Position numbers and translations under genes: made by a program | Notes under the pieces: model-generated | What the model was told of the DNA's origin: nothing | What the model saw: only the letters and a program-made list of their open reading frames with translations | The model's database searches: none | Origin: Oscillospiraceae bacterium | GTDB lineage: Bacteria; Bacillota; Clostridia; Oscillospirales; QAMX01 | Assembly: GCA_015067675.1 (NCBI GenBank) | Contig: SVMB01000002.1 | Span: 1,315 to 65,314, forward strand | Reading direction: 5' to 3' | Length of the DNA stretch: 64,000 nt | Shown here: one piece after another, positions 1-64,000 of the stretch | Position numbering within the stretch: the first letter of the stretch is position 1 | Layout of the letters: every line of letters starts with the position of its first letter

Positions 1-1
1 C

Positions 2-730
2 AACATCGCCGTCACCTACTCCATCGCCAACTTCCCCACCCTGCGCTGCCTTGAGCAGATCCGCAACGATGTCTGCTATCACAACGTCAACGTCAAGATC
101 GTCATCATCGGCGGCGGCGTCAGCTACGGTCCTCTGGGCGTGTCTCACCACTCCACCGAGGATATCGCCATCATGCGTGCTCTGCCCAACATCGTGGTCT
201 GCGCTCCCTGCGATACCATCGAAGCCGAGGCTGCCACCCGCGCCATGATCGCCCACAACGGTCCCTTCTACTATCGCTGCGGCTACAAGAACGAGAAGGA
301 TATCCATGAGGGTCCCATCAACTTCGAGCTCGGAAAGGCCATCCGCGTCAAGGAAGGAACTGACTGCACCGTCATCTTCACCGGCCCCATCGGCTACGAT
401 GCCAAGTGCGCCGTGGAAGAGCTGGCCAAGGAAGGCATCAACTGCCGTCTGGTCAGCATGCACACCATCAAGCCCATCGACCGCGCCGAGATCATCGCTG
501 CGGCAAAGGAAACCGGCCGTATCCTGACCATCGAAGAGCACAATCTCTCCGGGGGCCTGGGTAGCGCGGTTGCCGAAGTGCTGGCTGATGAAGGCTGCAT
601 CTGCAAGTTCCGGCGCATGGCGTTCCCGGATGTGAACGTATCGCTGGTCGGTCACCAGGAGTGGCTGCGCAAGCAGTACGGCATGGGCGTGGACGACATG
701 GTCAACGCTGTGAAGGAACTGGTCAAGTAA
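2..730 (+). CDS. transketolase, C-terminal subunit (5' end outside window)
   Basis: Frame is open from the window edge. Translation ...GGGVSYGPLGVSHHSTEDIAIMRALPNIVVCAPCD...IKPIDRAEII...EEHNLSGGLGSAVAEVL looks like the C-terminal half of split transketolases. The ORF-track start at 140 is an internal GTG. Confidence 0.85.
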   Translation, partial: NIAVTYSIANFPTLRCLEQIRNDVCYHNVNVKIVIIGGGVSYGPLGVSHHSTEDIAIMRALPNIVVCAPCDTIEAEAATRAMIAHNGPFYYRCGYKNEKDIHEGPINFELGKAIRVKEGTDCTVIFTGPIGYDAKCAVEELAKEGINCRLVSMHTIKPIDRAEIIAAAKETGRILTIEEHNLSGGLGSAVAEVLADEGCICKFRRMAFPDVNVSLVGHQEWLRKQYGMGVDDMVNAVKELVK

Positions 731-739
731 ACAGTTATA

Positions 740-777
740 CCCAGGCGTCCGACTCTGTGCGGACGCCTGGGTTTTTC
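740..777 (+). terminator. intrinsic terminator after transketolase gene
   Basis: acccaggcgtccg-actctgtg-cggacgcctgggt followed by TTTTT. Confidence 0.7.
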
Positions 778-793
778 GTTCCGGCTCCATTGC

Positions 794-826
794 AAAAGAC
801 TCGCTGCGGCTGCAGCGAGTCTTTTT
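794..826 (-). terminator. intrinsic terminator of the CE15-like gene
   Basis: aaaagactcgctgc-ggc-tgcagcgagtcttttt, just downstream of the minus-strand stop at 832. Confidence 0.6.
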
Positions 827-831
827 CTTCT

Positions 832-2169
832 CTATTTTCCGAAAACCTCGTCGGCAAAGCTGTAAAACTGTTCCCAGTCATACGGGGTGATGGAATGGGA
901 GCCGGTTTTCACGTGATACCGCACCCGATCACCGATGGGCGTATCCACCGGCGGCATTTCAAAGCTCTCAAGGCCGCGATGACCGTACAGATTCCAAACC
1001 TTGGAGGCATGAGCAGTGGCCAGAAACGTTCCGTGGGGATCCGCGTTGAGATCCCGGGAAGAACTGGTCACATACAGTGCCCGTGGTGCAATCAGACCCA
1101 GCAGCTGATGGGTGTCAAAGGGCAGTTCATATTCCCGTCCTGCGCTATAGCGGATCACACTGCTGCAGGCCCAGAACGAACAGCGGCCGATGGAGAGGAT
1201 ATCGATGCGGCCGCCAAAGTGGCGCCGCAGCAGAGGCGCTCCGCCCTGCCCGGAGTTATTGACGCAGACCAGTCCGAACCGTGAATCGTTGATGCCCGCC
1301 CACATGGAAGCGCTGCCAAGCCGGCTTTGTCCCACGCAGGCAAGCTTTGATGCATCCACCAGCGGGATCTGTTCCAATGCGTCCGCCATACGGCTGTAAC
1401 CCCAGGCCCAGCCGCTGTAGGCGGCATAATCCCTGCGTCTGCCGTCTTTCCATTCCTGAACCGGCACCTCATAGTCAGGACGCAGGTCATCCATGTACAG
1501 CGAGTAGCAGCTCCTGCGTGCCCCGTCGGGATTGTCGGGGAATATCTCCCCGTAACAGGCCGTGGCAATGGCATAGCCCCGCCGGATGCATTCCTTATAA
1601 TTCATCCGGTCCATGGCATACGCCCGCCGTTGGGGATTCTCGCTGACCGTACAGATATTGCCCGGGGCACGTCCCGGCGCCCGGGTCGGCAGCACGTCCA
1701 AATCGGGCGTGGAGCCCTGATTACCGTAGAAATTCTCCACTACAAATACCGGCGGAGGTGTTTTTGCGTTTGCCGGTACATAGAGCATCATATCAAAGTC
1801 AAAGGATCTGCCGTTATCCATACGGCAATAGATCCGGTATTCCCGGCGCAGGGCAGTACCGTCAAGAGCATCCTTTCTCTCCGCCAGCAGCTTCAGTTCA
1901 AGCTTGTCGGGCGCCGGAGGTACGATACCGTAGAGACAGTCCTTTGCGTCCTGCAAAATCCCTGCACGCTGTGCTTCCCACTGCTCAAGCGTATCCGAAA
2001 TCGGCGGCAGAGTATAGGGCGGTACTTTGCTTTCGTCGTAATTGGCCCGGCGAAAGTACTCTTCCTCCTGCAGCATCGAAGCATGGATTACCGCCTCACA
2101 CAGTTCGGGATGGTCGGGAACACGGGGACGATTTTCGTGAAGATCGGGATGCATCGGTTCTTTCATCAT
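832..2169 (-). CDS. alpha/beta hydrolase, glucuronoyl-esterase (CE15)-like
   Basis: GQSRLGSASMW resembles the CE15 G-C-S-R-x-G nucleophile motif, in an alpha/beta-hydrolase-like sequence. ATG at 2169 lies 6 nt after GGAAAGGAA; the ORF-track start at 2175 is GTG. No signal peptide by eye. Confidence 0.6.
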   Translation of the reverse strand: MMKEPMHPDLHENRPRVPDHPELCEAVIHASMLQEEEYFRRANYDESKVPPYTLPPISDTLEQWEAQRAGILQDAKDCLYGIVPPAPDKLELKLLAERKDALDGTALRREYRIYCRMDNGRSFDFDMMLYVPANAKTPPPVFVVENFYGNQGSTPDLDVLPTRAPGRAPGNICTVSENPQRRAYAMDRMNYKECIRRGYAIATACYGEIFPDNPDGARRSCYSLYMDDLRPDYEVPVQEWKDGRRRDYAAYSGWAWGYSRMADALEQIPLVDASKLACVGQSRLGSASMWAGINDSRFGLVCVNNSGQGGAPLLRRHFGGRIDILSIGRCSFWACSSVIRYSAGREYELPFDTHQLLGLIAPRALYVTSSSRDLNADPHGTFLATAHASKVWNLYGHRGLESFEMPPVDTPIGDRVRYHVKTGSHSITPYDWEQFYSFADEVFGK

Positions 2170-2295
2170 TCGCACTTCCTTTCCGGGATGTCTCCCGCAT
2201 CAAGCAATGCGGTGTTGGTCTCAAGCGGAAAATACAAAAGCCGGATAATATCAAGTCTGGCAAAGCCATGAAAACAGGCTTTGCCAGACTGTCAC

Positions 2296-3609
2296 CTACC
2301 GCGCTTTCAGTTCTTTTGTCAGGGAAACGCCGGTTTCAATGAGCTTTTCGGCCACGCCGGACTTAAAACGGGAGCTGATGGTCTCATAGCTGCCGCTGTC
2401 AAAGGTGTCGCGGGTGGGGAAATATCCCTCGCTGCCGTTGGTGTTGCAGCAGGGAATGGTCATGGCGAAGGGAGACCCCTCTTTTATGGCACGGCCGATC
2501 TCGGTGAAGGGTTCACCGGGCAGTCCAACGAAGGCAACCTCGCCAAACCCCACGCAGGTCACATGGAGATCCAGAAATTCCGGCGCATTTTCGACCCAGA
2601 TGATGCGCTGTGCATGGGGCAGACTCACGATGCCGGGGCAGGCTTTGGCTGCGGCCTCGGCGCCGGATTCGGCGTGGATACGCGCATATTCGTGGGCTTT
2701 TTTGACCTCTTCCGCCGTTCCGCGATTGGGAGGCACCAGAGCAGACACCTGACGGAAGAATACCCGGTCGGAGGCGACGGGGACAGTCTGGGAATAGACT
2801 GCCAGAACGCCGCCGGCGATGGCACGGCCCATGTGCCGGGAGTGGGCATAGCCCTTTGTGAGACTGCCCATACGGTTGATATGGTTGGTATCGCCCTGGG
2901 CACCGTTGAAGTAGACGGCGTGAACACCTTTACCGTCCTTTTCATCGGCAAGTGCGCTTTCCAGTATACGGCGGACAAAGCCCGGATAGTCCGCGCTGAA
3001 CTTTGTGCCGCCGATGACGTCGGGATGCACCTGGAAGTTGACGATGGCGATGTCAGCGGCGTCCTCGCGCACGATTTTGACCAGCTGCACCGTCTCATCG
3101 GCAGTTCCCACCGGTCTCACCACATCGGGATCCGGGCCGGGATTCATCTTCACCGTACCGTCCTTCATCAGGAAGCGGCGGATGAAGGCCACATCCCTGA
3201 CCGTACCGCGTGCAATTTCGACGCTTGCCTCACACATATCGTCGATGGCCAGCGCGATGACGTCGGAAACCCGGTCAAAGAAGTATTCGTTATAGGAAGG
3301 ATTGGTTTTAAAAAGCATACCCTCGTCGATCTGCGGACCGGTATGGGTGTGGGTACAGGAGAGAAAAATTGCCTCCATGGGGATGCCGTTTTTCCCGGCA
3401 GCCCGTCGGCGGATGATGTCCGTCGTCACCTGCAAAAGCTCCAGCACGTCCATGCTCACGGCAACCGCCGTGTGCTCACCGTCGGAGAAGGCCACGGCAT
3501 TGACCTGCAGGGGATCGAGAATCCCGTCGGCGATGCGCTCACTGTAGTAACCCACGATACGGGTACCGAAAGGCGGGGTAATATCAAGTCTGGCAAAGCC
3601 TGCTTTCAT
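2296..3609 (-). CDS. neutral/alkaline ceramidase-like N-terminal-domain protein (paralog 1)
   Basis: MKAGFARLDITPP...SCTHTHTGP... resembles the neutral ceramidase N-terminal domain family. AGGAGG precedes the ATG. Sits 19 nt downstream of paralog 2. Confidence 0.6.
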   Translation of the reverse strand: MKAGFARLDITPPFGTRIVGYYSERIADGILDPLQVNAVAFSDGEHTAVAVSMDVLELLQVTTDIIRRRAAGKNGIPMEAIFLSCTHTHTGPQIDEGMLFKTNPSYNEYFFDRVSDVIALAIDDMCEASVEIARGTVRDVAFIRRFLMKDGTVKMNPGPDPDVVRPVGTADETVQLVKIVREDAADIAIVNFQVHPDVIGGTKFSADYPGFVRRILESALADEKDGKGVHAVYFNGAQGDTNHINRMGSLTKGYAHSRHMGRAIAGGVLAVYSQTVPVASDRVFFRQVSALVPPNRGTAEEVKKAHEYARIHAESGAEAAAKACPGIVSLPHAQRIIWVENAPEFLDLHVTCVGFGEVAFVGLPGEPFTEIGRAIKEGSPFAMTIPCCNTNGSEGYFPTRDTFDSGSYETISSRFKSGVAEKLIETGVSLTKELKAR

Positions 3610-3628
3610 GGATTTGCCCTCCTGTCAC

Positions 3629-4939
3629 TTACTGCGCTTTGAGTTCCTTGGTCAGCGCAACACTGGTCTCGATGAGCGCTTCGGCGACACCGGCCTTGAA
3701 GTTGGAGCTGCCGGCCTCGTAGCCGCCCTCGGCGAAGCAGTCATACATCGGATAGTAGCCCTGATAGCCGTTGGCGCAGCAGCAGGGAATGGTCATGGTG
3801 AAGGGAGACTGTTTCTTGATGCCGCGGCCGATGTCGGTGAAGGGCTCACCGGGCAGGCCTGCAAAGATAACATCACCAAAGCCCACGCAGGTCAGATACA
3901 GACCGTAGGAATCAGGCTCGTTTTCCAGACGGATGAGACGGTTGATCTGGCCCAGAGCCATGGGGACCTTGGTCTCGCGGCGGAACGCCACGGGATCCTT
4001 ATCGTAAAGCGCACGCAGAACCTTGGCCTGGGCAACTTCCTCGGCGGTACCCTTATTGGCGGGGACTTCGATGACCTTCTGACCGTAGACGACGCGGTCG
4101 GAGGCGACGGGAGTCGTATAAGAGTAGACGGAAAGCACAGCACCGGCGATGACACGGCCCATGTGCTGGGAATGATCAAGACCCTTGGCACGGCGGGCCT
4201 TGATGTTGATGTGGTTGGTATCACCCTGGGCACCGTTGAAGTAGACAACATGGACACCCTTGCCGTCCTTTTCACCGGCAAGCGCACCTTCCAGCGTGCG
4301 GCGCACAAAGCCCGGATAGTCCGAGCAGAATTTGCAGCCGCCGATGACGTCGGGATGGACCTGGAAGTTGACGATGGCGATGTCGGCAGCGTCCTCGCGG
4401 ACGATCTTGACCAACTGTACGGTCTCGTCGGGAGTACCGATGGGGCCGACCACGTTGGGGTCATTGCCGGGATTGGTATGGGCGGTACCATCCTTCATAC
4501 GATAGCGGCGCACGAACGAAATGCCCTTGGCCTCGCTGCGGGCGATCTCGACGGTGGCTTCCTTCATATCGGCAATCGCCAGAGAGATGGCGTCGGAGAT
4601 GCGGTTAAAGAGATAGTCGTTATAATGAGGATCGTTGGGGAAGAGGCGTCCGGCACTGATTTCGGGACCGGTATGGGTATGCGTGCAGGCAACGAATACG
4701 GCTTCGTAGGGGATGTTGTTATTCTCGGCGGCACGCTTGCGGATGATATCCATCTCGACCTGACGGATGCCGATCACGTCGAGGCTGACGACGGCAGCGG
4801 TCTTTTCACCGTCGGAAAAGGCTACGGCATGGGCCTGCAGGGGATCGATGATGCCGTTTGCGCGGCGCTCTTCAAAGTAACCAGAGATTCTGGTACCAAA
4901 CGGAGGGGTGATATCCAGTCTTGCAAATCCGGCTTTCAT
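3629..4939 (-). CDS. neutral/alkaline ceramidase-like N-terminal-domain protein (paralog 2)
   Basis: Colinear with 2296-3609 over its full length, roughly 60% aa identity by eye. The identical block TVQLVKIVREDAADIAIVNFQVHPDVIGG carries synonymous nucleotide differences. Confidence 0.6.
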   Translation of the reverse strand: MKAGFARLDITPPFGTRISGYFEERRANGIIDPLQAHAVAFSDGEKTAAVVSLDVIGIRQVEMDIIRKRAAENNNIPYEAVFVACTHTHTGPEISAGRLFPNDPHYNDYLFNRISDAISLAIADMKEATVEIARSEAKGISFVRRYRMKDGTAHTNPGNDPNVVGPIGTPDETVQLVKIVREDAADIAIVNFQVHPDVIGGCKFCSDYPGFVRRTLEGALAGEKDGKGVHVVYFNGAQGDTNHINIKARRAKGLDHSQHMGRVIAGAVLSVYSYTTPVASDRVVYGQKVIEVPANKGTAEEVAQAKVLRALYDKDPVAFRRETKVPMALGQINRLIRLENEPDSYGLYLTCVGFGDVIFAGLPGEPFTDIGRGIKKQSPFTMTIPCCCANGYQGYYPMYDCFAEGGYEAGSSNFKAGVAEALIETSVALTKELKAQ

Positions 4940-5084
4940 GTTGTGTCCATCCTTTCAAGTGGTAAATGTCAGTTCAGATTATCTGCGATGAAATCCGCAC
5001 GGAATCATGATTCCCGCGCAAGTACAGTATAACGTAGTTGATTTGATTCGTCAATGATGTTTTTCAGATGATATACTGTCCCGC

Positions 5085-5113
5085 TTGCACGTACCGGCAG
5101 AGTCTGCTATACT
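5085..5113 (+). promoter_or_regulatory. sigma-70-type promoter for the Ntn-hydrolase gene
   Basis: TTGCAC-17 nt-TATACT. Confidence 0.45.
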
Positions 5114-5205
5114 GGATAAAACAGGAAATTCCCTGCAGCTGTTTTCCCTCGTCCGAATGGGGTACAATACCTGTGAATCACAGCATACTGAAAGGAACAT
5201 CCGCC

Positions 5206-6180
5206 ATGTGTACAGCTATTACCGATAAAACCTGCGGCTTTTACTTCGGCCGCACGCTGGATCATCCCTTTTCCTACGGCGAAGAGGTGGCCATCACGCC
5301 GCGAGACTATCCCTTCCTCTGGAGAAACGGAACCAAACTGACAAATCACTTCGCCATGATCGGCATGGCTCACGTTGCAGGAGACTATCCGCTTTACTAC
5401 GACGCAGTGAACGAAAAGGGGCTCTGCATCGCAGGGCTCAATTTTCCCGGCAATGCCGTCTATGAGCAGCCCTCGGCCGACCGTGAAAACGTGGCGGTCT
5501 TTGAGCTGATTCCGTGGCTGCTGTCGCAGTTTGAGAGCACGGCACAGGTACGTGCCGCCTTCGGGCACATCTGCCTTGCGGACATTCCCTTCAGCCGTGA
5601 GCTTCCCACCGCCACGCTCCACTGGATGATTGCCGACCGGAATGAGACCATCGTGGTAGAGTCCATGGCCGACGGGCTGCATATTTACGACAATCCTGTG
5701 GGGGTGATGACCAACAACCCGCCGTTTGATGAACAGCTTTCAGGGCTTACCGATTATCTGCACCTGACGCCCAAAGAACCCGAATGCAGTTTCTGTCCCG
5801 GACTGAAACTTTCCTCCCGCAGCCTTGGCACGGGCGCCGTCGGGCTGCCGGGGGACCTTTCCTCCCGCTCACGCTTCATACGCGCGGCTTTCATGCGCGG
5901 CAATTCCGTATCCGGTGAGTCGGAAGAAGAAAGCGTCGGCCAGTTTTTTCACATTCTGGGCTCGGTGGAGCATCTGCGCGGTGCCTGCGTCACGCCGGAC
6001 GGCTCCCACGAGATCACCGTCTACACTTCCTGCTGCAGTGCGGACCGCGGGATCTACTACTACACCACCTACGAAAACCGGCAGATCACAGCAGTCGACA
6101 TGCACCGTGAAAATCTGGACGGACAGTCCCTTGTCCGGTATCCGCTGGTAACCGTGCAGCAGATCAGGCGGCAGAATTAA
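5206..6180 (+). CDS. choloylglycine hydrolase family (bile salt hydrolase / penicillin V acylase type Ntn hydrolase)
   Basis: MCTAITDKTCGFYFGRTLDH: Cys2 nucleophile followed by the GR..D motif. GAAAGGAA SD sits 8 nt upstream of the ATG at 5206. The ORF-track start at 5068 has no SD. Confidence 0.8.
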   Translation: MCTAITDKTCGFYFGRTLDHPFSYGEEVAITPRDYPFLWRNGTKLTNHFAMIGMAHVAGDYPLYYDAVNEKGLCIAGLNFPGNAVYEQPSADRENVAVFELIPWLLSQFESTAQVRAAFGHICLADIPFSRELPTATLHWMIADRNETIVVESMADGLHIYDNPVGVMTNNPPFDEQLSGLTDYLHLTPKEPECSFCPGLKLSSRSLGTGAVGLPGDLSSRSRFIRAAFMRGNSVSGESEEESVGQFFHILGSVEHLRGACVTPDGSHEITVYTSCCSADRGIYYYTTYENRQITAVDMHRENLDGQSLVRYPLVTVQQIRRQN

Positions 6181-6224
6181 CGTTTTTCCGCCGCATATCT
6201 CCAACTCTGCGGTGTTTTGTACCC

Positions 6225-6253
6225 TTGGCAAACGCCGCAATCTATGCTACAAT
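6225..6253 (+). promoter_or_regulatory. promoter of the response regulator-kinase-MBL operon
   Basis: TTGGCA-17 nt-TACAAT, with a TG dinucleotide in extended -10 position. Confidence 0.45.
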
Positions 6254-6284
6254 CAAAGAAAACGCCGAAACGGAGGGATTGGGA

Positions 6285-6986
6285 ATGACATTGCGGATCG
6301 CGGTCTGCGACGACGACGCGGCAGCGGCGGAGTGGATGCGCGGACAGGCAGACGCCTGGGCACAGGGGTGCGGTATGCAGGCAAGCGTGGATACCTTCCC
6401 GTCCGCCGAGTGTTTTCTGCGTGACGCCGGGGCAAATCCCGGCTACGACATCCTGCTGCTGGACGTGGAGATGGACGAAATCTCCGGTATCGATCTGGCC
6501 AAGCGCATCCGTCAGACGGATCGGCACGCCGAAATCATCTTCGTCACCTCGCACTTTGAATTTTGCGGCGAGGGCTACGAGGTGGACGCGCTGCATTACC
6601 TGATCAAGCCCGTGGCAGCGGAAAAGCTCGCCGAGGTGCTCTCCCGGGCAGCGGATAAGCTCAGCGTCAGCCTGCGCACCGTGGTCATTTCAGCCGACGG
6701 CGAGACCGTCCGGCTGCGGGAGGATGACATTCTCTATGTCGAAGCCTTCGCCCATTATATTGCCGTACACGCCAAAAGCGGCGTTTTCCAGACCCGCGAG
6801 AATATCTCGTCCTTCGCCGACCATCTTGGCAACGGCTTTTTCCGGCTCCACCGCAGCTACCTCGCCTCTCTTCGCCATATCGTGAAGATCACCCGCACGG
6901 AGGTGGAGCTCTCCGACGGCTCCATGCTCCCGGTGGCGCGCGGACGCTACGATGAGCTGAACCGGGCATTTATCGAGTGTTATTGA
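6285..6986 (+). CDS. LytTR/AgrA-family response regulator
   Basis: Receiver domain (ILLLDVEMDEISGIDLAK) plus C-terminal LytTR domain (ILYVEAFAHYIAVHA...FFRLHRSYLASL). GGAGGGA SD before the ATG at 6285. Confidence 0.85.
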   Translation: MTLRIAVCDDDAAAAEWMRGQADAWAQGCGMQASVDTFPSAECFLRDAGANPGYDILLLDVEMDEISGIDLAKRIRQTDRHAEIIFVTSHFEFCGEGYEVDALHYLIKPVAAEKLAEVLSRAADKLSVSLRTVVISADGETVRLREDDILYVEAFAHYIAVHAKSGVFQTRENISSFADHLGNGFFRLHRSYLASLRHIVKITRTEVELSDGSMLPVARGRYDELNRAFIECY

Positions 6987-6994
6987 GGTGCGCC

Positions 6995-7645
6995 ATGAGA
7001 AAGAAAACATGGATCCGGCTTATGGAATACCAGACCGAGCAGTCGGCCAAACATCTGGGCGAGGTGCGCAGCATCTATCAGGAGATGCGCGGCTATAAAC
7101 ACGACTTCCACCATCACCTGCAGACGCTGAAGGGTCAGCTTGCCGCGGGCGATGTGGAACGTGCCCGGGCTTACATAGAAGAACTGGACCAGAAGCTGAT
7201 GGGCGTGGATACGCTGCTCAAGACCGGCAACGTGACGCTGGATGTGATCCTGTCGGCAAAGATTGCTCAGGCAAAAGCCGCGGGGATTGCCGTGACGGTG
7301 AAGGCAAGCGTGCCCGACGAGCTCACGGTTTCGGACGTGGAGCTGTCGATCATCGTGGGAAATCTCCTTGACAATGCCATTGAAGCCTGTCTCGGCGCAG
7401 CCGAAGGCCGATTTATCCGGCTGTATCTGTCGATGAAGGGGAAAATGCTCTACTTTTCCATGCTCAACACCTCCGGTGAAAAGCAGCAAAAACAGGGAAA
7501 TCTCTTCTCCACCCGCAAAAAGGGCATGCATGGCTTCGGGCTCAAGCGCGCCGAGTCGATTCTCGACGCCCACGGCGGCTGGGTGAAATACAACTCCGAG
7601 GACGGCGCTTTTTCCACGGAATTTCTGGTACCGGCGCTGCGATAA
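6995..7645 (+). CDS. GHKL (AgrC/SpoOB-type) histidine kinase core without membrane sensor domain
   Basis: H-box RGYKHDFHHHLQTL is followed by the ATPase motifs NLLDNAIEA and GMHGFGL. No hydrophobic segments. GAGGTG SD before the ATG at 6995. Confidence 0.75.
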   Translation: MRKKTWIRLMEYQTEQSAKHLGEVRSIYQEMRGYKHDFHHHLQTLKGQLAAGDVERARAYIEELDQKLMGVDTLLKTGNVTLDVILSAKIAQAKAAGIAVTVKASVPDELTVSDVELSIIVGNLLDNAIEACLGAAEGRFIRLYLSMKGKMLYFSMLNTSGEKQQKQGNLFSTRKKGMHGFGLKRAESILDAHGGWVKYNSEDGAFSTEFLVPALR

Positions 7646-7668
7646 GCGGCCCGGTGAGGGAGGATCAT

Positions 7669-8481
7669 ATGGGAAAGAACGAATTTATTCTGGTGCGCAA
7701 CGCTACCTCGCACTATATGCAGAGCCATATCATCCGTGAGGAAAGCGGTAAAATCCTGGTGGTGGACGGCGGTACCCGCAACGACGCCCGGTATCTGCTC
7801 TCACAGCTCAAAGCCATCACCGGGCAGGCAGTTCCCCACATTGCCGGGTGGTTTTTCACCCATCCGCACAGCGACCATATGCATTGTTTCTTCGAGATCA
7901 TGGAAACCATGTCCGACGAGATCGAATTTGATGCCATCTACTGCAATTTCCCGCCCGCGGACTATTTTGGCATCAGTACGACGCAGGAAACCGTGGATCG
8001 GTTCCGGGAGCTGGCCCCCCGCTTCGCCGATAAGATCGTGACACTTCACGAGGGCGATGTGGTCAGCATCGGTACCTGTTCCTTCGAGGTACTCTATACC
8101 CCGGATCTGTCCATCACAGAAAACCGTGGGAACAACGCATCCACCGTCATCCGGCTGCAGCTGGGGGAAAAATCCTTCCTGCTGCTGGGCGATCTGGGAC
8201 TGGAGGGCGGAGAAGCGCTGCTTCGGCGTCATGCCAACCGGCTGAAGAGTGATTACTGTCAGGTCAGCCATCACGGGCAGCGCGGCTGCGGTCGGGAGGT
8301 CTACGCCGCAATCGCCCCCAGGGGCTGCATCTGGACAGCGCCCGACTGGCTCTGGGACAAGAAGAAAAACGAGTTCCGCTTCGATGTCAATCTCATTGAG
8401 GTGGAGTGGAACTGGATGCGCGAGCTGGGCGTAAAAGAGCACTTCGTTGTCCATTCCGGCGACGTGCGCATTGAATGCTGA
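7669..8481 (+). CDS. MBL-fold metallo-hydrolase
   Basis: THPHSDH (HxHxDH) motif. GAGGGAGGA SD before the ATG at 7669. Confidence 0.8.
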   Translation: MGKNEFILVRNATSHYMQSHIIREESGKILVVDGGTRNDARYLLSQLKAITGQAVPHIAGWFFTHPHSDHMHCFFEIMETMSDEIEFDAIYCNFPPADYFGISTTQETVDRFRELAPRFADKIVTLHEGDVVSIGTCSFEVLYTPDLSITENRGNNASTVIRLQLGEKSFLLLGDLGLEGGEALLRRHANRLKSDYCQVSHHGQRGCGREVYAAIAPRGCIWTAPDWLWDKKKNEFRFDVNLIEVEWNWMRELGVKEHFVVHSGDVRIEC

Positions 8482-8655
8482 GAGAGCTGCAGACAACAGC
8501 TGTCTAAGAGGTGCACAGTATGTATGAACTTGTGTTCAAACATCCGTGCATCTCTTTTTTTGAAAAATTTTTTCAAAATCACTGCGACAAAACACCCTCC
8601 TCATACGACTAATATGTGACAAGCCGCAAAAGCGTACGAAAAGGAGGTCAAATCC

Positions 8656-10863
8656 ATGAAACGAACCCTTACCATCCTGCTCATCCTTGCGTTTCTCATC
8701 TCCCTCACGGCCTGTGCACCGGCTGCTGCTCCACAGCAGACCACCACAACTGCCGCCACCACCGCAGACCCCGCATCCACTCACACGCCTCTTCCTGACA
8801 GTGAGGAATTTATGTACGTCGCCGAGCACGGCGCAGCCCCCGAATGGATGCGCGGCGTCAACACGGCTGTCGCCGGCAACGGCCGCTTCTGGCAGTACAT
8901 GACCAACGCCCAGAGCGATGACCCTACCCCGTTTATCGGTTCCATCCGGGCCGAGGGTAATTTCTTCGAACGCCACCCCTACATTTTCGAAGATCAGCAC
9001 ATTCTCAGCGCATTAGCGCCCATTCCCAGCGAACAAAACTGCCTCTGGTTCGTTGAAAGCGTTTTCATTCCCGACGGCAGAACGTATGAATCCCACACGC
9101 TCGTCCGCGTGAACGCGGATGGCGAGGCCGTCGTCTCCGACGACGTGACTTCAATCATCGATGAGCGTGAGATCAGCCGCTCCGTCGGCGTGGCACTCAC
9201 CGACGGGCGATACTTCCTCTGCGTGGAAGATCTTGTCTGCCTGTTTGACGGCGAAGGGGAGCTGATCTTCAAAACCACAGTTGATCAGCACATCAACTAC
9301 CCCGAGGCAGCACTCACGTCCTCCGGCGAAATCGCGCTGCTGATCGATGTCAACGGTGCGCGCAAGCTTTATCTGCTGGACGAAACCGCGCAGATGCTCA
9401 AACCTATCGGCACCGTGAACGAAGGGGTAAATGAAATCCATCTGGCCGGGGGCGATGAGTTCTTCGATCTCTACCTGTTTGATGAATCACTCTGGGGCTA
9501 TCACCTTGCCACGGGTGAAAAGACAAAGATTGTCGCCTTCTCCGACTTCGGTATGCAGCCGGACAACCTCGTACGCATCCTACCGGTAGGCGTATCGGAA
9601 ACCGGCGCTCCGAAATTCGGCTGTTATGAGATCTTCGGCAGTCAGATATCGCCCACAGTTCTCGAGCAGCGCGTCAAGGTGCCGGAGAAGATCACGCTGA
9701 CGCTGGGCGTGCGGCTTCCGGACAAGGAGTTGACGGACGCAGTATCTCAATTTAATCGTCAGAGTGCGGAATACCAGATTGAGGTTATACAGTATGCAAC
9801 CAAAGAAAACCCAGACGATCTTTCCGGTTTTTCCGTTGCACTTTCCACCGGCGATATCCCGGATATGCTGGCTTTATACGGTCTGCCGGAACACAGTTTG
9901 ATACAAAAGAAACTCTTGCGTGATCTGACACCGTTCATGGAGTCAGACCCGGATCTTTCACCTGATATGTTTTTGCCCAATATCTATGATCTGCTGACCT
10001 ATTACGATGATGCACTTTACGGCCTTGCTCCCGGCTTTTCCATAATGACCATGCATGCACTACGTTCACAGGCAGGAGAGATTTCAAAAGATTGGAACTT
10101 TGCTGATGCCTTGGCGGTTCTGGACGCTAATCCGGGATTGATACAGCCCATTGCAGGAGACCGCACGAGCTTCATGCAAACGTATATCATGTTCGCGGCG
10201 GAGCCGTTTGTGGACTGGCAGAATCTGACCTCTTCTTTTGACAGTGAGGAATTTCTGAGACTTTTGGAGTTTATAAGCAGGTTTCCGAAAGAAAAACCGT
10301 CTGAATATGACAGCAACATGGAAAGTCTTGCCGCAGGCGAAGCAATGCTGATGTTTGATATGGGAGTAACCTCACCGCTTGCCTATTTTTCTGATTTCCG
10401 TGCACGGTTTGGTACGGATCTGCAAACTCCTGGTTTTCCCGCCAGTGGATCGACCGTTTTGTTTTATGACAAAATCGCCATTACTACATATTGCATGTAT
10501 CCGGAAGGCGCATGGGAGTTTATACGCTCCTTTATTCTTGGCGTCGATGGTGAAGATCTTGGTTTCGAAATCCCGGTGCTTGAATCTGAATACAAAGCAA
10601 TGCTTGATTACTGGCATAGCTATTATGCTGAACACAACGACAGCATTTACAATGGTCAGCCGCTCTATCAGCCCACGGAAGAAGATTTTGCTGCCTACGA
10701 TGCCATAATCCGCAATGCAAAGTCGGAACAAACAACAGACCGCTATGTCCTCCCCATCATGGTTGAGGAAATCCAGGCATTCCTCGACGGCGTACGATCT
10801 GCCGAGGAAACCGCCGAGGTCATCCAGAGCCGGGTAGCCCTCGTGCTCGCCGAGATGCAGTAA
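8656..10863 (+). CDS. large lipoprotein: N-terminal repeat/beta-rich region plus C-terminal solute-binding-protein-like domain
   Basis: Signal peptide with lipobox (LISLTAC) and a Thr/Ala-rich linker. The C-terminal ~390 aa resembles family-1 extracellular solute-binding proteins. AAAGGAGG SD. Confidence 0.7.
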   Translation: MKRTLTILLILAFLISLTACAPAAAPQQTTTTAATTADPASTHTPLPDSEEFMYVAEHGAAPEWMRGVNTAVAGNGRFWQYMTNAQSDDPTPFIGSIRAEGNFFERHPYIFEDQHILSALAPIPSEQNCLWFVESVFIPDGRTYESHTLVRVNADGEAVVSDDVTSIIDEREISRSVGVALTDGRYFLCVEDLVCLFDGEGELIFKTTVDQHINYPEAALTSSGEIALLIDVNGARKLYLLDETAQMLKPIGTVNEGVNEIHLAGGDEFFDLYLFDESLWGYHLATGEKTKIVAFSDFGMQPDNLVRILPVGVSETGAPKFGCYEIFGSQISPTVLEQRVKVPEKITLTLGVRLPDKELTDAVSQFNRQSAEYQIEVIQYATKENPDDLSGFSVALSTGDIPDMLALYGLPEHSLIQKKLLRDLTPFMESDPDLSPDMFLPNIYDLLTYYDDALYGLAPGFSIMTMHALRSQAGEISKDWNFADALAVLDANPGLIQPIAGDRTSFMQTYIMFAAEPFVDWQNLTSSFDSEEFLRLLEFISRFPKEKPSEYDSNMESLAAGEAMLMFDMGVTSPLAYFSDFRARFGTDLQTPGFPASGSTVLFYDKIAITTYCMYPEGAWEFIRSFILGVDGEDLGFEIPVLESEYKAMLDYWHSYYAEHNDSIYNGQPLYQPTEEDFAAYDAIIRNAKSEQTTDRYVLPIMVEEIQAFLDGVRSAEETAEVIQSRVALVLAEMQ

Positions 10864-10877
10864 CTCCATCCCACACT

Positions 10878-10911
10878 CCGCCGCCGGGTGCCTGACAGCA
10901 CCCGGCGGCGG
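10878..10911 (+). terminator. GC-rich hairpin after the lipoprotein gene (no clear U-tract)
   Basis: Perfect 14-bp stem ccgccgccgggtgc/gcacccggcggcgg with a 6-nt loop. Confidence 0.5.
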
Positions 10912-10935
10912 TCCTCCAACCCCTCAAATTTGCAA

Positions 10936-10999
10936 TTCGTGCCCGTGTCGATACAGTTCGTGCCCGAATTGTTGTTTTTCCAAAAATCTGTGGTATACT
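10936..10999 (+). promoter_or_regulatory. direct-repeat operator (2 x TTCGTGCCCG, 21-bp phasing) plus extended -10 promoter of the ABC exporter operon
   Basis: TTCGTGCCCG at 10936-10945 and 10957-10966. TGgTATACT at 10991-10999. Confidence 0.45.
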
Positions 11000-11078
11000 G
11001 TCGGCAGTGAATCTCCCGGGCCAAACGCACGGCCGGCGTTTTAGCCCCGGGGCATTTCATGGGAAGGAGGATTTCCTT

Positions 11079-12932
11079 TTGAACACCAGGGAATCAAAAC
11101 AGAAAGCATCCCACTCCGTGCTCAGCAATACCCTGTGGAGTTTTCGTACATCGCTTTCCTGCGCGCCCGGCGCGTTCTGGATGGCAGCGGCAATGGTGCC
11201 GCTCAACAGTATTATATCTTTCTGGCAGGTTTATGTGCCCGCCCTCGTGGTGGCTGAGTCCACCAGCGGCAAAGGTTATGAACAGGTACTCATTACCATG
11301 GGCATCTGGTTTGCGCTGATTCTGGCGGCAAGCCTTGTCCGGGATATCATCACGCGCTTTAATGAAAACGAATGGCAAAAGTATGCCATGCACATGGCGA
11401 TGCGCATCCGGCGCAAGTCCATGAGCTGCTTTTATGAGCAGTACGAGCGCAAGGAGGTACGCGACCTCTGCGACCGCGCCCTCATTACCACCCAGAGCTG
11501 GAACGGCAGGCAGCCGGTGACCGATCTGCAGAAGCAGTCGCTGCTGCTCATCGAAAACCTCATCGGCTATCTGCTGATGGGCGGCATCATCAGCGTTGCG
11601 GACTTCCGTCTGCTGCCCATTGTCATGCTCGGGCCGGTGGTAAATCTGTTTGCCGTGCGGGCGTTCAACCGCTGGAGCCAGAAGCATCACGAGCGTTACC
11701 GTGAGATCTCCCGGCGTCTCTCCTACGTCCTGCGAAAGCCCATGGACTTCGCCGCAGCCAAGGATATCCGCATCTACAGCATGCATGACTGGTTTTCCGA
11801 CACCTGCCGTCTCTTCATGGGACAGATCGACAAAGGCGAGCGTGAGAAAGTTCGCCGCCAGTTTGGCGTAAGCTTCCTCGCCCTTGCGATGATCCTGCTG
11901 CGCGACGGCGTATCCTACGCCTTTCTCATTGCGCTGACGCTCAGAGGCGGCATCAGCGTTGACCAGTTCGTGCTCTGCTTCGGCGCGATTTCGTCGTTCT
12001 CGTCCTTCTTCGGCAGCATTCTGGATGCTTTCGGCAAGCTCCATGAGACGAGCCTGCGCATTTGCGACCTGCGGGAGTATCTCGATCTGCCGGAGATGAC
12101 CGAGCGGGGTCATGAATCGATCGAGGCACATCTGGCCTCCGCGCCCGAGATCACCTTTGACCATGTGAGCTACCGCTACGCAGGCGCGGAGGAAGACACC
12201 ATCCGCGACCTGTCGCTGACCATCCACGCCGGGGAATCCGTGGCGCTGGTGGGCCTCAACGGCGCGGGTAAGACCACGCTTGTGAAGCTCATGTGCGGGC
12301 TTTACCGCCCCACCTCCGGCGAAATTCGTCTAAACGGCATCCCGGCAGACCAATTTCAGCTTCAGGACTATTACCGGATGTTCTCCCCGGTCTTTCAGGA
12401 CGCGCAGACTGCCTTTTTCTCCATCGGCGGCACCGTGTCGGCAAAGGTCAGCGGCGGCTATGATGAAGCCCGCGTCCTGCGCTGTCTGGAAGCTGCGGGA
12501 CTGGGCGAAAAGGTGAAGAGTCTCCCGAACGGCATTCACACGATGCTTGACAAGCAGCTAAACGAGAACGCCGTGGAGCTCTCCGGCGGCGAGGTGCAGA
12601 AGCTCATGCTTGCCCGGGCACTCTACAAAGACGCGCCGTTCCTGGTGCTGGACGAACCCACAGCGGCACTGGATCCCATCGCCGAAAACGCGGTCTATCA
12701 GGAGTACCGGCGCATGACGCACGGCAAATCGGCCCTTTTCATCTCCCACCGCCTTGCCTCCACCCGCTTCTGCGACCGGATCATCTACCTCAAGAACGGC
12801 GTAATTACCGAAACGGGCAGTCACGACGAGCTGATTGCGGCAGGCGGCGAATACGCAGAGCTTTATGAGCTGCAGAGCTGCTGGTACCGGGACGACTACA
12901 GAAAGGAGGACGACGACCATGACATTTCGTGA
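11079..12932 (+). CDS. ABC transporter, fused permease/ATP-binding protein (exporter type), subunit 1
   Basis: N-terminal TM region plus Walker A GLNGAGKTT, signature LSGGEVQK and Walker B FLVLDEPT. TTG at 11079 lies 8 nt after GGAAGGAGG. The ORF-track GTG at 11007 has no SD. Confidence 0.85.
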   Translation: MNTRESKQKASHSVLSNTLWSFRTSLSCAPGAFWMAAAMVPLNSIISFWQVYVPALVVAESTSGKGYEQVLITMGIWFALILAASLVRDIITRFNENEWQKYAMHMAMRIRRKSMSCFYEQYERKEVRDLCDRALITTQSWNGRQPVTDLQKQSLLLIENLIGYLLMGGIISVADFRLLPIVMLGPVVNLFAVRAFNRWSQKHHERYREISRRLSYVLRKPMDFAAAKDIRIYSMHDWFSDTCRLFMGQIDKGEREKVRRQFGVSFLALAMILLRDGVSYAFLIALTLRGGISVDQFVLCFGAISSFSSFFGSILDAFGKLHETSLRICDLREYLDLPEMTERGHESIEAHLASAPEITFDHVSYRYAGAEEDTIRDLSLTIHAGESVALVGLNGAGKTTLVKLMCGLYRPTSGEIRLNGIPADQFQLQDYYRMFSPVFQDAQTAFFSIGGTVSAKVSGGYDEARVLRCLEAAGLGEKVKSLPNGIHTMLDKQLNENAVELSGGEVQKLMLARALYKDAPFLVLDEPTAALDPIAENAVYQEYRRMTHGKSALFISHRLASTRFCDRIIYLKNGVITETGSHDELIAAGGEYAELYELQSCWYRDDYRKEDDDHDIS

Positions 12933-14727
12933 ACATATGGCCATGGCAAAGCGTGCGTTTTCATGGCAGCTGCGCTATGAGCGCAAGTATACGCTCTATC
13001 TGATCGTCCACACCCTGCTCACGGCGGGCAAATCCTACATCCCGCTGTATTTCGCAGCCGAGATCATCGACACGCTGGTGGCGGGAGAGCCGTGGCAGAC
13101 CGTGGCGATGTATGTGGTGCTGACGGTGGGTCTGACCTTCCTCGTCAACGCCGTCGCCGACTGGATCGCGCCGCGCATGAACGCCGAGCTTAACCGCACC
13201 TATCATCTTGAAAACTGGCGCTACAGCGAAAAGGCCATGGACATGGCCTACGAGTCCATCGAGGACCGTGAAGTGGAGATTCTGCGCGAGCGTACCCGTC
13301 AGGAGTCGCAGGTGGGCTACAACCGCTTCTATCTGCACCGTACCACCTCTGCAGTGATCTCCACCGTGACCCAGATTGTGCTGTCGATTGCGATGACGCT
13401 GTCGTTCTTCTTCAATCCCGCCGTGGCGCCCTGGATCAAGCTGACCTTCGCGCTGCTTCTGGCGGTAAACGTGACCATGGAGATCATCTGCACCGCCCGG
13501 TCGCAGAAGCTCACCAACGCCTTCTGGGACAGCTTCATATACGTCAACATTTTCGAAGAAAAGTACAACGGTTACATCAACAACTACACCACCGGCAAGG
13601 ATCTGCGTCTTTACGACATGGGAGACGGGATCATTGAAAACTTCGAGGCAAACGACCGGGACGTCTATACCCGCGGTAGAAAACTTGGAAAAGGACTGGT
13701 TCGTGAAAACTGGGCAATGGTGGTCATGAGCGAGGTGCTGAAGTTTGTCACCAACTTCCTGCTGGTGGCGGCAGCACTCTCGGGCGCGGTGAGCGTGGGC
13801 TCGATCTCAAAGTATGTGTCCAGCATCGTCAAGATGCTCACGGCCGTGTCAAAGCTCGTCAAGGACACGCAGCTGGCCTTCAACAATCACGAATACCTAG
13901 CCCGCTACTTTGCCTACTTCGACATCCCCAACAATATGTATCAGGGCACCTTAACGGTTGAAAAGCGTGACGACGTGGAGTACGACGTGGAGTTCCGGGA
14001 CGTTTCCTTCAAATACCCCGGCAGCGACACATACGCCCTGCGGCATGTGAGCCTGAAGTTCAAGGTCGGCGAAAAGCTGGCGGTGGTTGGCCTCAACGGC
14101 TCCGGCAAGACCACCTTCATCAAGCTCCTCTGCCGGCTGTACGATCCCACCGAGGGCGTGATTCTCCTCAACGGCGTGGACATCCGCAAATACGACTACA
14201 AGGAATATATGTCGATCTTCTCGGTGGTCTTTCAGGACTTCCGGCTGTTCGCCTTCTCTCTGGGGCAGAACGTGGCGGCAAGCACGGATTACGATCCCGA
14301 GCGGGTGAAGATGTGCCTTGAAAAGGCGGGTTTGGAGGAGCGGCTTGACGCGATGCCCAAGGGACTTGAGACCTGCCTGTACCGTGACTTCGACCCCGAG
14401 GGCGTGGAAATCTCCGGCGGCGAAGCCCAGAAGGTCGCCCTTGCCCGTGCGCTTTACAAGAACGCGCCCTTCATCATCCTCGACGAGCCCACGGCGGCGC
14501 TGGATCCCGTGGCGGAGTATGAGATCTACTCCCGCTTCAACCGCATCGTCGGCGAGCGTACCACGGTCTACATCTCCCACCGGCTTGCCTCCTGCCGCTT
14601 CTGCGACAATATTCTGGTCTTTGACGCAGGGCAAATCGTGCAGCAGGGCAGCCATGAGGCGCTCATCGGCGACGAATCCGGCCGGTATCACGCGCTGTGG
14701 CACGCACAGGCGCAGTATTATGTGTGA
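12919..14727 (+). CDS. ABC transporter, fused permease/ATP-binding protein (exporter type), subunit 2
   Basis: GLNGSGKTT, ISGGEAQK, FIILDEPT. ATG at 12919 follows GAAAGGAGGA and overlaps the end of the upstream gene by 14 nt, consistent with translational coupling. Confidence 0.85.
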   Translation: MTFREHMAMAKRAFSWQLRYERKYTLYLIVHTLLTAGKSYIPLYFAAEIIDTLVAGEPWQTVAMYVVLTVGLTFLVNAVADWIAPRMNAELNRTYHLENWRYSEKAMDMAYESIEDREVEILRERTRQESQVGYNRFYLHRTTSAVISTVTQIVLSIAMTLSFFFNPAVAPWIKLTFALLLAVNVTMEIICTARSQKLTNAFWDSFIYVNIFEEKYNGYINNYTTGKDLRLYDMGDGIIENFEANDRDVYTRGRKLGKGLVRENWAMVVMSEVLKFVTNFLLVAAALSGAVSVGSISKYVSSIVKMLTAVSKLVKDTQLAFNNHEYLARYFAYFDIPNNMYQGTLTVEKRDDVEYDVEFRDVSFKYPGSDTYALRHVSLKFKVGEKLAVVGLNGSGKTTFIKLLCRLYDPTEGVILLNGVDIRKYDYKEYMSIFSVVFQDFRLFAFSLGQNVAASTDYDPERVKMCLEKAGLEERLDAMPKGLETCLYRDFDPEGVEISGGEAQKVALARALYKNAPFIILDEPTAALDPVAEYEIYSRFNRIVGERTTVYISHRLASCRFCDNILVFDAGQIVQQGSHEALIGDESGRYHALWHAQAQYYV

Positions 14728-14740
14728 GAAACGTATTATG

Positions 14741-14781
14741 AAAAAGAGATCCCGGAGCTGTTGGCTCCGGGATCTCTTTTT
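14741..14781. terminator. bidirectional intrinsic terminator
   Basis: aaaaagagatcccggagc-tgtt-ggctccgggatctcttttt between convergent genes. Confidence 0.75.
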
Positions 14782-16369
14782 ACTCCTGTTCGTAATCGGT
14801 GATGATAAAGGCGATGGGTTCTGAGGAAATCCGGCCGTAATCGTTGGCGCAGAAGATCATGAAATGGCCGAAGGCATTGCCGTGGGAGGTGAGAACGGTT
14901 GATACGCTGCCCGCATCCAGTTCCTCAGGCGTCAGCATACGCTGGCGGTAGGAAATTGCGGCCTCTTCCTTCCAGGAAAGATAGGACGGCTTGCAGGCAA
15001 AGGCTCCTGAGAAGGCCGCATTGACCCGGCTCCCCTCCTTCGCGCCCAGCGCGTAGAGCGTTACATCGTCGCCGACGTTGAAAGAGAACACTATCCTGCC
15101 GTCAGCGTCGGTAAACATGGCGGCGGTTCGTACCACGATCCTGCCATCTTTCTCGCATACTGCGGCACGGACGGGATAGAGCCGCTTGCCGTCGGTGACG
15201 GCAATGGTCCCGGTATCGTTTGACAGCGTACCGTCTGCGGCATAGAGGCAGGCAGATTCCCGGGTCAGGGGACTGCCGTCAGGCTCCACGGGGGTGAGTG
15301 CAATGCGCGGGAAAGCCTGTCCCTCGGCGTCTGTCAGGGTCACAGCGGGAAGCCTGACGACATTGAAGCTGACCGAACGTGTCCGCCTGCCGGTTTTCTT
15401 GCAGTAAGCCGTATAATAGCCCGGCGCAAGGTCTGAAACGGTGCAGATTCTGAGCGTCTGTCCCAGAACCGTGGTGGGGATAATCCCCGTCAGGTCAATT
15501 TCCCGACGGGAATCCGCGCTTTCGACAATGAGAGTATCGGCATCGGCGTTTACGTTGAAGCAGACCGGCTCATCGGTCTGATAGTTTGCAAAGTCGCCGT
15601 GATCCGGCATCAGCTCCCGGTTATGGACATCGCCGAGCTCATTGCGGGTGGGCATATACTCCACGCTGTCCAGGAACCGGTAGCGGAAAATCTGGTACAT
15701 CTGTCCGGGTTTAGTGAGCGTATCATTGAAATCTTCTGCCGTGTACCATCTGCAAACAGGAAACGGCGGCATGCCTTCGGAGATTTCCACGCTCCGAACT
15801 TTTCCCTCCGCATCCCGGGCGATCCCGGTGACAATGCGCACATGACCGCCGGTGTGTCCGTCGGGGCGGGTGGTGACAAGGGTATCGCAAAGCTCCAGAC
15901 CATCGGCACTCTGGTCGGCAATGCGGTCAAACTCCGGCGCAATGTCCCATTCGTGGGTCGAGCGATGCAGCGGCAGACCCAGCGCATAGTTGACGAAAGT
16001 ACTGCATACGGTGCCGTAGGTGAAAAACGTGTTCCGGATGGTACAGTTAAACGCCGGCTCGTCGAAATCGGACAGATCGCGGGTATAGAGTACCGACGCG
16101 GGATTATCAACAGCGGTCACAAAGGTATCGATGGAGACGTCGAGTCCCACGAAACAATTGAGGATACGGGAGGAGGAATACGGGATGCCGGTATAGGCTT
16201 CCGGCTGCGTATGAGGTTTGCCGCTGCGTGTGGACTGGATGTATTTTCTCGGATTGATCTGCACCTCCATCACCGGCGACCAGGTGATATCCAGAAGCTG
16301 GCGGGCACGGCGCAGGACATTTTCCACGCCTCGGGAGCGGGGCTTATCGCAGATGAGCTGATCGTTCAT
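14780..16369 (-). CDS. hypothetical cytoplasmic protein; N-terminal domain with possible papain-like (NlpC/P60-type) Cys/His pair, C-terminal beta-rich region
   Basis: GTVCSTFVNYALG and GHTGGHVRIVTG are spaced like a Cys...His hydrolase core. AAGGAGAAGG SD. Sits 11 nt downstream of the preceding gene. Function not recognised. Confidence 0.55.
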   Translation of the reverse strand: MNDQLICDKPRSRGVENVLRRARQLLDITWSPVMEVQINPRKYIQSTRSGKPHTQPEAYTGIPYSSSRILNCFVGLDVSIDTFVTAVDNPASVLYTRDLSDFDEPAFNCTIRNTFFTYGTVCSTFVNYALGLPLHRSTHEWDIAPEFDRIADQSADGLELCDTLVTTRPDGHTGGHVRIVTGIARDAEGKVRSVEISEGMPPFPVCRWYTAEDFNDTLTKPGQMYQIFRYRFLDSVEYMPTRNELGDVHNRELMPDHGDFANYQTDEPVCFNVNADADTLIVESADSRREIDLTGIIPTTVLGQTLRICTVSDLAPGYYTAYCKKTGRRTRSVSFNVVRLPAVTLTDAEGQAFPRIALTPVEPDGSPLTRESACLYAADGTLSNDTGTIAVTDGKRLYPVRAAVCEKDGRIVVRTAAMFTDADGRIVFSFNVGDDVTLYALGAKEGSRVNAAFSGAFACKPSYLSWKEEAAISYRQRMLTPEELDAGSVSTVLTSHGNAFGHFMIFCANDYGRISSEPIAFIITDYEQE

Positions 16370-16380
16370 AACCTTCTCCT

Positions 16381-18372
16381 TTACTGCTTTTCCAGACGGT
16401 ACAGGTACACATGACCCATTCTGCCGCCGGCGCCGATGGCAAGCATCGTTCCATCGGGGCTGACCGCGATGGCGGTGAGCTGCGGGGAGCTGTGCACGCC
16501 GCGGGATGTGCTGTTTGCATATGCATTTCCCAACCAGCGAAGTCCCCGGTCATCGGAATAGGAAAATACGACGCACATATCTTCTTCATCCCCGGCCACG
16601 CCCCAGACCGTATGTCCGTCGGGCGCTGCCGTCATGGCGCGTACCGGGCCGTTGACCCAGGCAGGACCCAGTGCAAAGGTCTTTTCACCGTCGATGACGG
16701 CAAGGAGTCCGTCGGCAGTAGCGGCAAGATACCGGCCGTCCGACAGGAGTGCTGAATGGGTAATGCCAGCTTTATACTGCCGTCCTGGATACCAGGGCAT
16801 ATCAGCAGACCCCGCCGATACGGCATCACAGTCTGCGGGAGGCACGGTCCCGGTTTTCGTTAGAATCTCACCATCCAGGGACAGTGTAAAGCGGTAAAAG
16901 CGGTTTACACCCGTGACCACTTCCAGCTGATCCCCGGCAAATTCCAGGCTGACGACGCCGGAATCGGCCTGTTCGGCATCGGCAAAGGTCTGCCACAGCG
17001 GTACCGGGATCACCGTGTCGGCCATAAAGGATGTGGGATTGTCCGCCATTGCACGGTTGGAACGACGGTTGCTCTCGGCGTGAGCTTCATAGGCAAGATT
17101 CCCCGGACGGATGAGCACGTCCAGCGGCTCCGGTCCCGGTTCCTTTTCATGCCCGCGCCATTGCGCCAGATCAACAGCCGTCACGTCGGGGCCGTCGTCT
17201 GCATGATTGGCATCAAAGATATACATCATATCCCGTGCCTGATCGATGATCATCGAGAAGGTCTGGACGATGACCCGTTCGGGAGTTCCCACGATGCCCA
17301 GCTTCTCCGGCTTTCCGCCGCCAAAGAGATCCCAGCGCATCAGCACGCAGGGAAGCCTGTAATAAGAGTCCCGCTGCCCCTTGCGGTTACCGACAATCAC
17401 GTAATAGAGTATGCCTTTCTTGTCAAAGGCCATGCAGCCCATGTAGATATTGGATTCCTCTCCGCGCACATAGGCTTCTTCCTCCATATAATTGCCCAGC
17501 ACGGCAAATTCACCCGTTTTCGGATCAAAGACAGAGAGTCTGCGGTCGTGCATACCCGCCATGTAGAGCCTTCCGTCAGGGCCGTTGAGTGCGAAGCTGA
17601 AATAGGGAGGGAGACGTCCCGGCTCTTTCACATGAGGCAGCTGAAAACCAAGGTTTTCAACCCGATCCTCACGCACATTGATGCGCTGGACGACGCCGTT
17701 GCGGGTGGTGAAGTAGATATTGTCATCACTGCCGACAATCAGACGGTAACTGGCACATTCGGTGACCTGACCGTAATTTTTAACCTCGCGGGTAGCAGGA
17801 TTGATGCGGTACAGCTCGCCCTTCAAATAGCCGATAGCGAAGTAATTTCCGCTGATCTTATCATACACGCCGCCATATAAGGTTTCCCACGGGACAGGTA
17901 CGCCGAGGTTTTCCAGATGCCCGGTTTGGGTATCATAGATGAGCATGGCGCTGCCCTGAAAGCCCTCCCAGGGATTGGCGTAGTAGGCCTGCGGCATCCA
18001 TGTCGGATGCTGGGGAGCCTTGTCGGTGGTATGGGTGAGCATGATGAGCCGGCCGTCGTTCATCCAGGAAAAGCTGGTGTGAAACTTACTGGGGCGGATG
18101 GTACGGTCGGCGGCAAACTGGTTTTCACGCATATAGGCAAGCTCGCGGATGGTATTGGTCTGAGGATCATAGATGGCAAGCTTTGCATACTCCTCCGTGG
18201 TGATTTCCGAGCAAAGGGACATATAAAGCCTGCCGTCGGGAGCCAGGATTGAATCCCAACAGGAAGTATGAGGCGTGGGATTGGGAACAATGCACTGCTG
18301 CAGACCGGTCTGGTTCATCAGCCGCAGCGTTTCGGGATTCTGAAGATCGATCAGATAGGTACCGGGATTCAT
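16381..18372 (-). CDS. hypothetical cytoplasmic beta-propeller-like protein
   Basis: Repeated DGRLY/DGxL...G motifs along 663 aa. GGAAAGGAG SD before the ATG at 18372; the ORF-track start at 18396 lacks an SD. No signal peptide. Confidence 0.6.
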   Translation of the reverse strand: MNPGTYLIDLQNPETLRLMNQTGLQQCIVPNPTPHTSCWDSILAPDGRLYMSLCSEITTEEYAKLAIYDPQTNTIRELAYMRENQFAADRTIRPSKFHTSFSWMNDGRLIMLTHTTDKAPQHPTWMPQAYYANPWEGFQGSAMLIYDTQTGHLENLGVPVPWETLYGGVYDKISGNYFAIGYLKGELYRINPATREVKNYGQVTECASYRLIVGSDDNIYFTTRNGVVQRINVREDRVENLGFQLPHVKEPGRLPPYFSFALNGPDGRLYMAGMHDRRLSVFDPKTGEFAVLGNYMEEEAYVRGEESNIYMGCMAFDKKGILYYVIVGNRKGQRDSYYRLPCVLMRWDLFGGGKPEKLGIVGTPERVIVQTFSMIIDQARDMMYIFDANHADDGPDVTAVDLAQWRGHEKEPGPEPLDVLIRPGNLAYEAHAESNRRSNRAMADNPTSFMADTVIPVPLWQTFADAEQADSGVVSLEFAGDQLEVVTGVNRFYRFTLSLDGEILTKTGTVPPADCDAVSAGSADMPWYPGRQYKAGITHSALLSDGRYLAATADGLLAVIDGEKTFALGPAWVNGPVRAMTAAPDGHTVWGVAGDEEDMCVVFSYSDDRGLRWLGNAYANSTSRGVHSSPQLTAIAVSPDGTMLAIGAGGRMGHVYLYRLEKQ

Positions 18373-18444
18373 ACAGACTCCTTTCCAGCAGATCATTCAG
18401 GAGAAATCTCCACTTGGACAATGAATTGATGTGTATAAACGCTG

Positions 18445-19401
18445 TCAGTACATGATGACCGCGCGAACGGGGCAAACGGGGCTGCAATAGCCGCAGGTCA
18501 GGCACTTCTCATGATTGACCTCGGCAAGGCCGCTTTCATTGTAGAAGATTGCTCCGGCGGGGCAGGCTGCCTTGCAGGAGCCGCAGCCCTCGCAGTCCTC
18601 CTGATTGATATAGACCTTTTTATGGGACACATCGGGATTGTAGTCAGGCGCCATGGAGCCGTCCAGATAGTGCAGCAGATCGTCCACCTCGGCGGTGGTT
18701 CCGAAACCGATCATGACCGAGTCAATCTCGGGCTTTGAAAACACGTAATCCAGCGCTTCCTGATAGTTGGCCGTGAGACTGCCGCCGCCAAAGGCCTTCA
18801 TGGAGAATACACCCTTACCCGCAGCGTGACATTTTGCGATGGCCGCCATCATCTCTTCACGGCTTGCAAATGCATTGCCGCGGCGAATGCCCAATCCCGC
18901 GCAGTTAATCAGCGGGAACACCACATCCAGCTCCTTCATCTCTGCCGCCGCCTCGGTGATGTCCACGTGATGGGTAGAAAGGCCGATTGCACGCACGAGG
19001 CCGCGCTTTTTGGCATCGATGAGCGCCTGCCAGGCGCCCTCACGCTTTTCCAGCTGCCCGGAGCGCACCTCATGCATCAGGAAGATATCGATCACATCCC
19101 GGCGCAGCTCGGATCTTGCCTCCATGATCGCCTCGATCATGCCGTCGTAATCGCCGCACAGGGACTTGGAGCAGATGATAACATCGTCAAATTCTCCGTC
19201 CCCCAGCGCGCGGCTGATGTAGGGATAGGTGCGGTAATACTGCGCGGTGTCGATGAAATTCATGCCCGCACTCAGCGCATAGCGCAGAATCCGCGCACCT
19301 TCCTCCACCGGGAGCGCCAGCTGGCTGGGGCCAATGGGCAGCACGCCGAAGCCTGCGACGGTGACTTCGATGCCGGTATGTCCTAGTAACGTTTTTTTCA
19401 T
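18445..19401 (-). CDS. aldo/keto reductase fused to a C-terminal 2x[4Fe-4S] ferredoxin domain
   Basis: AKR-like N-terminus (GFGVLPIG...NFIDTAQYY). C-terminus CEGCGSCKAACP...CLTCGYCSPVCP. Confidence 0.8.
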   Translation of the reverse strand: MKKTLLGHTGIEVTVAGFGVLPIGPSQLALPVEEGARILRYALSAGMNFIDTAQYYRTYPYISRALGDGEFDDVIICSKSLCGDYDGMIEAIMEARSELRRDVIDIFLMHEVRSGQLEKREGAWQALIDAKKRGLVRAIGLSTHHVDITEAAAEMKELDVVFPLINCAGLGIRRGNAFASREEMMAAIAKCHAAGKGVFSMKAFGGGSLTANYQEALDYVFSKPEIDSVMIGFGTTAEVDDLLHYLDGSMAPDYNPDVSHKKVYINQEDCEGCGSCKAACPAGAIFYNESGLAEVNHEKCLTCGYCSPVCPVRAVIMY

Positions 19402-19426
19402 GGAGAATCCTCACAGAGACCGTATT

Positions 19427-19469
19427 GAAAACGAAAAAGCACAGCGCCGCAATCTCTGCAGTGCTGCGC
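19427..19469 (-). terminator. terminator-like hairpin plus U-tract inside the 5' leader of the AKR operon
   Basis: Minus strand: gcgcagcac-N13-gcgctgtgc (8/9 pairs) followed by tttttcgtttt, ending ~25 nt before the AKR start codon. Confidence 0.4.
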
Positions 19470-19546
19470 ACCGGTTTTCGTATGCATCCGGAAACCGCAG
19501 CCGTAACACAACCCGTGTTTTTCAGGCAGACCGGCTTCCTGGCTGT

Positions 19547-19575
19547 ATTATAGCACAGTTTTCAGCACCGTTCAA
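19547..19575 (-). promoter_or_regulatory. promoter of the AKR/beta-propeller operon
   Basis: Minus strand: TTGAAC-17 nt-TATAAT with TGc extended -10. Confidence 0.5.
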
Positions 19576-19720
19576 GATAAAGCCTGGATTTTTCGGCCAC
19601 GTATCCGTCCAGTTCACACGCTGTTCCGTCCTAACCTCACACGTTCTTCTTTCCCGGCAGATCCCTCTTATCAGAACCGGGTTTTTCCTGTATAGCGGAG
19701 GCTGTAAATTGAATATGCAA

Positions 19721-19794
19721 TAAAAAATCCATAGTGACGAATCCGTTTCAGAATGGAAGCTGCTCATACAACCAACCGAAAGGATCGTCACTAT
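19721..19794 (-). terminator. long interrupted hairpin plus U-tract, probable terminator of the esterase operon
   Basis: atagtgacg/cgtcactat, atcc/ggat and tttc/gaaa stems (17 bp with two bulges). On the minus strand this is followed by ggatttttt. Confidence 0.5.
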
Positions 19795-19872
19795 AGACAA
19801 GCTCAATCAGACTACAGAAAAGGGCAACATGGTTAAACTTCACGTTTTCCCTCTCCGGTATTCAGACTGGCA

Positions 19873-20895
19873 CTATTTTGCGCTTTTCAGGTCATTGATC
19901 ACACGATCAATGGGTGCGTCGTCACGGTTGAACTCATGCGGCGCGTCAAAGAGCACCAGTTCCGCCCAGTCCGTGTCAACCCCTGCGTCGGCGCACATGG
20001 CTTTGAGCCGATCAAAGGATTCCACGCCGATCTTCCAGTCAAACAGCGCATCCGACGTGCCGATGTTGAGGGTGATCCTGCGCGGCCAGACCAGCGCCGC
20101 GATCTCTGCGTCGTCGAAGAGGAAGGCTGAATTGTTCCACGTCCAGTCCTGCCAGGGCACTGCGTCCCGGCTGTTGAAGAACGAGCAGGAATGGGTGGAC
20201 ACCAGCCGTGTATCGATCGCCGCCGTGTACAGCGCATAGAAGCCGCCGTAGGACATACCCACCATACCCAGCGTGGACACGTACTCCTGCGCCTCAAACC
20301 AGTCGAGGATGCGCATGATGCCGTAGACCTCCACCGCCGTGATGGAGCTGCCCACACGTTTGAGCCGGGCGTCGATCTTCTGCCGGTCAAACTCCACCTG
20401 ATATTCCCCGCTCCACAGCAGAAGCTGCGGCGCGAAGGCGTGCACATCGCGGTCGATGACGCGGGTGAGCATATCGCAGTAGTTGCCGGTGGTGCCGAGC
20501 ACACCGGAAATACGCTCCGGGGTTCCCAAGCCTCCGTGCTGCACGATCACCAACGGTCTTTTGCCCTCACCGTCACGCCTGAAGAACAGGCCCGTCATCA
20601 CAAGACCGTCGAGAATCTCAAAGCCCATCCGGTAAAGGGTATAGCCGTCCTCTTCCGAGAGCTTTTCGCAGGAGGCCACTGTCGGGAGTCCTTTCGTTTC
20701 ATGATCCACCAGCGGCCAGCCCAGCATGCGCCGGAACTCCATGCGGTAGCGCTCGGGATCGGTGAAGATATCCTTTACATATGCCTCTCGGGCACAGGCG
20801 CCCTCGGCCTGACGCTGCGCGATCAGCGATTCGATACCGTCGAGATAAAGCTGCTTTGACGCATTCGCGTCTGTCTTTTCTTCCTGATACTTCAT
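19873..20895 (-). CDS. alpha/beta hydrolase (esterase/dienelactone-hydrolase-like)
   Basis: GMSYGG nucleophile elbow. ATG at 20895 lies 8 nt after GGAGGGA. The alternative ATG at 20910 overlaps the upstream stop (TAATG). Confidence 0.7.
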   Translation of the reverse strand: MKYQEEKTDANASKQLYLDGIESLIAQRQAEGACAREAYVKDIFTDPERYRMEFRRMLGWPLVDHETKGLPTVASCEKLSEEDGYTLYRMGFEILDGLVMTGLFFRRDGEGKRPLVIVQHGGLGTPERISGVLGTTGNYCDMLTRVIDRDVHAFAPQLLLWSGEYQVEFDRQKIDARLKRVGSSITAVEVYGIMRILDWFEAQEYVSTLGMVGMSYGGFYALYTAAIDTRLVSTHSCSFFNSRDAVPWQDWTWNNSAFLFDDAEIAALVWPRRITLNIGTSDALFDWKIGVESFDRLKAMCADAGVDTDWAELVLFDAPHEFNRDDAPIDRVINDLKSAK

Positions 20896-20909
20896 TTTGA
20901 TTCCCTCCA

Positions 20910-21596
20910 TTACCGGATTCGGGGTGCACGACGTCCCGGGCAGTCATCCAGCGGACAGTACTGACAATTTTCGTAAAAGGTCTCGCTTTCAAAGGTGATA
21001 CCGCTGACCGACTTGGTCGGCAGCATCAGGAAGCTGTCGGTATAGGTCACGCCAATGTGTTCCCTGACAAAGTCCACCCCGCCCAGCATCGCAAACAATT
21101 CCTGCTGACCGCTGACCGGCCACTCCTGACGGGACCCGGGATTGAGTGCTGCACGGTAGCCGCTGAGATGGTAAGCCTCGTTCAGATATTCCGAAAGCGC
21201 GCTGATCGCCTTGCGCAGATACTTCTTTTTGATCTCATCGGCCCAGTATTCGGTCAGCAGATCGTCCTTATACTGCAGTGACCAGTTTTCAAGTGCCGTT
21301 CCGCAGGTGGCAATATAGGGAAAGCAGCGCTTTTTCTCCCCAAGCTTTTCCGCAACCAGCGCATTCTCAACCTTCACGCCGCCCACTGTCACGCTCTGCG
21401 CCGATGCATCCGTCACGGCACAAATACCGAAGAGCACCACCGGATCCGCCAGGGCATCCGCCTCGTCGATCATGTCGGTCAGTTCCTCCGCCAGTTCCTC
21501 ATTGGCAAGAGCTGCCAGTTCTTCGCGTTCCTGATCGGACAGCCCCGGTTTTTCCATTTTGGCCAGCATATATGTTCCGATTTCTTTGATAATCAT
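20910..21596 (-). CDS. methionine-synthase (MetH) activation-domain-like protein
   Basis: Stand-alone ~228-aa protein resembling the B12-dependent Met synthase activation domain, with a C-terminal CQYCPLDDC. GGGAGGA SD. Confidence 0.55.
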   Translation of the reverse strand: MIIKEIGTYMLAKMEKPGLSDQEREELAALANEELAEELTDMIDEADALADPVVLFGICAVTDASAQSVTVGGVKVENALVAEKLGEKKRCFPYIATCGTALENWSLQYKDDLLTEYWADEIKKKYLRKAISALSEYLNEAYHLSGYRAALNPGSRQEWPVSGQQELFAMLGGVDFVREHIGVTYTDSFLMLPTKSVSGITFESETFYENCQYCPLDDCPGRRAPRIR

Positions 21597-21870
21597 GGTT
21601 ATCCTCCCATCAAAGGTATCTGCTTTGACTTCTCTTTCCTTATATCATACCCGTTCGGGACACATATTGCAAGAGAAAACGTAATATGCGTAAAAAACAC
21701 TTTCCCTGCGGTACGCACTAAGAACAGTCGGCGCACAAAAATCTCCATAATCTCCCATTTCTTTCTGTTCCGCCTGCTTTTTCCCGTCAAAAAAAAAGGA
21801 CTCCTCATAATTTTTCCCGAATCCGGCCGTTTTTTCACATTTTTTCCTTTTCACAGCTATTGACATGTGG

Positions 21871-21920
21871 TATAATACCTTTCCAGATCAACATCTGTTG
21901 ATTTATCAACTGTCGTTGAT
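21871..21920 (+). promoter_or_regulatory. extended -10 promoter (TGgTATAAT) followed by two tandem ATCAAC-N4-GTTGAT palindromes
   Basis: TATAAT at 21871-21876. Palindromes at 21887-21902 and 21905-21920. Confidence 0.5.
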
Positions 21921-21980
21921 CAAAACACACGTGAGCGTTCGGATGGATCTGATCATGCAGCGCTCGGGAAGGATACCGCC

Positions 21981-22841
21981 ATGACCAGAATCATCACCGA
22001 CACCACCGCCGATTTCGAACCCCATGAACTCAAATCGCTCAATATCGACTTTATCCCCCTGACCGTTATCTTCGGCGATCAGGAATACCAGGAACATATC
22101 AACCTCACCAAGGATCAGTTCTATCGCCTGCTTGAAAAATCCCCCGAATCTCCCAAAACCGCGCAGCCCTCTCCCCATTATCTGGAAGATCTTTTCCGTC
22201 AGGCTCATGATGCCGGCGACGACGCCGTCTGCATCACCATTTCCTCCCAGCTCAGCGGCACCTACCAGAGCGCAGTCATGGTACAGCGGGAGCTCGGTTG
22301 GGACAACTGCTGCGTTGTAGACAGTCTCAGCGGCACCGGCGGCCACCGGCTGCTGGTGGAGCATGCGGTGAAGCTGCGCGATCAGGGCAAGGGCGCGCGG
22401 GAAATCGCTGCCGAGCTTGAAAAGCTGCGGGAGCGCGTCATCCTCTACACCTGCATGGATACGCTGGAGTACCTCTATCGCGGCGGACGCATCTCCCACG
22501 CGGTCTACACCATCGGCAGTCTTGCCCACATCAAGCCCATCATGCACGTCTCTCCCGAGGGCCGCGCCGTGATCCCGGCCAAGATGCTGGGGCTGCGCAA
22601 GGGCATTGAGTATCTGTGCCGTCAGCCCGGGATCAAGAAGCCCGACCCGGCTTTCCCCTTCTACGTGATGTATACCGACGTGCGCACCAACGGAGAGCTG
22701 CTGGCCGACCGTCTGCGCGAGCTGGGCTACGATATCCCCGATGCAAACATCATTCCCGTTGGCGCCGCCGTCGGCACCCACATCGGCCCCAACGCCTGCG
22801 CAATTGTCTACATCTGCGAAGAAGGCACTGTCAACGAATAA
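21981..22841 (+). CDS. DegV family fatty-acid-binding protein
   Basis: MTRIITDTTADF...TAQPSP...ITISSQLSGTYQSA is characteristic of DegV. Confidence 0.9.
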   Translation: MTRIITDTTADFEPHELKSLNIDFIPLTVIFGDQEYQEHINLTKDQFYRLLEKSPESPKTAQPSPHYLEDLFRQAHDAGDDAVCITISSQLSGTYQSAVMVQRELGWDNCCVVDSLSGTGGHRLLVEHAVKLRDQGKGAREIAAELEKLRERVILYTCMDTLEYLYRGGRISHAVYTIGSLAHIKPIMHVSPEGRAVIPAKMLGLRKGIEYLCRQPGIKKPDPAFPFYVMYTDVRTNGELLADRLRELGYDIPDANIIPVGAAVGTHIGPNACAIVYICEEGTVNE

Positions 22842-22855
22842 TCAAATCAACGTAC

Positions 22856-22889
22856 AAAAAGCAGGGATTCTCTCGAATCCCTGCTTTTT
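22856..22889. terminator. bidirectional intrinsic terminator
   Basis: aaaaagcagggattc-tctc-gaatccctgcttttt between convergent degV-family and pcrA genes. Confidence 0.8.
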
Positions 22890-22906
22890 ATTGCACAAAT
22901 CGGTAT

Positions 22907-25324
22907 TTACTCTGTGACTTTGGTGATAAACTGCGCCGCGGTGTTGGCCATCAGGCGCTTGGTGCCGTGTCTGGGATTTTCAAACTCCACCGTCAGCAGC
23001 ATATCGCCGCCCATGGGCAGGGTCTGCCGCACGATACCGGGGCCGAAAGCCTTATGGACGAGCTTATCGCCGGTGCGGAAGAGCACCGCCTTGCCGGTCT
23101 GCTGGGCAGGCCTGGACAGAATCGAGGGCGCGGCAATCGGTGCCGGAGGCTTGCGCTGCGGACGCTGCGCGGCAAAGTTGCGCTGGGGCGCCGCCTTCTG
23201 GGCAGCAGGATCGCGGTCGATGCATTCCGGCGGAATCTCATCCAGGAAGCGGGACTGCTTATTATAGGAGGTACGACCGAAGATCGTACGCTGGCGGGTA
23301 CAGGAGATATGCAGATTCTTCTTGGCACGGGTGATACCCACGTAGCAAAGACGGCGTTCCTCTTCCAGGGACTCCGGATCGTTTGCCGAACGGATGCCGG
23401 GGAAGATGCCTTCTTCCATGCCGCAGAGGAATACATGGGGGAATTCCAGACCCTTGGCCGCGTGCAGCGTCATCATGACGGCGGCGTCGGCGGAATCGTC
23501 GTAGCGGTCGATATCGGTAAAGAGTGCCACTTCCTCCAGAAAGCCGGTGAGGGTGGGAGAATCGTTATCCTTGACGTAGTTGACGATACTGGACTTGAGT
23601 TCCTGTACGTTTTCCGCACGGGTCATGCTTTCAATGTCCTTCTTGGCTTCCAGCATCGCAAGATAGCCGGTCTTTTCCAGCACCAGATCGTAGAACTCAT
23701 CCAGCGGCATGGCATCCGCCTGCAGACGCAGCTCTTCCAGCATCTCGGCAAAAGCCTGCATAGGCTGGGCGGCGCGGTCAAACACGCCGAAGCTCTCGGC
23801 GTCGCGCAGGACATCGTAGAGATGGATGCTGTTTTCAACCGCCACTTCCATGGCCTTCTCCACGCGGGTATCGCTGATGCGGCGGGGCGGATTATTGATG
23901 ATACGGCGCAGGCGCATGGTATCGGCGTGGTTTTCGATGGCGCACAGATAGGCCAGCATGTCCTTGACCTCGGCACGGTCGAAGAAGCGCATGCCGCCGA
24001 CGATGCGGTAGGGAATACCGTTGCGCTTGAAGGCATTTTCAATGGCGTTTGACTGGGCATTGATGCGGTAAAGCACGGCAAAATCCCGGGGTGTGAAGCC
24101 GTTTCTGTAACCGGCGAGAATCTGCGCGGCGATGTACTGCGCTTCGTCACCCTCGGTCTGACCGGCGTAGAAGGAAATCTTGTCGCCGCCGGCGGCCTGG
24201 GTCCAAAGCTCCTTGCCGCGGCGCTCCTCATTGTTGCGGATGACGGCATTGGCGGCGTCAAGAATAGTCTGGGTAGAGCGGTAATTCTGCTCAAGCCGGA
24301 TTACCCGGGCCGTGGGATAGGTCTTTTCAAACTCCAGAATGTTGCGCACGGTGGCGCCGCGGAAGCGGTAGATGCTCTGGTCGTCATCACCGACCACGCA
24401 GAGGTTTTCATAGCCGCCCGCCAGCAGATGGGTCAGTTCATCCTGCGCGGGGTTGGTATCCTGATACTCGTCCACCATGACGTAGCGGAACTTGTTCTGG
24501 TAATACTCGCGCACCTCGGGCTGCTCCCGCAGCAGGCGCACGGTCAGAAAGATCAGATCATCAAAGTCCAGCGCATTAGCTTCGTGCATACGCCTGGTAT
24601 AGAGGCGATAGATCCGCGCAATATCCGCCCGTCGGACATCGGAGGCGGCGGTACGCTGGTCATCCTCCGCCTTTTCGAAGGCTTCGGCATCCATCAGCGC
24701 ATCCTTGGCGCGGCTGATGATATTGGAAATTGCACGGGGAACAAAGAGCTTTTCATCAAAGCGCAGTTCCTTGAGAACACCGCGCAGTACGCTCTGACGC
24801 TCGTCCTCATCATAAATGGTGAAGCTGCGCTCAAAGCCCAGGCGGTCGATATCCCGGCGCAGGATGCGCGCACAGGCGGAATGGAAGGTAGAAGCCCAGA
24901 TATCGGCAGCGGCAGGGCCGAGGGTGCGCTCAAGACGGGCTTTAAGCTCACCGGCGGCCTTATTGGTAAAGGTAATGGCCAGAATATTCCAGGGACGCAC
25001 GGGATTAACGGCGCAGAGCTTCGAAACCGTCTCCGCATCCAGCGTACCGGGGACTTCCAGTTCCTGCGCCATCTGGGCAAGCTCCGGCATCCCGGCGCCT
25101 TCCGGCGCCAGTTCTGCCGCGGCGCCGTCGCCGAACCGTACAAGGTTTGCAATGCGGTTGATGAGCACCGTAGTCTTACCGGAACCGGCGCCTGCCAGCA
25201 CCAGCAGCGGCCCACGGGTATGCATGACTGCTTCACGCTGGGCAGGATTGAGCTTTTCGTACTGCTTTTCAATCAGCGCCCGGCGCAGAGCCGTATATTT
25301 TTTATCAAATATCGTTTGCTCCAA
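22907..25324 (-). CDS. pcrA: ATP-dependent DNA helicase PcrA/UvrD
   Basis: AGAGSGKTT Walker A, DEYQDTN, and SF1 helicase motifs throughout. TTG start lies 8 nt after GAGGTG. Confidence 0.9.
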   Translation of the reverse strand: MEQTIFDKKYTALRRALIEKQYEKLNPAQREAVMHTRGPLLVLAGAGSGKTTVLINRIANLVRFGDGAAAELAPEGAGMPELAQMAQELEVPGTLDAETVSKLCAVNPVRPWNILAITFTNKAAGELKARLERTLGPAAADIWASTFHSACARILRRDIDRLGFERSFTIYDEDERQSVLRGVLKELRFDEKLFVPRAISNIISRAKDALMDAEAFEKAEDDQRTAASDVRRADIARIYRLYTRRMHEANALDFDDLIFLTVRLLREQPEVREYYQNKFRYVMVDEYQDTNPAQDELTHLLAGGYENLCVVGDDDQSIYRFRGATVRNILEFEKTYPTARVIRLEQNYRSTQTILDAANAVIRNNEERRGKELWTQAAGGDKISFYAGQTEGDEAQYIAAQILAGYRNGFTPRDFAVLYRINAQSNAIENAFKRNGIPYRIVGGMRFFDRAEVKDMLAYLCAIENHADTMRLRRIINNPPRRISDTRVEKAMEVAVENSIHLYDVLRDAESFGVFDRAAQPMQAFAEMLEELRLQADAMPLDEFYDLVLEKTGYLAMLEAKKDIESMTRAENVQELKSSIVNYVKDNDSPTLTGFLEEVALFTDIDRYDDSADAAVMMTLHAAKGLEFPHVFLCGMEEGIFPGIRSANDPESLEEERRLCYVGITRAKKNLHISCTRQRTIFGRTSYNKQSRFLDEIPPECIDRDPAAQKAAPQRNFAAQRPQRKPPAPIAAPSILSRPAQQTGKAVLFRTGDKLVHKAFGPGIVRQTLPMGGDMLLTVEFENPRHGTKRLMANTAAQFITKVTE

Positions 25325-25441
25325 AATGAAGACACCTCATTTCCATATACCCTATATTGTACACCATTTTTGCCGTTTTGTAAAGTCGGGGTTTGAAAAC
25401 ACGGTTTTCTTCATGTTTTATGCAACTTTTCAGGGTACAAA

Positions 25442-25481
25442 AGAGCCGTCCCCGGCATCATGGCGATTTGGGAACGGCTCT
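25442..25481 (-). terminator. terminator hairpin of the glycoside-hydrolase-like gene
   Basis: agagccgtcccc/gggaacggctct stem with a short U-run on the minus strand. Confidence 0.45.
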
Positions 25482-25505
25482 GTACGGTATTGGAAGCGTT
25501 TATTG

Positions 25506-26843
25506 TCAGATAACCTTGATCGGGCCGACGACGGTGAAGCCGTCCTCGATCGGCGCGTTGACAGGCATACGGATGACGGGCTTTTGGGTATCCGGATCGA
25601 CAAGCGCCGCCTGCAATTGGTAGTCACCCGGCAGCATATCCGCGGGCAGACGGATGTCATCGTGCCAGAGCGTGTCGCCGGGCAGCCAGTCACGGCAGTC
25701 GGTATCGGTGATGATCGTATAATCGGCATGCTCGCCGTGCAGACGAAGCGCCAGCGGATAGCGGTAGTAGCAGGGAGCCACGCCGCGGTTCTCCATCCAC
25801 ATCTCAACGTGCATCAGATCGCCGGGAGCCACCTCACCTGCCCAGCGCAGGCTGCGAAGCGTATAACGGTAGCCCATACGGCGGCACCACTCGTCCACGC
25901 TGGACTGCCACTGGGGCGGAATGGCCGAGGATTTGGCGTTGAAGCTGGTGATGTGCCATTTCAGGGACTGCTCGATGATATAATCGATATCCCAGCCCAT
26001 ATCCAGCCAGTGATAGACCACCCAGCAGACCTCGAAGCTGACCGGCGCCTTCTTCCACAGGTCACGGAGGGGTTCAATGGCCTTGGGATAGAAGTCCAGC
26101 ATATGGCTGAAGCCCTTGTCAAAGCCTCCCATATCACCCAGACAGTCGGCACGCCAGCCGACCGGGCGGGTACGGTTGGCGTAGAGCACGGCATCGGGGG
26201 ATACAATGAAGCCCATGAGGGGCGTTTTCTTAAAACTGTGGGTATAGGCGTCGATCAGAGCACGGCGGCGCTCCGGCGGAAGCGTATCGGTGCCGCCGCC
26301 CTCGCCCCAGGTACCGATGATGGACAGATCCACGCTGTCCAGACGGGGATCGTTATCGTATTTGGCGGCAATGGCGCGGATGGCATCGGGGAAGTGGCGA
26401 TAGAAGCCGTCCTTTTCGGGGATGGAATGGTCGTTGAAGCCGCGGGGCTTTTCGCCGTACTTATCACGGTACCAGTCCGGGACGTCGATATCTTCCATCT
26501 CACCGTAGGGTGCCAGGCGGAACATCAGCTTCTGTCCCCGGGAATCTGCCGTTGCCATCGCCTTTTCCAGCATATCGAAGTTATACTGTCCCTCTTCCGG
26601 CTCAAAAAACTTCCAGTACACCCGGAAGTATGCAAGGGTCGTATCGGGGTGATTTTCATTTTTCAAACTGCCGGTGAAGGGCTGGTACTCGATAGGGTAT
26701 CCTTCCGTCCATCCCCGGTTCTTCAGGGGATTGAGCTTATCACCGTTGAAGCGCTGAAAGGTGGTAAAGCCCATATGGGGATTGAGCAGCAGCTCGTTGG
26801 TGGGCATGAAGCGTGCATAGCGGTCATCAATTCGGTAGGCCAT
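25506..26843 (-). CDS. putative glycoside hydrolase (TIM-barrel, DUF4832-like)
   Basis: NPHMGFTTFQRF...YFRVYWKFFEPEEGQYNF...IGTWGEGGG resembles GH42/DUF4832-type barrels. AAGGAGGAA SD. Confidence 0.5.
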   Translation of the reverse strand: MAYRIDDRYARFMPTNELLLNPHMGFTTFQRFNGDKLNPLKNRGWTEGYPIEYQPFTGSLKNENHPDTTLAYFRVYWKFFEPEEGQYNFDMLEKAMATADSRGQKLMFRLAPYGEMEDIDVPDWYRDKYGEKPRGFNDHSIPEKDGFYRHFPDAIRAIAAKYDNDPRLDSVDLSIIGTWGEGGGTDTLPPERRRALIDAYTHSFKKTPLMGFIVSPDAVLYANRTRPVGWRADCLGDMGGFDKGFSHMLDFYPKAIEPLRDLWKKAPVSFEVCWVVYHWLDMGWDIDYIIEQSLKWHITSFNAKSSAIPPQWQSSVDEWCRRMGYRYTLRSLRWAGEVAPGDLMHVEMWMENRGVAPCYYRYPLALRLHGEHADYTIITDTDCRDWLPGDTLWHDDIRLPADMLPGDYQLQAALVDPDTQKPVIRMPVNAPIEDGFTVVGPIKVI

Positions 26844-26881
26844 ATTCCGTTCCTCCTTATATAGCAGCCGGCTTTTTCTTC

Positions 26882-26909
26882 ATTATAGCACGGATTTTTC
26901 ATATTTCAA
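26882..26909 (-). promoter_or_regulatory. promoter of the DUF4832-like gene
   Basis: Minus strand: TTGAAA-16 nt-TATAAT with TGc extended -10. Confidence 0.45.
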
Positions 26910-26948
26910 CACAATTCTTCCTCCCCTCAAAAAAGCATCCGCCTTAAC

Positions 26949-26977
26949 TTGACATACAGACAAATTCCTGCTATACT
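26949..26977 (+). promoter_or_regulatory. promoter of pnuC
   Basis: TTGACA-17 nt-TATACT. Confidence 0.55.
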
Positions 26978-27010
26978 CATAGCGTTATATCTGCTGCCAC
27001 CGGGTAGCGT

Positions 27011-27079
27011 GATGCAGTATGCATCCGGCCGCACATCGTTAGGTCTTTGAAGATGTGCAGGACGGATGTTTTTATTTTT
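27011..27079 (+). promoter_or_regulatory. pnuC leader: mutually exclusive hairpin and intrinsic terminator (attenuator or riboswitch expression platform)
   Basis: gatgca-gta-tgcatc (27011-27025) shares gcatc with the 5' arm of the terminator catccg..gcacatc-N14-gatgtgc..cggatg (27022-27068), which is followed by tttttattttt. Confidence 0.5.
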
Positions 27080-27094
27080 GTCGGGAGGTTTTCC

Positions 27095-27781
27095 ATGAAG
27101 CTTTATAACCCATTCCGCGATCTGAGCCGTTTTGAGCGCACACTCTGGCTGACATCGATTGCCGTCATTACCCTGTCCTTTTTCCTTTCCGGCGGCAGTC
27201 TACTCTCGCTGACCGCTTCTCTCATCGGCGTCACAGGGCTGATCTTCGTTGCCAAGGGGTATGTGATCGGACAGGTACTGGTGGTAATCTTCTCCGTCTT
27301 TTACGGCATTATCTCCTGGTTTTTCCGCTACTATGGGGAAATGATCACCTATCTGGGTATGTCCTCCCCCATCGCCATCGTCACGGCTGTTTCCTGGCTG
27401 CGCCATCCCTACCGGGATACGCAGGAAGTCGAGGTTGTCAGGCTGAGAGGAAAGCACTGGCTCTCTCTGGTTCTGTCGGCAATCGCCGTTACGGCTGTGT
27501 TTTACTTCATTTTGAAGGCGCTGGGCAATGCCAGTCTCTTTTTCAGCACCCTTTCCGTCACCACAAGCTGGATTGCCTCCTATCTCACCTTCCTGCGCAG
27601 CCCCTATTATGCACTGGGCTACGCCTCCAACGATATTGTGCTGATCATCCTCTGGATCATTGCCGCCGTGCAGGATCTCTCCTGCCTGCCGATGGTACTG
27701 TGCTTTGTGATGTTTCTGGCAAACGACCTCTACGGCTTTTACAACTGGCGGCGGATGCAGAAGCGCCAGTCGCAGAACTGA
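27095..27781 (+). CDS. pnuC: nicotinamide riboside transporter PnuC family
   Basis: Multi-TM ~228-aa protein with PnuC-like features (...GYASNDIVLIILWI...FYNWRRM). GGGAGG SD before the ATG at 27095. Confidence 0.75.
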   Translation: MKLYNPFRDLSRFERTLWLTSIAVITLSFFLSGGSLLSLTASLIGVTGLIFVAKGYVIGQVLVVIFSVFYGIISWFFRYYGEMITYLGMSSPIAIVTAVSWLRHPYRDTQEVEVVRLRGKHWLSLVLSAIAVTAVFYFILKALGNASLFFSTLSVTTSWIASYLTFLRSPYYALGYASNDIVLIILWIIAAVQDLSCLPMVLCFVMFLANDLYGFYNWRRMQKRQSQN

Positions 27782-27861
27782 GTCTCATACAGAAAGCCCT
27801 CTTGCGCCGTGGTCAGCAGCGTAAGAGGGCTTTCTGCAAAATGGAGGATGTAATTTGATAC

Positions 27862-28869
27862 TTACTGCAGCTGCGCAGAAAGAACGCCGCAGAAACGTTC
27901 CAGCATTGCTGCAGCTTCGGCTCTGGTCGCCGTACCCTGCGGCGCGAGGGTTCCGTCGGGATACCCGCCGCAGACGTTTTTCATCGTACACCAGCAAAGT
28001 GCCTCATAGGCCCAGTCGGAAATGTCTGCAATATCGGGATAGTCCAGCCGGAACATCCACAGGCCCTTGAATCCCAGATCGAGGGTCTGGGCATAGCGGT
28101 AGAGCATAACCGCCAGTTCTTCACGGGTCACGGAATTTGCCGGACGGAAGGTGTTGTCGGGATAACCGGTGATGATACCGGCGCTGACAGCCCAGTTCAC
28201 CGCGTCATGGCAGGCGTCAGCCTCATCAATATCATCAAAGTGCTCGATGACAGAGCGAGTGGTACGCGGTTCGTCCGTTACGGTAATACGATCCAGCGCA
28301 TAGAGCGCTTCCACCAGCATTTCGCGGGTGAGGAGCACATCCTGGCCAAACAAAGCATTTTCCATCGGACGCATCATACCAAGCTCCAGCACCGTATCCG
28401 CCGCCTCATGAAACCATGCCTCAACCGGAACGCCAAACAATCCGATGGACGGGCAGTCAGCGCCGCGGCTGCAGCCGGGAACGGGGATAAAGCGTGCTGT
28501 CAGCTTATGGGAATCATCAATCTTTTCAAAGGTATAGCTCGCCGGACGGCCCACACTCTTTCCGTCAACAATGACTTCGGCCAGGCAATGGCCTTGGGAG
28601 GGCGTAAAGGTCAGCGTTACATCTTCGCCCAGTTCCGAGGTCACATTTCCCTCCGGTGAGATCTTACCGTCACCGATAACGGTGGTTTCAACGAGGGCAA
28701 GCACGACGCAGACGCCGTTTCCGTTTGCATCCGCACCGTCGGCGGCAAATGCCTCCGCCGTCGGATAGCCGCACACGCCGGATGTATCCGTCATCGCAGC
28801 TTCGGGGACAATGGCAAGACTCAAGGCAAGCGCTGCGAGCATGGCGATGGTGGATTTGAGAATGCGCAT
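27862..28869 (-). CDS. secreted SLH-domain cell-wall protein with Ig-like/B-repeat N-terminal domain
   Basis: Signal peptide. C-terminal SLH-type repeats (ITGYPDNTFRPANSVTREELAVMLYR; GGYPDGTLAPQGTATRAEAAAMLERF). Confidence 0.75.
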   Translation of the reverse strand: MRILKSTIAMLAALALSLAIVPEAAMTDTSGVCGYPTAEAFAADGADANGNGVCVVLALVETTVIGDGKISPEGNVTSELGEDVTLTFTPSQGHCLAEVIVDGKSVGRPASYTFEKIDDSHKLTARFIPVPGCSRGADCPSIGLFGVPVEAWFHEAADTVLELGMMRPMENALFGQDVLLTREMLVEALYALDRITVTDEPRTTRSVIEHFDDIDEADACHDAVNWAVSAGIITGYPDNTFRPANSVTREELAVMLYRYAQTLDLGFKGLWMFRLDYPDIADISDWAYEALCWCTMKNVCGGYPDGTLAPQGTATRAEAAAMLERFCGVLSAQLQ

Positions 28870-29041
28870 GATTTACACCTTCCTCTCTCGTGTTCTGTCT
28901 ATTTGACGGGCACAATTTCCGGAATGTTCCCGACAAACAGGGAATTTACAAAAATTCCAAAAACCTGTCGGGCGTACTGGACAGAACTAACCGCACTCGT
29001 TATAATGTATTTATCAACACCAACATGCGGAGGAATTTGTT

Positions 29042-30190
29042 ATGGAACCTGACCGCGCCCTTTGGAATGCCTCAACAAAAAAACTGCGCGACTTTTATGA
29101 TCTGACGCCGAACGCCCCGATTTATGAGAAGGAATTTGGCTTTTACGTACTGGACAAGTGGATTTCTCGAGGATATCTCAAGCCCCGGGATCAGGTGGAG
29201 GATTATCAGGCCTATCTCCGGGAGGTCTTTGAGCTGGATGAGCCTGCGGTCGAGCCGCTCAAAGGTCTGGGCGGCTGCTGGGCAGGACTCTGCCCGGAGT
29301 TTGAGGTCAAAGTTCTGGAGGATCGCGGCAAGTATGAGCTGGTGCAGGACGTCTGCGGACGCGGTGTGCTGTACTTCAAGGGCCGCCGCGACGGCTTCAT
29401 GCCCACCTATGAGCGTCATCCGGTGCATGATCTGGAGAGCTTTGAGAAGAACATCAAATGGCGCATGGATCCGACCACGCCGGAACGTGATATCCTTATC
29501 AAGCCCCAGTTGGAACGTGCCGTGGAAGGCCAGAAACGCGGCCACATCGTGACCCAGTGGAGCGTGGGCGGCTATATGTACCTGCGCAGTCTCATGGGCG
29601 CGGAAGAGCTGCTCTATATGTTCTACGACGACCCCGATCTCATTCACGCCTGCATGAAGCAGTGGTTTGAGCTGGCCGATGCCAGAACCGCCTATCATCA
29701 GAAGTTTGTCGTCATCGACGAGCTGGCTCTCGACGAGGATATCTGCTACAATTCAGGCCCCCTCATCTCCCCGGATATGATCCGCGAATTTCTGCTGCCC
29801 TATTATCAGCAGCTCTATGAAAACGTCCGCCGCCGCAACCGCGACAACCGCCGCGTGCGCTTCCAGCTTGCCACCGACGGCAAGATTCAGACCATCATGG
29901 ATCTCTACGGATCCATCGGCGTGGACTATTTCTCCCCCTTCGAGGTCGCTTCCGGCTGCGACGTGGTGAAGCTGGGTCAGCAGTACCCCGACGTGCTCAT
30001 CGGCGGCGGCATCGACAAGCGCATGATTGCCCTGGGCGGCGATGATATCAAGCGGCATCTGGACTACATCATGCCCGCCATGCGCAGGCGCGGCGGTTAT
30101 CTTCCCACCTGCGACCACGGCGTTCCGGAAGAGGTCAGCTTTGAAAATTATCTGCTCTACCGCAAACTGATGAAAGAATACTGCCGATAA
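29042..30190 (+). CDS. uroporphyrinogen decarboxylase (URO-D) family protein
   Basis: C-terminal half resembles URO-D/MtaA-type barrels (...DYFSPFE...GGGIDKR...YLPTCDHGVP). GGAGGAA SD. Confidence 0.7.
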   Translation: MEPDRALWNASTKKLRDFYDLTPNAPIYEKEFGFYVLDKWISRGYLKPRDQVEDYQAYLREVFELDEPAVEPLKGLGGCWAGLCPEFEVKVLEDRGKYELVQDVCGRGVLYFKGRRDGFMPTYERHPVHDLESFEKNIKWRMDPTTPERDILIKPQLERAVEGQKRGHIVTQWSVGGYMYLRSLMGAEELLYMFYDDPDLIHACMKQWFELADARTAYHQKFVVIDELALDEDICYNSGPLISPDMIREFLLPYYQQLYENVRRRNRDNRRVRFQLATDGKIQTIMDLYGSIGVDYFSPFEVASGCDVVKLGQQYPDVLIGGGIDKRMIALGGDDIKRHLDYIMPAMRRRGGYLPTCDHGVPEEVSFENYLLYRKLMKEYCR

Positions 30191-30214
30191 AGAACCGTTC
30201 TTTGCATTGTTCTG

Positions 30215-30243
30215 TTGACTTCCCGCTATTCTTCATGTATACT
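30215..30243 (+). promoter_or_regulatory. promoter of the large glycoside hydrolase gene
   Basis: TTGACT-17 nt-TATACT. Confidence 0.5.
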
Positions 30244-30301
30244 ATACGTAGTTTTAACCGACAAATAACCATTTTGAAAGAAACGCAAAGGAGAAGTCTC
30301 C

Positions 30302-32845
30302 ATGAAGATCAGACAAAACAACGTCGACTACGGTTACTCGCCGGTATTCGACCGTGCGGCATTCACGAATCCCCCCAAGACTGCCTGGCCTGCCTACAGC
30401 TGGGTGTGGAATGTCAACGTCACCAAAGAGGGCATCATCCAAAAGCTCAATTCCTGCTGGGAAAACAACATCCGTACCGTCTATGTTCTGCCCGAGCCCA
30501 TCGAATTCAGACCCAACAACGGCGGAACCCTGCTTGAAAATTACCTGCGTGAGCCCTATTTTGAGCTCTACCGCTTCGCTGCGGAGTACGCTCAGAGCCT
30601 TGGCATGCAGCTCTGGCTCTACGACGAGGGCGGCTGGCCTTCCGGCAGCGCCAATGGCGACGTGGTGCTGGGAGATCCCACCCTTGTGCAGAAGCGCATC
30701 AACGAACAGCCCAAAAAGCTCGCCGCAGGTGAAACATACACGCTCCCAGAGGGCGCCATCGCGGCTTTCACCGCCGATTTCAAGCGCATCACCGGTTCTT
30801 ACACGCCCGCCGCCGATGAGACGATCCTTGAATATGCACCCGTCATTTGCATCCACGACAATATGCCCTTCCCGGACCTGTCCCATCCCAAAACCGCGCA
30901 GGATTTCCTGAAGCACACCCATGAACGCTATCGTGCCTGCATGGGCGACCTCTTCGGCCCGGATTTCAAGGTCGTGTTCACCGATGAGCCTTCCATCGCC
31001 CGCGCCCGCTGGACCGTGGGCATTGTGGAGCAGTTCCGTGAGCGCTGGGGCTATGACTTCCTTGACTATCTGCCCGCCATCGTCAGTCAGGCTGACATGG
31101 GTGAGGCCGGTCGTCAGGCCCGCATCGACTTCTTTGAGCTTGGCAGCGAAGAGTTTGCCAATAACTACTTCCGTGCCATTCAGGACTGGTGCGCCAGGTA
31201 CGATATGCTTTCCGGCGGTCACATCGGCGGTGAGGACGAGACGCTGGGCTGCATCAAGCACGGCTATATGCACGGACTCCGCGTGCTGCGCTGTCTGGAC
31301 ATTCCCGGCATCGACACCATCTGGCGTCAGATCTTCCCCGGCAAGCCCGTGCGCAACGAGAAATTCAACCGCACCGAGAACGCCAACCTCTTCTTCCCCC
31401 GCTACGCCTCCTCCGCCGCCAATCAGGCGTCCAGCCATCCGGTTTTGTCGGAATCCTACGCCATCTACGGCGCGGGTCTGACCTTCGACCAGATGCGCTA
31501 CGTCATGAACTTCCAGGCCATCCGCGGTATCACGATCTTCAACTGCATGAACGTGACCCATGACAAGAGCAATCATTTCATGGCCGGCGGCCGTCCCTCC
31601 TACTCCACCACCCATCCCGGCTCCCATGACCGTGCATACTTCCACGAATATGCCGCCAGACTTTCCTACCTGTGCTCTCTGGGTACGCCCGCACAGGATA
31701 CCGCCCTTTATATGCCCATGCGTGACTTCTGGGCCGCCAACAACGCCGAAGCCATCGCCGCAGAGTTTGAGCGTATCGGCCTGACCATGGAAAAGGCGCA
31801 GGGCAGCTTTGATATCTTCGACGATGACGTCATGGAAAGCTGCGATGAAACCGCCCTCGATCAGGGCATCATCCGCATCGGCTTTATGAATTACCGGGAG
31901 CTGTGGTTCCCGCCCTGCGAGCGCGTACCGGAGCCGACAAAGGCTGTCCTCGAGCGCTTCATCGCCGGCGGCGGCAAGGTCTATGTGGTTCGCGGTGCCT
32001 TTGATCCTGCAATCAAGGGTGCGGAGTACATCGACGACATCGCCTCCCATGTGCGTCCTCCGGTGAAGTGCGATCCCGCCTGCGAGGGCATCCGCGTGAT
32101 GAAGCATACGCTTTCAAACGGCGTGATGTACTACATCTGCAACGAATCCCTCACCACGGAAAAAACCTCCCTGCATTTTGACGAGACCTCCCCTGCTTAC
32201 GAGCTCGACGAGCAGACCGGCTGTGTTTTCACCGCCGGTACCGTCTGCGGCGGCAAGACCATCATTGACGCAGAGCTTCTCTCCGGCGAAGGCCGCGTCT
32301 ATCTGTTCACCGATGATGCCATTCAGACCGACGAGCGTGAGCCCATCCGTCAGACGCTCTTTGCCGAGCTTGACAGCTTTGATTTCCGCCGTGTGCGCAG
32401 CTTTGTCATCGGCGAACAGCACTACGAAAGCCACGTCATCGACGAAGAAGCCCGCAGGGTTTCTCCCGGTGACTGGCAGACCTTTGCAGGCTGCGACTTC
32501 TCCGGCGACGCCATCTATGCTGCAGCCTTTGCAAAACCCGATGCCGCCCGCATGCGCATCGACCTCGGCGAGGTCAGGTACACCTGTGAGCTGTTCATCA
32601 ACGGCGAAAGCCAGGGCGTGCGTTACATGGCGCCCTATGTCTACGATATCGATACGGCAAAGCTGGAGGCGGAAAACCGCTTTGAGCTGCGTGTGTCCAA
32701 TACCCCGGCCAATCAGTTTGTCCATACCAGAAACTTTGACCGGTATAGTCCTGCGCAGATCGGTCCCTACCACGCCACAGGTCTGCGCTTTGAGTCCGAG
32801 TCGCTGGAAAGCGGCCTGATGAACAGCGTAAAGCTCTACATCTGA
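30302..32845 (+). CDS. glycoside hydrolase, GH106 (alpha-L-rhamnosidase)-like with C-terminal sugar-binding domain
   Basis: N-terminal pattern AWPAYSWVWNVNVTKEGIIQKL...IRTVYVLP...LWLYDEGGWPSG resembles the GH106-type family. No signal peptide. Confidence 0.5.
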   Translation: MKIRQNNVDYGYSPVFDRAAFTNPPKTAWPAYSWVWNVNVTKEGIIQKLNSCWENNIRTVYVLPEPIEFRPNNGGTLLENYLREPYFELYRFAAEYAQSLGMQLWLYDEGGWPSGSANGDVVLGDPTLVQKRINEQPKKLAAGETYTLPEGAIAAFTADFKRITGSYTPAADETILEYAPVICIHDNMPFPDLSHPKTAQDFLKHTHERYRACMGDLFGPDFKVVFTDEPSIARARWTVGIVEQFRERWGYDFLDYLPAIVSQADMGEAGRQARIDFFELGSEEFANNYFRAIQDWCARYDMLSGGHIGGEDETLGCIKHGYMHGLRVLRCLDIPGIDTIWRQIFPGKPVRNEKFNRTENANLFFPRYASSAANQASSHPVLSESYAIYGAGLTFDQMRYVMNFQAIRGITIFNCMNVTHDKSNHFMAGGRPSYSTTHPGSHDRAYFHEYAARLSYLCSLGTPAQDTALYMPMRDFWAANNAEAIAAEFERIGLTMEKAQGSFDIFDDDVMESCDETALDQGIIRIGFMNYRELWFPPCERVPEPTKAVLERFIAGGGKVYVVRGAFDPAIKGAEYIDDIASHVRPPVKCDPACEGIRVMKHTLSNGVMYYICNESLTTEKTSLHFDETSPAYELDEQTGCVFTAGTVCGGKTIIDAELLSGEGRVYLFTDDAIQTDEREPIRQTLFAELDSFDFRRVRSFVIGEQHYESHVIDEEARRVSPGDWQTFAGCDFSGDAIYAAAFAKPDAARMRIDLGEVRYTCELFINGESQGVRYMAPYVYDIDTAKLEAENRFELRVSNTPANQFVHTRNFDRYSPAQIGPYHATGLRFESESLESGLMNSVKLYI

Positions 32846-32861
32846 TTTTCGTTCACATTTT

Positions 32862-32900
32862 GCGAGCGCTCTGCCCGATTCCGGCAGAGCGCTCGTTTTT
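32862..32900 (+). terminator. intrinsic terminator
   Basis: gcgagcgctctgcc-cgattcc-ggcagagcgctcg followed by ttttt. Confidence 0.8.
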
Positions 32901-32920
32901 CAGATTCCGGCTCCAACAGA

Positions 32921-32948
32921 AAAAGCGGTCGGAAATCCGACCGCTTTT
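32921..32948 (-). terminator. intrinsic terminator of the MarR gene
   Basis: aaaagcggtcgga-aa-tccgaccgctttt. Confidence 0.7.
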
Positions 32949-32951
32949 ACA

Positions 32952-33416
32952 TTATTTTTCCTCATTATCCACGCGATAATCGTCTTCAACCACCGTCAGC
33001 AGCTTGTAAAGCAGCCGATAGAGCGTTTTGGACTCTTCCGCATCCAGCGCCACACACTTCATCATGTTTCCCGGAATGGAAACAGCCTTCTCCCGGAGCG
33101 CCTCGCCTTCCTCGGTGATGGTCACGATCAGACTGCGCTCGTCTTTGGCGGATCTTGCGCGGGTCAGAAAGCCCTTGGCTTCCAGCTTCTTCAGCAGAGG
33201 CGTCAGTGTCCCCGAATCCAGATAGAGATACTGACCGATTTCCTTGACCGTCAGGGATTTATGCTCCCAGAGTATCATCATCGCAATATACTGGGTATAA
33301 GTCAGATCGACCTCATCCAGATAAGGCTTATACAGCTTGATCACTTCACGTGAACAGGCGTAAAGCGGAAAACACAGTTGATTTTCAATTTTCAATGCAT
33401 CGTATTTGGTCTCCAT
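32952..33416 (-). CDS. MarR family regulator (OhrR-like, N-terminal reactive Cys)
   Basis: ENQLCFPLYA...LTYTQYIAMMILWE...DSGTLTPLLKKLEAKGFLTR. Confidence 0.85.
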   Translation of the reverse strand: METKYDALKIENQLCFPLYACSREVIKLYKPYLDEVDLTYTQYIAMMILWEHKSLTVKEIGQYLYLDSGTLTPLLKKLEAKGFLTRARSAKDERSLIVTITEEGEALREKAVSIPGNMMKCVALDAEESKTLYRLLYKLLTVVEDDYRVDNEEK

Positions 33417-33608
33417 ATCAATTCTCCCTGTTCTGTTGCCGCATTATTTGTTTCTCATACTTTATATGTAAATTGATGCAGTAATTGGCAATCCTTTTCC
33501 ATTATAACCCATTTCATCGTTTTTTGCAATAGATATCAATTCAATATTTCCCGCCGATCCATGTGTTTTTGGGCATTCCCCTATGCGGCCTGCCGGCCGC
33601 TTCTGTTT

Positions 33609-34493
33609 TTAACCATTTTGCCCGGTATTGGCAGGCTTTTTCTTTTGTCTGAACTCAAAATACTCGCCCGGTGATTGCCCGAACAGTTTCTTGAACCGTT
33701 TGGAAAAGTATGATACATCGCTGTATCCCAGATAAAACGCCGTCTGGCTGATGTTCAAATTGGTATTGCGCAGCAGTTCACAGGCATAATAGAGCTTTAC
33801 GCTGTTGATATACTCCGTGGCGGTCATATGAAAATACTGCCTGAAAAGCCTTGCGGCATATGCGGCGGTAACGCCGCATTCCGTGCAGATATCCGACAGT
33901 TTCAGCGGTTCGGTCAGGTTCTTGCGGATATAGACAAGTATCTTCTCAAGTGCCGGTGGAAACCTGACCGAGCGGCTCTCCGCCAGCGATCCAATGAGCA
34001 GAAGGATTTTATAAAAAATCGCGTCCACAAGCAGTCTGCCGGTATAGGTACCCTGGGTGTTATATTCCACGCAGGCGATCACATCCGCGTGAATCCGTCT
34101 GAACAGATCCCGATCCCGGATTATCAGTTCAAAATACACCTTGTCCCGCGCTCTGACCGGGAGATGAAACGAGAACGAATCATCGTATCCGTTTGGAAAC
34201 ACCGCATCGGACTCCGGCGCGATTGTACCGCTGAAATGGAAGAAATAGTACTCGCAGAAGTCCCGCGCAGCAGCAAAATACTGTGTTCCGGTGGGAATGA
34301 TCAGGATATCGCCCGTGCTGACCGTATGAAACTGCCCTTCCAGGCAGAACTCCGCCTCTCCGCCGATCATCATGACGAAAATATTAGCCGGTGCTTTTCT
34401 GACTCCCCTTCGATTCCAGCCGTTTTTCTGCCGCATCCTGCCAAACATCGAGCATTCGGGCATCTGCGAAATATCAAGCGAATACATATCCAT
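33609..34493 (-). CDS. AraC family transcriptional regulator (cupin plus HTH)
   Basis: C-terminal AraC HTH (...FYLGYSDVSYFSKRFKKLFGQSPGEY). Start may be the ATG at 34487, which has better SD spacing. Confidence 0.85.
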   Translation of the reverse strand: MDMYSLDISQMPECSMFGRMRQKNGWNRRGVRKAPANIFVMMIGGEAEFCLEGQFHTVSTGDILIIPTGTQYFAAARDFCEYYFFHFSGTIAPESDAVFPNGYDDSFSFHLPVRARDKVYFELIIRDRDLFRRIHADVIACVEYNTQGTYTGRLLVDAIFYKILLLIGSLAESRSVRFPPALEKILVYIRKNLTEPLKLSDICTECGVTAAYAARLFRQYFHMTATEYINSVKLYYACELLRNTNLNISQTAFYLGYSDVSYFSKRFKKLFGQSPGEYFEFRQKKKPANTGQNG

Positions 34494-34628
34494 CCCCTCC
34501 GACTGTCATTATATCACGCAGATACCGGGTGTCAATTACCAAATAATCAATATAGTACAAAAATCAGCAGTCGTAAGCCATAGACGCAGGGCACAGATAT
34601 GATATAATACACACAGGAGGCGATTACA

Positions 34629-36566
34629 ATGACTCAGAATATCCATTTTGATTTCACCGGTACACCCATCCTGTCAATCGACGGGTTTGATCTGCATCTA
34701 CGTGAAAACAGCGATTTCTGGCGGCTTCATCTCGACTACTGCCAAAGCGGGATGAACAACGAGCTGGGCGTGTATTCCCATCAGCAGCCCGCTCCGACGG
34801 TGCTGCGCCGGGAAAATGTCCTCACAATCCTGTACAACTCTCTCGTGGCTGAGGACGGCAGTGTCCACGACATCTCCCTTGAGCTGCAGATCACAGCCTG
34901 CGGCGGTGCGCTGCATTTTGCCGCTTCCATGACCAACCATTCCTCCGCACGCATCAACGAGCTGCAGTATCCGCTCTTTGAATTCACGCGCATCAACGCA
35001 GACTTTTCCGACGATCAGCTCGTTGTACCTCAGGGACTGGGACGTATCCTCCCCAATCCCCATGAATTGACCCGCAAATCCCATTCCGAATACATGGCGG
35101 CGGATCACAAGAATATCTGGAGCACCTGGCAGTATCCCAAGCCGCTTTCCATGCCCTGGATTGGCCTGCAAAGCGGCGATAAGCTCCTGTATCTGGGCTG
35201 GCACAGTGACAAGTGGCGGCAGTTCTCCGCGCTGACAGGCTGCGAGCCCCGCGGCAGTCAGGAAGAGTATCTCATCTGCACCCTCTCTTCTTACCCCGCT
35301 GTATACCCCGGCGAAACCGTCCGGTACGACGGTTTTGTGCTGGCAGGTTTCGACGGTGACTGGCATCAGGCCTGCAACTTCTACCGCGCCTGGGCAGACA
35401 GCTCCTGGAACCAGCCTGTCAACCGTCAGGAAGGTTTCAAATCCATTAACGGCTGGCAGCGCATCATCCTCAAGCACCAGTACGGAGAGATTTTCCACAC
35501 CTATGACGAGCTCCCCGCTATGTACCGCGCAGGTGCGGCCTGCGGCCTGAACATGATCCTGCTGTTTGGCTGGTGGCAGGAAGGCATGGACAACGGTTAT
35601 CCCAACTATCAGCCCGACCCGGCACTGGGCGGCGCCGAAAAGCTCAAACGCGCCATAGAAGAAATCAATGCCCTGGGCGGCATCGTCATTCTCTACGCCA
35701 ACGGTCATCTCATCGATGTCTCCACCGATTACTACAAGACCGAGGGTATCCATCATACCATGAAGGATATCGAGCTCAACGTATACCAGGAGTTCTATCG
35801 GTTTTCAAACAACGCAAGCATCCTGCGCAGCGGACACAAGACCTTTGCCACCGGCTGCTACGGTGCAAAGGCCTGGCGCGACAAGCTCGTTGAGATCGAG
35901 CAGCGTCATCTTGCGCTGGGGTCAAACGGCACGTTCTTTGACCAGATTGGCAGCAATTTCCGTTTCTGCTTTGACCGTACCCATGACCACGCAAACCGGA
36001 TCGACGAAGATCCGCAGCTGCGTCTGGATGCCGTCAAACACATGCGTTCCCTGTTGGGCGAAAACGAATATTTCGGAACCGAGCATACCATTGACAGACT
36101 TGCCATGCAGATGGATTTCATCCACGGCTGCGGCTTTGCCCAGAGTTTCTCCGAGGACGCCTTCCCCGCCCTTTTCCGCTACACCTACCCCGACATCCTC
36201 ATTTCCAACCGTTTTGTTCACGATGACAAGCCCGGCTGGAAACGTGCCCTCAATTATACCTTTATCAATGGCCTGATCTTCGATGTGGGTATCTACCGCT
36301 GCCGCGAATACATCGCAGCCATCCCCGCCTACGGCGACTATATCCGCCATCTGACGGGGCTTCGCAGTCAGTATCGGGACTTCTTCACCGACGGACAGTA
36401 CGATCTTCCCCGCATGGAGCTCCCCCCGCAGATCAAAGCCGTCCAGTATACGCTCGGCGGCCGTGTACTGCTGACCGTGTGGAACGATTCAGACGAATCC
36501 ACCGATTTTTGCGGCAGAGTGCTGCCGCCGCAGGGCGTCGATGCCTTCATCCTGCCCAATCCGTAA
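34629..36566 (+). CDS. hypothetical protein, possibly a glycoside-hydrolase-like TIM barrel
   Basis: 645-aa cytoplasmic protein divergent from an AraC gene. Central LLFGWWQEGMDNGYPNY-type segment. Function not recognised with confidence. Confidence 0.45.
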   Translation: MTQNIHFDFTGTPILSIDGFDLHLRENSDFWRLHLDYCQSGMNNELGVYSHQQPAPTVLRRENVLTILYNSLVAEDGSVHDISLELQITACGGALHFAASMTNHSSARINELQYPLFEFTRINADFSDDQLVVPQGLGRILPNPHELTRKSHSEYMAADHKNIWSTWQYPKPLSMPWIGLQSGDKLLYLGWHSDKWRQFSALTGCEPRGSQEEYLICTLSSYPAVYPGETVRYDGFVLAGFDGDWHQACNFYRAWADSSWNQPVNRQEGFKSINGWQRIILKHQYGEIFHTYDELPAMYRAGAACGLNMILLFGWWQEGMDNGYPNYQPDPALGGAEKLKRAIEEINALGGIVILYANGHLIDVSTDYYKTEGIHHTMKDIELNVYQEFYRFSNNASILRSGHKTFATGCYGAKAWRDKLVEIEQRHLALGSNGTFFDQIGSNFRFCFDRTHDHANRIDEDPQLRLDAVKHMRSLLGENEYFGTEHTIDRLAMQMDFIHGCGFAQSFSEDAFPALFRYTYPDILISNRFVHDDKPGWKRALNYTFINGLIFDVGIYRCREYIAAIPAYGDYIRHLTGLRSQYRDFFTDGQYDLPRMELPPQIKAVQYTLGGRVLLTVWNDSDESTDFCGRVLPPQGVDAFILPNP

Positions 36567-36573
36567 ACAGCAA

Positions 36574-36614
36574 GCCACCGGAATGCACTTTCCTACATTC
36601 CGGTGGCTGATTTT
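36574..36614 (+). terminator. intrinsic terminator
   Basis: gccaccggaatg-N10-cattccggtggc followed by tgatttt. Confidence 0.75.
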
Positions 36615-36648
36615 CGTTCTTTCAGTGAGACAGCGGCGAGATTCCCGC

Positions 36649-37302
36649 CTAGCGCAGCGCTTCCAGCGCCTTTTCATCGGCAATCTCCACCGTGCCGCGC
36701 GTCAGCCGCACCATGCCCTCGTTCTGGAAGTAGCGCAGCATACGCGTCACCACCTCCCGGGCGGTACCCAGATGGTTGGCGATCTTTTCGTGGGTGATTT
36801 TGAGCACATTCGTGTCCTCAAGCCGGCATTCTTCCAGCAGAAAAGCCGCCAGACGCCGATCAAAGCTCTTCCACATGATCTGCTCCATGAGCCACATGAC
36901 CTCGGAAAACCGGCTGCTGATGAGCAGATTTGCGTAATTGGACACGGCGATGGATTCCCCCATCAGTTCCTTGAACAGGCAGGAGGGGATGATCCACATC
37001 TCGCTGTCCTTTTCTGTCTCGATGATAATCTCAAACTGCACGTCCGGCATCACGCAGGAGGCCGAAAACAGGCAGATATCCCGTTCAAACAGACGGTAGA
37101 GGGTCACTTCACGGCCTTCCTCCGAGAGTACGTAGGCCCGGAGCTGTCCCGATGCGATCAAAAGAAGTCCCAGGCAGTCCATACTGCCGCGATGCAGTAT
37201 CGTACCGCCCTTTACCCGGCGGTATTCGGATGCGTGCCGAAGCCTTTCCTGCTGCGGCATCGTCAGCTTGTCCCAGAACGGCAGATACTCTGCAAGCTCC
37301 AT
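36649..37302 (-). CDS. Crp/Fnr family transcriptional regulator
   Basis: cNMP-binding-like N-terminus plus C-terminal HTH (THEKIANHLGTAREVVTRMLRYFQNEG). Confidence 0.85.
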   Translation of the reverse strand: MELAEYLPFWDKLTMPQQERLRHASEYRRVKGGTILHRGSMDCLGLLLIASGQLRAYVLSEEGREVTLYRLFERDICLFSASCVMPDVQFEIIIETEKDSEMWIIPSCLFKELMGESIAVSNYANLLISSRFSEVMWLMEQIMWKSFDRRLAAFLLEECRLEDTNVLKITHEKIANHLGTAREVVTRMLRYFQNEGMVRLTRGTVEIADEKALEALR

Positions 37303-37329
37303 GATCGTCCCTCCCTTTAGTATCAGTTA

Positions 37330-37358
37330 AGTATAGCGCAATTTTTCCGTTTCGTCAA
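37330..37358 (-). promoter_or_regulatory. promoter of the Crp/Fnr gene
   Basis: Minus strand: TTGACG-17 nt-TATACT. Confidence 0.5.
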
Positions 37359-37407
37359 TTCTTTCTCGGGATTTCATCATTTCTCAGCGATATAAGAGGG
37401 CTGCGGC

Positions 37408-37597
37408 AAAATGCAGTACCGGACTGTGATTCGCAGCAGATGTTAAGCGGCGCAGCCGAGTGAGGAACGCTTTGCGTTCCTCGGGGTGCAGGGGCGTGCC
37501 GCCCCTGCCGAGGGGGACAAAGGGGGGCGAGCAGCCCACCGTCGCTCCTGTAAGGCGCAGTAACAGAATGAAAGATAAAGCGGATAGAAGACGGCAA
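37408..37597. repeat. left arm of long inverted repeat
   Basis: Reverse complement of 37902-38090 with ~9 differences (hand alignment). Confidence 0.9.
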
Positions 37598-37723
37598 TAT
37601 AAAGAAAATCTAATGAAACTGGTGGGTTTTGCAGCTTTTTCTTCATCCTTCCGTCGAGACGCAAGTGAAACGAACGTCGAGCCACGATTGAACACGTATT
37701 CTGCTATACCAAGAGATAGAGAA

Positions 37724-37771
37724 ATGCCGTCTTCTGCAACATGACCGCGTTGCAGAAGACGGCATCTTTTT
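37724..37771. terminator. bidirectional terminator at the centre of the inverted-repeat element
   Basis: atgccgtcttctgcaa-N10-ttgcagaagacggcat. Followed by cttttt on plus and tttctctatctctt on minus. Confidence 0.75.
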
Positions 37772-37901
37772 GTTCCGTTATGTTGAAGCAGACAGCTTCT
37801 ATCATGGCTTGTGACTCGTGAACGCGCAGCGTTCACTTGTCACTCGACGTTGGTACAGCAGAAGATACGATCAGGCGGCGAGGTTTTGAGTTAATCATTT
37901 T

Positions 37902-38090
37902 TTGCCGTCCTCTATCTGCTTTATCTTCCATTCTGTTACTGCGCCATACGGGATCGACGGTGGGCTGCTCGCCCCCCTTTGTCCCCCCGGCAGGGGCGGC
38001 ACGCCCCTGCACCCCGAGGAACGCAAAGCGTTCCTCACTCGGCTGCGCCGCTTAACATCTGCTGCGAATCACAGTCCGGCATTGCATTTT
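37902..38090. repeat. right arm of long inverted repeat
   Basis: See left arm. Contains hairpins gcaggggc-ggcac-gcccctgc (37990-38010) and gaggaacgc-aaa-gcgttcctc (38016-38036). Confidence 0.9.
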
Positions 38091-38124
38091 ACAGTATTCT
38101 CTTTCGGAATAACCCTATCAGTTT

Positions 38125-39327
38125 TCAATCCAACAGTGCCAGCACGTCCGGGAACAGCTGCAGACTGCGCCGCAGGATCCCATGCATCTGCGCAATGGCA
38201 ACGCCGTAGTTCACAATCGGCACATCTGCGCTTGCGCAGCGCGCAATCCGGCTCTTCATCTCCGCTTCATTCAGCATACAGCCGCCGCAGTGCACCACCA
38301 GCGCATAGTCTCTCACGTCCTCGGGAAATTCCCCGCCGGAGGTAAAGCTGTAGGATGGTTTTACTCCGGTGAACTTTTCAATCCAGCCGGGGATCTTGAT
38401 CGTACCGATGTCATTGCACTGCCGGTGATGGGTGCAGCCTTCGGAGATAAGCACCCGGTCGCCTTCCCGCAGCTTTGCAAGCGCCGCCGCGCCCCGGATC
38501 AGCTCATACAGATCGCCCTTATATCGAGCCATCAGGATCGAGAAGGACGTCAGCGGGATATCCGCCGGCGTATCGGCGCTCACCTTACCGAATACCTGCG
38601 AATCGGTAATCACCATCTTCGGCTTACGTGCAAGGGAAGCCAGGGTATTTTTGAGTTCCGTATCCTGACAGGTCACGACAATAGCATGGGCATCCAGAAT
38701 ATCCCGGATGGTCAGCTGCTGCGGCAGGATCAGGCGACCCTTGGGCGCCGCTTCGTCAATGGGCGTCACCAGTACCACAATATCCCCCGGCTCCAGCAGA
38801 TCGGCCACCAGCAGCTTCTGATTGCCGGCCTTGCCTGCAAAGCTGCCCAGCTTCTCTTTCAGCGCCTGTATGCCCTCACCGGTGTCAGCACTGACGTACA
38901 GACTCGGCCCATCCACCGCCGGGCGTTCCGCCATCAGATCGGCCTTGTTATACGCCACCACATACGGGATCTTCCGCGCCCGGATGTTTTCCAGCAGTGC
39001 CTCATCCTCGGCGCTTATCCCCTGCGTACCGTCCACCACCATCACGGCAATGTCCGTATGGGCAAGCGCCTGCCGGGCTTTCTGCACGCGCATCGCGCCC
39101 AGCTCGCCCTCGTCATCCAGTCCGGGCGTGTCGATGATGACCACCGGCCCCAGAGGCTTGAGCTCCATGCTTTTGCGAACAGGGTCCGTGGTGGTACCCT
39201 TCACGTCGGAAACCACACTGAGCGACTGCCCGGTTACAGCGTTGACAAGGCTTGACTTTCCGGCATTGCGCATACCGAAAAAGCCGATATGCAACCGTTC
39301 ACCGGATGCTACACTGTTAAGACTCAT
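38125..39327 (-). CDS. hydF: [FeFe]-hydrogenase H-cluster maturation GTPase HydF
   Basis: GMRNAGKSS P-loop, DTPG, NKAD. C-terminal CTHH...HCGGC cluster motif. Confidence 0.9.
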   Translation of the reverse strand: MSLNSVASGERLHIGFFGMRNAGKSSLVNAVTGQSLSVVSDVKGTTTDPVRKSMELKPLGPVVIIDTPGLDDEGELGAMRVQKARQALAHTDIAVMVVDGTQGISAEDEALLENIRARKIPYVVAYNKADLMAERPAVDGPSLYVSADTGEGIQALKEKLGSFAGKAGNQKLLVADLLEPGDIVVLVTPIDEAAPKGRLILPQQLTIRDILDAHAIVVTCQDTELKNTLASLARKPKMVITDSQVFGKVSADTPADIPLTSFSILMARYKGDLYELIRGAAALAKLREGDRVLISEGCTHHRQCNDIGTIKIPGWIEKFTGVKPSYSFTSGGEFPEDVRDYALVVHCGGCMLNEAEMKSRIARCASADVPIVNYGVAIAQMHGILRRSLQLFPDVLALLD

Positions 39328-39339
39328 AGCTTTCCTCCG

Positions 39340-40797
39340 TCAGAATCTGAAATCGCGGCGGTTGGACGCCTTGATCTGGGCGATGTTTTCTTCGGCAATC
39401 TGCCGTACCTTCTCCTTGGGAATACGGCCCAGCTCCTGCTCAACCATCTTATAGCCCACGTCCTTCGTTGCATCGGAGGCGTAGTCCTCCAGATACTCAG
39501 ACAGCGTCATCAGGGCGTTGGGATGGCAGCAGTTGAGAATCTGACCGCTCTTGCACAGGCTCATGAACCGGTCCCCGGTACGGCCTTCACGATAACAGGC
39601 GGTACAGAAGGACGGAATATGGCCGTTCTCCATCAGCCAGCGCACCACTTCATCCAGGCTGCGCTGATCGGAAACCTCAAACTGCTCGGTATCATGGGGA
39701 CGCTCCTCGGGGCAGTAACCGGCGTAGCCGCCGACAGATGTACGGGAACCGCCGGAGACCTGCGACACGCCGCAGTGCAGCAGCCGGGAACGCACGGATT
39801 CCGATTCACGGGTGGAGATGATGATGCCGGTGTAGGGTACGGCGATACGGATCAGGGCCGTGATCTTTGCAAAGGTGTCGTCGTCGATGCCGTTGTCAAA
39901 CTGATCGGGATCGATATCATCGGCGCGCTTGAGGCGCGGCACGCTGATGGTATGGGGGCCGACGCCGTGCACGGCTTCCAGATGCTCGGCATGCATCAGC
40001 AGACCTGCAAACTCGTACTTATAAAGCTCCAGGCCAAACAGAACGCCTAGACCCACATCGTCGATGCCGCCTTCCATGGCGCGATCCATCGCCTCGGTAT
40101 GATAGGCATAGTTATGCTTGGGGCCGGTGGGATGCAGCTGCTCGTAGCTTTCCTTGTGGTAGGTCTCCTGGAAGAGGATGTAGGTGCCGATACCGGCATC
40201 GCGGAGCTTGCGGTAGTTTTCCACGGTGGTGGCGGCGATGTTGACGTTGACGCGGCGGATGTCGCCGTTCTTGTGATGGACAGAATAGATGGTCTTGATG
40301 CTCTCGAGGATGTACTCGATGGGGTTGTGCACCGGATCCTCGCCGGCTTCGATGGCCAGACGCTTGTGCCCCAGATCCTGCAGGGCGATGACCTCCTGAC
40401 GAATCTCTTCCTGGGTCAGCTTCTTGCGGGGAATGGTCTTGTTCTTGAGATGATAGGGGCAGTAAACGCAGCCGTTGACACAGTAATTGGACAGATACAG
40501 CGGCGCGAAGATCACGATGCGGTTGCCGTAGAAAGCCTGCTTGATGTCGGCGGCCAACTGGTACATCTGCTCGATCTTTTCCGGGATCTCACAGGCCAGC
40601 AGGACAGAGGCTTCCCGGTGAGTAAGACCGGCACAGGTGTAGCCGTTGCCGTTTTTCTTAGGCCGCGCCTTTTCCAGAATCTCGTCGATGAGCGCGACGT
40701 TATCTTTATTGGCCTCGGCATAGGCCAGCGTCTCGCGGATCTCGGCGTCGTTGATGAATTCTTCCGCTCTCAGGGATTTGGGGTTGTAGATAGCCAT
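39340..40797 (-). CDS. hydG: [FeFe]-hydrogenase maturase HydG (radical SAM)
   Basis: CVNGCVYCPY radical-SAM motif. C-terminal CTACY...CKSGQILNCCHPN cluster motif. Confidence 0.9.
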   Translation of the reverse strand: MAIYNPKSLRAEEFINDAEIRETLAYAEANKDNVALIDEILEKARPKKNGNGYTCAGLTHREASVLLACEIPEKIEQMYQLAADIKQAFYGNRIVIFAPLYLSNYCVNGCVYCPYHLKNKTIPRKKLTQEEIRQEVIALQDLGHKRLAIEAGEDPVHNPIEYILESIKTIYSVHHKNGDIRRVNVNIAATTVENYRKLRDAGIGTYILFQETYHKESYEQLHPTGPKHNYAYHTEAMDRAMEGGIDDVGLGVLFGLELYKYEFAGLLMHAEHLEAVHGVGPHTISVPRLKRADDIDPDQFDNGIDDDTFAKITALIRIAVPYTGIIISTRESESVRSRLLHCGVSQVSGGSRTSVGGYAGYCPEERPHDTEQFEVSDQRSLDEVVRWLMENGHIPSFCTACYREGRTGDRFMSLCKSGQILNCCHPNALMTLSEYLEDYASDATKDVGYKMVEQELGRIPKEKVRQIAEENIAQIKASNRRDFRF

Positions 40798-40850
40798 TTT
40801 TTGCTCCTCTCTTCGGGTCAGATCACTCTTCCCCGTCAGAAAAATATAAA

Positions 40851-41906
40851 TTAGAACAGTTTTATATCACCACGATCGGTCACGACCTCGTAGCCGATCG
40901 ATGACATACGCATTTCCAGCGTTTTTTTGCTCTGCGCTGACTCGGAACCATCGGAAACCTTGTTGTTGTAGAGCATATACTTCTTTCGCACCGAAGCAGG
41001 TGACAAATTGGGCATCACCACGTTGGCTCCGGCCATAATTCCCTTTTCCCGCCCGGAGGGATCAATCGTTCCCAGCGCCGTGGTGGAAGGAAGCAGGATA
41101 TTGGGACGGATGAGCCGCACGATGGACAAAAGATAACAGGTCAGCTTCAGCGTTCCTGCTGTCTCCTGTGCAAACGGCGTATCCTTGTGAGGGATAAAGG
41201 GGCCGATGCCGCACATGGCAGGCTCAAAGTCACTGATCAACTGCAGATCCTTTGCAATGAAAGCGTTGGTCTGCCCCGGCGAGCCCACCATAAAGCCGCA
41301 GCCCACCTGATAGCCAAGGCTCTTGAGATCCTCAAGGCAGCGCATACGGTTTTCAAGCGTCAGTTCCGCCGGATGAAGCCTTGCGTAATGCGCCGCGTCC
41401 GCCGTTTCATGCCGCAGCAGATACCGGTCGGCACCTGCTTCCCGCAGCAGCCGGTAGCTTTCCCGGCTGCGCTCACCCAGCGACAGCGTCACCGCGCAGT
41501 CGGGATGCGCCGCCTTGATCTTTCGCAGCAGTGCGCAGACCCTCTCATCGGTAAACCATCCATCCTCGCCGCCCTGCAGCACGAAGGTCCGAAAGCCCAG
41601 GTCGTAGCCCTCATCGCAGCATTCCAGTATTTCCTCCGGTGTGAGCCGGTAACGCTCACAGTTTGCGTTGGCGGCACGGATCCCACAGTAGAGACAGTTG
41701 TTCTTACAGATGTTGCTGATCTCGATGAGTCCGCGGATGAAAACGGTGTTGCCGTAGACTGCCCGGCGTGCGCGTACCGCGTGTTCGGCCAGAAGTTCTG
41801 CCGCCTCCGGACAGCGGTTGGCGATCAGGTATTCATATTCCGCCAGCGTGAGCCGGTGCTCAGCCGCCAGCTTCTCAATCAGGGTATGCAGTTTCTCATT
41901 CATCAT
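40851..41906 (-). CDS. hydE: [FeFe]-hydrogenase maturase HydE (radical SAM)
   Basis: CKNNCLYCGIR motif with BioB-like architecture, in operon with hydG and hydF. Confidence 0.9.
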   Translation of the reverse strand: MMNEKLHTLIEKLAAEHRLTLAEYEYLIANRCPEAAELLAEHAVRARRAVYGNTVFIRGLIEISNICKNNCLYCGIRAANANCERYRLTPEEILECCDEGYDLGFRTFVLQGGEDGWFTDERVCALLRKIKAAHPDCAVTLSLGERSRESYRLLREAGADRYLLRHETADAAHYARLHPAELTLENRMRCLEDLKSLGYQVGCGFMVGSPGQTNAFIAKDLQLISDFEPAMCGIGPFIPHKDTPFAQETAGTLKLTCYLLSIVRLIRPNILLPSTTALGTIDPSGREKGIMAGANVVMPNLSPASVRKKYMLYNNKVSDGSESAQSKKTLEMRMSSIGYEVVTDRGDIKLF

Positions 41907-42156
41907 GACTGGTTACACTTGAATAGGCTGTCTTGACGCTGACGCCGGGCAGATTGCCGATCTTACCCGACAGGGCAGAGATGGTATTCTGCGGCGCGTC
42001 AAGCGCGATGCTGATAATGTTGATTTTCCGCTTGCGGTAGGGAATGCCCATACGTCCGATGATGTATTCCCCGTATTCATGCAGAATGGAGTTGAGCTGC
42101 TGGACGGTCTCTCCGTTCTCCACAATGACACTCATAACCGCCACACGCGTATCCAT
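41896..42156 (-). CDS. ACT-domain iron-only hydrogenase system regulator (TM1266-like)
   Basis: MDTRVAVMSVIVENGETVQQLNSILHEYGEYIIGRMGIPY... small ACT-like protein upstream of hydE. GGGAGG SD before the ATG at 42156. Overlaps the hydE start by 11 nt. Confidence 0.7.
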   Translation of the reverse strand: MDTRVAVMSVIVENGETVQQLNSILHEYGEYIIGRMGIPYRKRKINIISIALDAPQNTISALSGKIGNLPGVSVKTAYSSVTSHDE

Positions 42157-42170
42157 ACAATAACCTCCCG

Positions 42171-42203
42171 AAACAAAAATGCCGCATCCGGAAAGGATGC
42201 GGC
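42171..42203 (-). terminator. terminator hairpin inside the hyd-operon leader
   Basis: Minus strand: gccgcatcc-tttcc-ggatgcggc followed by atttttgtttc, immediately before the SD of the ACT gene. Confidence 0.5.
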
Positions 42204-42320
42204 AATGCAGGATGCTCGTATTCTGCGCCTTCCGATTTCTCGTCAGGCGCCGTTCGGCCATGCGGTTGTTCGCACCTTTCACGCAGCATCTGTGATGCTT
42301 AATGTCAGGATTCTGGGGTC

Positions 42321-42349
42321 ATTATAGCATGGGCTTTTACGCTTGTCCA
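42321..42349 (-). promoter_or_regulatory. promoter of the hyd maturation operon
   Basis: Minus strand: TGGACA-17 nt-TATAAT. Confidence 0.5.
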
Positions 42350-42389
42350 CCATTATTTTTGATTTTCACGAAATATTTTTTCGCAGGCT

Positions 42390-42413
42390 GTTCTGTTGAA
42401 ATTTCAACAGAAC
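42390..42413. promoter_or_regulatory. perfect 24-bp palindrome GTTCTGTTGAAATTTCAACAGAAC (candidate Crp/Fnr- or Rex-type operator)
   Basis: Read directly. The core TGTTG-N6-CAACA has CRP/FNR-family geometry. Confidence 0.55.
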
Positions 42414-42427
42414 CACTTCAACTTTTG

Positions 42428-42436
42428 TGGTATACT
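42428..42436 (+). promoter_or_regulatory. extended -10 element of the ferredoxin-hcp promoter
   Basis: TGgTATACT. The -35 position (cagaac) is poor and overlaps the palindrome. Confidence 0.45.
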
Positions 42437-42499
42437 GTTTTCGTCAACTTCGGACGCAGGACGTCCGAAAAGCCGAAAAAGATACAGGAGCAAACATAT

Positions 42500-43252
42500 A
42501 TGAAGCGTAAAATCATTCGAATTGATGAGGAAAAGTGCAACGGCTGCGGCGCTTGCGCAGCGGCCTGTCATGAAGGCGCCATCGAGATGGTAAACGGCAA
42601 GGCCCGGCTCACCCGAGAGGACTACTGCGACGGTCTGGGGGACTGCCTGCCGGCCTGTCCCACCGGCGCCATCACCTTCGAAGAGCGCGAAGCCCCGGCC
42701 TACGATGAGGCGGCAGTCCAGGCAGCCAAGCTTCAAAAGGCAGCCTCCGCCGGCTGCAGCTGCCCCGGTTCCCGTCCTGCGACGCTGCGCCCCGGCATGA
42801 AGCCCGGCGGCTGCCCCGGCTCCAATGCCCATGCCATTCGACGTGATTCCGTCAGCGCAGCACCGGCTTCCGCCGCAGTCTCCGTCACCAGCCAGCTTGC
42901 CCAGTGGCCCGCGCAGATCAAGCTCGTGCCTGTCAACGCCCCCTATTTCGACGGTGCCAATCTTCTCATCGCCGCCGACTGCACCGCCTACGCCTATGCA
43001 AACTTCCATCAGGAGTTCATGCGCCGCCATATCACGCTCATCGGCTGTCCCAAGCTCGACGAGGGCGATTACGCCGAGAAGCTGACCCGGATCATCGCCG
43101 CGAACGACATCAAGAGCGTCACCGTTGCCCGCATGGAAGTCCCCTGCTGCGGAGGTCTTGAAAATGCCGTTAAGCGCGCGCTGATGGCCAGCGGCAAATT
43201 CATCCCCTGGCGCGTTGTTACCATCACCACCGACGGCCGGATTGCCGAGTGA
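42500..43252 (+). CDS. 2x[4Fe-4S] ferredoxin-domain protein co-transcribed with hcp (FrdX-like)
   Basis: CNGCGACAAACHEG...CDGLGDCLPACPTG. ACAGGAG SD before the ATG at 42500. The ORF-track start at 42302 crosses the promoter. Confidence 0.7.
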   Translation: MKRKIIRIDEEKCNGCGACAAACHEGAIEMVNGKARLTREDYCDGLGDCLPACPTGAITFEEREAPAYDEAAVQAAKLQKAASAGCSCPGSRPATLRPGMKPGGCPGSNAHAIRRDSVSAAPASAAVSVTSQLAQWPAQIKLVPVNAPYFDGANLLIAADCTAYAYANFHQEFMRRHITLIGCPKLDEGDYAEKLTRIIAANDIKSVTVARMEVPCCGGLENAVKRALMASGKFIPWRVVTITTDGRIAE

Positions 43253-43272
43253 TTGTCTGAAGGAGTCTATCC

Positions 43273-44877
43273 ATGGATCGCAAGATGTTTTGTTTTCAGT
43301 GTGAGCAGACCGCAGGCTGCAAAGGCTGCATGGGAATCGCCGGTATCTGCGGCAAAAAGGCCGACATTGCAGGCCTGCAGGATGAACTGACCGGCGTACT
43401 GGTGGGGCTTGCCCGTGCCACCGAGTGCAATGAAAGCCTGATTACGGCCTCCACCGATGATATCGTCATCGACGGTCTCTTCGCTACCATCACCAACGTC
43501 AATTTCGATGCCGACGCACTGAGAGTTCTCATTGAACGTGCCGAGGACGAGAAGAAGAAGTTCGCGCCCGGCTGTTATGCCTGTGCTTCCTCCTGCGGTA
43601 AGACCCGGAACTACGACATGAATGCCCTCTGGAACGCCGATGAGGACATCCGCTCCCTGAAATCGCTGATTCTCTTCGGCATCCGCGGCATTGCCGCCTA
43701 CGCTTATCATGCCGCAGCGCTGGGATACACCGACGGGACCGTCACCCGATTCTTCTATAAGGCGCTCTACGCCATTGGCCGCGACGACTGGGGCATGGAC
43801 GAACTGCTGCCCATCGTCATGGAGGTAGGCAAGGTAAATCTGACCTGCATGGAGCTGCTGGATCGTGCCAACACCGGTACCTACGGTCATCCTGCCCCGG
43901 CAGAGGTGAGCATGACCGTGGAAAAGGGGCCCTTCATCGTCATCTCCGGTCATGATCTGCACGATCTCAAGCTCCTGCTTGACCAGACCGCAGGCCGCGG
44001 CGTCAACATCTACACCCACGGTGAAATGCTGCCCGCTCACGGCTACCCCGAGCTGCGCAGGTATCCCCATCTCAAGGGGAATTTCGGCACAGCCTGGCAG
44101 AATCAGCAGCGTGAGTTTGGTTCTATTCCGGCGCCTGTGCTCTTCACCACCAACTGTCTCATGCCGCCCCGTGCAAGTTATGCCGACCGCGTCTTTACCA
44201 CCGGTGCCGTCGCCTATCCGGAGCTTATCCACATCGGCGATGACCGCGACTTTACCCCGGTTATTGAAAAAGCGCTGGAGCTGGGCGGTTACGCCGAAGA
44301 TCAGCACTTCACCGGCATCAACGGCGGCGATAAGGTCATGACAGGCTTTGGTCACAACACCATCCTCTCCGTTGCCGACCGGGTCATCGAGGCTGTGAAG
44401 TCCGGCGCCATCCGCCACTTCTTCCTTGTCGGCGGCTGCGACGGTGCCCGCCCCGGACGCAGCTATTACACCGATTTCGTCCGTCAGACCCCCTCCGACA
44501 GCGTCATCCTGACCCTCGCCTGCGGCAAGTACCGCTTCAACGACCTGGATCTGGGTACCATCGGCGGCCTACCCCGCATCATGGATATGGGGCAATGCAA
44601 CGACGCCTACGGAGCGATCAAAGTCGCGCTGGCGCTCGCCGAAGCCTTCGGCTGCGGCGTAAACGAGCTGCCGCTGTCTCTGGTTTTGAGCTGGTATGAG
44701 CAGAAGGCCGTCTGCATCCTGCTGACGCTGCTGTATCTGGGCATCAAAAATATCCTTCTCGGACCGTCTCTTCCGGCGTTTGTATCCCCTAACGTCCTGA
44801 ATTTCCTCGTGGAAAACTACGGCATCGCGCCGGTTTCCACGCCCGAAGAGGACCTTGCCCGTCTACTGAACCGATAA
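43273..44877 (+). CDS. hcp: hybrid cluster protein / hydroxylamine reductase
   Basis: N-terminal CFQCEQTAGCKGC and full-length Hcp-like sequence. Confidence 0.9.
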   Translation: MDRKMFCFQCEQTAGCKGCMGIAGICGKKADIAGLQDELTGVLVGLARATECNESLITASTDDIVIDGLFATITNVNFDADALRVLIERAEDEKKKFAPGCYACASSCGKTRNYDMNALWNADEDIRSLKSLILFGIRGIAAYAYHAAALGYTDGTVTRFFYKALYAIGRDDWGMDELLPIVMEVGKVNLTCMELLDRANTGTYGHPAPAEVSMTVEKGPFIVISGHDLHDLKLLLDQTAGRGVNIYTHGEMLPAHGYPELRRYPHLKGNFGTAWQNQQREFGSIPAPVLFTTNCLMPPRASYADRVFTTGAVAYPELIHIGDDRDFTPVIEKALELGGYAEDQHFTGINGGDKVMTGFGHNTILSVADRVIEAVKSGAIRHFFLVGGCDGARPGRSYYTDFVRQTPSDSVILTLACGKYRFNDLDLGTIGGLPRIMDMGQCNDAYGAIKVALALAEAFGCGVNELPLSLVLSWYEQKAVCILLTLLYLGIKNILLGPSLPAFVSPNVLNFLVENYGIAPVSTPEEDLARLLNR

Positions 44878-44889
44878 CTGTCCTCCTTC

Positions 44890-44927
44890 AAAGAGCCGTC
44901 TGCCCAAACTTTGGCAGGCGGCTCTTT
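44890..44927 (+). terminator. terminator hairpin after hcp
   Basis: aaagagccgtctgcc-N8-ggcaggcggctcttt. Weak U-tract. Confidence 0.55.
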
Positions 44928-44932
44928 GCTAC

Positions 44933-44962
44933 TTGTACACGGCGGGACAGTTGTGCTATAAT
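44933..44962 (+). promoter_or_regulatory. promoter of the CapD-like gene
   Basis: TTGTAC-18 nt-TATAAT with TGc extended -10. Confidence 0.5.
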
Positions 44963-45019
44963 GGGACTGGTCAGCCCGGCAGTGCTGGTAAGACCGATCA
45001 GACATGAAGAGGCAACGAC

Positions 45020-46150
45020 ATGGATAAACCGGAGTATCATCTGCATGAGACGCATAGCGCCGCCATTGATATGGAGGCGCTGCTTGGACGTTCCCCCGCA
45101 CAATTGAATCTTGGACAGCTCCACGGTTTCCTTGCCGGCAAAACGGTCCTGATTTCCGGCGGCGGCGGTTCCATCGGCAGCGAGCTGTGCCGCCAGATCG
45201 TCCGGTATCATCCTGCCCGGCTGGTCATCGTGGACATCTACGAGAACAATGCCTACGACATCCAGCAGGAGCTGCTCATGAGCAGTCCGTCCGGAACCGA
45301 TATCTGCGTGGAGATTGCCTCCATCCGCGACCGGCGGCGCATCCATGCAATCTTTGCCCAATACAGACCCCATCTGGTTTTCCACGCCGCAGCGCACAAG
45401 CATGTGCCTCTGATGGAAGCCTGTCCTGCCGAAGCTGTGAAGAACAACATCTTCGGTACGCTCAACATGGTGGAAGCCGCCGAGAGTTCCGGCAGCGAAA
45501 AGTTTGTCATGATCTCCACCGACAAGGCGGTCAATCCCACAAATGTCATGGGCGCCACCAAGCGTTTCTGCGAGATGCTGCTGCAGAGCCGCACGGGCAG
45601 CCCGACGGAGTTCTGTGCCGTGCGCTTTGGCAATGTGCTGGGTTCCAACGGTTCCGTTGTACCGCTCTTTCTGCGGCAGATCGAGGCCGGAGGGCCGGTG
45701 ACTATCACCGACCGGCGCATCATCCGCTACTTTATGACCATTTCCGAAGCTGCGCAGCTGGTTCTGGAAGCCGGCGCCATGGCGCAGCAGAGCCAGATTT
45801 TCGTCCTGGACATGGGTGATCCCGTCAAAATACTGGATCTGGCTGAAAAGCTCATCCGGTTATCCGGTTTTGAGCCCTACCGTGACATCGAAATCCGCGA
45901 AGTCGGCCTGCGGCCGGGTGAAAAGCTCTACGAGGAGCTGCTGACCGGCAGCGCCGATCTTCTGCATACCGAAAACCGCAAAATCTTCATCGAACGGCCG
46001 GAACAGATTTCCCCCGATCTGATTGACGACGCCCTGCGGCAGCTCAAAGAGGTTACGACGGCCCAGATGGCGGCTCAAAACGTGATCCGGCTGCTGCACC
46101 GGCTGGTTCCGTCCTATCGTACCCCCGACGAGGTCAACAGCCTGATCTGA
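45020..46150 (+). CDS. polysaccharide biosynthesis protein CapD/PglF-type NDP-sugar 4,6-dehydratase, soluble short form
   Basis: GGGGSIGSELCRQI Rossmann motif plus AAHKHVP. Lacks the N-terminal membrane region seen in long family members. Confidence 0.8.
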   Translation: MDKPEYHLHETHSAAIDMEALLGRSPAQLNLGQLHGFLAGKTVLISGGGGSIGSELCRQIVRYHPARLVIVDIYENNAYDIQQELLMSSPSGTDICVEIASIRDRRRIHAIFAQYRPHLVFHAAAHKHVPLMEACPAEAVKNNIFGTLNMVEAAESSGSEKFVMISTDKAVNPTNVMGATKRFCEMLLQSRTGSPTEFCAVRFGNVLGSNGSVVPLFLRQIEAGGPVTITDRRIIRYFMTISEAAQLVLEAGAMAQQSQIFVLDMGDPVKILDLAEKLIRLSGFEPYRDIEIREVGLRPGEKLYEELLTGSADLLHTENRKIFIERPEQISPDLIDDALRQLKEVTTAQMAAQNVIRLLHRLVPSYRTPDEVNSLI

Positions 46151-46202
46151 TCCCGTCTCTCAAGTTAAAATCCTTCCACATCAACATATAAGGAGAAGCA
46201 TT

Positions 46203-47306
46203 ATGGATTACTTTAAAACCTACGTCTCCAATACCCTTGCCGGTTCCGGCAACCAGCATATCTTCTTCCCCGAGAACCCGGATGCCGTCTACACCGGCCG
46301 CGTCTATTACAAGGTTTTTGCCGGCGGCACCTACAACTACTCCCTGCTCTTCTCCAACATCATTGATTCCACCTACTCAAACGGCGCCGTCAGCCATGCA
46401 AACCTTGTCTGCGATCAGTGGGAGCTTGTATCCGCCTCTCTGGGCGTGGCAAAAGTCTGCTCCGCCACCGTTGCGGAGGATCCCATCGAAGCGTTTCCCC
46501 TCACCTTCGGCGGCAAGACCGCCAAGACCGTCATGCCCGCCGAGTTCTTTACCTCCGATCCGATCAGCATCACCTGCGAAAAAGACGACTACCTCTGCCT
46601 CGAGGTCTCCTACCGCGGTCGGATGATTCCCTATCACGAAGAATCCATCATCCCCTGCTTCATCCGTGAAAACGGCGAATGGGTACGCAGCAAGCATGCA
46701 ATCTTTGCCGGTATGATCGGCTGCGACCGTCCGGTGGCGCTGCGGGTGGGATACCTCGGCGACTCCATCACCCAGGGTATCGGCGTCGCCGTCAACTCCT
46801 ATGATCACTGGAACGCAGTTTTATCCGAGAATCTCGGTACCGATTACGCCTACTGGAATCTCGGCCTCGGCTTCGGCCGCGGTCATGACGCCGCCTCCGA
46901 CGGCGCCTGGCTCTTCAAGGCCCGTCAGGTCGATGTGATCACCGTCTGCTACGGCATCAACGACATCCGTGAGATCCACGATGTGGATATCATCTGCGGC
47001 GATCTGAAATACATCACCGAAACGCTGCAGAAGGCCGGTGTCAAGGTGGTGCTGCAGTCGGTTCCCCCGGCAGACTATACCGGCGAAAAGCTTGATATGT
47101 GGAACGCTATCAATCACCGCATCCGCACAGAGCTTGCCCCCATCGCCGACTACTTCTTCGATGTCATCCCCACCATCAGTCTCGATGCAGACCATCCCCA
47201 GAATACCCCCATCGGCAACTGTCATCCCGATGCGAAGGGCAGCGGCCGCTGGGCTGCGGGGCTCTATCCGCTGATGAAGGACGTCACCGACAAACTCCGC
47301 CGGTAA
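46203..47306 (+). CDS. SGNH/GDSL hydrolase with an N-terminal domain of unknown function
   Basis: GYLGDSITQG (block I) and GINDI (block III). Confidence 0.75.
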   Translation: MDYFKTYVSNTLAGSGNQHIFFPENPDAVYTGRVYYKVFAGGTYNYSLLFSNIIDSTYSNGAVSHANLVCDQWELVSASLGVAKVCSATVAEDPIEAFPLTFGGKTAKTVMPAEFFTSDPISITCEKDDYLCLEVSYRGRMIPYHEESIIPCFIRENGEWVRSKHAIFAGMIGCDRPVALRVGYLGDSITQGIGVAVNSYDHWNAVLSENLGTDYAYWNLGLGFGRGHDAASDGAWLFKARQVDVITVCYGINDIREIHDVDIICGDLKYITETLQKAGVKVVLQSVPPADYTGEKLDMWNAINHRIRTELAPIADYFFDVIPTISLDADHPQNTPIGNCHPDAKGSGRWAAGLYPLMKDVTDKLRR

Positions 47307-47336
47307 CGCATTCCACCTTTGACAGGAGGCGATCTC

Positions 47337-48239
47337 ATGATTATCGACGCCCATGCACATGTTTATGACGTCCTCGCAGGCTACGGCCCCCGGGGAGAAT
47401 TCCGTCCTCTGGGCAAAGGCCGCGGCATCTGGGCCACCGGCGACGTGGAGCAGTTCTTCCCCGCCGAGTACGGCGATCTGGGCTTTCACGCCGAGACGCT
47501 GGTCAGGCTCATGGACGAAGGCGGCATCGACCACGCCGTCTTGCTGCAGGGCGGCAACTACGGCTTTCACAATGACTACACCGCCGAGGCTGCCCGTCGC
47601 TTCCCCACCCGTTTCACCGCTGGTATGACGGTGGATCCCTATGCAAAATATGCGCTGAAGATCCTTGAGCATCTGCACCGCGATTACGGTATGCAGATTC
47701 TGAAATTCGAAGTCTCCGAAACCTGGGGACTGACCGGCTATCACCCGGCTTTACGGCTGGACGGCCCGGAAATGACGCCGCTGCTCTCCTACGCGCAGGA
47801 AAACGACATCGTCGTGGTCTACGACATGGGCCCCATTGGCACGGCAAGCTTTGATCCCGGAGCGCTTTTCCGCCTCAAAGCTGCCTACCCCGAGCTGACC
47901 TTCGTCATGACCCACTGCTTCTTCCCCAGGGAGGACGGCAGCAACGATCAGCGTCTTGCCTGGATGCGGGAGCTTGCCTCCGACCGCTTCTTCTTTGACA
48001 TTGCCAATCTCCCCTTAAAAAACGGCAACTTCACCTTCGTGCGCGGCTTCCTCGCGGAGGCCAAAGCCGCCGTCGGCGCCGATCACCTGATCTGGGGCAC
48101 AGACGTGCCGGGTGTACTCAAGCGTTTCTCCTACCGCGAGCTCACAAGCGTCGTCACCGAATCCAGCGTGTTCACGCCGGAGGAGCTGGCGCTTGTCATG
48201 GGTGAAAATGCCCGGAGGGTGTATCGGATTAAGCTCTGA
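47337..48239 (+). CDS. amidohydrolase-2 family metal-dependent hydrolase
   Basis: MIIDAHAHVY start and TIM-barrel amidohydrolase-like sequence. AGGAGG SD before the ATG at 47337. Confidence 0.75.
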   Translation: MIIDAHAHVYDVLAGYGPRGEFRPLGKGRGIWATGDVEQFFPAEYGDLGFHAETLVRLMDEGGIDHAVLLQGGNYGFHNDYTAEAARRFPTRFTAGMTVDPYAKYALKILEHLHRDYGMQILKFEVSETWGLTGYHPALRLDGPEMTPLLSYAQENDIVVVYDMGPIGTASFDPGALFRLKAAYPELTFVMTHCFFPREDGSNDQRLAWMRELASDRFFFDIANLPLKNGNFTFVRGFLAEAKAAVGADHLIWGTDVPGVLKRFSYRELTSVVTESSVFTPEELALVMGENARRVYRIKL

Positions 48240-48269
48240 GCCCCCCGCACCACAAAAGGAGATCCTCCT

Positions 48270-49874
48270 ATGATACGTACCTGTAACGCTTCCGAACTGG
48301 ACACACTCATTCAGACGACCCCTGACGGCAGCGTATGCCGTCTCGAGCCGAAAGAATATTATCTCACCCGTCGTCTTGAAATTCTCGGCAGGCGGCACCT
48401 CACCATCGACGGAAACGGCGCGACGCTGATCACCCGCTACGAAAATGTCATGCCCGCGGTTGCCTGCACCGACGCCTTCTATCTTGAAAACTGCGACCAC
48501 GTCACGCTGAAGAATCTGACCATCACCACGGACACCCCCATCAACATGACCGCCGTCGTGGAAAGCTATGATGAGACTGCCGGGGCATTCGTCCTGAAAG
48601 TGGACGACTGCTATGCCGTCACAGGCCGGGAAGTACTACTTGCCATGACTTCCTTTGACGCGGAAGGTTCCCCCGACCGGCGCTTTGCAAGCTTTCTCCG
48701 CAATCCCGATCCCACCGCCATCAAGGTTCTGCACAACGAGATCATCTGCTTTGCAAACCATATCGGTCCCCCATACGAGTATCTGGGCGGCAACCGTTTC
48801 CGGATGCGTGTGTCCGATCTGGAATTTGCCTTCCCGCCGCAGATTGCCCCCGGACTGCGGCTGTGCATCCGCCACACGATGTACGGCCCCAGCGTGATCA
48901 CGCTGCGCGACAGCTCCAACACCTGCCTGCAGGACATCACCCTGCCCGCAGTGCCCGGATTCGGCGTGACCGTTCTGACCCGCTGCCACAACCTCACCAT
49001 CGACGGGCTGCGTCTGCCGCTTCTCGACCCTGAGCACACCCTCATGGCCAGCAACTGCGACGGCATCCACATCGTGGGACTGACCGGCAGGCTGATCATG
49101 AAAAACTGCCTCTTCGACGGTCTGGGCGACGATGCGCTCAACGTCCACAGCACCGCCGGTACCGTCACAGCCATCGCCCCGGATCGCCCTGTTTTCAAAT
49201 GCAATTACTGCAAGAAAACCCCGGACGGCGTTTTGCCTGCCCACTGGTGCGCCGAAGGTGATCTGCTGCGCTTCTTTGAACCCGAGACCCAACAGGTCAC
49301 CGCCACCGCCGTGGTCTGTGCATTCGAAGATGGATACGTCACCTATCGTGACCTGCAGGGGGAACCGAGTGTGGGCGATATGGTACAAAACGTCGCCTTT
49401 ACCCCTGCCTGCGAGATTGAAAACTGCGTCGTGCGCAATTCCCGTGCCCGGGGCTTTCTCATCCAGACGGAGAATGTGGAAATCAAAAACTGCTCCTTCT
49501 TCGGCATCGCCGGCAGTCCCATCAAGGCTGCTCCCGCATTTGTCCGCTGGTACGAGGTCGGCCCCTGCAAACACCTCTGCATCCACGACAACGACTTCGA
49601 GAAATGGGGCGAGGGGAATCTCAAAACCCCCGCCGTCGCGGTCTACACCCGCCACAGCGGCAACGACGAGACGATCACCGGTCTGCACCGGGATATCCGC
49701 ATCACCGACAACCGTTTCAGCCGCAAAAGCGGCCTCTGCATCGAGGTTTCCTCGGCGGATCAGGTCGTCGTCACCGGGAATCGTTTTTTCGGCCGCGAGG
49801 ATCCTGCCGCACCGGCGGTTGGAACCATCAGCTGCCGCGACGTGCGGATTGAGGATAACCAGGACGTGCGGTAA
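48270..49874 (+). CDS. right-handed parallel beta-helix repeat protein (pectate-lyase fold)
   Basis: Repeated ~22-25-aa turns with N/D-x-x-I/V-x-N patterns (ENCVVRNS, IKNCSF, IHDNDF, ITDNRF). No signal peptide. Confidence 0.6.
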   Translation: MIRTCNASELDTLIQTTPDGSVCRLEPKEYYLTRRLEILGRRHLTIDGNGATLITRYENVMPAVACTDAFYLENCDHVTLKNLTITTDTPINMTAVVESYDETAGAFVLKVDDCYAVTGREVLLAMTSFDAEGSPDRRFASFLRNPDPTAIKVLHNEIICFANHIGPPYEYLGGNRFRMRVSDLEFAFPPQIAPGLRLCIRHTMYGPSVITLRDSSNTCLQDITLPAVPGFGVTVLTRCHNLTIDGLRLPLLDPEHTLMASNCDGIHIVGLTGRLIMKNCLFDGLGDDALNVHSTAGTVTAIAPDRPVFKCNYCKKTPDGVLPAHWCAEGDLLRFFEPETQQVTATAVVCAFEDGYVTYRDLQGEPSVGDMVQNVAFTPACEIENCVVRNSRARGFLIQTENVEIKNCSFFGIAGSPIKAAPAFVRWYEVGPCKHLCIHDNDFEKWGEGNLKTPAVAVYTRHSGNDETITGLHRDIRITDNRFSRKSGLCIEVSSADQVVVTGNRFFGREDPAAPAVGTISCRDVRIEDNQDVR

Positions 49875-49903
49875 GGTCGCGCAAAGCCTCTTTTGTGAAC
49901 AAG

Positions 49904-49935
49904 AAAAAGCCTCCCCGTTTCGGGGAGGCTTTCTT
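49904..49935. terminator. bidirectional intrinsic terminator
   Basis: aaaaagcctccccg-tttc-ggggaggctttctt. Confidence 0.8.
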
Positions 49936-49942
49936 ACTGCAA

Positions 49943-51073
49943 TCAGATTTCGGGGATGGTGATCTCCACCTCGCGGCCGATGGCGCTGGAGCGCAGGACG
50001 CCGTCGATGATGGCCTGGTTCTTGATGATCTGGCTGGTGGGGACAGGAGCTTCGCCGCCTTCGCGCACGGCGGTGATGAAGGAACCTACCTTGCGGTCCC
50101 AAAGGTCGCCCGCCTTGGGGTCATCCGGGATAATCGGCACAGTCATCTGCATCGACTGACCGGCACACTCGCGGTAGATCGTCATGGGGCCGCCCACGGT
50201 GCCGTTCCAGCAGTTGGTGGAGGGAATGCGCAGACCGGCCTTGGTGCCCAGAATCAGGGTATCTCCGGGCGTGTCCATATTCATGGCCCAGGAGATGCGG
50301 AAGTCCAGGATGATGTCGCCTTCCAGACGGATCAGGGCTCCTGCGAAGTCGTCAACGCTGAACTTGGAGGCAATGTATTCAGGATTCTGGTTCTTGTAGC
50401 GGTAGGTCTCCGGATCCTTGCCGAAGTGGGCATTCTTGAAGCCGGACACGGTCAGCGGCATGGGATAGCCGATGGCGTTGAGCACCATATCCAGCGAATA
50501 GCAGCCGATATCACCCAGAGCGCCCACACCGGCAGTCTCGTCCTCAATAAAGGTGGTCTTGGTATCGCTGGCGGGAATGCCGCGGCGGCGGCCGCCGCCG
50601 GTCTGAATGTAATAGACATCGCCCAGCTCGCCGGATTCCACGATCCGCTTGATCTGCTGCATATTCTGGTCAAAGCGGGGCTGGAAGCCAACGGTCAGGA
50701 TCTTGCCGCTTGCCTTCTCCGCACGCATCATCTCCACGCACTCCTCCAGCGTCACGGCAAAGGGCTTTTCCAGAATGACGTTGACACCGTGATTGAGCGC
50801 ACAGATGGTGGGGGCTGCATGCTGGCGGTTGTAGGTACAGACAGACACGCCGTCGAGCTGTTCCTTCTCCAGCATCTCCTCGTGGGACTCGTAGCAGCGC
50901 ACGCCTTCCACGCCGAACTCTTCAAAGAACTTCTCCGCCTTACCGGGTACGATATCGCAGCCGGCCACGATTTCAATATCATCAAACTTCTCAATGCGGC
51001 GCATATAAGCACCCATATGGGCATGGGCGATGCCGCCGGTACCGATAATACCGATTTTCAGTTTTTCTGCCAT
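49943..51073 (-). CDS. Gfo/Idh/MocA family oxidoreductase
   Basis: KIGIIGTGGIAHAH Rossmann N-terminus. ATG at 51073 has better SD spacing than the one at 51082. Confidence 0.85.
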   Translation of the reverse strand: MAEKLKIGIIGTGGIAHAHMGAYMRRIEKFDDIEIVAGCDIVPGKAEKFFEEFGVEGVRCYESHEEMLEKEQLDGVSVCTYNRQHAAPTICALNHGVNVILEKPFAVTLEECVEMMRAEKASGKILTVGFQPRFDQNMQQIKRIVESGELGDVYYIQTGGGRRRGIPASDTKTTFIEDETAGVGALGDIGCYSLDMVLNAIGYPMPLTVSGFKNAHFGKDPETYRYKNQNPEYIASKFSVDDFAGALIRLEGDIILDFRISWAMNMDTPGDTLILGTKAGLRIPSTNCWNGTVGGPMTIYRECAGQSMQMTVPIIPDDPKAGDLWDRKVGSFITAVREGGEAPVPTSQIIKNQAIIDGVLRSSAIGREVEITIPEI

Positions 51074-51160
51074 AGTATTCATCCGCCTTTTCTGCTAGTA
51101 TTTGGAGTCTTGCTCAAGCAGATTATAGCACAGATACGCTCATCAGACAACGCTTTTTTT

Positions 51161-52513
51161 CTACTTTTTGCCGCGGTCCAGCTCTTCAAACAGCTTCTTG
51201 TAGGGCATCAGCATCCCCTCGTTCATTTTATTCCCCATCTTCGCACGGATTTTCGGCGAGGACATGAGAGCACCCACCAGATACATCTTCGCCACCGTTC
51301 CCTGCTGCTTCTGCGGGAAATCATAATCGCCGTTTTGTTTATAGAACTTATGGTCCGCCTTCATCATGCCGCGCATGATGTAAATCAGGTCGCGGAAGAT
51401 TTTCATGCCGCCGATACCGTAGAAGTTGCGCGGCGGTACCTGCGGATGGGTCAGCGCATACTCAAGCTCGGAGGCCAGCTGATCAATCTCACCGTCGGGA
51501 TCGCGCTCGTCCGTCGCAATGCCCGTCATGACGTTGGCGCCCACCTGTGCCCGGGCTTCGATGACCGTGCGCAGGTTCTCCTCCGCCGAGAGACCGCCGC
51601 TGATGAGGTATCCCACGGGCATACCCACCGTCACCGTGCGGTGACCGTTGCAGAACTGGCGGTCATCGTACATCTTAAACCGTGCACCCATGGAATGATC
51701 CCGGATGGTGAAGGCATAGATCATCGCCTGCGCGGTCTGGATGCTGTTTCGCAGGAATTCGTCAAACCCGTCGGTATAGACGCACTTGCCGTCTGCGGCA
51801 CAGCGAAAGCATCCCAGGCATCCGCCCTTGAAGGGAAACTCCCGGAGGTTTACAACCCGGGTTTTGCGCACGCATCTGGCCTGAAAGCGCGCGATCATGT
51901 CTCTGAGCTGCGCATCCTCGGGCGCGAGATCGGTGATAATCACCACGTCGCCGGGTTTATCCTGTGCAGCAGCGTCCGGCACGGTCACAGGCTGCGGAGT
52001 ATGGGCGCATTCCACGCGGCGCACGGGTTCCGACCAGCCGTTTTTCACACAGAGGCTGAAATGCTGCCAGAAAGCCTCCGCCTGACGGCGGCCCTCAACT
52101 TTGAGCAGGTCATCCATATCCGCCGACAGCCCGCGCACATACCGCAGCCCCAGATCCTCGCAGTTATCCTGCACATACCGATGGGCAGTGACGTCGTAGA
52201 AATGCTTGGAGGTGGTGATCTGGGTGGCAAACTTCCCGCGCAGGTCGATGTGATGCATCTTGACAAGCTCGATGAAGCGGTGGAGCTGGCAGGGCGCGAT
52301 GAAGGTATACACGGGATAGGAAAACAGCAGCACATCCGCTGCACGAAGGAGCGTCTCTGCCTTCGAAAAGTCACGTTCCAGAGCCTTGATCTGCTGTCCG
52401 ACGTGCAGAACGGTGAACTTCTGGTCGGGATACAGTCGGGCAAGGTAGTTGACCGTCTGCAGGGTGATGCTGTATTCGCCCTTGGGGCTTGCGTTGAGCA
52501 CGAGGATATTCAT
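51161..52513 (-). CDS. flavodoxin-like fold NAD(P)H-dependent oxidoreductase, two tandem domains with a Cys cluster
   Basis: MNILVLNASPKG...SYPVY plus a second domain with CLGCFRCAADGKC. Confidence 0.65.
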   Translation of the reverse strand: MNILVLNASPKGEYSITLQTVNYLARLYPDQKFTVLHVGQQIKALERDFSKAETLLRAADVLLFSYPVYTFIAPCQLHRFIELVKMHHIDLRGKFATQITTSKHFYDVTAHRYVQDNCEDLGLRYVRGLSADMDDLLKVEGRRQAEAFWQHFSLCVKNGWSEPVRRVECAHTPQPVTVPDAAAQDKPGDVVIITDLAPEDAQLRDMIARFQARCVRKTRVVNLREFPFKGGCLGCFRCAADGKCVYTDGFDEFLRNSIQTAQAMIYAFTIRDHSMGARFKMYDDRQFCNGHRTVTVGMPVGYLISGGLSAEENLRTVIEARAQVGANVMTGIATDERDPDGEIDQLASELEYALTHPQVPPRNFYGIGGMKIFRDLIYIMRGMMKADHKFYKQNGDYDFPQKQQGTVAKMYLVGALMSSPKIRAKMGNKMNEGMLMPYKKLFEELDRGKK

Positions 52514-52588
52514 GAGGTGTCGCCTCCAATCCGGATGATGCTTCCATTATAGCACAAAAAATGGTAATTGCAAACGTTTGAACATGGG

Positions 52589-53418
52589 CTACAGCGTCCA
52601 GGTTCCGTGACGTTTTCTCAGCGCTGCCGGCGTGATTGCAAATCGTTCCTTGAAAATCTTATTGAAGTGGCTGAAGCTTTGAAATCCCAGTTCCTCGGAA
52701 ATATCCTCTGCCGGTCTGTACGTCAGGATTAACTCATTATAGGCACTGCGCAGACGCTGCTCGTTGATATACTGTTTCAGGCTCATACCGAAGTGCGCTC
52801 TTATGAGCCTGGCCAGATGACTCCGGCTGTAATGCGAAAGCTGCTCAAAGGCCGTGATCCCCAGTCTGAGATTCTCCGTTTTCTTCATCTCATCAATCGC
52901 CTTTGCAAGCTGTCCCGGCAGTTCCCGCGTTTCACTGAGACAGTCGGTATTTTCGATGCAGGAGCGCAGAAACAACGCCAGCAGCAGCTTGCAGTCATAC
53001 TCTGTCACGTTCTGTCGGTCACGGTAATAGTCCTCCGACGGCATCAGTCCGGGTACGGCGGGAAACTGCAGCGGCGCGGCGTATGCCCGGATGCGCTGCA
53101 GCAGCAGAGCGTCGTATATATCACAGATCCGTTCAAATTCCTCCTGTCTGACCGAAAGGGAGATGATCCGCATCTCTTCGGACTGATCCTGAAAGCAATG
53201 CCGGTCTCCGGGACGCAGCAGCGTGACGGTTCCCGATTCACAGATACATTCCTGTTCATTAAGCAGCTGCTTTCCCCAACCGTCCGCAAACCAGATCAGC
53301 TCATAGAAATCATGGGAGTGATACACGTCGGTCAGCTTTCGGTTCCGGATATGCTGAAAGATATATTCTTTTTTCTGGCAATGTTGATTTTGTCAAATGC
53401 GTATTCCACAGCAGTCAT
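52589..53418 (-). pseudogene. AraC family regulator interrupted by a 1-nt frameshift in a 6-nt homopolymer
   Basis: ATG at 53418 (GAGGG SD) opens MTAVEYAFDKINIARKK. After the A6 run (plus-strand T6 at 53369-53374) the AraC frame continues EYIFQHIRNRKLTDVYHSHDFYEL... to 52589. The two frames are offset by 1 nt. Confidence 0.6.
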
Positions 53419-53461
53419 TGTAAGCCCTCATCCCAATCTTCGAAGAGTAAATACCGCATTT

Positions 53462-53490
53462 ATTATACCGTTTTTCGCTCATTTTGGCAA
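53462..53490 (-). promoter_or_regulatory. outward-facing promoter at the left junction of repeat copy 2
   Basis: Minus strand: TTGCCA (first bases of the repeat)-17 nt-TATAAT (flank), reading toward the AraC gene. Confidence 0.45.
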
Positions 53491-53987
53491 TACAAAGAAA
53501 ATTTGATGAAGTTGGTGGTTTTTGAGACGTTTTCTTCATTCTTCCGTCGAGGCGCAAGTGAAACGAGCGTCGAGCCACGATTGAACACGTATTCTGCTAT
53601 ACCAAGTGATAAAGAAATGCCGTCTTCTGCAGCATAACCCAGTTGCAAAAGACGGCATTTTTTTGTTTCGTGATGCTGAAGCAGACGGCATCTATCGTAG
53701 CTCGTGACTCGTAAACGCGCAGCGTTCACTTGTCACTCGTCGTTGGTACAGCAGAAGATACGATCAGGCGGCGAGGTTTTGATTTAATCATTTTTTTGCC
53801 GTCCTCTATCCGCTTTATCTGTCATTCTGTTACCGCGACATACGGGATCGACGGGGGCTCCTCGCCCCCTTTGACCCCCCGCCAGGACCAGGGCCCTGGG
53901 CCCTGAGGAACGCAAAGCGTTCCTCACCCGGCTGCGCCGCTTAACATCTGCCGCGAATCGTTGTCCGGAATTGCATTTTATCCGCAG
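53486..53987. repeat. second copy of the repeat element (core plus right arm only)
   Basis: Colinear with 37593-38090, roughly 85% identity by hand alignment. The left arm is absent. Confidence 0.85.
53617..53665. terminator. bidirectional terminator inside repeat copy 2
   Basis: atgccgtcttctgca...tgcaaaagacggcat followed by ttttttt on plus and tttctttatc on minus. Confidence 0.7.
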
Positions 53988-54005
53988 CGTCAAAGTGGCG
54001 GCTAA

Positions 54006-56207
54006 TCAAAAGCGCATCAGCACCGCTTCTCCCGCCTGCAGCTTCACCGCATCCACCGTTTCCCCGGTCACCACGTTCACTGCCGTGCCCGGATGCAGAG
54101 ATTCCGCCTTGAGAATCGCAGCCTGATCGGTAAAGTTTGCTGCCAGGCAATATCCATTCCCGTCTCTCGCCGTGACAGTCAGGACGTGTATCCCGTCCAT
54201 CTTCTTACATTCCAGCGATCGGCTCAGCTGTGCGGTCTGATCAGCATCTCCCAACGTCAGCGCAAATCCCACGTTCAGGATTTCCGTGTTTCTGTCGACC
54301 CATTTGTATTCTCTGCAGAACGGCGCACAGACTTCTTCCGCATACAGCGTACCGCTCTTTTCTCTTCGAACGATATCAACCTGCCGCCTGCCCTCTCTGA
54401 CAAGCGTCAGCGGCATATTGGCGGCAATACCGATCTTGTTATCGAAATTCACATAGCTGCCCAGCGCAATGGTCTCAAACCGGCCGGCATAATCGCCGCC
54501 GCGCAGATACCGGCTGCCGTTTTCAAACACGATATGGCGCTGTCTGCCGTTAAAGATGTCGTTGGGCACGTTATAGAAGATGCCCGAGACCTCCGAGATG
54601 AATACGCGGTTGAGCGTCCTGGCATACTGCAGGCAAAGCACGGTATTGTCATCGGGAAGGGCTGCAAACGCAATCTGCTTTCTGGCCATCTCCTCCAGGT
54701 TCTGTCCTTCTGCCATAAAGAGGTCGGAAACCGAGATGGTGGAACCGATTGTCAGGAAGCCTCCGTCAAAGGAGTACACCTTATTTGCTTCTTCCTCGTC
54801 ATAATTGAGTCTGCCGACGCCGACGATCCTCGCGCCCAGATTAAAACGCCATTCCGCCAGCGAGCTGTCGTCCTGCGGCACAAGCAGTCCCTGGGGATTT
54901 TCGGCGGACTTCCATACGAAAGAGGCATAGCGGTTCCCGGTCGCGGAGAAAGCTGCACCGTGGAAGTCGTCCTTCCAGGCAGTGATCTTCTCAGGCTGAC
55001 GGAAGCGCCGCAGGTCAAATTTCTGGTGCCAGTAAAGGCTCATGGAAATCGTATTGGCGCGGTCGCTCTCCAGACGGGTGTAATAAAGAGGCGACAGGTT
55101 TTCAAAGTGACCGAAGCGGTTTGAGAGGAACGAGCCGTCCCCGTTGACCGCTGTTTCCTTCTGCAGGATTTTCAGCCATCCGTCCTCCAGCATGCCGCAG
55201 TCTTCTCCGCAGACGTCCTCGATCAGCGCCCAGGAGGGCAGCGCATAGTCCTGACAATAGCAATATCTGGCACGGGAATCTCCGCCGATGCGCAGGAGTC
55301 TGCCGTCATCAAAGGTAGTCGAGCGGATCAGCTTCCACTGCTCCTTGAGATGGTGGTAGATGATATCGTCCGCCTTCATGCCCCGGGCTTTCAGAGAGAA
55401 ATGGATCATGGCGATATTGGACAGGCAGATATTCAGGTAGCCGATATTCAGATAGCCATGGTGATTCGTGGCGTAGGTTTCAAACATATTCGCACCGACA
55501 AACAGATCGCCGACACGCAGGCCATCCACGATCTCATCGGAATTTTCATCAGACTCAATCGAGATGCCGTTGGCAAAAAACCGTCTTGCCTTGTCAATGT
55601 AGCGCTCCTTGTTCGGCGTATCGGGATAGAGCATGGCTGCGCGGTACAAAATCGCACCGTTCCAGATATTGCTTTCGGGGCGGTTGAGATTGTTATAGCC
55701 GCCCACGGTCTGGCTGACCCTCGCACTGCCGTCCAGACCCGCTACAACCGGGAACTCATGCAGGATATAGTCGCTTTCGGATATCATCACCTTCTTCAAA
55801 AGCGCCTTATCCTCTTCGGTCAGATCCTCCCAGATGGCCTCAATGCCATGAAACATCCGCTCGATGCCCAATACATAGATCCAGTTGTGACCCCACTTCC
55901 CGCCGTCGATACAGACAAAGTCGCCCTCCAGATGGGTACGCAGAGTATAGCGCAGCATGCCCAGCGCCTGCTCCAGCACCTGCTCTCTGGTGATCGGAAG
56001 ATCGGACAGATCCACATTTTCCAGCTTCGCCAGAATGGCAAACGCGGAAAACGCCTTCTGATGGGTATGAACGCCCCAATGACCGTGTTCACCCGCGCCG
56101 TAGCAGATCAGACCCTCTTTTTCCGGGCAGTAATAGAGATGTTTCTGGGAAAACACCACCCAGTTCTTCAGCAACGCAGCATAGCCGTTAAAATCAAACT
56201 CTTTCAT
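54006..56207 (-). CDS. hypothetical protein, possibly (alpha/alpha)-toroid plus beta-sandwich, heparinase II/III or polysaccharide-lyase-like
   Basis: 733-aa cytoplasmic protein with weak resemblance to heparinase II/III-type architecture. GGGAGAAAG SD. Confidence 0.4.
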   Translation of the reverse strand: MKEFDFNGYAALLKNWVVFSQKHLYYCPEKEGLICYGAGEHGHWGVHTHQKAFSAFAILAKLENVDLSDLPITREQVLEQALGMLRYTLRTHLEGDFVCIDGGKWGHNWIYVLGIERMFHGIEAIWEDLTEEDKALLKKVMISESDYILHEFPVVAGLDGSARVSQTVGGYNNLNRPESNIWNGAILYRAAMLYPDTPNKERYIDKARRFFANGISIESDENSDEIVDGLRVGDLFVGANMFETYATNHHGYLNIGYLNICLSNIAMIHFSLKARGMKADDIIYHHLKEQWKLIRSTTFDDGRLLRIGGDSRARYCYCQDYALPSWALIEDVCGEDCGMLEDGWLKILQKETAVNGDGSFLSNRFGHFENLSPLYYTRLESDRANTISMSLYWHQKFDLRRFRQPEKITAWKDDFHGAAFSATGNRYASFVWKSAENPQGLLVPQDDSSLAEWRFNLGARIVGVGRLNYDEEEANKVYSFDGGFLTIGSTISVSDLFMAEGQNLEEMARKQIAFAALPDDNTVLCLQYARTLNRVFISEVSGIFYNVPNDIFNGRQRHIVFENGSRYLRGGDYAGRFETIALGSYVNFDNKIGIAANMPLTLVREGRRQVDIVRREKSGTLYAEEVCAPFCREYKWVDRNTEILNVGFALTLGDADQTAQLSRSLECKKMDGIHVLTVTARDGNGYCLAANFTDQAAILKAESLHPGTAVNVVTGETVDAVKLQAGEAVLMRF

Positions 56208-56329
56208 GATTCTTTCTCCCGTGTATGATGGTTTTTCGGTCCGTTATCCATGGAGGTTTGCGCTTTATTTCATTATAAACAGGACCGGTGAAAAAAGAAA
56301 CCTCATATTCAATGCTAAAGGGGTGATTT

Positions 56330-56370
56330 TCGAAACACAAAGAGAGCACAGCCCCAACAGCTATGCTCTC
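56330..56370 (-). terminator. possible terminator between the glycyl-radical enzyme gene and the downstream gene
   Basis: Minus strand: gagagca-N15-tgctctc followed by tttgtgtttcg. Confidence 0.4.
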
Positions 56371-56439
56371 CCTGATTTTGGTATATTACAAAAAACCTTC
56401 ACAGCAACATGAAACGCCCCTCGGAGGGATACCCCACAC

Positions 56440-58620
56440 TCAGTATTCCGTCCTGTCCATGATCTCCTGCTGAAGCACAGGAGAAAGCCGCGTGTAATAA
56501 TCACTGTAGCCGCCGATGCGAACGATCAGGTCTCTGTGAGCTTCCGGATGGACTCTGGCATCCTCCAGCGTTTCCCGGTCCACCACGTTGACCTGCAGTT
56601 CTATGCCGCCCCGCTCCATAAAGGTGCGGACAAACGCGGTGAGATTCTCCCCTCTTGATCCGTTGAGATTGTCTCTTCCGAATTTCAGGTTCACCACCAT
56701 GCCGCCAAGCAGAGCGCTCTGGTCCCACGAGGTCAGTGAGCAAAGCATCGCCGTCGGGCCGTTTACGTCTCTGCCCTGCACCGCACTGCAGCCGTCGGAA
56801 TAGGAGGTTCCCGCGTGCCGTCCGTCAAAGGTTGCCCCCATCTTTGCACCCATCGTAGCGTGATTGATATAGCTGAATGTTCCGGGCATCATATGATCCC
56901 AGAGCACAGTGTTCTTCCCGAAAATTCCCTGCAGAGACGCCGCAAGCCTTGCCGCCATGGCGTCAGCCATGGGATCAGCGTTTCCGTAATGCGGAAGCTT
57001 GTTGATGATGAACTGACGCAGGGGCTCATTTTCCGCATAATCCCCGGCAACAGTCTCCGCAAACGCCTCAAGCGTGAGCTTTTTCCGGGTATATACCAGT
57101 TCCGAGAGCGCAATCAGCGAATCCACCGCCGTGGCAAAGCCCACGAAAATGGGCTGTTCAAACATATACCGTTCTCCGCCCTCGTAAATGCTCTTGCCGC
57201 GTGCGATACAGTCATCGATCAGCGCGCAGATGCGCATGGCTTCGTTTCCGATGCGGGCGCCCTCCAGAATGCGAACGGCGTAGTTCAGCGCCCTCGTCCC
57301 GACACTTGCTTTTAGTTCTTCCAGATAGCGCTCATAGAGCTCGTCAAAGCTATCAAACGTCTGCTTCCGGGTCAACTGCACCAGGAAACGGGGCAGATCG
57401 ATGGTAAAGGGCGTGGAATGGGCCTTGGATTTGCCGATCACCGAGATCTCCGCGCAGGTGGAGTGAATATAATTCACCGCGTCGGCAGGAGAAACACCGT
57501 AGTGCCGGATCAGGGACTCCGTAATAGCGTCGTCATTGTAAAAGGCAGGATGCGTAGTCCCGTGGGACAAAATCTCCGCGCAGAATGTAAGCAGCTCGCT
57601 GCTTGTTTCCTTATTAACCGCCAGCGCACCGTTGGGATCGGGGAGCTTCAGGTGGTCAAGAGCGTTGAGGAACATATAGGTCAGATCGTTTTCCACAAGC
57701 TTCCCGTTTTCGTCCTTTCCTCCCACGATGAATCCGCAGGCGGCACGTGAAAAGACGCGGTCAGATACATACAGGCAGAAGTTATCGATCAGCTCCTGCG
57801 TAAACTCCTTTGTCAGCGCACCGGTTTGGATATCTTTCTGATAATAGGGATAGAGATAACGATCAGGCCGTCCCAGCGCATAGAGTCCGAATAACGTCGA
57901 GAGGAAAAACTGCACGCTCTGAATGGCCTCATAAAAACTTTCGGCCGGTTCATCGGGAACCTTTTTCAGCATCGTGGCCAGCCGCAGAAGTTCGCTTTTT
58001 CGCGGCTCCGGCTTTTCCTCCGCGAGCCGGAGCGCTTCTTCCGCGTATCGCTTTGCAAGGTCGGAAACGGCATCCAGCTCGATGAGGCAGCACCGGTAAA
58101 ACTCCCACTGCTTAACCGCCTCCATGTCGGGATAGACCCCAGGCGCATTCAGATCCAGTTCCTCAAGCTTTTCCCTGATCTCCGTGCGCAGGCCGTTGAC
58201 TCCTACGCGCAGGAGCTTATCAAAGTCAAGGCAGATATGGTCCTTTCTCGGCGGGCGCTCTATAAGGGTGTGGGCCGACATCCCAAATGCCTCACAGAGC
58301 CGGTCGTATTCCGCCTGCTCCTCTTCGGTATAGTCGGGAAGATACAGGTGCCCCAGCAGAAGCTCGTCATCATAGATCATGGGCTTTGCTTCATACAGCT
58401 CCTCTGCCTCGGCATAAGAGGTGCGCAGCCGTGTCGTCGGGGCGGACGCGTTCTTTTCAAATCCGCGCAGAAAGCCAAGCGTCATCAGCCGGTCTCCCGA
58501 CCGGTAACACTTATATTTTTCAGGATGATACGGATCCTTCATGGCAGGGACCGTCAGACCCATATAGGTCTCTTTCACCCGTTTCATTCTCGCGGTCATC
58601 GCTTCCGCCTGATAGTTCAT
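56440..58620 (-). CDS. glycyl radical enzyme, PFL2/glycerol-dehydratase-like family
   Basis: C-terminal glycyl-radical motif LIVRIGGYSDYYTRLSPVLQQEIMDRT. Cys loop HSTCAEIS (C-x-E). GAGGTG SD before the ATG at 58620. Confidence 0.85.
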   Translation of the reverse strand: MNYQAEAMTARMKRVKETYMGLTVPAMKDPYHPEKYKCYRSGDRLMTLGFLRGFEKNASAPTTRLRTSYAEAEELYEAKPMIYDDELLLGHLYLPDYTEEEQAEYDRLCEAFGMSAHTLIERPPRKDHICLDFDKLLRVGVNGLRTEIREKLEELDLNAPGVYPDMEAVKQWEFYRCCLIELDAVSDLAKRYAEEALRLAEEKPEPRKSELLRLATMLKKVPDEPAESFYEAIQSVQFFLSTLFGLYALGRPDRYLYPYYQKDIQTGALTKEFTQELIDNFCLYVSDRVFSRAACGFIVGGKDENGKLVENDLTYMFLNALDHLKLPDPNGALAVNKETSSELLTFCAEILSHGTTHPAFYNDDAITESLIRHYGVSPADAVNYIHSTCAEISVIGKSKAHSTPFTIDLPRFLVQLTRKQTFDSFDELYERYLEELKASVGTRALNYAVRILEGARIGNEAMRICALIDDCIARGKSIYEGGERYMFEQPIFVGFATAVDSLIALSELVYTRKKLTLEAFAETVAGDYAENEPLRQFIINKLPHYGNADPMADAMAARLAASLQGIFGKNTVLWDHMMPGTFSYINHATMGAKMGATFDGRHAGTSYSDGCSAVQGRDVNGPTAMLCSLTSWDQSALLGGMVVNLKFGRDNLNGSRGENLTAFVRTFMERGGIELQVNVVDRETLEDARVHPEAHRDLIVRIGGYSDYYTRLSPVLQQEIMDRTEY

Positions 58621-58733
58621 AGCGTTCACCTCTTGACAAAGTATGGTTTTATGCCATAATGATAGTTGATGTTTCTTGTAAACAATAGTATACTTTCTCG
58701 AAAACATAAAATATCTGAACCAAGAGGTTAAAA

Positions 58734-59594
58734 ATGAATCATTTCCCGATCCAGAAAACAGTCAGCAAGGATTCCATTCTCAATTTTTCTCATTTCGTCA
58801 TGGATGCTCCGGCAGGAACGTGGAAAAAGGAAAACGTGATTATGTGCGACGGCTTCAAAATCAACGTTTTTGTCGAGGGCAGCTTTTCCGTCTTTTCCGA
58901 CGGAGTCCTCCACCGTCCCACATACGGTGATATCTGCGTCTTGCCGCCTATGAAAATGCACTACGGGCAGATCACCGAACCCATGCACATCAACTATTAC
59001 CAGCTCGACGTGGGTACCAATGCCTTTTCAGCCGTTCCCGACGGTGACCGGCTGATCAGGCGGCTTCTTGAGGTCATGGCGGACAACGATTCCTTCCTGC
59101 GCCCCGACGCCGGAAACCGCGACGCCGTGCTGAAGCTTTGCCGTGAGATCGAGGGAGCAATCCTGAAAGATGAGGTTTTTCTGGCCTACGCCAAAGTCGT
59201 GGAGCTGCTGTCGCTGTTCTCCACGCTCTATCTACGGCCGATGAAGGTTACAGGGGTTGCATATTCCCTGCGTACCGCAGAAACAATCCGGTATATCGAA
59301 GCAAATTATGCCGAAAACATTTCCGTAAAGCAGCTATCCGCCGCGCTGGGCGTCAGCACGTCATTTTTATCCCGCATTTTCAAAAAAGAGATCGGCGTCA
59401 CAATCCACGAATACCTCAACCAGTACAGAATCGCTCAATCGATTCCCCTCCTCAAAAACCACTCCGTGACCGAGGTGGGATTCCTGTGCGGCTTTTGTGA
59501 CAACTCCCACTTTATTTCGGTATTCAAAAGATACATGGGAACCACCCCCATGCAGTATGCAAGACTGCATGACCGTTCCAATTCGTCCCTCTGA
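58734..59594 (+). CDS. AraC family transcriptional regulator
   Basis: Cupin-like N-terminus plus HTH (...GFLCGFCDNSHFISVFKRYMGTTPMQY). Divergent from the GRE gene. Confidence 0.85.
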   Translation: MNHFPIQKTVSKDSILNFSHFVMDAPAGTWKKENVIMCDGFKINVFVEGSFSVFSDGVLHRPTYGDICVLPPMKMHYGQITEPMHINYYQLDVGTNAFSAVPDGDRLIRRLLEVMADNDSFLRPDAGNRDAVLKLCREIEGAILKDEVFLAYAKVVELLSLFSTLYLRPMKVTGVAYSLRTAETIRYIEANYAENISVKQLSAALGVSTSFLSRIFKKEIGVTIHEYLNQYRIAQSIPLLKNHSVTEVGFLCGFCDNSHFISVFKRYMGTTPMQYARLHDRSNSSL

Positions 59595-59652
59595 TCGGGA
59601 GGGAGGATTGAATCGGTCTGCATGAGCGCAGATCCTGCTTCATTTGCAAAAC

Positions 59653-59682
59653 AAAAAAGCACTTCTTACGAAGTGCTTTTTT
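59653..59682. terminator. bidirectional intrinsic terminator
   Basis: aaaaaagcacttc-ttac-gaagtgctttttt. Confidence 0.8.
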
Positions 59683-59686
59683 GTTT

Positions 59687-59761
<75 letters not shown>

Positions 59762-59952
59762 GTATGAAATTAACCATCATCACTGACAGCTTCTTTATTA
59801 TACACGCTTACTCCCCATTTGTCAAGAGGGAATTTCCAACTTCTGCGAACTTTTATCGCAAACCTTCCGCGGCAAAAGGACGCCGCGTGCATACACACGC
59901 GGCGTCCTTTCACAGCTTACGCTAAAACAATCACAAACCTCAGGAAGCGAGA

Positions 59953-61560
59953 TTACTTGTTCTCGGCAGCCCAGGCGTCGGCCTGAGTCTGAACCTCGGC
60001 AACGATCTTCTCGGCGCCGTTGGCGTTGAGCTTCTCGTTGAAGGCAGCGATCATCTCGTCGACATTGGGAGTCATACCGAACTTCAGGGTGTCGTGGTAC
60101 TCGGCAACAACACCGGCGACGGCAGCGACTTCGTTCTCAACGGGAGTGGTGTCGGCGACAAAGCCCATGTAGTAGGAAGCGATAGCGTTCTCGTTCATCT
60201 TCTCCAGCTCGGTGAAGAAGGCGCCGTCCAGATCGGTGGGCAGGTAGCAGGTGAACAGGTTGCCCAGCTCAGCATGGTACCAGTAGTAGAAGGGACGATC
60301 GGACTTGTTGGGAACATCGTTCTTGGTACCGGTGAAGTCAGCGCGGGTAACGCCGTCCTGCTCAACAGCATTCCAGTGGGTGCCTTCGACACCGAAACGC
60401 CACATGGTGGAGTAGATCGGATCGGAGAACATCAGGTTCAGAGCCTGCATGGCCTTCTCGGGGTTCTCGGAGTGAGAAGCGATGGCGTTCATGACGGCCT
60501 GGATGTAACCGGTGTAGGTGAAGGAATGGGTGGGATGAATCAGGCCCTGCTCGAAAGCTTCGTACTGGTTGACATTGGGAACGGCCAGACCCCAGGTGAA
60601 GTTACCCAGAGAAGCGCCGGTCTTCTTCAGAGCACCTTCGGGATCGGCATTCTGAGCGTCGAAGGGGAAGATGTTGTCATCGACCCAGCGGGTGATGAGC
60701 TTGATGGCATCGGCATACTCGTTGGTAGCGTAGACGTTGAAGATCTTCTTGCCCTCGGCCAGCTCGCCGTCGTTCTGGAAGGAGCCGTCGATGGCAGCAG
60801 TGGCGATGGAGGTCAGGGTATCAGCGTGGTAGTAGATGTGCATATCCTGACGGTGGGAGATCAGGTAGATATTGGCCCAGTCGGGATACTTGGCATCACG
60901 GAGCTCCTTGGCTTCGTAGAAGATGGCATCCAGGTCACGACCGTAGGTGTAACCGGAGTTGAGAATCTTCTCCTCAACGCCCAGATCCTGAGCCAGAGTC
61001 TTGTTGTAGATGAAGCCCATGTCAACGGACATATCCTTGTAGGTAGGCATGCCGTAGATCTGGCCGGCGACAGTGGCGCCGTCCCAAACGTACTGGGGAA
61101 TGGCTTCGTAGGTCTCAGCGGCATACTCCTTGAGCAGGTCGTTGAGGGGCATGAAGGCACCGGCCTTCTGCCAGGTCAGGAAGCGGAGCTGAGAAGCAGA
61201 GGTGAACACGACGTCCATGGGCTGCTGGGCAGACATGGCGGCAGTGGCCTTCTGATCGTAGTCAGCATTGGAGAAGTTGTGCCACTCGACGGTAGCATTG
61301 ATGTCCTCGAGGAACTTCTCGTTGTAAGCTTCCTCGACGAGAGGCCAGTCCTTATCGCCATCCTGGCGGGCATACCAGTGCAGGACGACGGTCTCCTCAG
61401 AGGGAGCAGCGGTGGTGGCAGCAGCGGTGGTGGTGTTGTCGCCGGCGGCAGCGGTGGTCGCAGCGGCGGTGGTGGTCTGAGACTGGTCGCCGCCGCAGCC
61501 GGTCAGAACCAGCGCGAGGACCATCATCAGAGCCAGGGACATTGCAAGGATCTTCTTCAT
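59953..61560 (-). CDS. extracellular solute-binding lipoprotein (ABC transporter, family 1, large oligosaccharide type)
   Basis: Lipobox LVLTGC and a Thr/Ala-rich linker. AGGAGG SD before the ATG at 61560. No permease or ATPase genes adjacent. Confidence 0.85.
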   Translation of the reverse strand: MKKILAMSLALMMVLALVLTGCGGDQSQTTTAAATTAAAGDNTTTAAATTAAPSEETVVLHWYARQDGDKDWPLVEEAYNEKFLEDINATVEWHNFSNADYDQKATAAMSAQQPMDVVFTSASQLRFLTWQKAGAFMPLNDLLKEYAAETYEAIPQYVWDGATVAGQIYGMPTYKDMSVDMGFIYNKTLAQDLGVEEKILNSGYTYGRDLDAIFYEAKELRDAKYPDWANIYLISHRQDMHIYYHADTLTSIATAAIDGSFQNDGELAEGKKIFNVYATNEYADAIKLITRWVDDNIFPFDAQNADPEGALKKTGASLGNFTWGLAVPNVNQYEAFEQGLIHPTHSFTYTGYIQAVMNAIASHSENPEKAMQALNLMFSDPIYSTMWRFGVEGTHWNAVEQDGVTRADFTGTKNDVPNKSDRPFYYWYHAELGNLFTCYLPTDLDGAFFTELEKMNENAIASYYMGFVADTTPVENEVAAVAGVVAEYHDTLKFGMTPNVDEMIAAFNEKLNANGAEKIVAEVQTQADAWAAENK

Positions 61561-61787
61561 GCTCAAGAATCCTCCTAAAAAAATTTCCCGGTATTTATAC
61601 GCAAAGTACAAATCCGATGTGCATATTTTATTCCTTCCCGTAAAATATTTCAATATGCAAAACGCCCGTTTCCATTTACGCCTGCAAGCGGTTTTTCCAC
61701 AATTTTTACATATTTAATCTTTTGTTTCAATTTATATATTATTTTTATATAATTACTTCGATTTTGTCATTTTTTCTTTTATATTTC

Positions 61788-61823
61788 AAAAATCGCCCCG
61801 TATCTGTGACACGGGGCGATTTT
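61788..61823 (-). terminator. intrinsic terminator of the UPF0210 operon
   Basis: aaaatcgccccgt-N9-acggggcgatttt. Confidence 0.75.
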
Positions 61824-61846
61824 ACGCATTGTAAAATATCGATAAA

Positions 61847-63205
61847 TCAGTTTCTGAGGCTGTGAATCGGCGCCGGGATGCGTCCGCCGCGGGAAATGAA
61901 CTTGCCGGGGCTCTTTGTGCACACTTCCATGACAGGAGCGGAGCCCAGCAGACCGCCGAATTCCACTTCGTCGCCCACTTTACAGCCAAAGGCCGGAATC
62001 ACACGCACGGCAGTGGTCTTATTGTTGACCACGCCGATGGAGATCTCGTCGGCGATGATGCCGCAGATAACGTCGGCAGGAGTATCACCGGGGATAGCGA
62101 TCATGTCAAGGCCGACGGAGCACACGGCGGTCATGGCCTCGAGCTTGTCCAGACGCAGGATGCCTGCGCGGGCAGCATCGATCATACCGGCATCCTCAGA
62201 CACGGGGATAAAGGCGCCGGACAGGCCGCCGACATGGGACGACGCCATGACGCCGCCTTTCTTGACCGCGTCGTTGAGCAGAGCAAGCGTCGCGGTGGTA
62301 CCGTGGGCGCCGCACTGCTCAAGGCCCATCTCCTCCAGGATATGGGCAACGGAGTCACCGATGGCAGGCGTAGGAGCCAGGGACAGGTCAACGATACCGA
62401 AGGGCACGCCGAGCCGCTGGGAAGCCTCGGTGGCCACCAGCTGACCCACGCGGGTAATCTTGAAAGCGGTACGCTTGACGGTTTCGGCAAGCTGGGAGAG
62501 GTTGCAGTCGCCGGCTCTGGCGATGGCAGAGCGCACAACACCGGGGCCGGAGACGCCGACATTGATAACGCAGTCGGGCTCACCCACGCCGTGGAAAGCA
62601 CCGGCCATGAAGGGATTATCCTCCACGGCATTGGCAAAGACCACGAGCTTTGCGCAGGCCATGGAGCTGTTGTCACGGGTCAGGTAGGCGCACTGCTTGA
62701 TGATATCGCCCATCTGCGCAATGGCATCCATGTTGATACCGGCGCGGGTGGTGGCGACGTTGACGGAGGAGCAGACGATATCGGTGGAGGCCAGCGCCTC
62801 GGGGATGGAGCGCAGCAGGTTTTCATCACCGCCGGTGAAGCCCTTATGGACAAGAGCCGAGAAGCCGCCGATGAAGTTGACGCCGACAGTCTTGGCGGCG
62901 CGGTCCATCGCCAGGGCAATGGGGGTATAGTCCGACGCGCGGCAGGAGCCCGCCACCATGGCGATAGGGGTCACGCTGATACGCTTATTGATGATCGGGA
63001 TGCCGTACTCATGCTCGATTTCCTCACCGGTACGCACAAGCTTTTCAGCGCTGCGGGTGATTTTATCGTAGATGCGGGCGCAGAGCACTTCCATGTTGTC
63101 CGCAGCGCAGTCCATCAGGGAAATACCCATCGTAATGGTACGGATATCGAGGTGTTCCTCCTCGATCATTTTGATTGTTTCAAGAATATCACCGGTATTG
63201 AGCAT
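61847..63205 (-). CDS. UPF0210 (DUF711, PFL-like fold) family protein
   Basis: [30 protein letters not shown]... is characteristic of UPF0210. Confidence 0.8.
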
Positions 63206-63218
63206 CTTCGAGTGCCTC

Positions 63219-63488
63219 CTATATACGGTGCATGGAGTTGAAGATATCCTCGTGCATGGTATGGATCTTCACGCCGATCTGCTCGCCGAGCGCGCGCATT
63301 TCATCCACCAGCGCGGTGAAGGGGATGGTGCAGGCGGAGATATCCACATACATGACCATAGCGAAGATGTCGCCCATGACGCTCTGGGTAATATCGAGAA
63401 CATTGACGCCGCGCTCAGAGAGCACGGTGGTGGTTTTGGCGATGATGCCCTTGGCATCACGGCCGACAACAGTGATCACAGCTTTCAT
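63219..63488 (-). CDS. ACT domain protein (UPF0237 family)
   Basis: [35 protein letters not shown]... is the usual partner found upstream of UPF0210. Confidence 0.8.
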
Positions 63489-63522
63489 GGCAGTGGTTTC
63501 CTTTCACATGAATGGTGATATA

Positions 63523-64000
63523 TCAGAGCAGCTCATCCAGGCAGACAAACAACTCCGAGATAATGGCATTGGATACGAATGCGCCCCGGGGCGTCAGCCT
63601 CCAGTGCGTATTCTGCCGCACGGTCAGCCCATGCGGCTCATATTTTTGCAGAATCCTCGCAAACGGTGCAAAGGACAGGCCGAACCGGGCCTCAAAATCC
63701 GCAGGATCGATGCCCTCCGTCATACGAAGTCTGAGCATCAGGTATTCCTCGGTCTCATCCTGCGCTTCATCATCCTCCCTGACGGCGTTTCCCGACAGGA
63801 AGGCATCCGCCGAGGGAGTCCAGACGCTTCGAATCCCCCTGATGAGCGAATGTGCCGACGGACCGTAGCCGTAATAGTCCTCGCCGGTCCAGTATTTGCT
63901 GTTGTGGCGGGACTGAAAGCCTTCTTTTGCAAAATTTGAGATCTCATACTGATGAAATCCTGCTTTTTCCAGCGTTTCAACCATCATCAGGTACATCTCA
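63523..64000 (-). CDS. hemW: radical SAM heme chaperone HemW-like, C-terminal part (5' end outside window)
   Basis: HemN_C-type C-terminus (...YEISNFAKEGFQSRHNSKYWTGEDYYGYGPSAHS...). The ORF runs off the window end. Confidence 0.7.
   Translation of the reverse strand, partial: EMYLMMVETLEKAGFHQYEISNFAKEGFQSRHNSKYWTGEDYYGYGPSAHSLIRGIRSVWTPSADAFLSGNAVREDDEAQDETEEYLMLRLRMTEGIDPADFEARFGLSFAPFARILQKYEPHGLTVRQNTHWRLTPRGAFVSNAIISELFVCLDELL

Follow-up and report, generated by a model that had tools for sequence, protein, structure and literature searches.

The window analysed here is a 64,000-nucleotide stretch of DNA from an Oscillospiraceae bacterium (contig SVMB01000002.1). Between hydF and the gene for a Crp/Fnr-family regulator it carries a long inverted repeat wrapped around a hairpin with T-runs on both strands. 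What kind of element is this? We find that it is one member of a repeat family that had not been described before and that is scattered between the genes of an uncultured ruminant-gut Oscillospiraceae/Ruminococcaceae bacterium.

Anatomy of the element between hydF and crp

The whole inverted repeat measures 683 bp (37408-38090). Global alignment of its arms (37408-37597 and 37902-38090) gives 8 mismatches and 1 indel across about 190 nt, in agreement with the roughly nine differences that the initial annotation had reported for these reverse-complementary arms. An inverted-repeat search returns the match as an outer segment (37408-37526/37972-38090, 119 nt, 94% complementary) and an inner segment (37512-37597/37902-37987, 86 nt, 93% complementary) because of the 1-nt indel between them. 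The two halves of the core had also been described as weakly homologous in inverted orientation, and both the repeat search and the alignments bear this out: each half is a 'tail' module flanking a common central hairpin. The apparent 190-nt inverted repeat is simply two homologous half-units facing each other. The parts of this copy, called W1 below, and its neighbours are as follows.

36649-37302, minus strand: Crp/Fnr-family regulator gene (Pfam scan; MBE6928783.1); with its promoter this flank extends over 36649..37358
37358-37330, minus strand: crp's own promoter-like site, TTGACG-17-TATACT, just outside the element
37394..37595, sense on the plus strand: left arm (nhmmer 37403-37708, E=4e-87; covariation)
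37448-37458: H2 hairpin of the left arm
37462-37482: optional invariant palindrome of the left arm
37488-37508: H3 hairpin of the left arm
37512-37549: H4 compound hairpin of the left arm
37564-37582: nearly invariant unpaired stretch of the left arm, CAGAATGAAAGATAAAGCG
37584-37595: conserved end of the left arm, ATAGAAGACGGC
37596..37625, plus strand: A-rich linker from left arm to left tail (alignments)
37626..37715, plus strand: left tail (alignments, covariation)
37652-37686: left-tail hairpin T2; its 5-bp stem covaries, its purine internal loops are conserved and its loop reads AAGUGAAACGA
37724..37765: central intrinsic terminator hairpin, 17 bp with an 8-nt loop, common to both half-units
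37775..37880, sense on the minus strand: right tail (alignments)
37803-37849: right-tail T2 hairpin, bearing the extra inserted hairpin GTGAACGCTGCGCGTTCAC
37881..37903, minus strand: right A-rich linker (alignments)
37904..38100, sense on the minus strand: right arm (nhmmer 38093-37784, E=1.6e-89)
37990-38010 and 38016-38036: H3 hairpin and optional palindrome of the right arm
38125..39327, minus strand: hydF, last gene of hydE-hydG-hydF (Pfam HydF_dimer/HydF_tetramer; MBE6928784.1)

The central hairpin had been noted earlier as a 16-bp stem with T-runs on both strands; we count 17 pairs. Its predicted folding energies on the two strands are -29.8 and -29.9 kcal/mol, and the T tract that follows is stronger on one strand (CTTTTTGTT on the plus strand vs TTTCTCTATC on the minus strand). 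The two GC-rich hairpins described in the right arm are present as well, and their mirror copies lie at 37488-37508 and 37462-37482 in the left arm.

The right arm begins 25-34 nt past the stop codon of hydF and runs in the same direction as that gene. Judging from this layout, a hydF transcript would enter the right half-unit in the sense orientation. The genes hydF and crp lie on the same strand. Within the core there is a terminator and no promoter, and in particular no outward-facing promoter.

A dispersed, mosaic repeat family

The initial annotation had treated this locus as unique, a view that does not hold: a second copy, W2, lies in the same window at 53486-53990. It is 88% identical to the first and consists of the right arm and both tails, without the left arm.

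53490-53462, minus strand: promoter-like site of an AraC-type gene; its -35 hexamer is formed by the boundary bases GGCAA of the element
53486..53606, plus strand: left tail without left arm (nhmmer matches model positions 201-313 only)
53617..53658: central terminator hairpin, T tracts on both strands
53670..53990, sense on the minus strand: right tail, linker and right arm (nhmmer 53983-53676, E=1.6e-80)
54006-56207, minus strand: 733-aa gene; the right half-unit starts about 16-25 nt past its stop codon

Further copies were retrieved by using a spurious antisense ORF (37384-37836) as a protein query. This query gave only 8 matches among 1.84 billion cluster representatives, and the family is therefore rare in public data. 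At every locus (W1, W2, L018, L019, L020a-d, L023/L024, L025, L031, L032 and L034) nhmmer identifies a pair of convergent half-units. All copies share one plan, in which the two half-units meet at a central intrinsic terminator that is usually bidirectional; the arrangement of two convergent units of about 340 nt, arm plus tail, with one common terminator that had been proposed for the first locus holds for each of them. A half-unit comprises an arm of about 190 nt, a linker that is A-rich in all copies and variable in length, and a tail of about 110 nt organised around a single irregular hairpin, amounting to 310-340 nt or so. Whole elements measure 590-760 bp.

Four of the copies (L020a-d) lie inside 9 kb of another contig, which protein accessions assign to the MAG of the window: the DUF58 protein of that contig (MBE6929928.1) and the HydF and Crp proteins of the window are labelled as the same kind of MAG, and the tetranucleotide correlation between the two sequences is 0.94. 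This amounts to six copies in 84.6 kb of one genome. More copies were found in ruminant-gut metagenome contigs; the source communities are those sampled in JGI 3300031555, 3300018494, 3300024268 and ERZ286538xx. Copies are 48-98% identical to one another, with 98% for the right half-units of L020b and L023, and the identity between the two arms of a single element ranges from 58% to 92%. The half-units are always paired convergently, with variants of the arm, the 3' part of the arm and the tail combined as mosaics. Derivatives include W2, which lacks one arm, and L023L, which has an internal deletion.

Beyond these copies, searches with exact 19-20-mers of the arm in GTDB representative genomes and the JGI metagenome collection yielded only matches that BLAST comparison with the full element showed to be due to chance. 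In viral contigs there were no matches or chance-level ones, sensitive blastn against plasmid and phage collections gave no match, and a composite six-frame protein query for the spurious ORFs produced 8000 candidates with 0 significant.

Two metagenome loci from other strains, both on short contigs of a kind that can be chimeric at repeats, show differences at the hydF site itself. The hydF-crp locus also exists in a second MAG (GCA_017532755.1), on an 11.4-kb contig that encodes HydF MBR6748742.1. In L018, a short metagenome contig, another arm variant takes the place of the hydF-side arm while the core is nearly identical. In L025, whose HydF is 99% identical, the hydF-side arm is joined to what in the window is the crp-side linker and tail, and this arm mixes diagnostic sites of the left arm with those of the right. 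From the sequence of this short metagenome contig, which ends 45 nt past the arm, the join possibly represents an inverted core; a chimera at the repeat is possible. The earlier suggestion of a recombinogenic repeat gains from this join of an arm to the opposite tail, tempered by the possible chimera, and nothing suggests a programmed switch.

Covariation, genomic position and known RNA classes

The stems of the half-units are kept by compensatory changes. In the arm stems, 97.8% of cells are paired vs 88.2% in shuffles, and 40 double-change cells are observed vs 11.5 in shuffles, a number that 0 of 500 shuffles reach; slid controls are 40-51% paired. The tail hairpin T2 behaves likewise, with 96% of cells paired vs 72% in shuffles and 20 double-change cells vs 5.8. 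Its stem variants include GACGC/GCGUC, GUCAC/GUGAC, AUUGC/GCAAU, ACGAC/GUCGU and AUGAC/GUCAU. Conservation across copies extends to the purine internal loops and to the unpaired stretch CAGAAUGRMAGAURAAGCG. Hairpins in single-stranded DNA would be preserved just as well by compensatory changes, and the signal may partly reflect subfamily structure among the copies.

Two further measures bear on the strand. In the consensus stems we count roughly 6-11 G.U cells vs 0-2 A.C cells, some of them from misaligned columns, and in only 11 of 16 half-units is the sense strand the one with the more stable fold, the mean difference being -2.5 kcal/mol. Taken from sequence, wobble and folding are weak evidence for the action of one strand as RNA. 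Purine content is 56-61% in all half-units on the strand that runs into the terminator.

The tails contain no conserved ORF: ATG-initiated ORFs lie in different frames and have different lengths from copy to copy, or are missing, and a small-protein gene or a type I toxin-antitoxin pair was rejected on this ground. Two long-range pairings were considered and rejected. Antiterminator pairing of the arm end AGARGACGGC with the 5' strand of the terminator is perfect in both window copies and not preserved in the others (alignment, by eye), and a pseudoknot of the conserved unpaired stretch with the tail is not consistently paired.

No copy sits inside a gene. In a small sample, 10 of 16 flanks are gene 3' ends that read into a half-unit within 0-60 nt, and among the 8 loci whose flanks are known on both sides there is no divergent-promoter region. 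Several arms start 3 nt beyond the stop codon of the upstream gene or overlap that codon, and in three cases the TAG stop of the flanking gene falls within the conserved end CTGTAGCATAAATGCAAT. A strong central hairpin is present in all 10 elements examined, 7 of which have T tracts on both strands.

At gathering score, Rfam finds tRNA-Cys (59690-59761) as the sole match in the whole window, ARAGORN detects nothing within the element, and permissive Rfam scans of the element give chance-level matches plus a sub-threshold hit to Clostridiales-2. No part of the element reaches gathering score for any Rfam family, including tRNA, tmRNA, riboswitches, group I/II introns, large ornate RNAs and omega/HEARO RNAs. 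The hit to Clostridiales-2 (RF02937), a candidate sRNA, scores 16.7-24.6 bits vs a gathering score of 58.6. The likeness is local, at H3 and its flanks (GGGUG-CAGGGG...CCCCUG-CCG ... GUC(G/A)AAGGG); it covers about 55 of about 310 nt and lacks the 33-nt middle part of the model, and the newly found copies give no match at E<1. Group II intron domain V gave no match. A riboswitch or 5' leader is rejected since the half-units face the central terminator and point away from genes lying downstream; the promoters that serve crp and the AraC-type gene lie either outside the element or at its edge.

Competing explanations and comparison with known systems

The best reading of the family is that of a new, mosaic intergenic repeat that recombines and resembles BIME, SPRITE or MITEs. 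In its specific form, a dispersed mosaic intergenic repeat that acts as a co-transcribed 3'-end/terminator cassette and is spread by recombination, we consider this reading about evenly balanced between right and wrong. That the modules are transcribed, that they act as RNA and how they spread are our inferences, which run as follows. Transcription entering from a gene on either side would copy a half-unit in the sense orientation, which is rich in purines, and end at the central hairpin; the element would supply termination both ways together with a folded module in the 3' UTR, with possible roles in shielding the 3' end, directing processing or docking a protein. Copies would be spread and homogenised by recombination or gene conversion among themselves, to which an enzyme acting in trans may contribute, and recombination between the two arms of an element could flip the core as a by-product. 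Some observations count against the cassette. The arms L020aL and L020dR lie behind what appears to be the upstream gene's own terminator. Some half-units, for example the W1 left arm, face the 5' side of a gene without a sigma-70-like promoter and should therefore lack sense transcription, and they are structurally intact.

One alternative explanation, which we hold to be possible and rather unlikely, is a conventional non-autonomous transposon (MITE) mobilised by a transposase elsewhere in the genome. The arms would be its terminal inverted repeats, the conserved hairpins would be recognition sites for the enzyme, possibly as single-stranded DNA, and the terminator would be a passenger that makes insertions harmless. 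The initial annotation had offered a MITE/PATE-like element as a candidate, and part of that idea persists: the family is multi-copy, dispersed, strictly intergenic and non-coding, every full copy has inverted ends around a core without a conserved ORF, truncated or internally deleted derivatives exist (W2, L023L), and the outermost motif AAATGCAAT is conserved. The family is also absent from relatives with HydF 76-77% identical, whose hydF downstream spacers are 132-235 bp; these relatives are too distant to serve as a true empty site, and no empty site was found. Against transposition, no target-site duplication is seen when 16 arm-end flanks are compared, and none is visible at the first locus, as had been noted. 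The outer ends are fuzzy, with at least three boundary classes. No cognate transposase is present in roughly 150 kb of sequence examined, a check that also used precomputed Pfam labels on two contigs; for the window, the earlier observation that it lacks a transposase gene holds for about 40 ORFs scanned against Pfam. Size is a further objection: MITEs are as a rule shorter than 200 bp, and some reach about 400 bp (PMC3184786), a range far exceeded by elements of 590-760 bp whose arms measure about 190 nt, or 310 nt when the tails are included. Finally, stems that are 96-98% paired in every copy at 20-50% divergence are unexpected for decaying dead copies. A PATE of the IS200/IS605 type is rejected, as the ends are inverted repeats and not distinct left and right hairpins.

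A bolder version of the cassette, which we think unlikely, is that the half-unit represents a large structured RNA of a new class, borne by a self-spreading 3'-end cassette. Such a genome might hold tens to hundreds of copies, each fold being selected, for instance as a module for docking or processing by which mRNA 3' ends are marked, and the arms might let the terminator core flip and so change read-through from hydEGF into crp. A new family of structured RNAs had been suggested from the first locus. The strong covariation of the stems and the lack of an Rfam match at threshold favour it, whereas the evidence for strand and RNA is weak and some half-units should have no incoming transcript.

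It is also conceivable, if distinctly improbable, that the element acts mainly as DNA. It would then be a long palindromic, cruciform-prone or protein-binding module whose RNA structure is incidental, and which organises the nucleoid or insulates convergent transcription in analogy to BIMEs. BIMEs bind IHF and gyrase. 'Orphan' half-units without an incoming gene (W1L, L020bR/L023R) remain intact, the perfect palindrome GGAACGC-NNN-GCGTTCC is invariant in 13 arms and looks like the operator of a dimeric protein, and the wobble evidence for RNA is weak. The optional palindrome of 17-23 nt, GGAAC[GT]C-N3-4-G[AC]GTTCC, also occurs outside the element, at 20325 and 20376 of L020. Covarying stems, conserved asymmetric purine internal loops and A-rich linkers are, by contrast, typical of RNA and not of duplex DNA sites; the purine bias of all half-units on the strand into the terminator and the canonical intrinsic terminator at the centre of every copy likewise speak against a DNA module.

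We give just as little credence to a reading in which the locus is a convergent pair of paralogous sRNA genes, each half-unit of about 340 nt being transcribed independently from a promoter of its own. Each half-unit does end at a terminator, has a conserved covarying fold and shows the weak likeness to the Clostridiales-2 sRNA motif over H3 and its flanks. We looked for promoter-like sites ahead of the arms, including an sRNA promoter at the arm ends, and found none; the would-be -35 region lies outside the conserved element and differs between copies, and the arms that begin 3 nt after, or overlap, an upstream stop codon are a further difficulty.

Least credible is a programmed invertible switch, in which arm recombination would flip the core, reorient the stronger terminator and set hydEGF read-through into crp: the L025 join with its patchwork arm, the unequal T tracts and the shared strand of hydF and crp would fit, against which the window has no recombinase gene, the core has a terminator and not a promoter, the arms are ten times longer than inverton repeats and general homologous recombination is enough for inversion, the other orientation is found in one short contig only, where an assembly chimera at the inverted repeat would look identical, and the same architecture occurs at many unrelated loci.

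Even if it is purely selfish, the family has consequences. It breaks metagenome assemblies and yields spurious ORF calls, it can create edge promoters, as at 53462-53490, and it places substrates for inversion or gene conversion beside metabolic operons. If the modules act as RNA, many unrelated mRNAs would share a large structured RNA domain, a situation that is rare.

Among known systems, REP/BIME elements, including REPIN doublets, resemble the family in being extragenic, multi-copy, structured palindromic units in inverted combination and mosaic clusters, with a preference for 3' ends or convergent gene pairs, a link to recombination and co-transcription that affects mRNA 3' ends (PMC3184786). 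The REP unit, however, is a palindrome of about 20-40 nt, whereas here the unit is a multi-hairpin module of about 310 nt with a canonical intrinsic terminator between the two units and no sequence similarity; only the optional 17-23-nt palindrome resembles REP. The hosts of REP/BIME are enterobacteria and pseudomonads. No match to the Y1 transposase domain of RAYTs (Y1_Tnp) occurs in about 85 kb of genome scanned.

SPRITE is likewise a Firmicute intergenic repeat with an intrinsic-terminator-like fold and a bias to convergent genes' 3' ends, and BOX is similarly modular and mosaic (PMC3184786). SPRITE is a single hairpin of about 105 bp from pneumococcus, in contrast to the two large covarying modules around a terminator that make up the 590-760 bp seen here; it belongs to another bacterial family and has no sequence similarity. 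The Correia/CREE and ERIC MITEs are also non-coding, have inverted ends, form long hairpins once transcribed and alter the expression of neighbours. They differ in their short terminal inverted repeats, their defined target-site duplications (TA for Correia) and their size, mostly under 200-400 bp, while in the present family we see no such duplication, the outer boundaries are fuzzy and what is repeated is an entire structured module. Dispersed intergenic repeats have been described chiefly in proteobacteria, pneumococci and neisseriae, and the majority of them are short. The family described here is far larger than most of them, comes from an uncultured ruminant-gut Oscillospiraceae and carries a ready-made bidirectional terminator.

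The hydF-crp element and its copies

The initial annotation had described an inverted repeat around a hairpin at 37408-38090, and it is genuine and far above chance. An inverted-repeat search of the window returned two arm pairs, 37408-37526/37972-38090 (119 nt, 94%) and 37512-37597/37902-37987 (86 nt, 93%), parted by nothing but a 1-nt indel, and in global alignment the arms differ by 8 mismatches and 1 indel. The central hairpin (37724-37765) has a 17-bp stem and T-rich tracts on either strand, and the halves of the core are, as had been proposed, diverged versions of one another in inverted orientation. The absence of a nearby mobility gene also stands, with no transposase, integrase or recombinase in the window or the annotated contigs. 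This copy, W1, occupies most of an 822-bp spacer.

Features bordering W1
38125, minus strand: stop of hydF, last gene of hydE-hydG-hydF
37358-37330, minus strand: crp promoter-like site TTGACG-17-TATACT, immediately beyond the W1 edge
37302, minus strand: start of the Crp/Fnr-family gene, on the other side of the spacer

There is more to the locus than was first seen, as it is one member of a multi-copy family. A BLAST search of the window with this region revealed a second copy, W2 (53486-53990; 88% identity over 500 nt), which lacks the left arm but keeps the other one, the two tails and the terminator. The window also holds three tandem repeats of ~1330 bp each (2236-4957; 71-79% identity), which appear to be tandemly duplicated genes; a 453-aa ORF inside them (2281-3642) has no Pfam match.

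Exact-word scans of public genome and metagenome collections gave chance matches only. The GC-rich arms are open in the antisense frame (37384-37836, minus; 37902-38345, plus), and public gene calls contain such ORFs (61-207 aa, none with a Pfam domain; P0001-P0004, P0125-P0129), which are annotation artefacts. One spurious ORF of this kind served as the protein query that recovered related contigs, in which copies were then located by nhmmer with the half-unit as model. Every contig recovered has the convergent architecture (L018, L019, L020, L023/L024, L025, L031, L032, L034). L018 and L025 are the hydF-crp locus of other strains, L020 carries four copies within 9 kb (L020a-d, at 6640-7353, 9801-10512, 12341-13095 and 14697-15446), and L023/L024 is the site of L020b in another strain. 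L020 is from the same genome as the window: their tetranucleotide correlation is 0.94, and the window HydF (MBE6928784.1) and Crp (MBE6928783.1) and the L020 DUF58 protein (MBE6929928.1) are all labelled 'MAG: Ruminococcaceae/Oscillospiraceae bacterium'. Together these stretches hold six copies in 84.6 kb; because both were picked for holding a copy, a genome-wide figure of between some tens and about two hundred is no more than a guess. The family was not found in 42 kb around hydF of the nearest other genomes (HydF 76-77% identical), where the spacers downstream of hydF measure only 132-235 bp, nor in viral, phage or plasmid collections, and among 1.84 billion protein-cluster representatives just 8 match the spurious arm ORF.

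In alignments, full copies are 590-760 bp long and consist of two convergent half-units joined at the central hairpin, which is strong in all 10 elements examined and has T tracts on both strands in 7. The sense-read strand contains 56-61% purines in 16/16 half-units.

Parts of the half-unit, 5' to 3' on the purine-rich strand
1: conserved end (CTGYRGCAW)AAATGCAAT
2: variable 5' region
3: hairpin H2 (CGNN-GCA-NNCG)
4: optional perfect palindrome GGAACGC-NNN-GCGTTCC
5: hairpin H3
6: compound hairpin H4
7: unpaired, almost invariant stretch CAGAATGRMAGATRAAGCG
8: motif AGAGGACGGC
9: A-rich linker of varying length
10: small hairpin T1
11: irregular hairpin T2
12: GAGCCACGAT...CCGTCTCC, then terminator

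No conserved ORF was seen in the tails across copies; ATG-initiated tail ORFs were rejected as genes, the frame differing or the ORF missing in other copies.

Compensatory change and probable reshuffling

Pairwise arm identity ranges from 48 to 98%. Among 20 arms, 97.8% of stem cells hold standard pairs against 88.2% when shuffled, and changes on both sides affect 9 pairs and 40 cells, compared to 5.1 and 11.5 in shuffles, values matched by none of 500. With slid partners, pairing falls to 40-51%. Arm covariation was also run on 15 arms, and the arm fold was also obtained with RNAalifold. In the tail, T2 has a 5-bp stem that is found as GACGC/GCGUC, GUCAC/GUGAC, GUGAC/GUCAC, AUUGC/GCAAU, ACGAC/GUCGU, AUGAC/GUCAU and GGCGC/GCGUC (96% paired versus 72% shuffled; 20 double-change cells versus 5.8), and RNAalifold lengthens the hairpin both ways through sequence-conserved internal loops GA/GA and AA/GA. 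An H4 variant taken straight from the alignment (MAFFT misaligns it), GUY-GAA-GGGGC...GCCCC-UG-GAC, has U-A in place of A-U at the centre of the GAC/GUC stem, and the central terminator stem is compensated as well (CGUAUUC/GAAUACG versus CGUCUUC/GAAGACG). The fold of each half-unit is therefore maintained.

The two arms of one element share 58% to 92% identity, and the 3' third of the arm has two forms freely combined with the remainder; we therefore read the family as a mosaic that recombination among its copies probably both homogenises and reshuffles. The three strains appear to differ at the hydF-crp locus. In L018 the core and crp-side half are almost the same as in the window, but another arm variant stands on the hydF side. 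In L025 (HydF 99% identical) the hydF-side arm mixes, in patches, diagnostic sites of both window arms and runs on into a linker and tail of crp-side type, the arrangement that core inversion via recombination within the arms would give. Since both are short metagenome contigs ending in or near the repeat, these differences may be assembly chimeras.

The optional palindrome shows zero variation among 13 arms. Its small perfect forms are GGAACGC-NNN-GCGTTCC or GGAACTC-NNN(N)-GAGTTCC.

Small palindrome sites
Window: 37462-37482, 38016-38036, 53906-53926
L020: 12828, 15160, 20325, 20376
L023: 733

Related palindromes are inserted into the T2 loop in some copies, where their presence may differ between strains at one copy (L020bR versus L023R), and are found outside the element too. 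The palindrome has the appearance of a mini-repeat in its own right, REP-like and nested inside the larger element. A further spacer rich in repeats, at L020 20100-20567, has no relation to the arms and holds a duplicated AAGCCTCGGCGGCT motif, a tandem CACTTGGGCTGTGAGGGCTC repeat and two small GGAAC palindromes.

Position and likely role

The eight loci with both flanks known lie between convergent (2) or tandem (6) gene pairs, never divergent ones. Gene 3' ends run into a half-unit within 0-60 nt at 10 of 16 flanks, and in three half-units (L020aR, L020cL, L020cR) the TAG stop of the flanking gene lies inside the conserved end CTGTAGCATAAATGCAAT. This pattern, in a sample too small for statistics, fits a cassette tolerated or useful at transcription-unit ends. 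Beside W2, a promoter-like TTGCCA-17-TATAAT (53462-53490, minus; 11/12 matches) precedes an AraC-type gene; because W2 boundary bases (GGCAA) make up its -35 hexamer, the W2 edge may have created this site or become part of it. Immediately downstream of L020b, a THF riboswitch (RF01831) precedes an ECF-transporter S-component gene (L020 10558-10684, 85 bits; L023 1058-1185, 83 bits).

The family is a new dispersed repeat whose folded modules are conserved and which brings its own bidirectional terminator. Its most likely role, which we propose with middling confidence, is to provide a 3'-end and terminator cassette, co-transcribed and presumably spread and reshuffled by recombination. Its significance would be greater if the ~310-nt modules proved, on transcript evidence, to be RNAs that are stable, functional and joined to many mRNAs. 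A conventional MITE is a doubtful alternative: no target-site duplication is visible at the flanks, the outer ends are fuzzy, and the size is wrong.

A role at the DNA level seems unlikely to us. Covarying stems with conserved asymmetric purine loops favour RNA, as do the purine bias common to all half-units, their shared orientation towards a terminator, and the A-rich linkers. On the proposed sense strand, consensus stems hold ~6-11 G.U versus 0-2 A.C cells, several from misaligned columns, and this strand is more stably folded in 11/16 half-units, with a mean advantage of only 2.5 kcal/mol. A simple RNA model meets three difficulties. No promoter-like site was found upstream of the arms, which also makes autonomous sRNA genes improbable; half-units facing a gene's 5' side (W1 left, L020bR, L020dL, L034R), most of them intact, would escape sense transcription; and the L020aL and L020dR arms lie after what is apparently the upstream gene's own terminator. 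A programmed inversion switch, for all the inversion-like arrangement of L025, is very improbable.

Rfam contains no match to the element at threshold; the best, Clostridiales-2 (RF02937), is partial, covering only H3 and its flanks (24.6 bits versus a gathering score of 58.6). A tRNA-Cys (GCA) at 59687-59761 (minus) is the sole gathering-score match in the window. By function and position, the nearest known kinds are REP/BIME clusters, which are mosaics of inverted units with a convergent-gene bias, recombination and mRNA 3'-end effects (PMC3184786), the terminator-like pneumococcal SPRITE, near 3' ends of convergent genes (PMC3184786), and MITEs such as Correia (properties as reviewed in PMC3184786). 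Since it departs from the defining duplication and size of MITEs and from the short unit of REP, we file the element under none of these; it is a distinct, far larger, two-module variant that probably works like them.

Follow-up and report, generated by a model that had tools for sequence, protein, structure and literature searches.

A dispersed foldback repeat behind genes of an uncultured Oscillospiraceae bacterium, probably co-opted as a bidirectional terminator

Two minus-strand genes of an Oscillospiraceae contig, hydF and a gene for a 733-aa protein, are each followed just beyond the stop codon by a copy of the same structured sequence. Does this sequence serve these two genes, as a structured 3' untranslated region (3' UTR) would, or does it belong to something more widely distributed? 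In the 64,000-nt stretch of DNA that we analyzed (the window), copy 2 (W2, 53486-53987) is colinear with positions 37593-38095 of copy 1 (W1), in the same orientation and 16 kb away. The repeat finder divided the match into three blocks (37593-37892 versus 53486-53785, 89% identity; 37898-37963 versus 53792-53857, 91%; 38000-38091 versus 53889-53980, 88%), and BLAST, by way of an identical metagenome contig, aligned the two copies at 88.6% over 501 columns (E = 3e-173). A preliminary description of this DNA had reported the two colinear copies and had put their identity by hand at about 85%, slightly too low. It had also reported that copy 2 has no left arm, and in a MAFFT alignment the homology indeed begins only at the arm/core junction GGCAAT and runs to the outer terminus, the left arm of copy 1 (37400-37597) having no counterpart at copy 2. 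GC content is 0.51 to 0.53 in the 1-kb windows that hold the two copies. We think it likely that both are members of a dispersed, non-coding foldback family that occupies terminator slots in an uncultured Oscillospiraceae/Ruminococcaceae bacterium and that was probably co-opted as a bidirectional terminator.

Both copies do lie immediately past the stop codon of a minus-strand gene, with gaps of 18 to 29 nt to the element ends. The conserved terminus TTGCATTT(T) of copy 1 ends at 38090, 34 nt from the hydF stop (38125), and with the CTGTA extension to 38095 included, the gap shrinks to 29 nt. Copy 2, whose end is placed at 53979 or 53987, stands 26 or 18 nt from the stop of the 733-aa gene (54006). 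The geometry given in the preliminary description, in which a transcript of the minus strand would pass through an arm and a tail of about 135 nt before it meets a hairpin (37724-37765 or 53617-53658), is correct. So is the observation that one hairpin changes its letters and keeps its palindromy between the copies (37990-38010 versus 53885-53902), a pattern that recurs in the further copies described below. The coordinates of all features are collected in Table 1.

Table 1. The two window copies, their parts, and their neighboring genes (positions in the window)
Feature	Position	Strand	Description
Copy 1 (W1), complete two-armed foldback, 696 nt	37400..38095	.	Termini AAAATGCAG... and ...TTGCATTTTACAG
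Copy 1 left arm	37400..37597	.	95.3% identical to right-arm reverse complement; hairpin modules H1-H4
Copy 1 core	37598..37901	.	A-rich junction, diverged inverted halves, central hairpin, T-rich junction
Copy 1 central hairpin	37724..37765	.	17-bp stem, 8-nt loop, palindrome apex
Copy 1 right arm	37902..38095	.	H1 37959-37977, H2 37990-38010, H3 38016-38036, H4 38040-38050
Copy 2 (W2), core and right arm only	53486..53987	.	88.6% match to copy 1
Copy 2 central hairpin	53617..53658	.	Copy 1 stem except for one C-A mismatch (plus), which is G-U on minus
Copy 2 right arm	53792..53987	.	H2 variant 53885-53902 (CCAGGGCCCTGG), H3 53905-53925, terminus TTGCATTTTATCCGCAG
Promoter-like site across the truncated left junction of copy 2	53462..53490	-	11/12 consensus matches; putative function
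Promoter-like site of Crp/Fnr-family gene	37330..37358	-	TTGACG-17-TATACT, 10/12 matches; just past left end of copy 1
hydF, upstream of copy 1	38125..39327	-	Pfam HydF_dimer, HydF_tetramer, MMR_HSR1
Crp/Fnr-family regulator, downstream of copy 1	36649..37302	-	Pfam HTH_Crp_2, Crp
733-aa protein, upstream of copy 2	54006..56207	-	No Pfam match; hypothetical protein MBE6928797.1
AraC-family regulator, downstream of copy 2	52589..53418	-	Apparent -1 frameshift, A7 run near 53370

Aligned to its reverse complement, copy 1 shows 77.2% identity over 702 columns. Its arms, each of about 190 nt, are 94 to 95% complementary and stand 304 nt apart, and the two halves of the intervening core have the motifs CGTCGAG..AAGTGAA..GAGCCA in common, in inverted orientation. 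The core is thus a diverged palindrome too, which makes copy 1 a foldback from end to end, with the central hairpin as its apex. The core of the earlier description is therefore not unique sequence. As RNA, copy 1 is predicted to form a single giant hairpin (-517 kcal/mol, z = -36.7), and for copy 2 the predicted fold contains local hairpins only (-207.6 kcal/mol, z = -6.25).

The element is present at no fewer than nine unrelated loci: two in the window, four on contig L019, two on contig L027, and one on contig L018. These were found by translating a spurious open reading frame (ORF) that runs across the element, searching a protein collection with the translation, and then reading the contigs behind the matches. 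Contig L019 carries four full elements in 9 kb (E1, ~6646-7354; E2, 9807-10505; E3, 12340-13096; E4, ~14726-15439), and L027 carries two (F1, 5291-6060; F2, 9042-9755). Both contigs were recovered by means of the element, which inflates their copy density; an estimate free of this bias comes from the window, with 2 copies per 64 kb. In other strains, L017 holds the orthologous W1 copy, and L022 and L023 hold orthologous E2 copies. Proteins of the window, L019, and L027 fall in one NCBI accession series (MBE6928783-MBE6931111, “MAG: Ruminococcaceae / Oscillospiraceae bacterium”); judging from this series, the copies on these three contigs apparently belong to one genome (a MAG), and that on L018 may do so too. 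The preliminary description had named many copies placed at random relative to genes as an outcome that would count against it. Many copies there are, at nine or more unrelated loci, but they cluster at the 3' ends of genes.

A full unit measures 0.65 to 0.76 kb, and the span over all copies is 502 to 760 nt. Nearly all full copies have the conserved termini AAATGCAAT...ATTGCATTT, often extended to CTGYRGCATAAATGCAAT; with its optional extension, the left terminus reads (CTGYRGCAT)AAATGCAAT. The arms, about 190 nt in length, are assembled from four GC-rich hairpin modules of REP-like character, one of which is optional, and have a conserved inner portion (TTGCCGTCCTCTAT..GCTTNATCT..CATTCTG). 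Module H3 (GAGGAACGCAAAGCGTTCCTC) behaves across the copies as an all-or-none unit, and three or more sequence versions of H2 exist, each palindromic. A-rich and T-rich junctions bound the core in family copies, and in every copy examined, an A-tract precedes and a T-tract follows a central hairpin, the stem of which differs between copies by matched changes on both sides. As terminal inverted repeats, the arms are 76 to 98% complementary across copies. Both arms of W1 are of one type (95% identical) and both arms of E3 of the other (98%), and the arms of E1, E2, and E4 are unlike each other (72 to 79%).

All nine loci are intergenic, with two copies between convergent genes, seven between tandem genes, and none between divergent genes, in a sample that is small and partly biased. 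At each of the nine, at least one end of the element faces the 3' end of a gene, giving 11 such ends in total. Nine of these ends have no other terminator, and their gaps to the stop codon are -3, -3, -3, 0, 4, 4, 7, 18, and 29 nt; the remaining two, which lie behind an ordinary terminator of hairpin and T-run (the left end of E1, following FakA, and the right end of E4, following a DUF4129 gene, both on L019), have gaps of 55 and 59 nt. In 7 of the 11 cases, the terminus is no more than 7 nt from the stop codon or overlaps it, and three genes (HTH_3, YitT-like, and YlmH-like) take their stop from the CTG TAG of the element. On the opposite side, a promoter-like site for the next gene is found 14 to 42 nt past the far end of the element, or spanning that end (copy 2), at 4 or more of the 7 tandem sites. 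Beyond E2, a site read by eye (TTTACA-17-TACAAT) is followed by a tetrahydrofolate (THF) riboswitch identified with Rfam; beyond F1, the sequence reads TTGACA-17-TATACT; and at the copy 2 junction, upstream of the AraC-family gene, a -35 hexamer from the element (TTGCCA) and a -10 hexamer from the flank (TATAAT) are separated by a 17-nt spacer. With ends adjacent to stop codons and promoter-like sites on the far side, the family thus fills the slot usually taken by a terminator, and this placement supports the earlier idea that the element supplies one.

A terminator scan called the central hairpin of copy 1 terminator-like on the plus strand (17-bp stem, tail CTTTTTGTTC). The better T-tract of the central hairpin is on that strand in both copies (CTTTTTGTT, TTTTTTTGTT), antisense to the flanking genes. 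The tails of copy 2 are TTTTTTTGTT on the plus strand and TTCTTTATCA on the minus strand, and the minus-strand tail of copy 1 is TTCTCTATCT; the minus-strand tails of copies 1 and 2, scored as TTCTCTAT and TTCTTTAT, are moderate, with 5 to 6 T of 8. The tails on the two strands therefore give the hairpin the look of a bidirectional terminator, the stronger side of which points away from the flanking genes. The scan found no convincing independent terminator between the stop of hydF or of the 733-aa gene and the element, and the sole other candidate, a 5-bp stem at 54011-54024, is within chance expectation. That the element is the only visible terminator candidate, as had been claimed for the two window genes, holds at both window copies and at most of the others; because E1 and E4 each follow an ordinary terminator, it is not always the terminator. 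Once in place, the element probably serves as a bidirectional intrinsic terminator of the gene upstream, including hydF and the 733-aa gene. An inserted element might also act as a structure that protects the 3' end of the upstream transcript, and read-through of a two-armed copy would be expected to yield a duplex sensitive to RNase III.

If structure has been maintained in these repeats, the hairpin stems should record it, and we counted covariation in modules H1 to H4 on an alignment of 15 arms (367 cells, 500 shuffles). Standard pairs made up 95.6% of the 367 arm-hairpin cells; in a control in which the 3' partner was slid by 1 to 3 columns, pairing occurred in only 40 to 54% of cells. Changes on both sides of a pair affected 8 pairs and 27 cells, compared with 4.6 pairs and 6.9 cells in the shuffles, and none of the 500 shuffles reached so high a value. 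None of the 367 cells contained a one-sided change of the G-U type, and the arms lie both ways round with respect to transcription; the two strands are therefore under the same constraint. One-sided transitions in the central hairpin carry no signal, with five favoring the transcribed strand and three the other. Selection on structure, as proposed earlier, is consequently borne out in one respect, since complementarity is kept throughout the family (27 versus 6.9 cells), but not in the other, as the lack of G-U pairs does not fit a constraint on one RNA strand. The strand symmetry would point to DNA hairpins or to a function in either direction, not to one specific RNA.

Comparisons among strains and species suggest how these copies have changed. 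In strains that are 96 to 98.6% identical to the window, the element is retained at both loci, and it is within the element that their contigs break off. In a further strain (L017), the hydF-crp locus has almost the sequence of the window in its flank, outer left arm, and central core, and a different subtype has been swapped in, block-wise, for the inner parts of both arms; in an E2 orthologue, hairpin H2 has been lost exactly. Read from the sequences, the arm types, the block swaps, and the loss of H2 indicate ectopic and arm-to-arm gene conversion and the loss of single modules. Copy 2 is most simply understood as a copy that lost its left arm, a loss that would have placed the TTGCCA of the element 17 nt from the TATAAT of the flank, upstream of the AraC-family gene. 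Two species with a HydF protein 76 to 77% identical (L035 and L036) have the same hydE-hydG-hydF operon and no element within 13 kb. The spacers of these element-free relatives measure 132 to 235 nt, and that of L036 holds an ordinary terminator; because the neighboring genes have been rearranged, the two species provide an absence and not a clean empty site. A related contig (L031, with 86% DNA identity in htpG) has terminator-like hairpins that resemble the core and no arms, and these may be a decayed copy or the ancestral state.

The strains retrieved by exact-protein look-up (L024, L025, L026, L037, and L013) all carry the element, and none offered an empty site within the species; that the element is mobile is suggested by its dispersal. 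Target-site duplications were absent at W1, E1, E2, E3, F1, and F2 at either candidate boundary, and we found no conserved target motif in the flanks. None of the 38 window ORFs that were scanned encodes a transposase, recombinase, or other mobilizing enzyme, RAYT included. Neither BLAST against collections of plasmids and phages nor any of three viral-contig scans gave a match. Two short queries were set aside: the arm palindrome GAGGAACGCAAAGCGTTCCTC matched 11 loci in a genome collection, all of them in the 21-mer alone, and CTGCGCCGCTTAACATCTGC gave three matches in a metagenome collection, all attributable to chance. The element may have spread non-autonomously or by ectopic recombination, and hairpin-forming DNA acted on by an enzyme supplied in trans could be the route.

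A stronger version of this proposal, which we regard as speculative and rather unlikely, is that the family is a self-propagating “stop-and-terminate” cassette of about 0.7 kb, inserted or retained only at the 3' ends of ORFs. The terminal CTG-TAG-CAT-AA would supply stops in two of three frames within the first 11 nt, the cassette would bring in a bidirectional terminator, and the terminators of the host would be replaced. The Watson-Crick covariation and the conversion between arms would then reflect mobilization as a single-stranded DNA hairpin by an HUH/RAYT-like or other enzyme. In the literature that we searched, we found no description of REPIN-type systems in Clostridia.

The 3' UTR device with which we began is unlikely. 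It would be selected at the RNA level for these genes, as a structured 3' UTR of 330 to 380 nt that stabilizes or processes the mRNA or as a 3' UTR-derived small RNA (sRNA). The position of the element directly past the stop codons, with no other terminator, is what one would expect of it, as are the strong predicted folds and the covarying hairpins; furthermore, the two one-sided changes between copies 1 and 2 (C-A in the central hairpin and A-C in a core hairpin, as written on the plus strand) become G-U pairs on the transcribed minus strand. However, the same element stands behind genes at nine or more unrelated loci, in both orientations, and is thus not specific to hydF and the 733-aa gene. 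The missing G-U pairs in the arm hairpins and the near-even division of one-sided changes (5 versus 3) also oppose it, and the block swaps from strain to strain disregard any single RNA fold. Nothing supports the stable sRNA of about 330 nt that had been suggested: copy 1 contains no promoter-like site according to a consensus scan, and the element matched no Rfam family at either threshold applied, with best scores of 17 to 19 bits against gathering thresholds of 50 to 59. The only Rfam models that passed were tRNA in the window and the THF riboswitch on L019. The meaning of the element is broader and more ordinary than that of a dedicated 3' UTR device.

With 190-nt arms that are 94 to 95% complementary and 304 nt apart, copy 1 also resembles an invertible switch, in which recombination between the arms would flip the core terminator, the T-tract of which is far better on one strand, and so control whether transcription of hydF runs on into the Crp/Fnr gene. 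Contigs from other samples break inside the arms, but such breaks are expected of any dispersed repeat. The core has the same orientation in each of the three independent assemblies that extend into it (L012, L024, and L017), there is no recombinase gene nearby among the ORFs scanned, the one-armed copy 2 cannot invert, and the arms of most family copies are only 76 to 79% complementary. We consider a switch very unlikely.

Coding capacity is a still poorer explanation. We found no ORF conserved across the copies. A 43-codon plus-strand ORF (37613-37744 and 53506-53637), with its stop in the hairpin loop, is open in both window copies, and one could imagine that the core codes for a small protein, or for a type I toxin-antitoxin pair whose transcripts converge on the central bidirectional terminator. 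This ORF has no Shine-Dalgarno sequence and its peptide is not hydrophobic; differences by codon position number 3, 7, and 4, so there is no third-position excess; and of the four other copies with a tblastn match, two (E2 and L18) have stops that break it, the rest being short fragments. We regard a coding core as highly improbable. Nucleotide conservation accounts for an 11-codon mini-ORF at the termini (MQYRTVIRSRC), which is disrupted in some copies and lacks a consistent Shine-Dalgarno sequence. Finally, two copies 16 kb apart, in the same orientation and each upstream of a regulator gene, might suggest that a regulatory spacer was copied in a local segmental duplication, with neither family nor mobility. 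This reading is almost certainly wrong, refuted by seven or more further copies at unrelated loci that share the conserved termini and by homology that breaks off sharply at the element ends.

The dispersed foldback family is new, of a familiar kind of bacterial intergenic palindromic repeat, and it meets the full definition of no known family. By description, the closest analogue is the pneumococcal SPRITE repeat (PMC3049150). Both are non-coding interspersed repeats with a long stem followed by a U-rich tract and with A-run/T-run termini (AAAA/TTTT in SPRITE), both are concentrated near the 3' ends of coding sequences and between convergent genes, and for neither has a target-site duplication been established or an insertion sequence (IS) with matching ends been found (PMC3049150). 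SPRITE, too, has been proposed to be a co-opted terminator (PMC3049150). However, SPRITE elements are pneumococcal, shorter than 200 bp, AT-rich, and built on a single hairpin (PMC3049150), whereas the family described here is three to five times larger, has about 53% GC, a nested foldback, and four GC-rich modules per arm, and resides in an Oscillospiraceae host.

REP, BIME, and REPIN sequences are likewise GC-rich extragenic palindromes, of 20 to 25 nt, that pair with inverted partners into a larger hairpin of single-stranded DNA or RNA, and they share with our family a mosaic modularity, the lack of a target-site duplication, and vertical persistence at fixed sites (PMC3116915, PMC3337134). 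REPINs differ in that they measure about 60 to 110 nt, consist of two REPs and a spacer, and are associated with RAYT transposases (PMC3116915, PMC3337134). The family is about seven times the REPIN scale, and each of its arms combines four different hairpins with about 60 nt of conserved unpaired sequence, around a 300-nt core with a terminator-like apex.

Correia elements (CREE) of Neisseria are bounded by inverted repeats, are cotranscribed with neighboring genes, and can create promoters at their ends, and in RNA their paired inverted repeats are substrates of RNase III (PMC2649163, PMC10969869); the read-through RNA of copy 1 would form a duplex of about 190 bp in the predicted fold. Unlike the family, Correia elements measure about 100 to 155 bp and have 26-bp terminal inverted repeats and a TA duplication (PMC2649163, PMC10969869). 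Miniature inverted-repeat elements (MITEs) and BOX elements are also non-coding, with terminal inverted repeats, dispersed intergenic positions, and stable predicted RNA folds, and BOX has optional modules, as with boxB (PMC10969869, PMC3049150). In a classical MITE, the inverted repeats measure 10 to 50 bp (PMC10969869, PMC3049150), whereas in the family they extend over the whole element; the family differs further in having no target-site duplication at the copies checked and no cognate IS in the sequence examined.

If the element does terminate transcription of many genes, a repeat would have taken over a basic gene-boundary function genome-wide. The family also makes new promoter-like junctions, as at the AraC-family gene. 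Its tight association with stop codons, the restriction of covariation to Watson-Crick pairs, and its mode of spread make it worth following up, and the combination of Watson-Crick-only covariation with block exchange makes it a good system in which to separate DNA-level from RNA-level maintenance of repeats. In practical terms, the repeat accounts for the breaks at gene ends in assemblies of this rumen-type Oscillospiraceae lineage, and it could be used as a strain-typing marker. It also produces spurious ORF calls: P0001-P0004, P0022-P0027, and a 175-aa “gene” on L027 are translated repeat.

The repeat overlaps the called coding sequence of some neighboring genes. On the contig that carries elements E1 to E4 (L019), three unrelated genes, YitT-like, YlmH-like and HTH_3, end in Leu-stop (CTG TAG, at 12340-12345, 13091-13096 and 7349-7354), and these codons are part of the repeat's terminal CTGTAGCATAAATGCAAT. 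The called start codon of a GDSL-lipase gene (L019 14724) lies within hairpin module H3, in the truncated left arm of E4; the real start of this gene is probably further downstream.

Gene callers also placed “proteins” of 86 to 207 aa inside the repeats (L019 10001-10567; 8973-9500 on L027, the contig with elements F1 and F2; and predicted proteins P0001 to P0004 and P0022 to P0027). These are translations of the element, and Pfam returned no match for any of them. On L019, element E2, a promoter-like site and the THF riboswitch follow one another directly, 5' of an ECF S-component gene. In the window, the tRNA-Cys gene was the sole RNA gene detected with Rfam or ARAGORN.

RNA features and the predicted promoter at the copy 2 junction
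Feature	Location	Strand	Support
THF riboswitch	L019 10558-10684		Rfam RF01831, 85 bits
tRNA-Cys (GCA)	window 59687-59761	minus	Rfam/ARAGORN
Near-consensus sigma-70-type promoter, TTGCCA-17-TATAAT (predicted)	window 53462-53490	minus	consensus match 11/12

At copy 2, the repeat that lacks a left arm, the predicted promoter straddles the truncated left junction, taking its -35 hexamer from the element and its -10 hexamer from the flank. Hybrid promoters are created by IS elements, and the one predicted here is of like build. The AraC-family gene 3' of copy 2 (window 53330-53418, minus strand) has a good RBS and an ATG at 53418; its frame shifts at an A7 run near 53370-53376, and one additional A in this run would give an unbroken N-terminus (MTAVEYAFDKINIARKKEYIFQH...). 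The frameshift could be an error of assembly, the mark of a pseudogene or the effect of a slippery homopolymer.

In a species without the element at hydF (L036), that gene has an ordinary terminator (7240-7280, AAAAAATGGCAGTACC-TTTTT-GGTATTTGCCATTTTTT), which is similar to the element termini (AAAATGCAGTACCGG...CCGGTACTGCATTTT). This likeness may be due to chance or may hint that the ends of the family came from a terminator stem. In the relative compared at htpG (L031 12100-12680; 86% DNA identity), the gene is followed by a 973-nt spacer without GC-rich arms that contains two terminator-like hairpins (AACCCGTATTCTGTAA...) and one GTGAACGC hairpin similar to the element core. Either a copy has decayed here, or the spacer represents an ancestral form without arms.

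The gene of the 733-aa protein (no Pfam match) beside copy 2 adjoins a glycyl-radical (PFL-like) enzyme gene (window 54006-58707); in another strain carrying the element (L037), its orthologue is missing ~112 nt (window 55535-55646), and the product called there has 493 aa. Elsewhere in the window, adjacent paralogous genes encode ABC-transporter ATPase fusions of 641 and 630 aa (11007-14727), with common blocks of 72 to 92% DNA identity at an offset of 1831 to 1837 nt. Tandem paralogues with weak, ceramidase-like Pfam matches (2296-3609 and 3629-4939, minus strand; region 2236-4957) share 71 to 79% DNA identity, and a partly palindromic 32-nt conserved intergenic motif occurs three times (2236, 3569 and 4899) with a spacing of 1330 nt.

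Follow-up and report, generated by a model that had tools for sequence, protein, structure and literature searches.

The locus described here encodes a glycyl radical enzyme (GRE) among genes of carbohydrate metabolism, with no activating enzyme (AE) gene in evidence. This raises the question of which reaction the protein would catalyze and how its radical would be installed. The window, meaning the whole stretch of DNA that was analyzed, covers 64 kb of a 95,556-bp source contig, and ~31 kb of that contig lies outside it.

The GRE gene and its catalytic residues

The gene and the sites discussed below are as follows.

56440..58620, minus strand: GRE coding sequence, 726 aa plus stop codon (Pfam domains, ribosome-binding site, homologue lengths)
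58237..58239, minus strand: His128, equivalent to His164 of glycerol dehydratase (GDH) and a candidate acid that would protonate the leaving group; DHICLD aligns with GHVSVD
57718..57747, minus strand: RAACGFIVGG, where 12 residues present in canonical GREs are deleted (alignments)
57442..57465, minus strand: Cys loop HSTCAEIS, with predicted thiyl Cys389 (57454-57456) and predicted general base Glu391 (57448-57450)
56494..56523, minus strand: Gly loop VRIGGYSDYY, residues 700-709, with predicted radical Gly704 (56509-56511)

The reading frame is real, although the 727 aa first reported for it are codons, made up of 726 aa and a stop. The start is placed at the ATG at 58620, whose position is fixed by the lengths of homologues (725-728 aa) and by a GAGGTG ribosome-binding site lying 7 nt before it. 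The 755-aa ORF called by NCBI for the GRE of the source MAG is probably too long. The protein carries both domains of the PFL-like superfamily (IPR004184), the catalytic domain (PF02901, 1.7e-96) and the C-terminal glycine-radical domain (PF01228, 7.4e-24). The GRE fingerprint near the C-terminus is RVxG[FWY] (PMC11528403), and RIGGY at residues 701-705 is a conservative variant of it, with Ile for Val and Gly at x. This loop aligns with RVAGYS of GDH, propanediol dehydratase (PD), CutC, YbiW and PflD. Cys389 and Glu391 align with Cys433 and Glu435 of GDH (GCVEPQ). In the family alignment C389-A-E391, with Glu at Cys+2, is invariant in 58/58 sequences, as is His128, which is also kept in at least 90% of aligned core, extended and canonical GREs. 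The AF2 model (pLDDT 89.6; TM 0.83-0.88 to solved GREs) confidently shows the GRE fold, in which a conserved mid-protein Cys sits on a loop that meets the Gly loop in a 10-stranded barrel; Cys389, like Cys433 of GDH, would take this place. With both loops and both Pfam domains intact, and the radical Gly and the Cys each retained on alignment, the initial annotation of a genuine GRE stands.

Two related activities were rejected. The single Cys in HSTCAEIS rules out pyruvate formate-lyase (PFL), as does a TIGR01255 score of 76.5 bits against a cut-off of 994. Gly704 is kept in all 60 aligned clade members, which rules out an aminoacyl radical enzyme, where Ala, Ser or Thr replaces the radical Gly (PMC11528403). 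The Cys-x-Glu arrangement had been taken to mark the dehydratase/lyase branch. The protein does have a single Cys followed by x-Glu, as opposed to the Cys-Cys of PFL, but the arrangement is not exclusive to eliminases. The arylacetate decarboxylase HPAD has it too (Cys503/Glu505). GRE isomerases also have Cys-x-Glu, and the characterized GREs with this arrangement catalyze either 1,2-elimination or isomerization, the Glu binding a hydroxyl of the substrate (PMC13450708, sections 5.6, 5.7).

The gene is clearly under purifying selection. Comparisons with relatives give dN/dS values of 0.02-0.10, and the comparison with L004, a related locus that likewise has no AE gene, gives pN 0.13 and pS 0.75 (pN/pS ~0.17). 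Identical copies of the protein are found in further metagenome assemblies.

A clade of short GREs

The window GRE is a core member of a monophyletic clade of short GREs (~700-740 aa), a large, unstudied branch of the known superfamily that occurs in gut and rumen Clostridia in sugar-degrading gene surroundings. The description as short is apt in that the protein is ~60-120 residues below the characterized Cys-x-Glu GREs, but no domain has been lost; a diverged N-terminus and deletions in internal loops account for the difference. Features that set the clade apart are an HSTC[AV]E Cys loop, the conserved 12-residue deletion, with an additional shorter deletion in the core, and a VRIGGYSDYF Gly loop that is invariant in 60/60 sequences. 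The 12-residue deletion takes out a G-Y-x-x-[FY]-Q-N loop, which in canonical GREs bears an aromatic residue of the active site (GDH Tyr339), going by the residue roles in the structures of GDH, PD, CutC and HypD. The active-site strands are family-specific and read PGTFSYINHA in the core and PSLFCWIMHE in the extended clade.

By NCBIfam scores and sequence identity, the window GRE clusters with no characterized subfamily. Its identity to every solved eliminase or isomerase is alike (23-26%), and its equivalog scores all lie at about one quarter of the cut-offs. CutC (TIGR04394, 272.6 bits against 1050), HypD (NF043068, 292.3 against 1100) and the sulfonate GREs HpsG, HpfG and IslA (NF048011, 302.5, and NF048009, 286.7, against 1000) were ruled out in this way. 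The best NCBIfam match is TIGR01774 ("PFL2-3"), which aligns with residues 127-726 and scores 351.5 bits against a cut-off of 678.2. For this model of formate C-acetyltransferase/glycerol dehydratase GREs, an extended-clade member scores 378 bits, canonical GREs 575-915 and PD-like GREs at least 820. Since its scores fall below the cut-off, the short clade lies outside the TIGR01774 subfamily.

CutC, HypD, HpyG and HpzG are eliminases that also have Cys-x-Glu and a similar fold (TM 0.87). At Cys+13, CutC (Thr502) and HpyG carry Thr; the short-GRE consensus has Thr at Cys+13 and +14, and the window protein carries Ser at the first of these positions and Thr at the second. Unlike CutC and HypD, the window GRE is not accompanied by a microcompartment or by pathway genes for amines, choline or proline. 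Relative to all known eliminases, its active site has Thr at the position of GDH Asp447, hydrophobic residues where those enzymes have the H-S-x-S loop, and the loop deletion. Its chemistry could therefore differ from elimination.

Genomic context

The neighbouring features are listed in order along the window.

49943..51082, minus strand: GFO/IDH/MocA sugar oxidoreductase (Pfam)
54006..56207, minus strand: 733-aa cytoplasmic protein, 232 bp downstream of the GRE gene on the same strand
58621..58733: divergent control region of 113 bp, with a predicted TTGACA-16-CATAAT promoter at 58633-58660 on the plus strand, towards araC
58734..59594, plus strand: AraC-family regulator (HTH_AraC and HTH_18), divergent from the GRE gene
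59687-59761: tRNA-Cys
59953..61560, minus strand: solute-binding lipoprotein (SBP_bac_8 and DUF3502, lipobox LTGC), beyond tRNA-Cys

These neighbours had been named correctly, and the lipoprotein is an orphan as described, with no permease genes adjacent to it. However, the 733-aa protein and the lipoprotein adjoin the GRE only in the window strain, whereas the AraC regulator is conserved. Short GREs have no conserved partners beyond the divergent AraC regulator, an AE and, in some loci, an SDR reductase. AraC orthologues with 41-68% identity occupy the same divergent position in L001, L004, L006, L007 and L087, and gene calls and phmmer place AraC-family genes in a divergent upstream position also in L085, L086, L176 and L178. 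The predicted araC promoter has 11/12 consensus matches in a promoter scan, and its -35 element overlaps the sequence directly preceding the GRE ribosome-binding site. TGTCAA and TATAAT-like blocks are kept in 10/10 orthologous intergenic regions. The sequence of the control region is suggestive of a promoter role.

The 733-aa protein has no Pfam, NCBIfam or PDB sequence match. It has >900 homologues and is absent from all other GRE loci. Its AF2 model (pLDDT 94.2) consists of helices over residues 1-400 and strands over residues 400-733, corresponding to an (alpha/alpha)-toroid and a beta-sandwich. The best Foldseek matches are to PL8, PL17, PL15 and PL12 (E 1e-11 to 1e-7; TM 0.4-0.49; 10-12% identity). 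The modelled fold is thus polysaccharide-lyase-like, in agreement with an earlier guess of a toroid or lyase-like protein. An N240/H249/H250/Y252/Y257 block is invariant. Lyases of families PL8, 12, 15 and 17 use a catalytic Tyr/His and an Asn neutralizer.

The carbohydrate-type surroundings noted at the outset extend to related loci, where genes for glycoside hydrolases, GFO oxidoreductases and sugar transport occur. The GFO/IDH/MocA oxidoreductase of the window falls in a neighbour cluster of 5 loci, and genes of its kind recur beside short-clade GREs. Operons of the order GRE-SDR-AE are present in three core loci (L007, L087, L102), and an SDR gene recurs near the GRE in eight extended-clade loci. 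The L003 operon comprises GH36-like, GRE, AE and GH3 genes. That of L108 is longer (GFO, epimerase, GRE, AE, SDR, URO-D-like, epimerase, GRE, GFO), and its two GREs are flanked by GFO genes. Other neighbours vary and include GH2, GH3, GH28, GH36, GH38, GH39, GH123, a GDSL esterase, a sulfatase and sugar ABC transporters. In L001 and L003, genes for fucose isomerase, aldolase and kinase are found within a few kb of the GRE. In the annotated loci we saw no genes for microcompartments, aldehyde dehydrogenase or 1,3-propanediol dehydrogenase. They also contain no PTS or FsaA-type aldolase genes, unlike the E. coli loci of YbiW and PflD.

Activation

As first reported, the window holds no AE gene. 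A tblastn search of the 64 kb with five family AEs found neither a gene nor a remnant, returning ferredoxin-motif matches only. A motif survey located CxxxCxxC radical-SAM ORFs only at 39340-40797 (Radical_SAM and BATS domains) and 40851-41906 (Radical_SAM), together with a truncated HemW at the window end. These other radical-SAM genes are indeed present; their names, hydG and hydE, are those of the initial annotation, and the check extended to their domains only. The missing AE is, however, not a feature of the family. An AE lies within 1.5 kb of the GRE in 13/20 non-redundant related loci, including those of the closest relatives: at L006 (80% identity to the window GRE) it lies 2 bp downstream of the GRE, and at L007 (72% identity) it follows the SDR gene. 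The absence is for this reason taken as peculiar to the window locus. The remaining 7 of the 20 loci have no AE in cis, and two GRE paralogues occur with a single AE in L087, L092 and L108. AE HMM scores track the GRE clade (core-linked AEs 380-530 bits, extended-clade 280-365, AEs of canonical GREs 190-290), and the specificity of AEs reportedly depends on the Gly-loop sequence (PMC13450708, section 2.5). By analogy, the window GRE is probably activated in trans by an AE encoded elsewhere in the genome.

Proposed function and alternatives

The reading that we favour, and consider somewhat probable overall, is that of a functional short-clade GRE, activated in trans and controlled by AraC, which acts as a radical C-O eliminase or isomerase and converts a carbohydrate-derived substrate to a carbonyl product. 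By analogy, this oxygen-sensitive enzyme probably breaks a C-O bond of a sugar-derived molecule. The mechanism is drawn by homology with Cys-x-Glu GREs. A radical-SAM AE, probably encoded beside a paralogue, would recognize the clade-specific VRIGGYSDYF loop and put a radical on Gly704, from which it would pass to Cys389. The Cys389 thiyl radical would take a hydrogen from the carbinol carbon of a cytoplasmic carbohydrate-derived substrate, and Glu391 would deprotonate the carbinol hydroxyl to give a ketyl radical. The adjacent C-O group would then depart, possibly protonated by His128; it may leave as water, or its oxygen may be that of the ring or of an alkoxy group. The alpha-keto radical would regain a hydrogen from Cys389 to yield the carbonyl product. 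In relatives, the co-operonic SDR or GFO-type oxidoreductase may reduce this product; the recurrence of such partners fits a carbonyl product. The AraC regulator would control expression, presumably by sensing the substrate or a glycan precursor. Because the neighbours vary, the term carbohydrate-derived is guilt by association.

The closest solved structures suggest a different assignment, to a B12-independent dehydratase of small diols (glycerol, propanediol or ethylene glycol) formed from fucose, rhamnose or glycan fermentation. GDH of C. butyricum (1R8W/1R9D) and PD of R. inulinivorans (5I2A/5I2G) are the best matches in sequence and fold (E 1e-78 to 1e-80; TM 0.86-0.88). They share with the window GRE the barrel, the position of the Gly loop, Cys-x-Glu and the His164/His166 equivalent, and the fucose genes of L001 and L003 would fit such a pathway. 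However, the 25-26% identity is not above that to CutC, HypD or YbiW, the window GRE is 60-115 residues shorter, and its TIGR01774 score is far from that of PD-like GREs. Its Gly loop reads RIGGYSD in place of RVAGYSA. The W-H-D motif is changed to H-[ST]-T, with Thr for Asp447, the Ser282 loop H-S-I-S to a shortened, hydrophobic L-Y-P-L, with Leu for Ser282, and the Tyr339/Phe loop is deleted. Of the GDH/PD active-site set (His164, Ser282, Asp447 and the Tyr339/Phe loop, with the roles assigned in structure papers) only the His is kept. The microcompartment or diol-pathway context is also absent at the locus, and we regard this assignment as unlikely. Ring opening of anhydro-sugar phosphates, as in anhydroglycolysis, has the merit that YbiW and PflD are the only characterized GREs acting on sugars or carbohydrate-derived substrates; they open the rings of 1,5-anhydroglucitol-6-P and 1,5-anhydromannitol-6-P by C-O cleavage via a ketyl radical (PMC13450708, section 5.7). 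They too have Cys-x-Glu, with its Glu on the C2-OH of the substrate, and this C-O cleavage is the closest mechanistic parallel if the substrate is a sugar (PMC13450708). The sugar setting of the window GRE and its Cys-x-Glu would fit such an activity. Membership of that group is nevertheless highly improbable: the window GRE has 27-29% identity to the E. coli enzymes and different active-site loops, contains neither the YbiW insertion RYGRGPVGG nor the S-P-L-Y-Q-N loop, and scores 260.6 bits against a cut-off of 1109 for NF007437 (formate C-acetyltransferase; E. coli PflD-like). YbiW and PflD are encoded with PTS and aldolase partners, whereas the short-clade family has no adjoining PTS, kinase or FsaA-type aldolase genes and is accompanied by AraC, SDR and GFO oxidoreductase genes, which suggests non-phosphorylated substrates.

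A departure from C-O chemistry, through decarboxylation, cleavage of C-C, C-N or C-S bonds, or a reaction new to the superfamily, is rather doubtful. In its favour, the clade lies outside the subfamily that holds known eliminases, its active-site strands are family-specific, sulfatase and URO-D-like (methyltransferase-like) genes occur in some loci, and Cys-x-Glu is, as noted above for HPAD, also found in GRE decarboxylases. Entire GRE clades are without known function (PMC13450708, section 7). Against this, the window GRE shares with eliminases and isomerases both the Glu at Cys+2 and the acid His128, the SDR and GFO partners fit a carbonyl product, and neither small subunits of the HPAD or BSS type beside the gene nor sulfite reductase or amine-handling genes nearby were seen. 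The 64 kb free of an AE or its remnant, and the AE of L006 at the position that the 733-aa gene occupies in the window, could also mean that the AE was lost when that gene replaced it, leaving a decaying or non-catalytic GRE that can no longer be activated. This is very unlikely, as the reading frame is undamaged and every catalytic residue is present, selection is evident even in the comparison with the AE-less L004, identical proteins recur in other assemblies, other related loci have no cis AE either or have one shared between paralogues, and the regulator and promoter are conserved.

A bolder proposal, which we put forward tentatively and think rather unlikely, is that neutral sugars, cyclitols or glycosides are themselves the substrates on which the short-GRE clade carries out radical C-O cleavage. 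For example, hydrogen abstraction at C2 or C3 of a pyranoside could give a ketyl radical via Glu391, followed by beta-elimination of the anomeric or a neighbouring oxygen substituent. Such an enzyme would be a radical glycoside lyase or sugar deoxygenase, whose keto product would then be reduced by the SDR or GFO partner. The oxidative 3-keto-glycoside elimination pathway uses GFO dehydrogenases, and the GRE would be its O2- and NAD-independent counterpart. If true, this would represent a new GRE reaction class and a new, radical route by which Clostridia of gut and rumen break down glycans anaerobically.

A short glycyl radical enzyme with a Cys-x-Glu active site

The glycyl radical enzyme (GRE) gene and its nearest neighbours are arranged in the window as follows.

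54006-56207 (-): 733-aa protein, 232 bp downstream of the GRE gene
56440-58620 (-): GRE, 726 aa, ATG start with a GAGGTG ribosome-binding site upstream
58621-58733: divergent intergenic region, 113 bp, with a TTGACA-16-CATAAT promoter towards araC
58734-59594 (+): AraC-family regulator, divergent from the GRE gene
59687-59761: tRNA-Cys

The initial annotation listed a divergent AraC regulator, the 733-aa protein, the tRNA and a solute-binding lipoprotein as neighbours, and all are present as described. It gave the GRE 727 aa; the reading frame is real, and the figure counts the stop codon. NCBI's record for this gene in the source MAG (MBE6928798.1) starts it at an upstream ATG, so that it encodes a 755-aa 'hypothetical protein' spanning 56440-58707 (-). 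The start at 58620 is supported by the ribosome-binding site, the lengths of homologues and the JGI gene call, and no homologue backs the 755-aa start.

Pfam detects PFL-like (1.7e-96) and Gly_radical (7.4e-24) domains. HMMER alignments to solved structures place the Cys loop, HSTC389-A-E391-IS, on GCVEPQ of glycerol dehydratase (GDH; Cys433/Glu435), the Gly loop VRIGG704YSDYY on VRVAGYSAQF, and His128 on GDH His164. The Cys loop holds a single Cys, and the enzyme is therefore not of the PFL Cys-Cys type. The AlphaFold model, computed from 58 family sequences, is confident (pLDDT 89.6, pTM 0.91), and all solved PFL-like GREs match it with TM 0.81-0.88. Domains, catalytic-residue alignments and modelled fold all agree with the original view of a genuine GRE with a Cys-x-Glu arrangement.

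Position among known glycyl radical enzymes

NCBIfam equivalogs of characterised GREs were compared by bit score against each model's cut-off, and every score falls far below it.

Bit scores of the window GRE against NCBIfam models, with model cut-offs
HpsG: 302 (cut-off 1000)
HypD: 292 (cut-off 1100)
CutC: 273 (cut-off 1050)
NF007437 (PflD-like formate C-acetyltransferase): 261 (cut-off 1109)
Indoleacetate decarboxylase: 251 (cut-off 1100)
PFL: 76 (cut-off 994)
TIGR01774 (umbrella model): 351 (cut-off 678)

On TIGR01774, the longer, canonical GREs score 575-915 bits and one member of the wider short clade 378. Identity to solved eliminases and isomerases is flat at 23-26%, none of the characterised enzymes standing nearer than the others. 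By scores, identities and phylogeny the enzyme groups with no characterised subfamily.

Its closest family, here called the core, consists of more than 120 clusters (at 90% identity) of relatives 56-94% identical to it, all of ~726 aa. They derive from Clostridia/Oscillospiraceae MAGs and from gut, rumen and digester metagenomes, and are labelled 'hypothetical' or 'formate C-acetyltransferase'. A profile search against 1.84 billion representatives was used to size the wider short clade around it. The whole core falls in one cluster at 50% identity (1233 bits), followed by roughly 40-50 more such clusters at ~740-410 bits, mostly of 690-740 aa, a clade size judged by bit scores and lengths; canonical GREs of 780-850 aa enter at about 400 bits. 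A neighbour-joining tree of 87 sequences separates the 60 short GREs, as one monophyletic group, from 27 canonical ones that include E. coli YbiW and PflD; the 19 core sequences are in turn monophyletic within the short GREs. A contig scan with single-protein peptide patterns proved too specific, yielding only three close relatives; its other hits were canonical GREs, which served as outgroup.

The short clade carries a clear signature. All 60 sequences share the Gly loop VRIGGYSDYF, where canonical enzymes have VRVAGY[ST]A.F, and the Cys loop reads H-S-T-C-[AV]-E-I-[ST] in place of I-[IV]-G-C-V-E. Before the IVGG strand, a 12-residue deletion takes out the G-Y-x-x-[FY]-Q-N loop, which carries an active-site aromatic residue in GDH, 1,2-propanediol dehydratase (PD), CutC and HypD. 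The E-S-N-G-H-S-x-S-P-G-R loop is shortened and has turned hydrophobic (F-G-L-Y-P-L-G-R). Where diol dehydratases have W-H-D (Asp447), the family consensus is H-T-T and the window GRE has H-S-T, with Thr at the Asp447 position; this position resembles that of CutC (W-T-S) and HpyG (Y-T-S). The deletions and shortened loops in the alignments indicate that 'short' is not a domain loss: as aligned, the difference is a divergent N-terminal 127 residues plus internal loop losses, with no domain missing. Only the core has P-G-T-F-S-Y-I-N-H-A as an inward-facing strand; in the wider clade this strand reads P-S-L-F-C-W-I-M-H-E, which suggests that the two groups may act on different substrates with one chemistry.

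The protein is very probably an active GRE of a new clade. A literature search found no publication on the short GREs, and none of the characterised GREs of a 2026 review belongs to the clade (PMC13450708). The clade signature and its context are distinct; the GRE superfamily, in which unannotated clades are expected, is already known. Related loci contain more GRE genes, encoding 740-748 aa and each paired with an AraC regulator (L001, 13154-15376 (+); L085, 19231-21477 (-)). These are still more divergent, matching no NCBIfam GRE model at E <= 1e-100 and scoring ~220 bits on the short-clade HMM. Several unknown GRE types are carried by these Clostridia.

The AraC regulator and the control region

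Orthologues of the AraC regulator (41-68% identity) hold the same divergent position in loci L001, L004, L006, L007 and L087, and AraC-family genes lie divergently upstream of the GRE in at least 13 core loci overall. The gene is the real conserved partner of the GRE, and synteny between the window and its closest relatives is limited to this pair. The check on neighbourhood conservation proposed in the initial annotation gives a divided answer: the regulator is conserved, and the 733-aa protein and lipoprotein are not beside the GRE in other loci.

In the window, the -35 element of araC sits immediately before the GRE ribosome-binding site, and the araC promoter and GRE 5' leader overlap. Orthologous control regions were compared from L001, L004, L006, L007, L085-L087, L176, L178 and the window, and TGTCAA and TATAAT-like blocks are kept in 10 of 10. 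Read on the opposite strand, the invariant TGTCAA is the araC promoter's -35 TTGACA; the TATAAT(TATA) block stands about 20 nt away.

The activating enzyme

No activating enzyme (AE, the radical-SAM activase of a GRE) occurs in the 64-kb window, as first reported. The only ORFs with CxxxCxxC are the hydG and hydE named at that time, whose Radical_SAM domains are confirmed (HemW is cut by the window end), and tblastn with five family AEs returned ferredoxin-motif matches only. The hydG/hydE pair (39340-41906) adjoins a ferredoxin-domain protein (42302-43252) and then a hybrid-cluster/prismane protein (43273-44877). With identities taken from Pfam domains only (Radical_SAM, BATS, ferredoxin, Prismane), 39340-44877 resembles a cluster of anaerobic redox enzymes with no link to GRE activation.

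The missing activase had been presented as a puzzle of this GRE; it is real at the window locus and is not typical of the family. The comparison covered 21 non-redundant core genes and 44 wider-clade genes from genomes and metagenomes. An AE lies within 1.5 kb of the GRE in 13 of the 20 core loci with usable flanks. At L006, the closest genome relative (80% identity), it begins 2 bp past the GRE stop, and at L007 (72% identity) the gene order is GRE-SDR-AE. The other seven, the window among them, have no AE inside the available flank, which covers ~10 kb in L004, L001, L176 and L178 and only ~2 kb downstream in L088 and L103. A homology search with the L006 AE gave 3,497 matches, none with the locus tag or name of the source MAG.

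Elsewhere two short GREs accompany a single AE: in L087 (paralogues 1.5 kb apart), L092 (tandem copies) and L108. The core paralogues that share one AE are:

L092: 1024-3207 and 3779-5962
L087: 4629-6809 and 10001-12181

AE HMM scores track the GRE grouping (380-530 bits for core-linked AEs, 280-365 in the wider clade, 190-290 for AEs of canonical GREs), so that the short clade apparently has a dedicated AE lineage, one that may have co-evolved with it. Which GRE an AE accepts reportedly depends on the sequence of the Gly loop (PMC13450708, section 2.5); since all clade members share one such sequence, a single AE could serve several paralogues in trans. Such trans-activation by a shared AE is the simplest account of the AE-less loci and, we think, quite a likely one; the missing activase would then be peculiar to the window locus and explained by paralogy.

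The AE-less copy shows every sign of being maintained. Against relatives, pN is 0.13-0.18 and pS 0.67-0.75; dS is saturated, and wherever it is finite dN/dS is 0.02-0.10, including the comparison of the window with L004, both AE-less. All catalytic residues are intact, and identical protein copies occur in further metagenome assemblies. Judged by residues, selection and extra copies, this gene is alive.

Neighbouring genes

The 733-aa protein has no match in Pfam, NCBIfam or PDB sequences, has more than 900 homologues and lacks a signal peptide. Its model is very confident (pLDDT 94.2): residues 1-400 fold as an (alpha/alpha)-toroid and the C-terminal part as a beta-sandwich. The best Foldseek matches are PL8 hyaluronate lyases, PL17 Alg17c, PL15 alginate lyase and PL12 heparinase III (E 1e-11 to 1e-7, TM 0.4-0.49, 10-12% identity), in keeping with the toroid or lyase-like fold predicted for it at the outset. 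An invariant N240-H249-H250-Y252-N254-Y257 block in the family is reminiscent of the Asn/His/Tyr catalytic sets of those lyases, and the modelled structure makes the protein a plausible candidate for a new cytoplasmic lyase-like family. It adjoins the GRE only in the window strain, a tie not seen elsewhere. The solute-binding lipoprotein has no permease genes. Partnership of the GRE with the 733-aa protein, the lipoprotein or a flavodoxin-like protein is rejected, none being conserved beside it.

Beyond the 733-aa gene, 49943-53326 (-) holds a GFO/IDH/MocA oxidoreductase, the 450-aa flavodoxin/FMN-reductase-like protein and a second AraC regulator; upstream, genes for a GDSL esterase, an amidohydrolase and a GH28-like beta-helix protein lie at 46203-49874. 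The genes of 46203-53326 are a mosaic of small AraC-controlled carbohydrate modules. Greedy ORF calling is misleading in this DNA of 55-59% GC, producing antisense shadow ORFs that overlap real genes (e.g. 49895-52552 (+), 885 aa), and conserved shadow ORFs inside the GRE made their own clusters in the neighbour analysis. Because ORF length is unreliable, neighbours were identified by HMM or clustering.

Among related loci, three from the core have an SDR gene between GRE and AE, and eight from the wider clade have SDR genes close to the GRE. The co-operonic SDRs have generic SDR matches only in NCBIfam, below cut-offs, and give no substrate clue. GFO/IDH/MocA oxidoreductases recur in five loci, including the window (49943-51082). 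Two operons, the first of them compact, are ordered as follows:

L108 (wider clade), 964-13087 (+), 12 kb: GFO, NAD-epimerase, GRE (685 aa), AE, SDR, URO-D/MtaA-like, NAD-epimerase, GRE (710 aa), GFO
L003: GH36-like, GRE, AE, GH3

With its two radical enzymes, its single activase and its five oxidoreductases of sugar type, L108 would be a good system for tracing the clade's pathway. The remaining neighbours are variable and overwhelmingly carbohydrate-active (GH2, GH28, GH38, GH39, GH123, GDSL esterase, a sulfatase and its maturase, sugar ABC transporters), many with their own AraC regulator. In the annotated loci the GRE family has no kinase, PTS, aldolase, microcompartment or small-subunit genes beside it.

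Proposed function

The window GRE belongs to a distinct clade, forms a two-gene module with its AraC regulator and sits among carbohydrate loci, with reductase partners in relatives. Our overall reading, a probable one, is of a maintained, AE-served enzyme of this clade engaged in carbohydrate-derived C-O chemistry. By homology with all characterised Cys-x-Glu GREs (PMC13450708, sections 5.6-5.7), the Gly radical would move to Cys389, and the resulting thiyl radical would take a hydrogen from the carbinol carbon of the substrate. Glu391 would deprotonate the hydroxyl to give a ketyl radical, the vicinal C-O substituent would leave with His128 as the likely acid, and the alpha-keto radical would be quenched by the Cys389 thiol to a carbonyl product, which SDR or GFO enzymes could afterwards reduce.

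Two active-site loops, together with the Asp and Ser that clamp small diols, are lost, so glycerol and propanediol are disfavoured, and the predicted site is compatible with a bulkier polyol or sugar. The lack of kinase and PTS genes beside the family suggests non-phosphorylated substrates. The initial finding stands: the GRE is uncharacterised and its chemistry probably sugar-related. By analogy, elimination or isomerisation at C-O bonds of a carbohydrate-derived substrate is somewhat favoured. The boldest reading, in which radical chemistry directly cleaves C-O bonds of neutral sugars or glycosides or deoxygenates them, is unlikely. The only known sugar-acting GREs, YbiW and PflD, both need phosphorylated anhydro-sugars. 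Whole clades of GREs still await a function, as the 2026 review stresses (PMC13450708).

The signature VRIGGYSDYF plus HSTC[AV]E plus loop deletions provides an easy annotation handle for genes now called 'hypothetical' or 'formate C-acetyltransferase'. GREs catalyse chemically difficult anaerobic reactions whose effects on gut ecosystems are large, among them the formation of trimethylamine, p-cresol and H2S and the use of hydroxyproline. The short clade is large, structurally distinct, borne by gut, rumen and digester communities, and set in AraC-controlled carbohydrate loci. Cleavage of neutral-sugar C-O bonds by short GREs would, if true, be of high interest, and a GRE acting on non-phosphorylated glycan-derived substrates would bring radical chemistry into mainstream polysaccharide fermentation.
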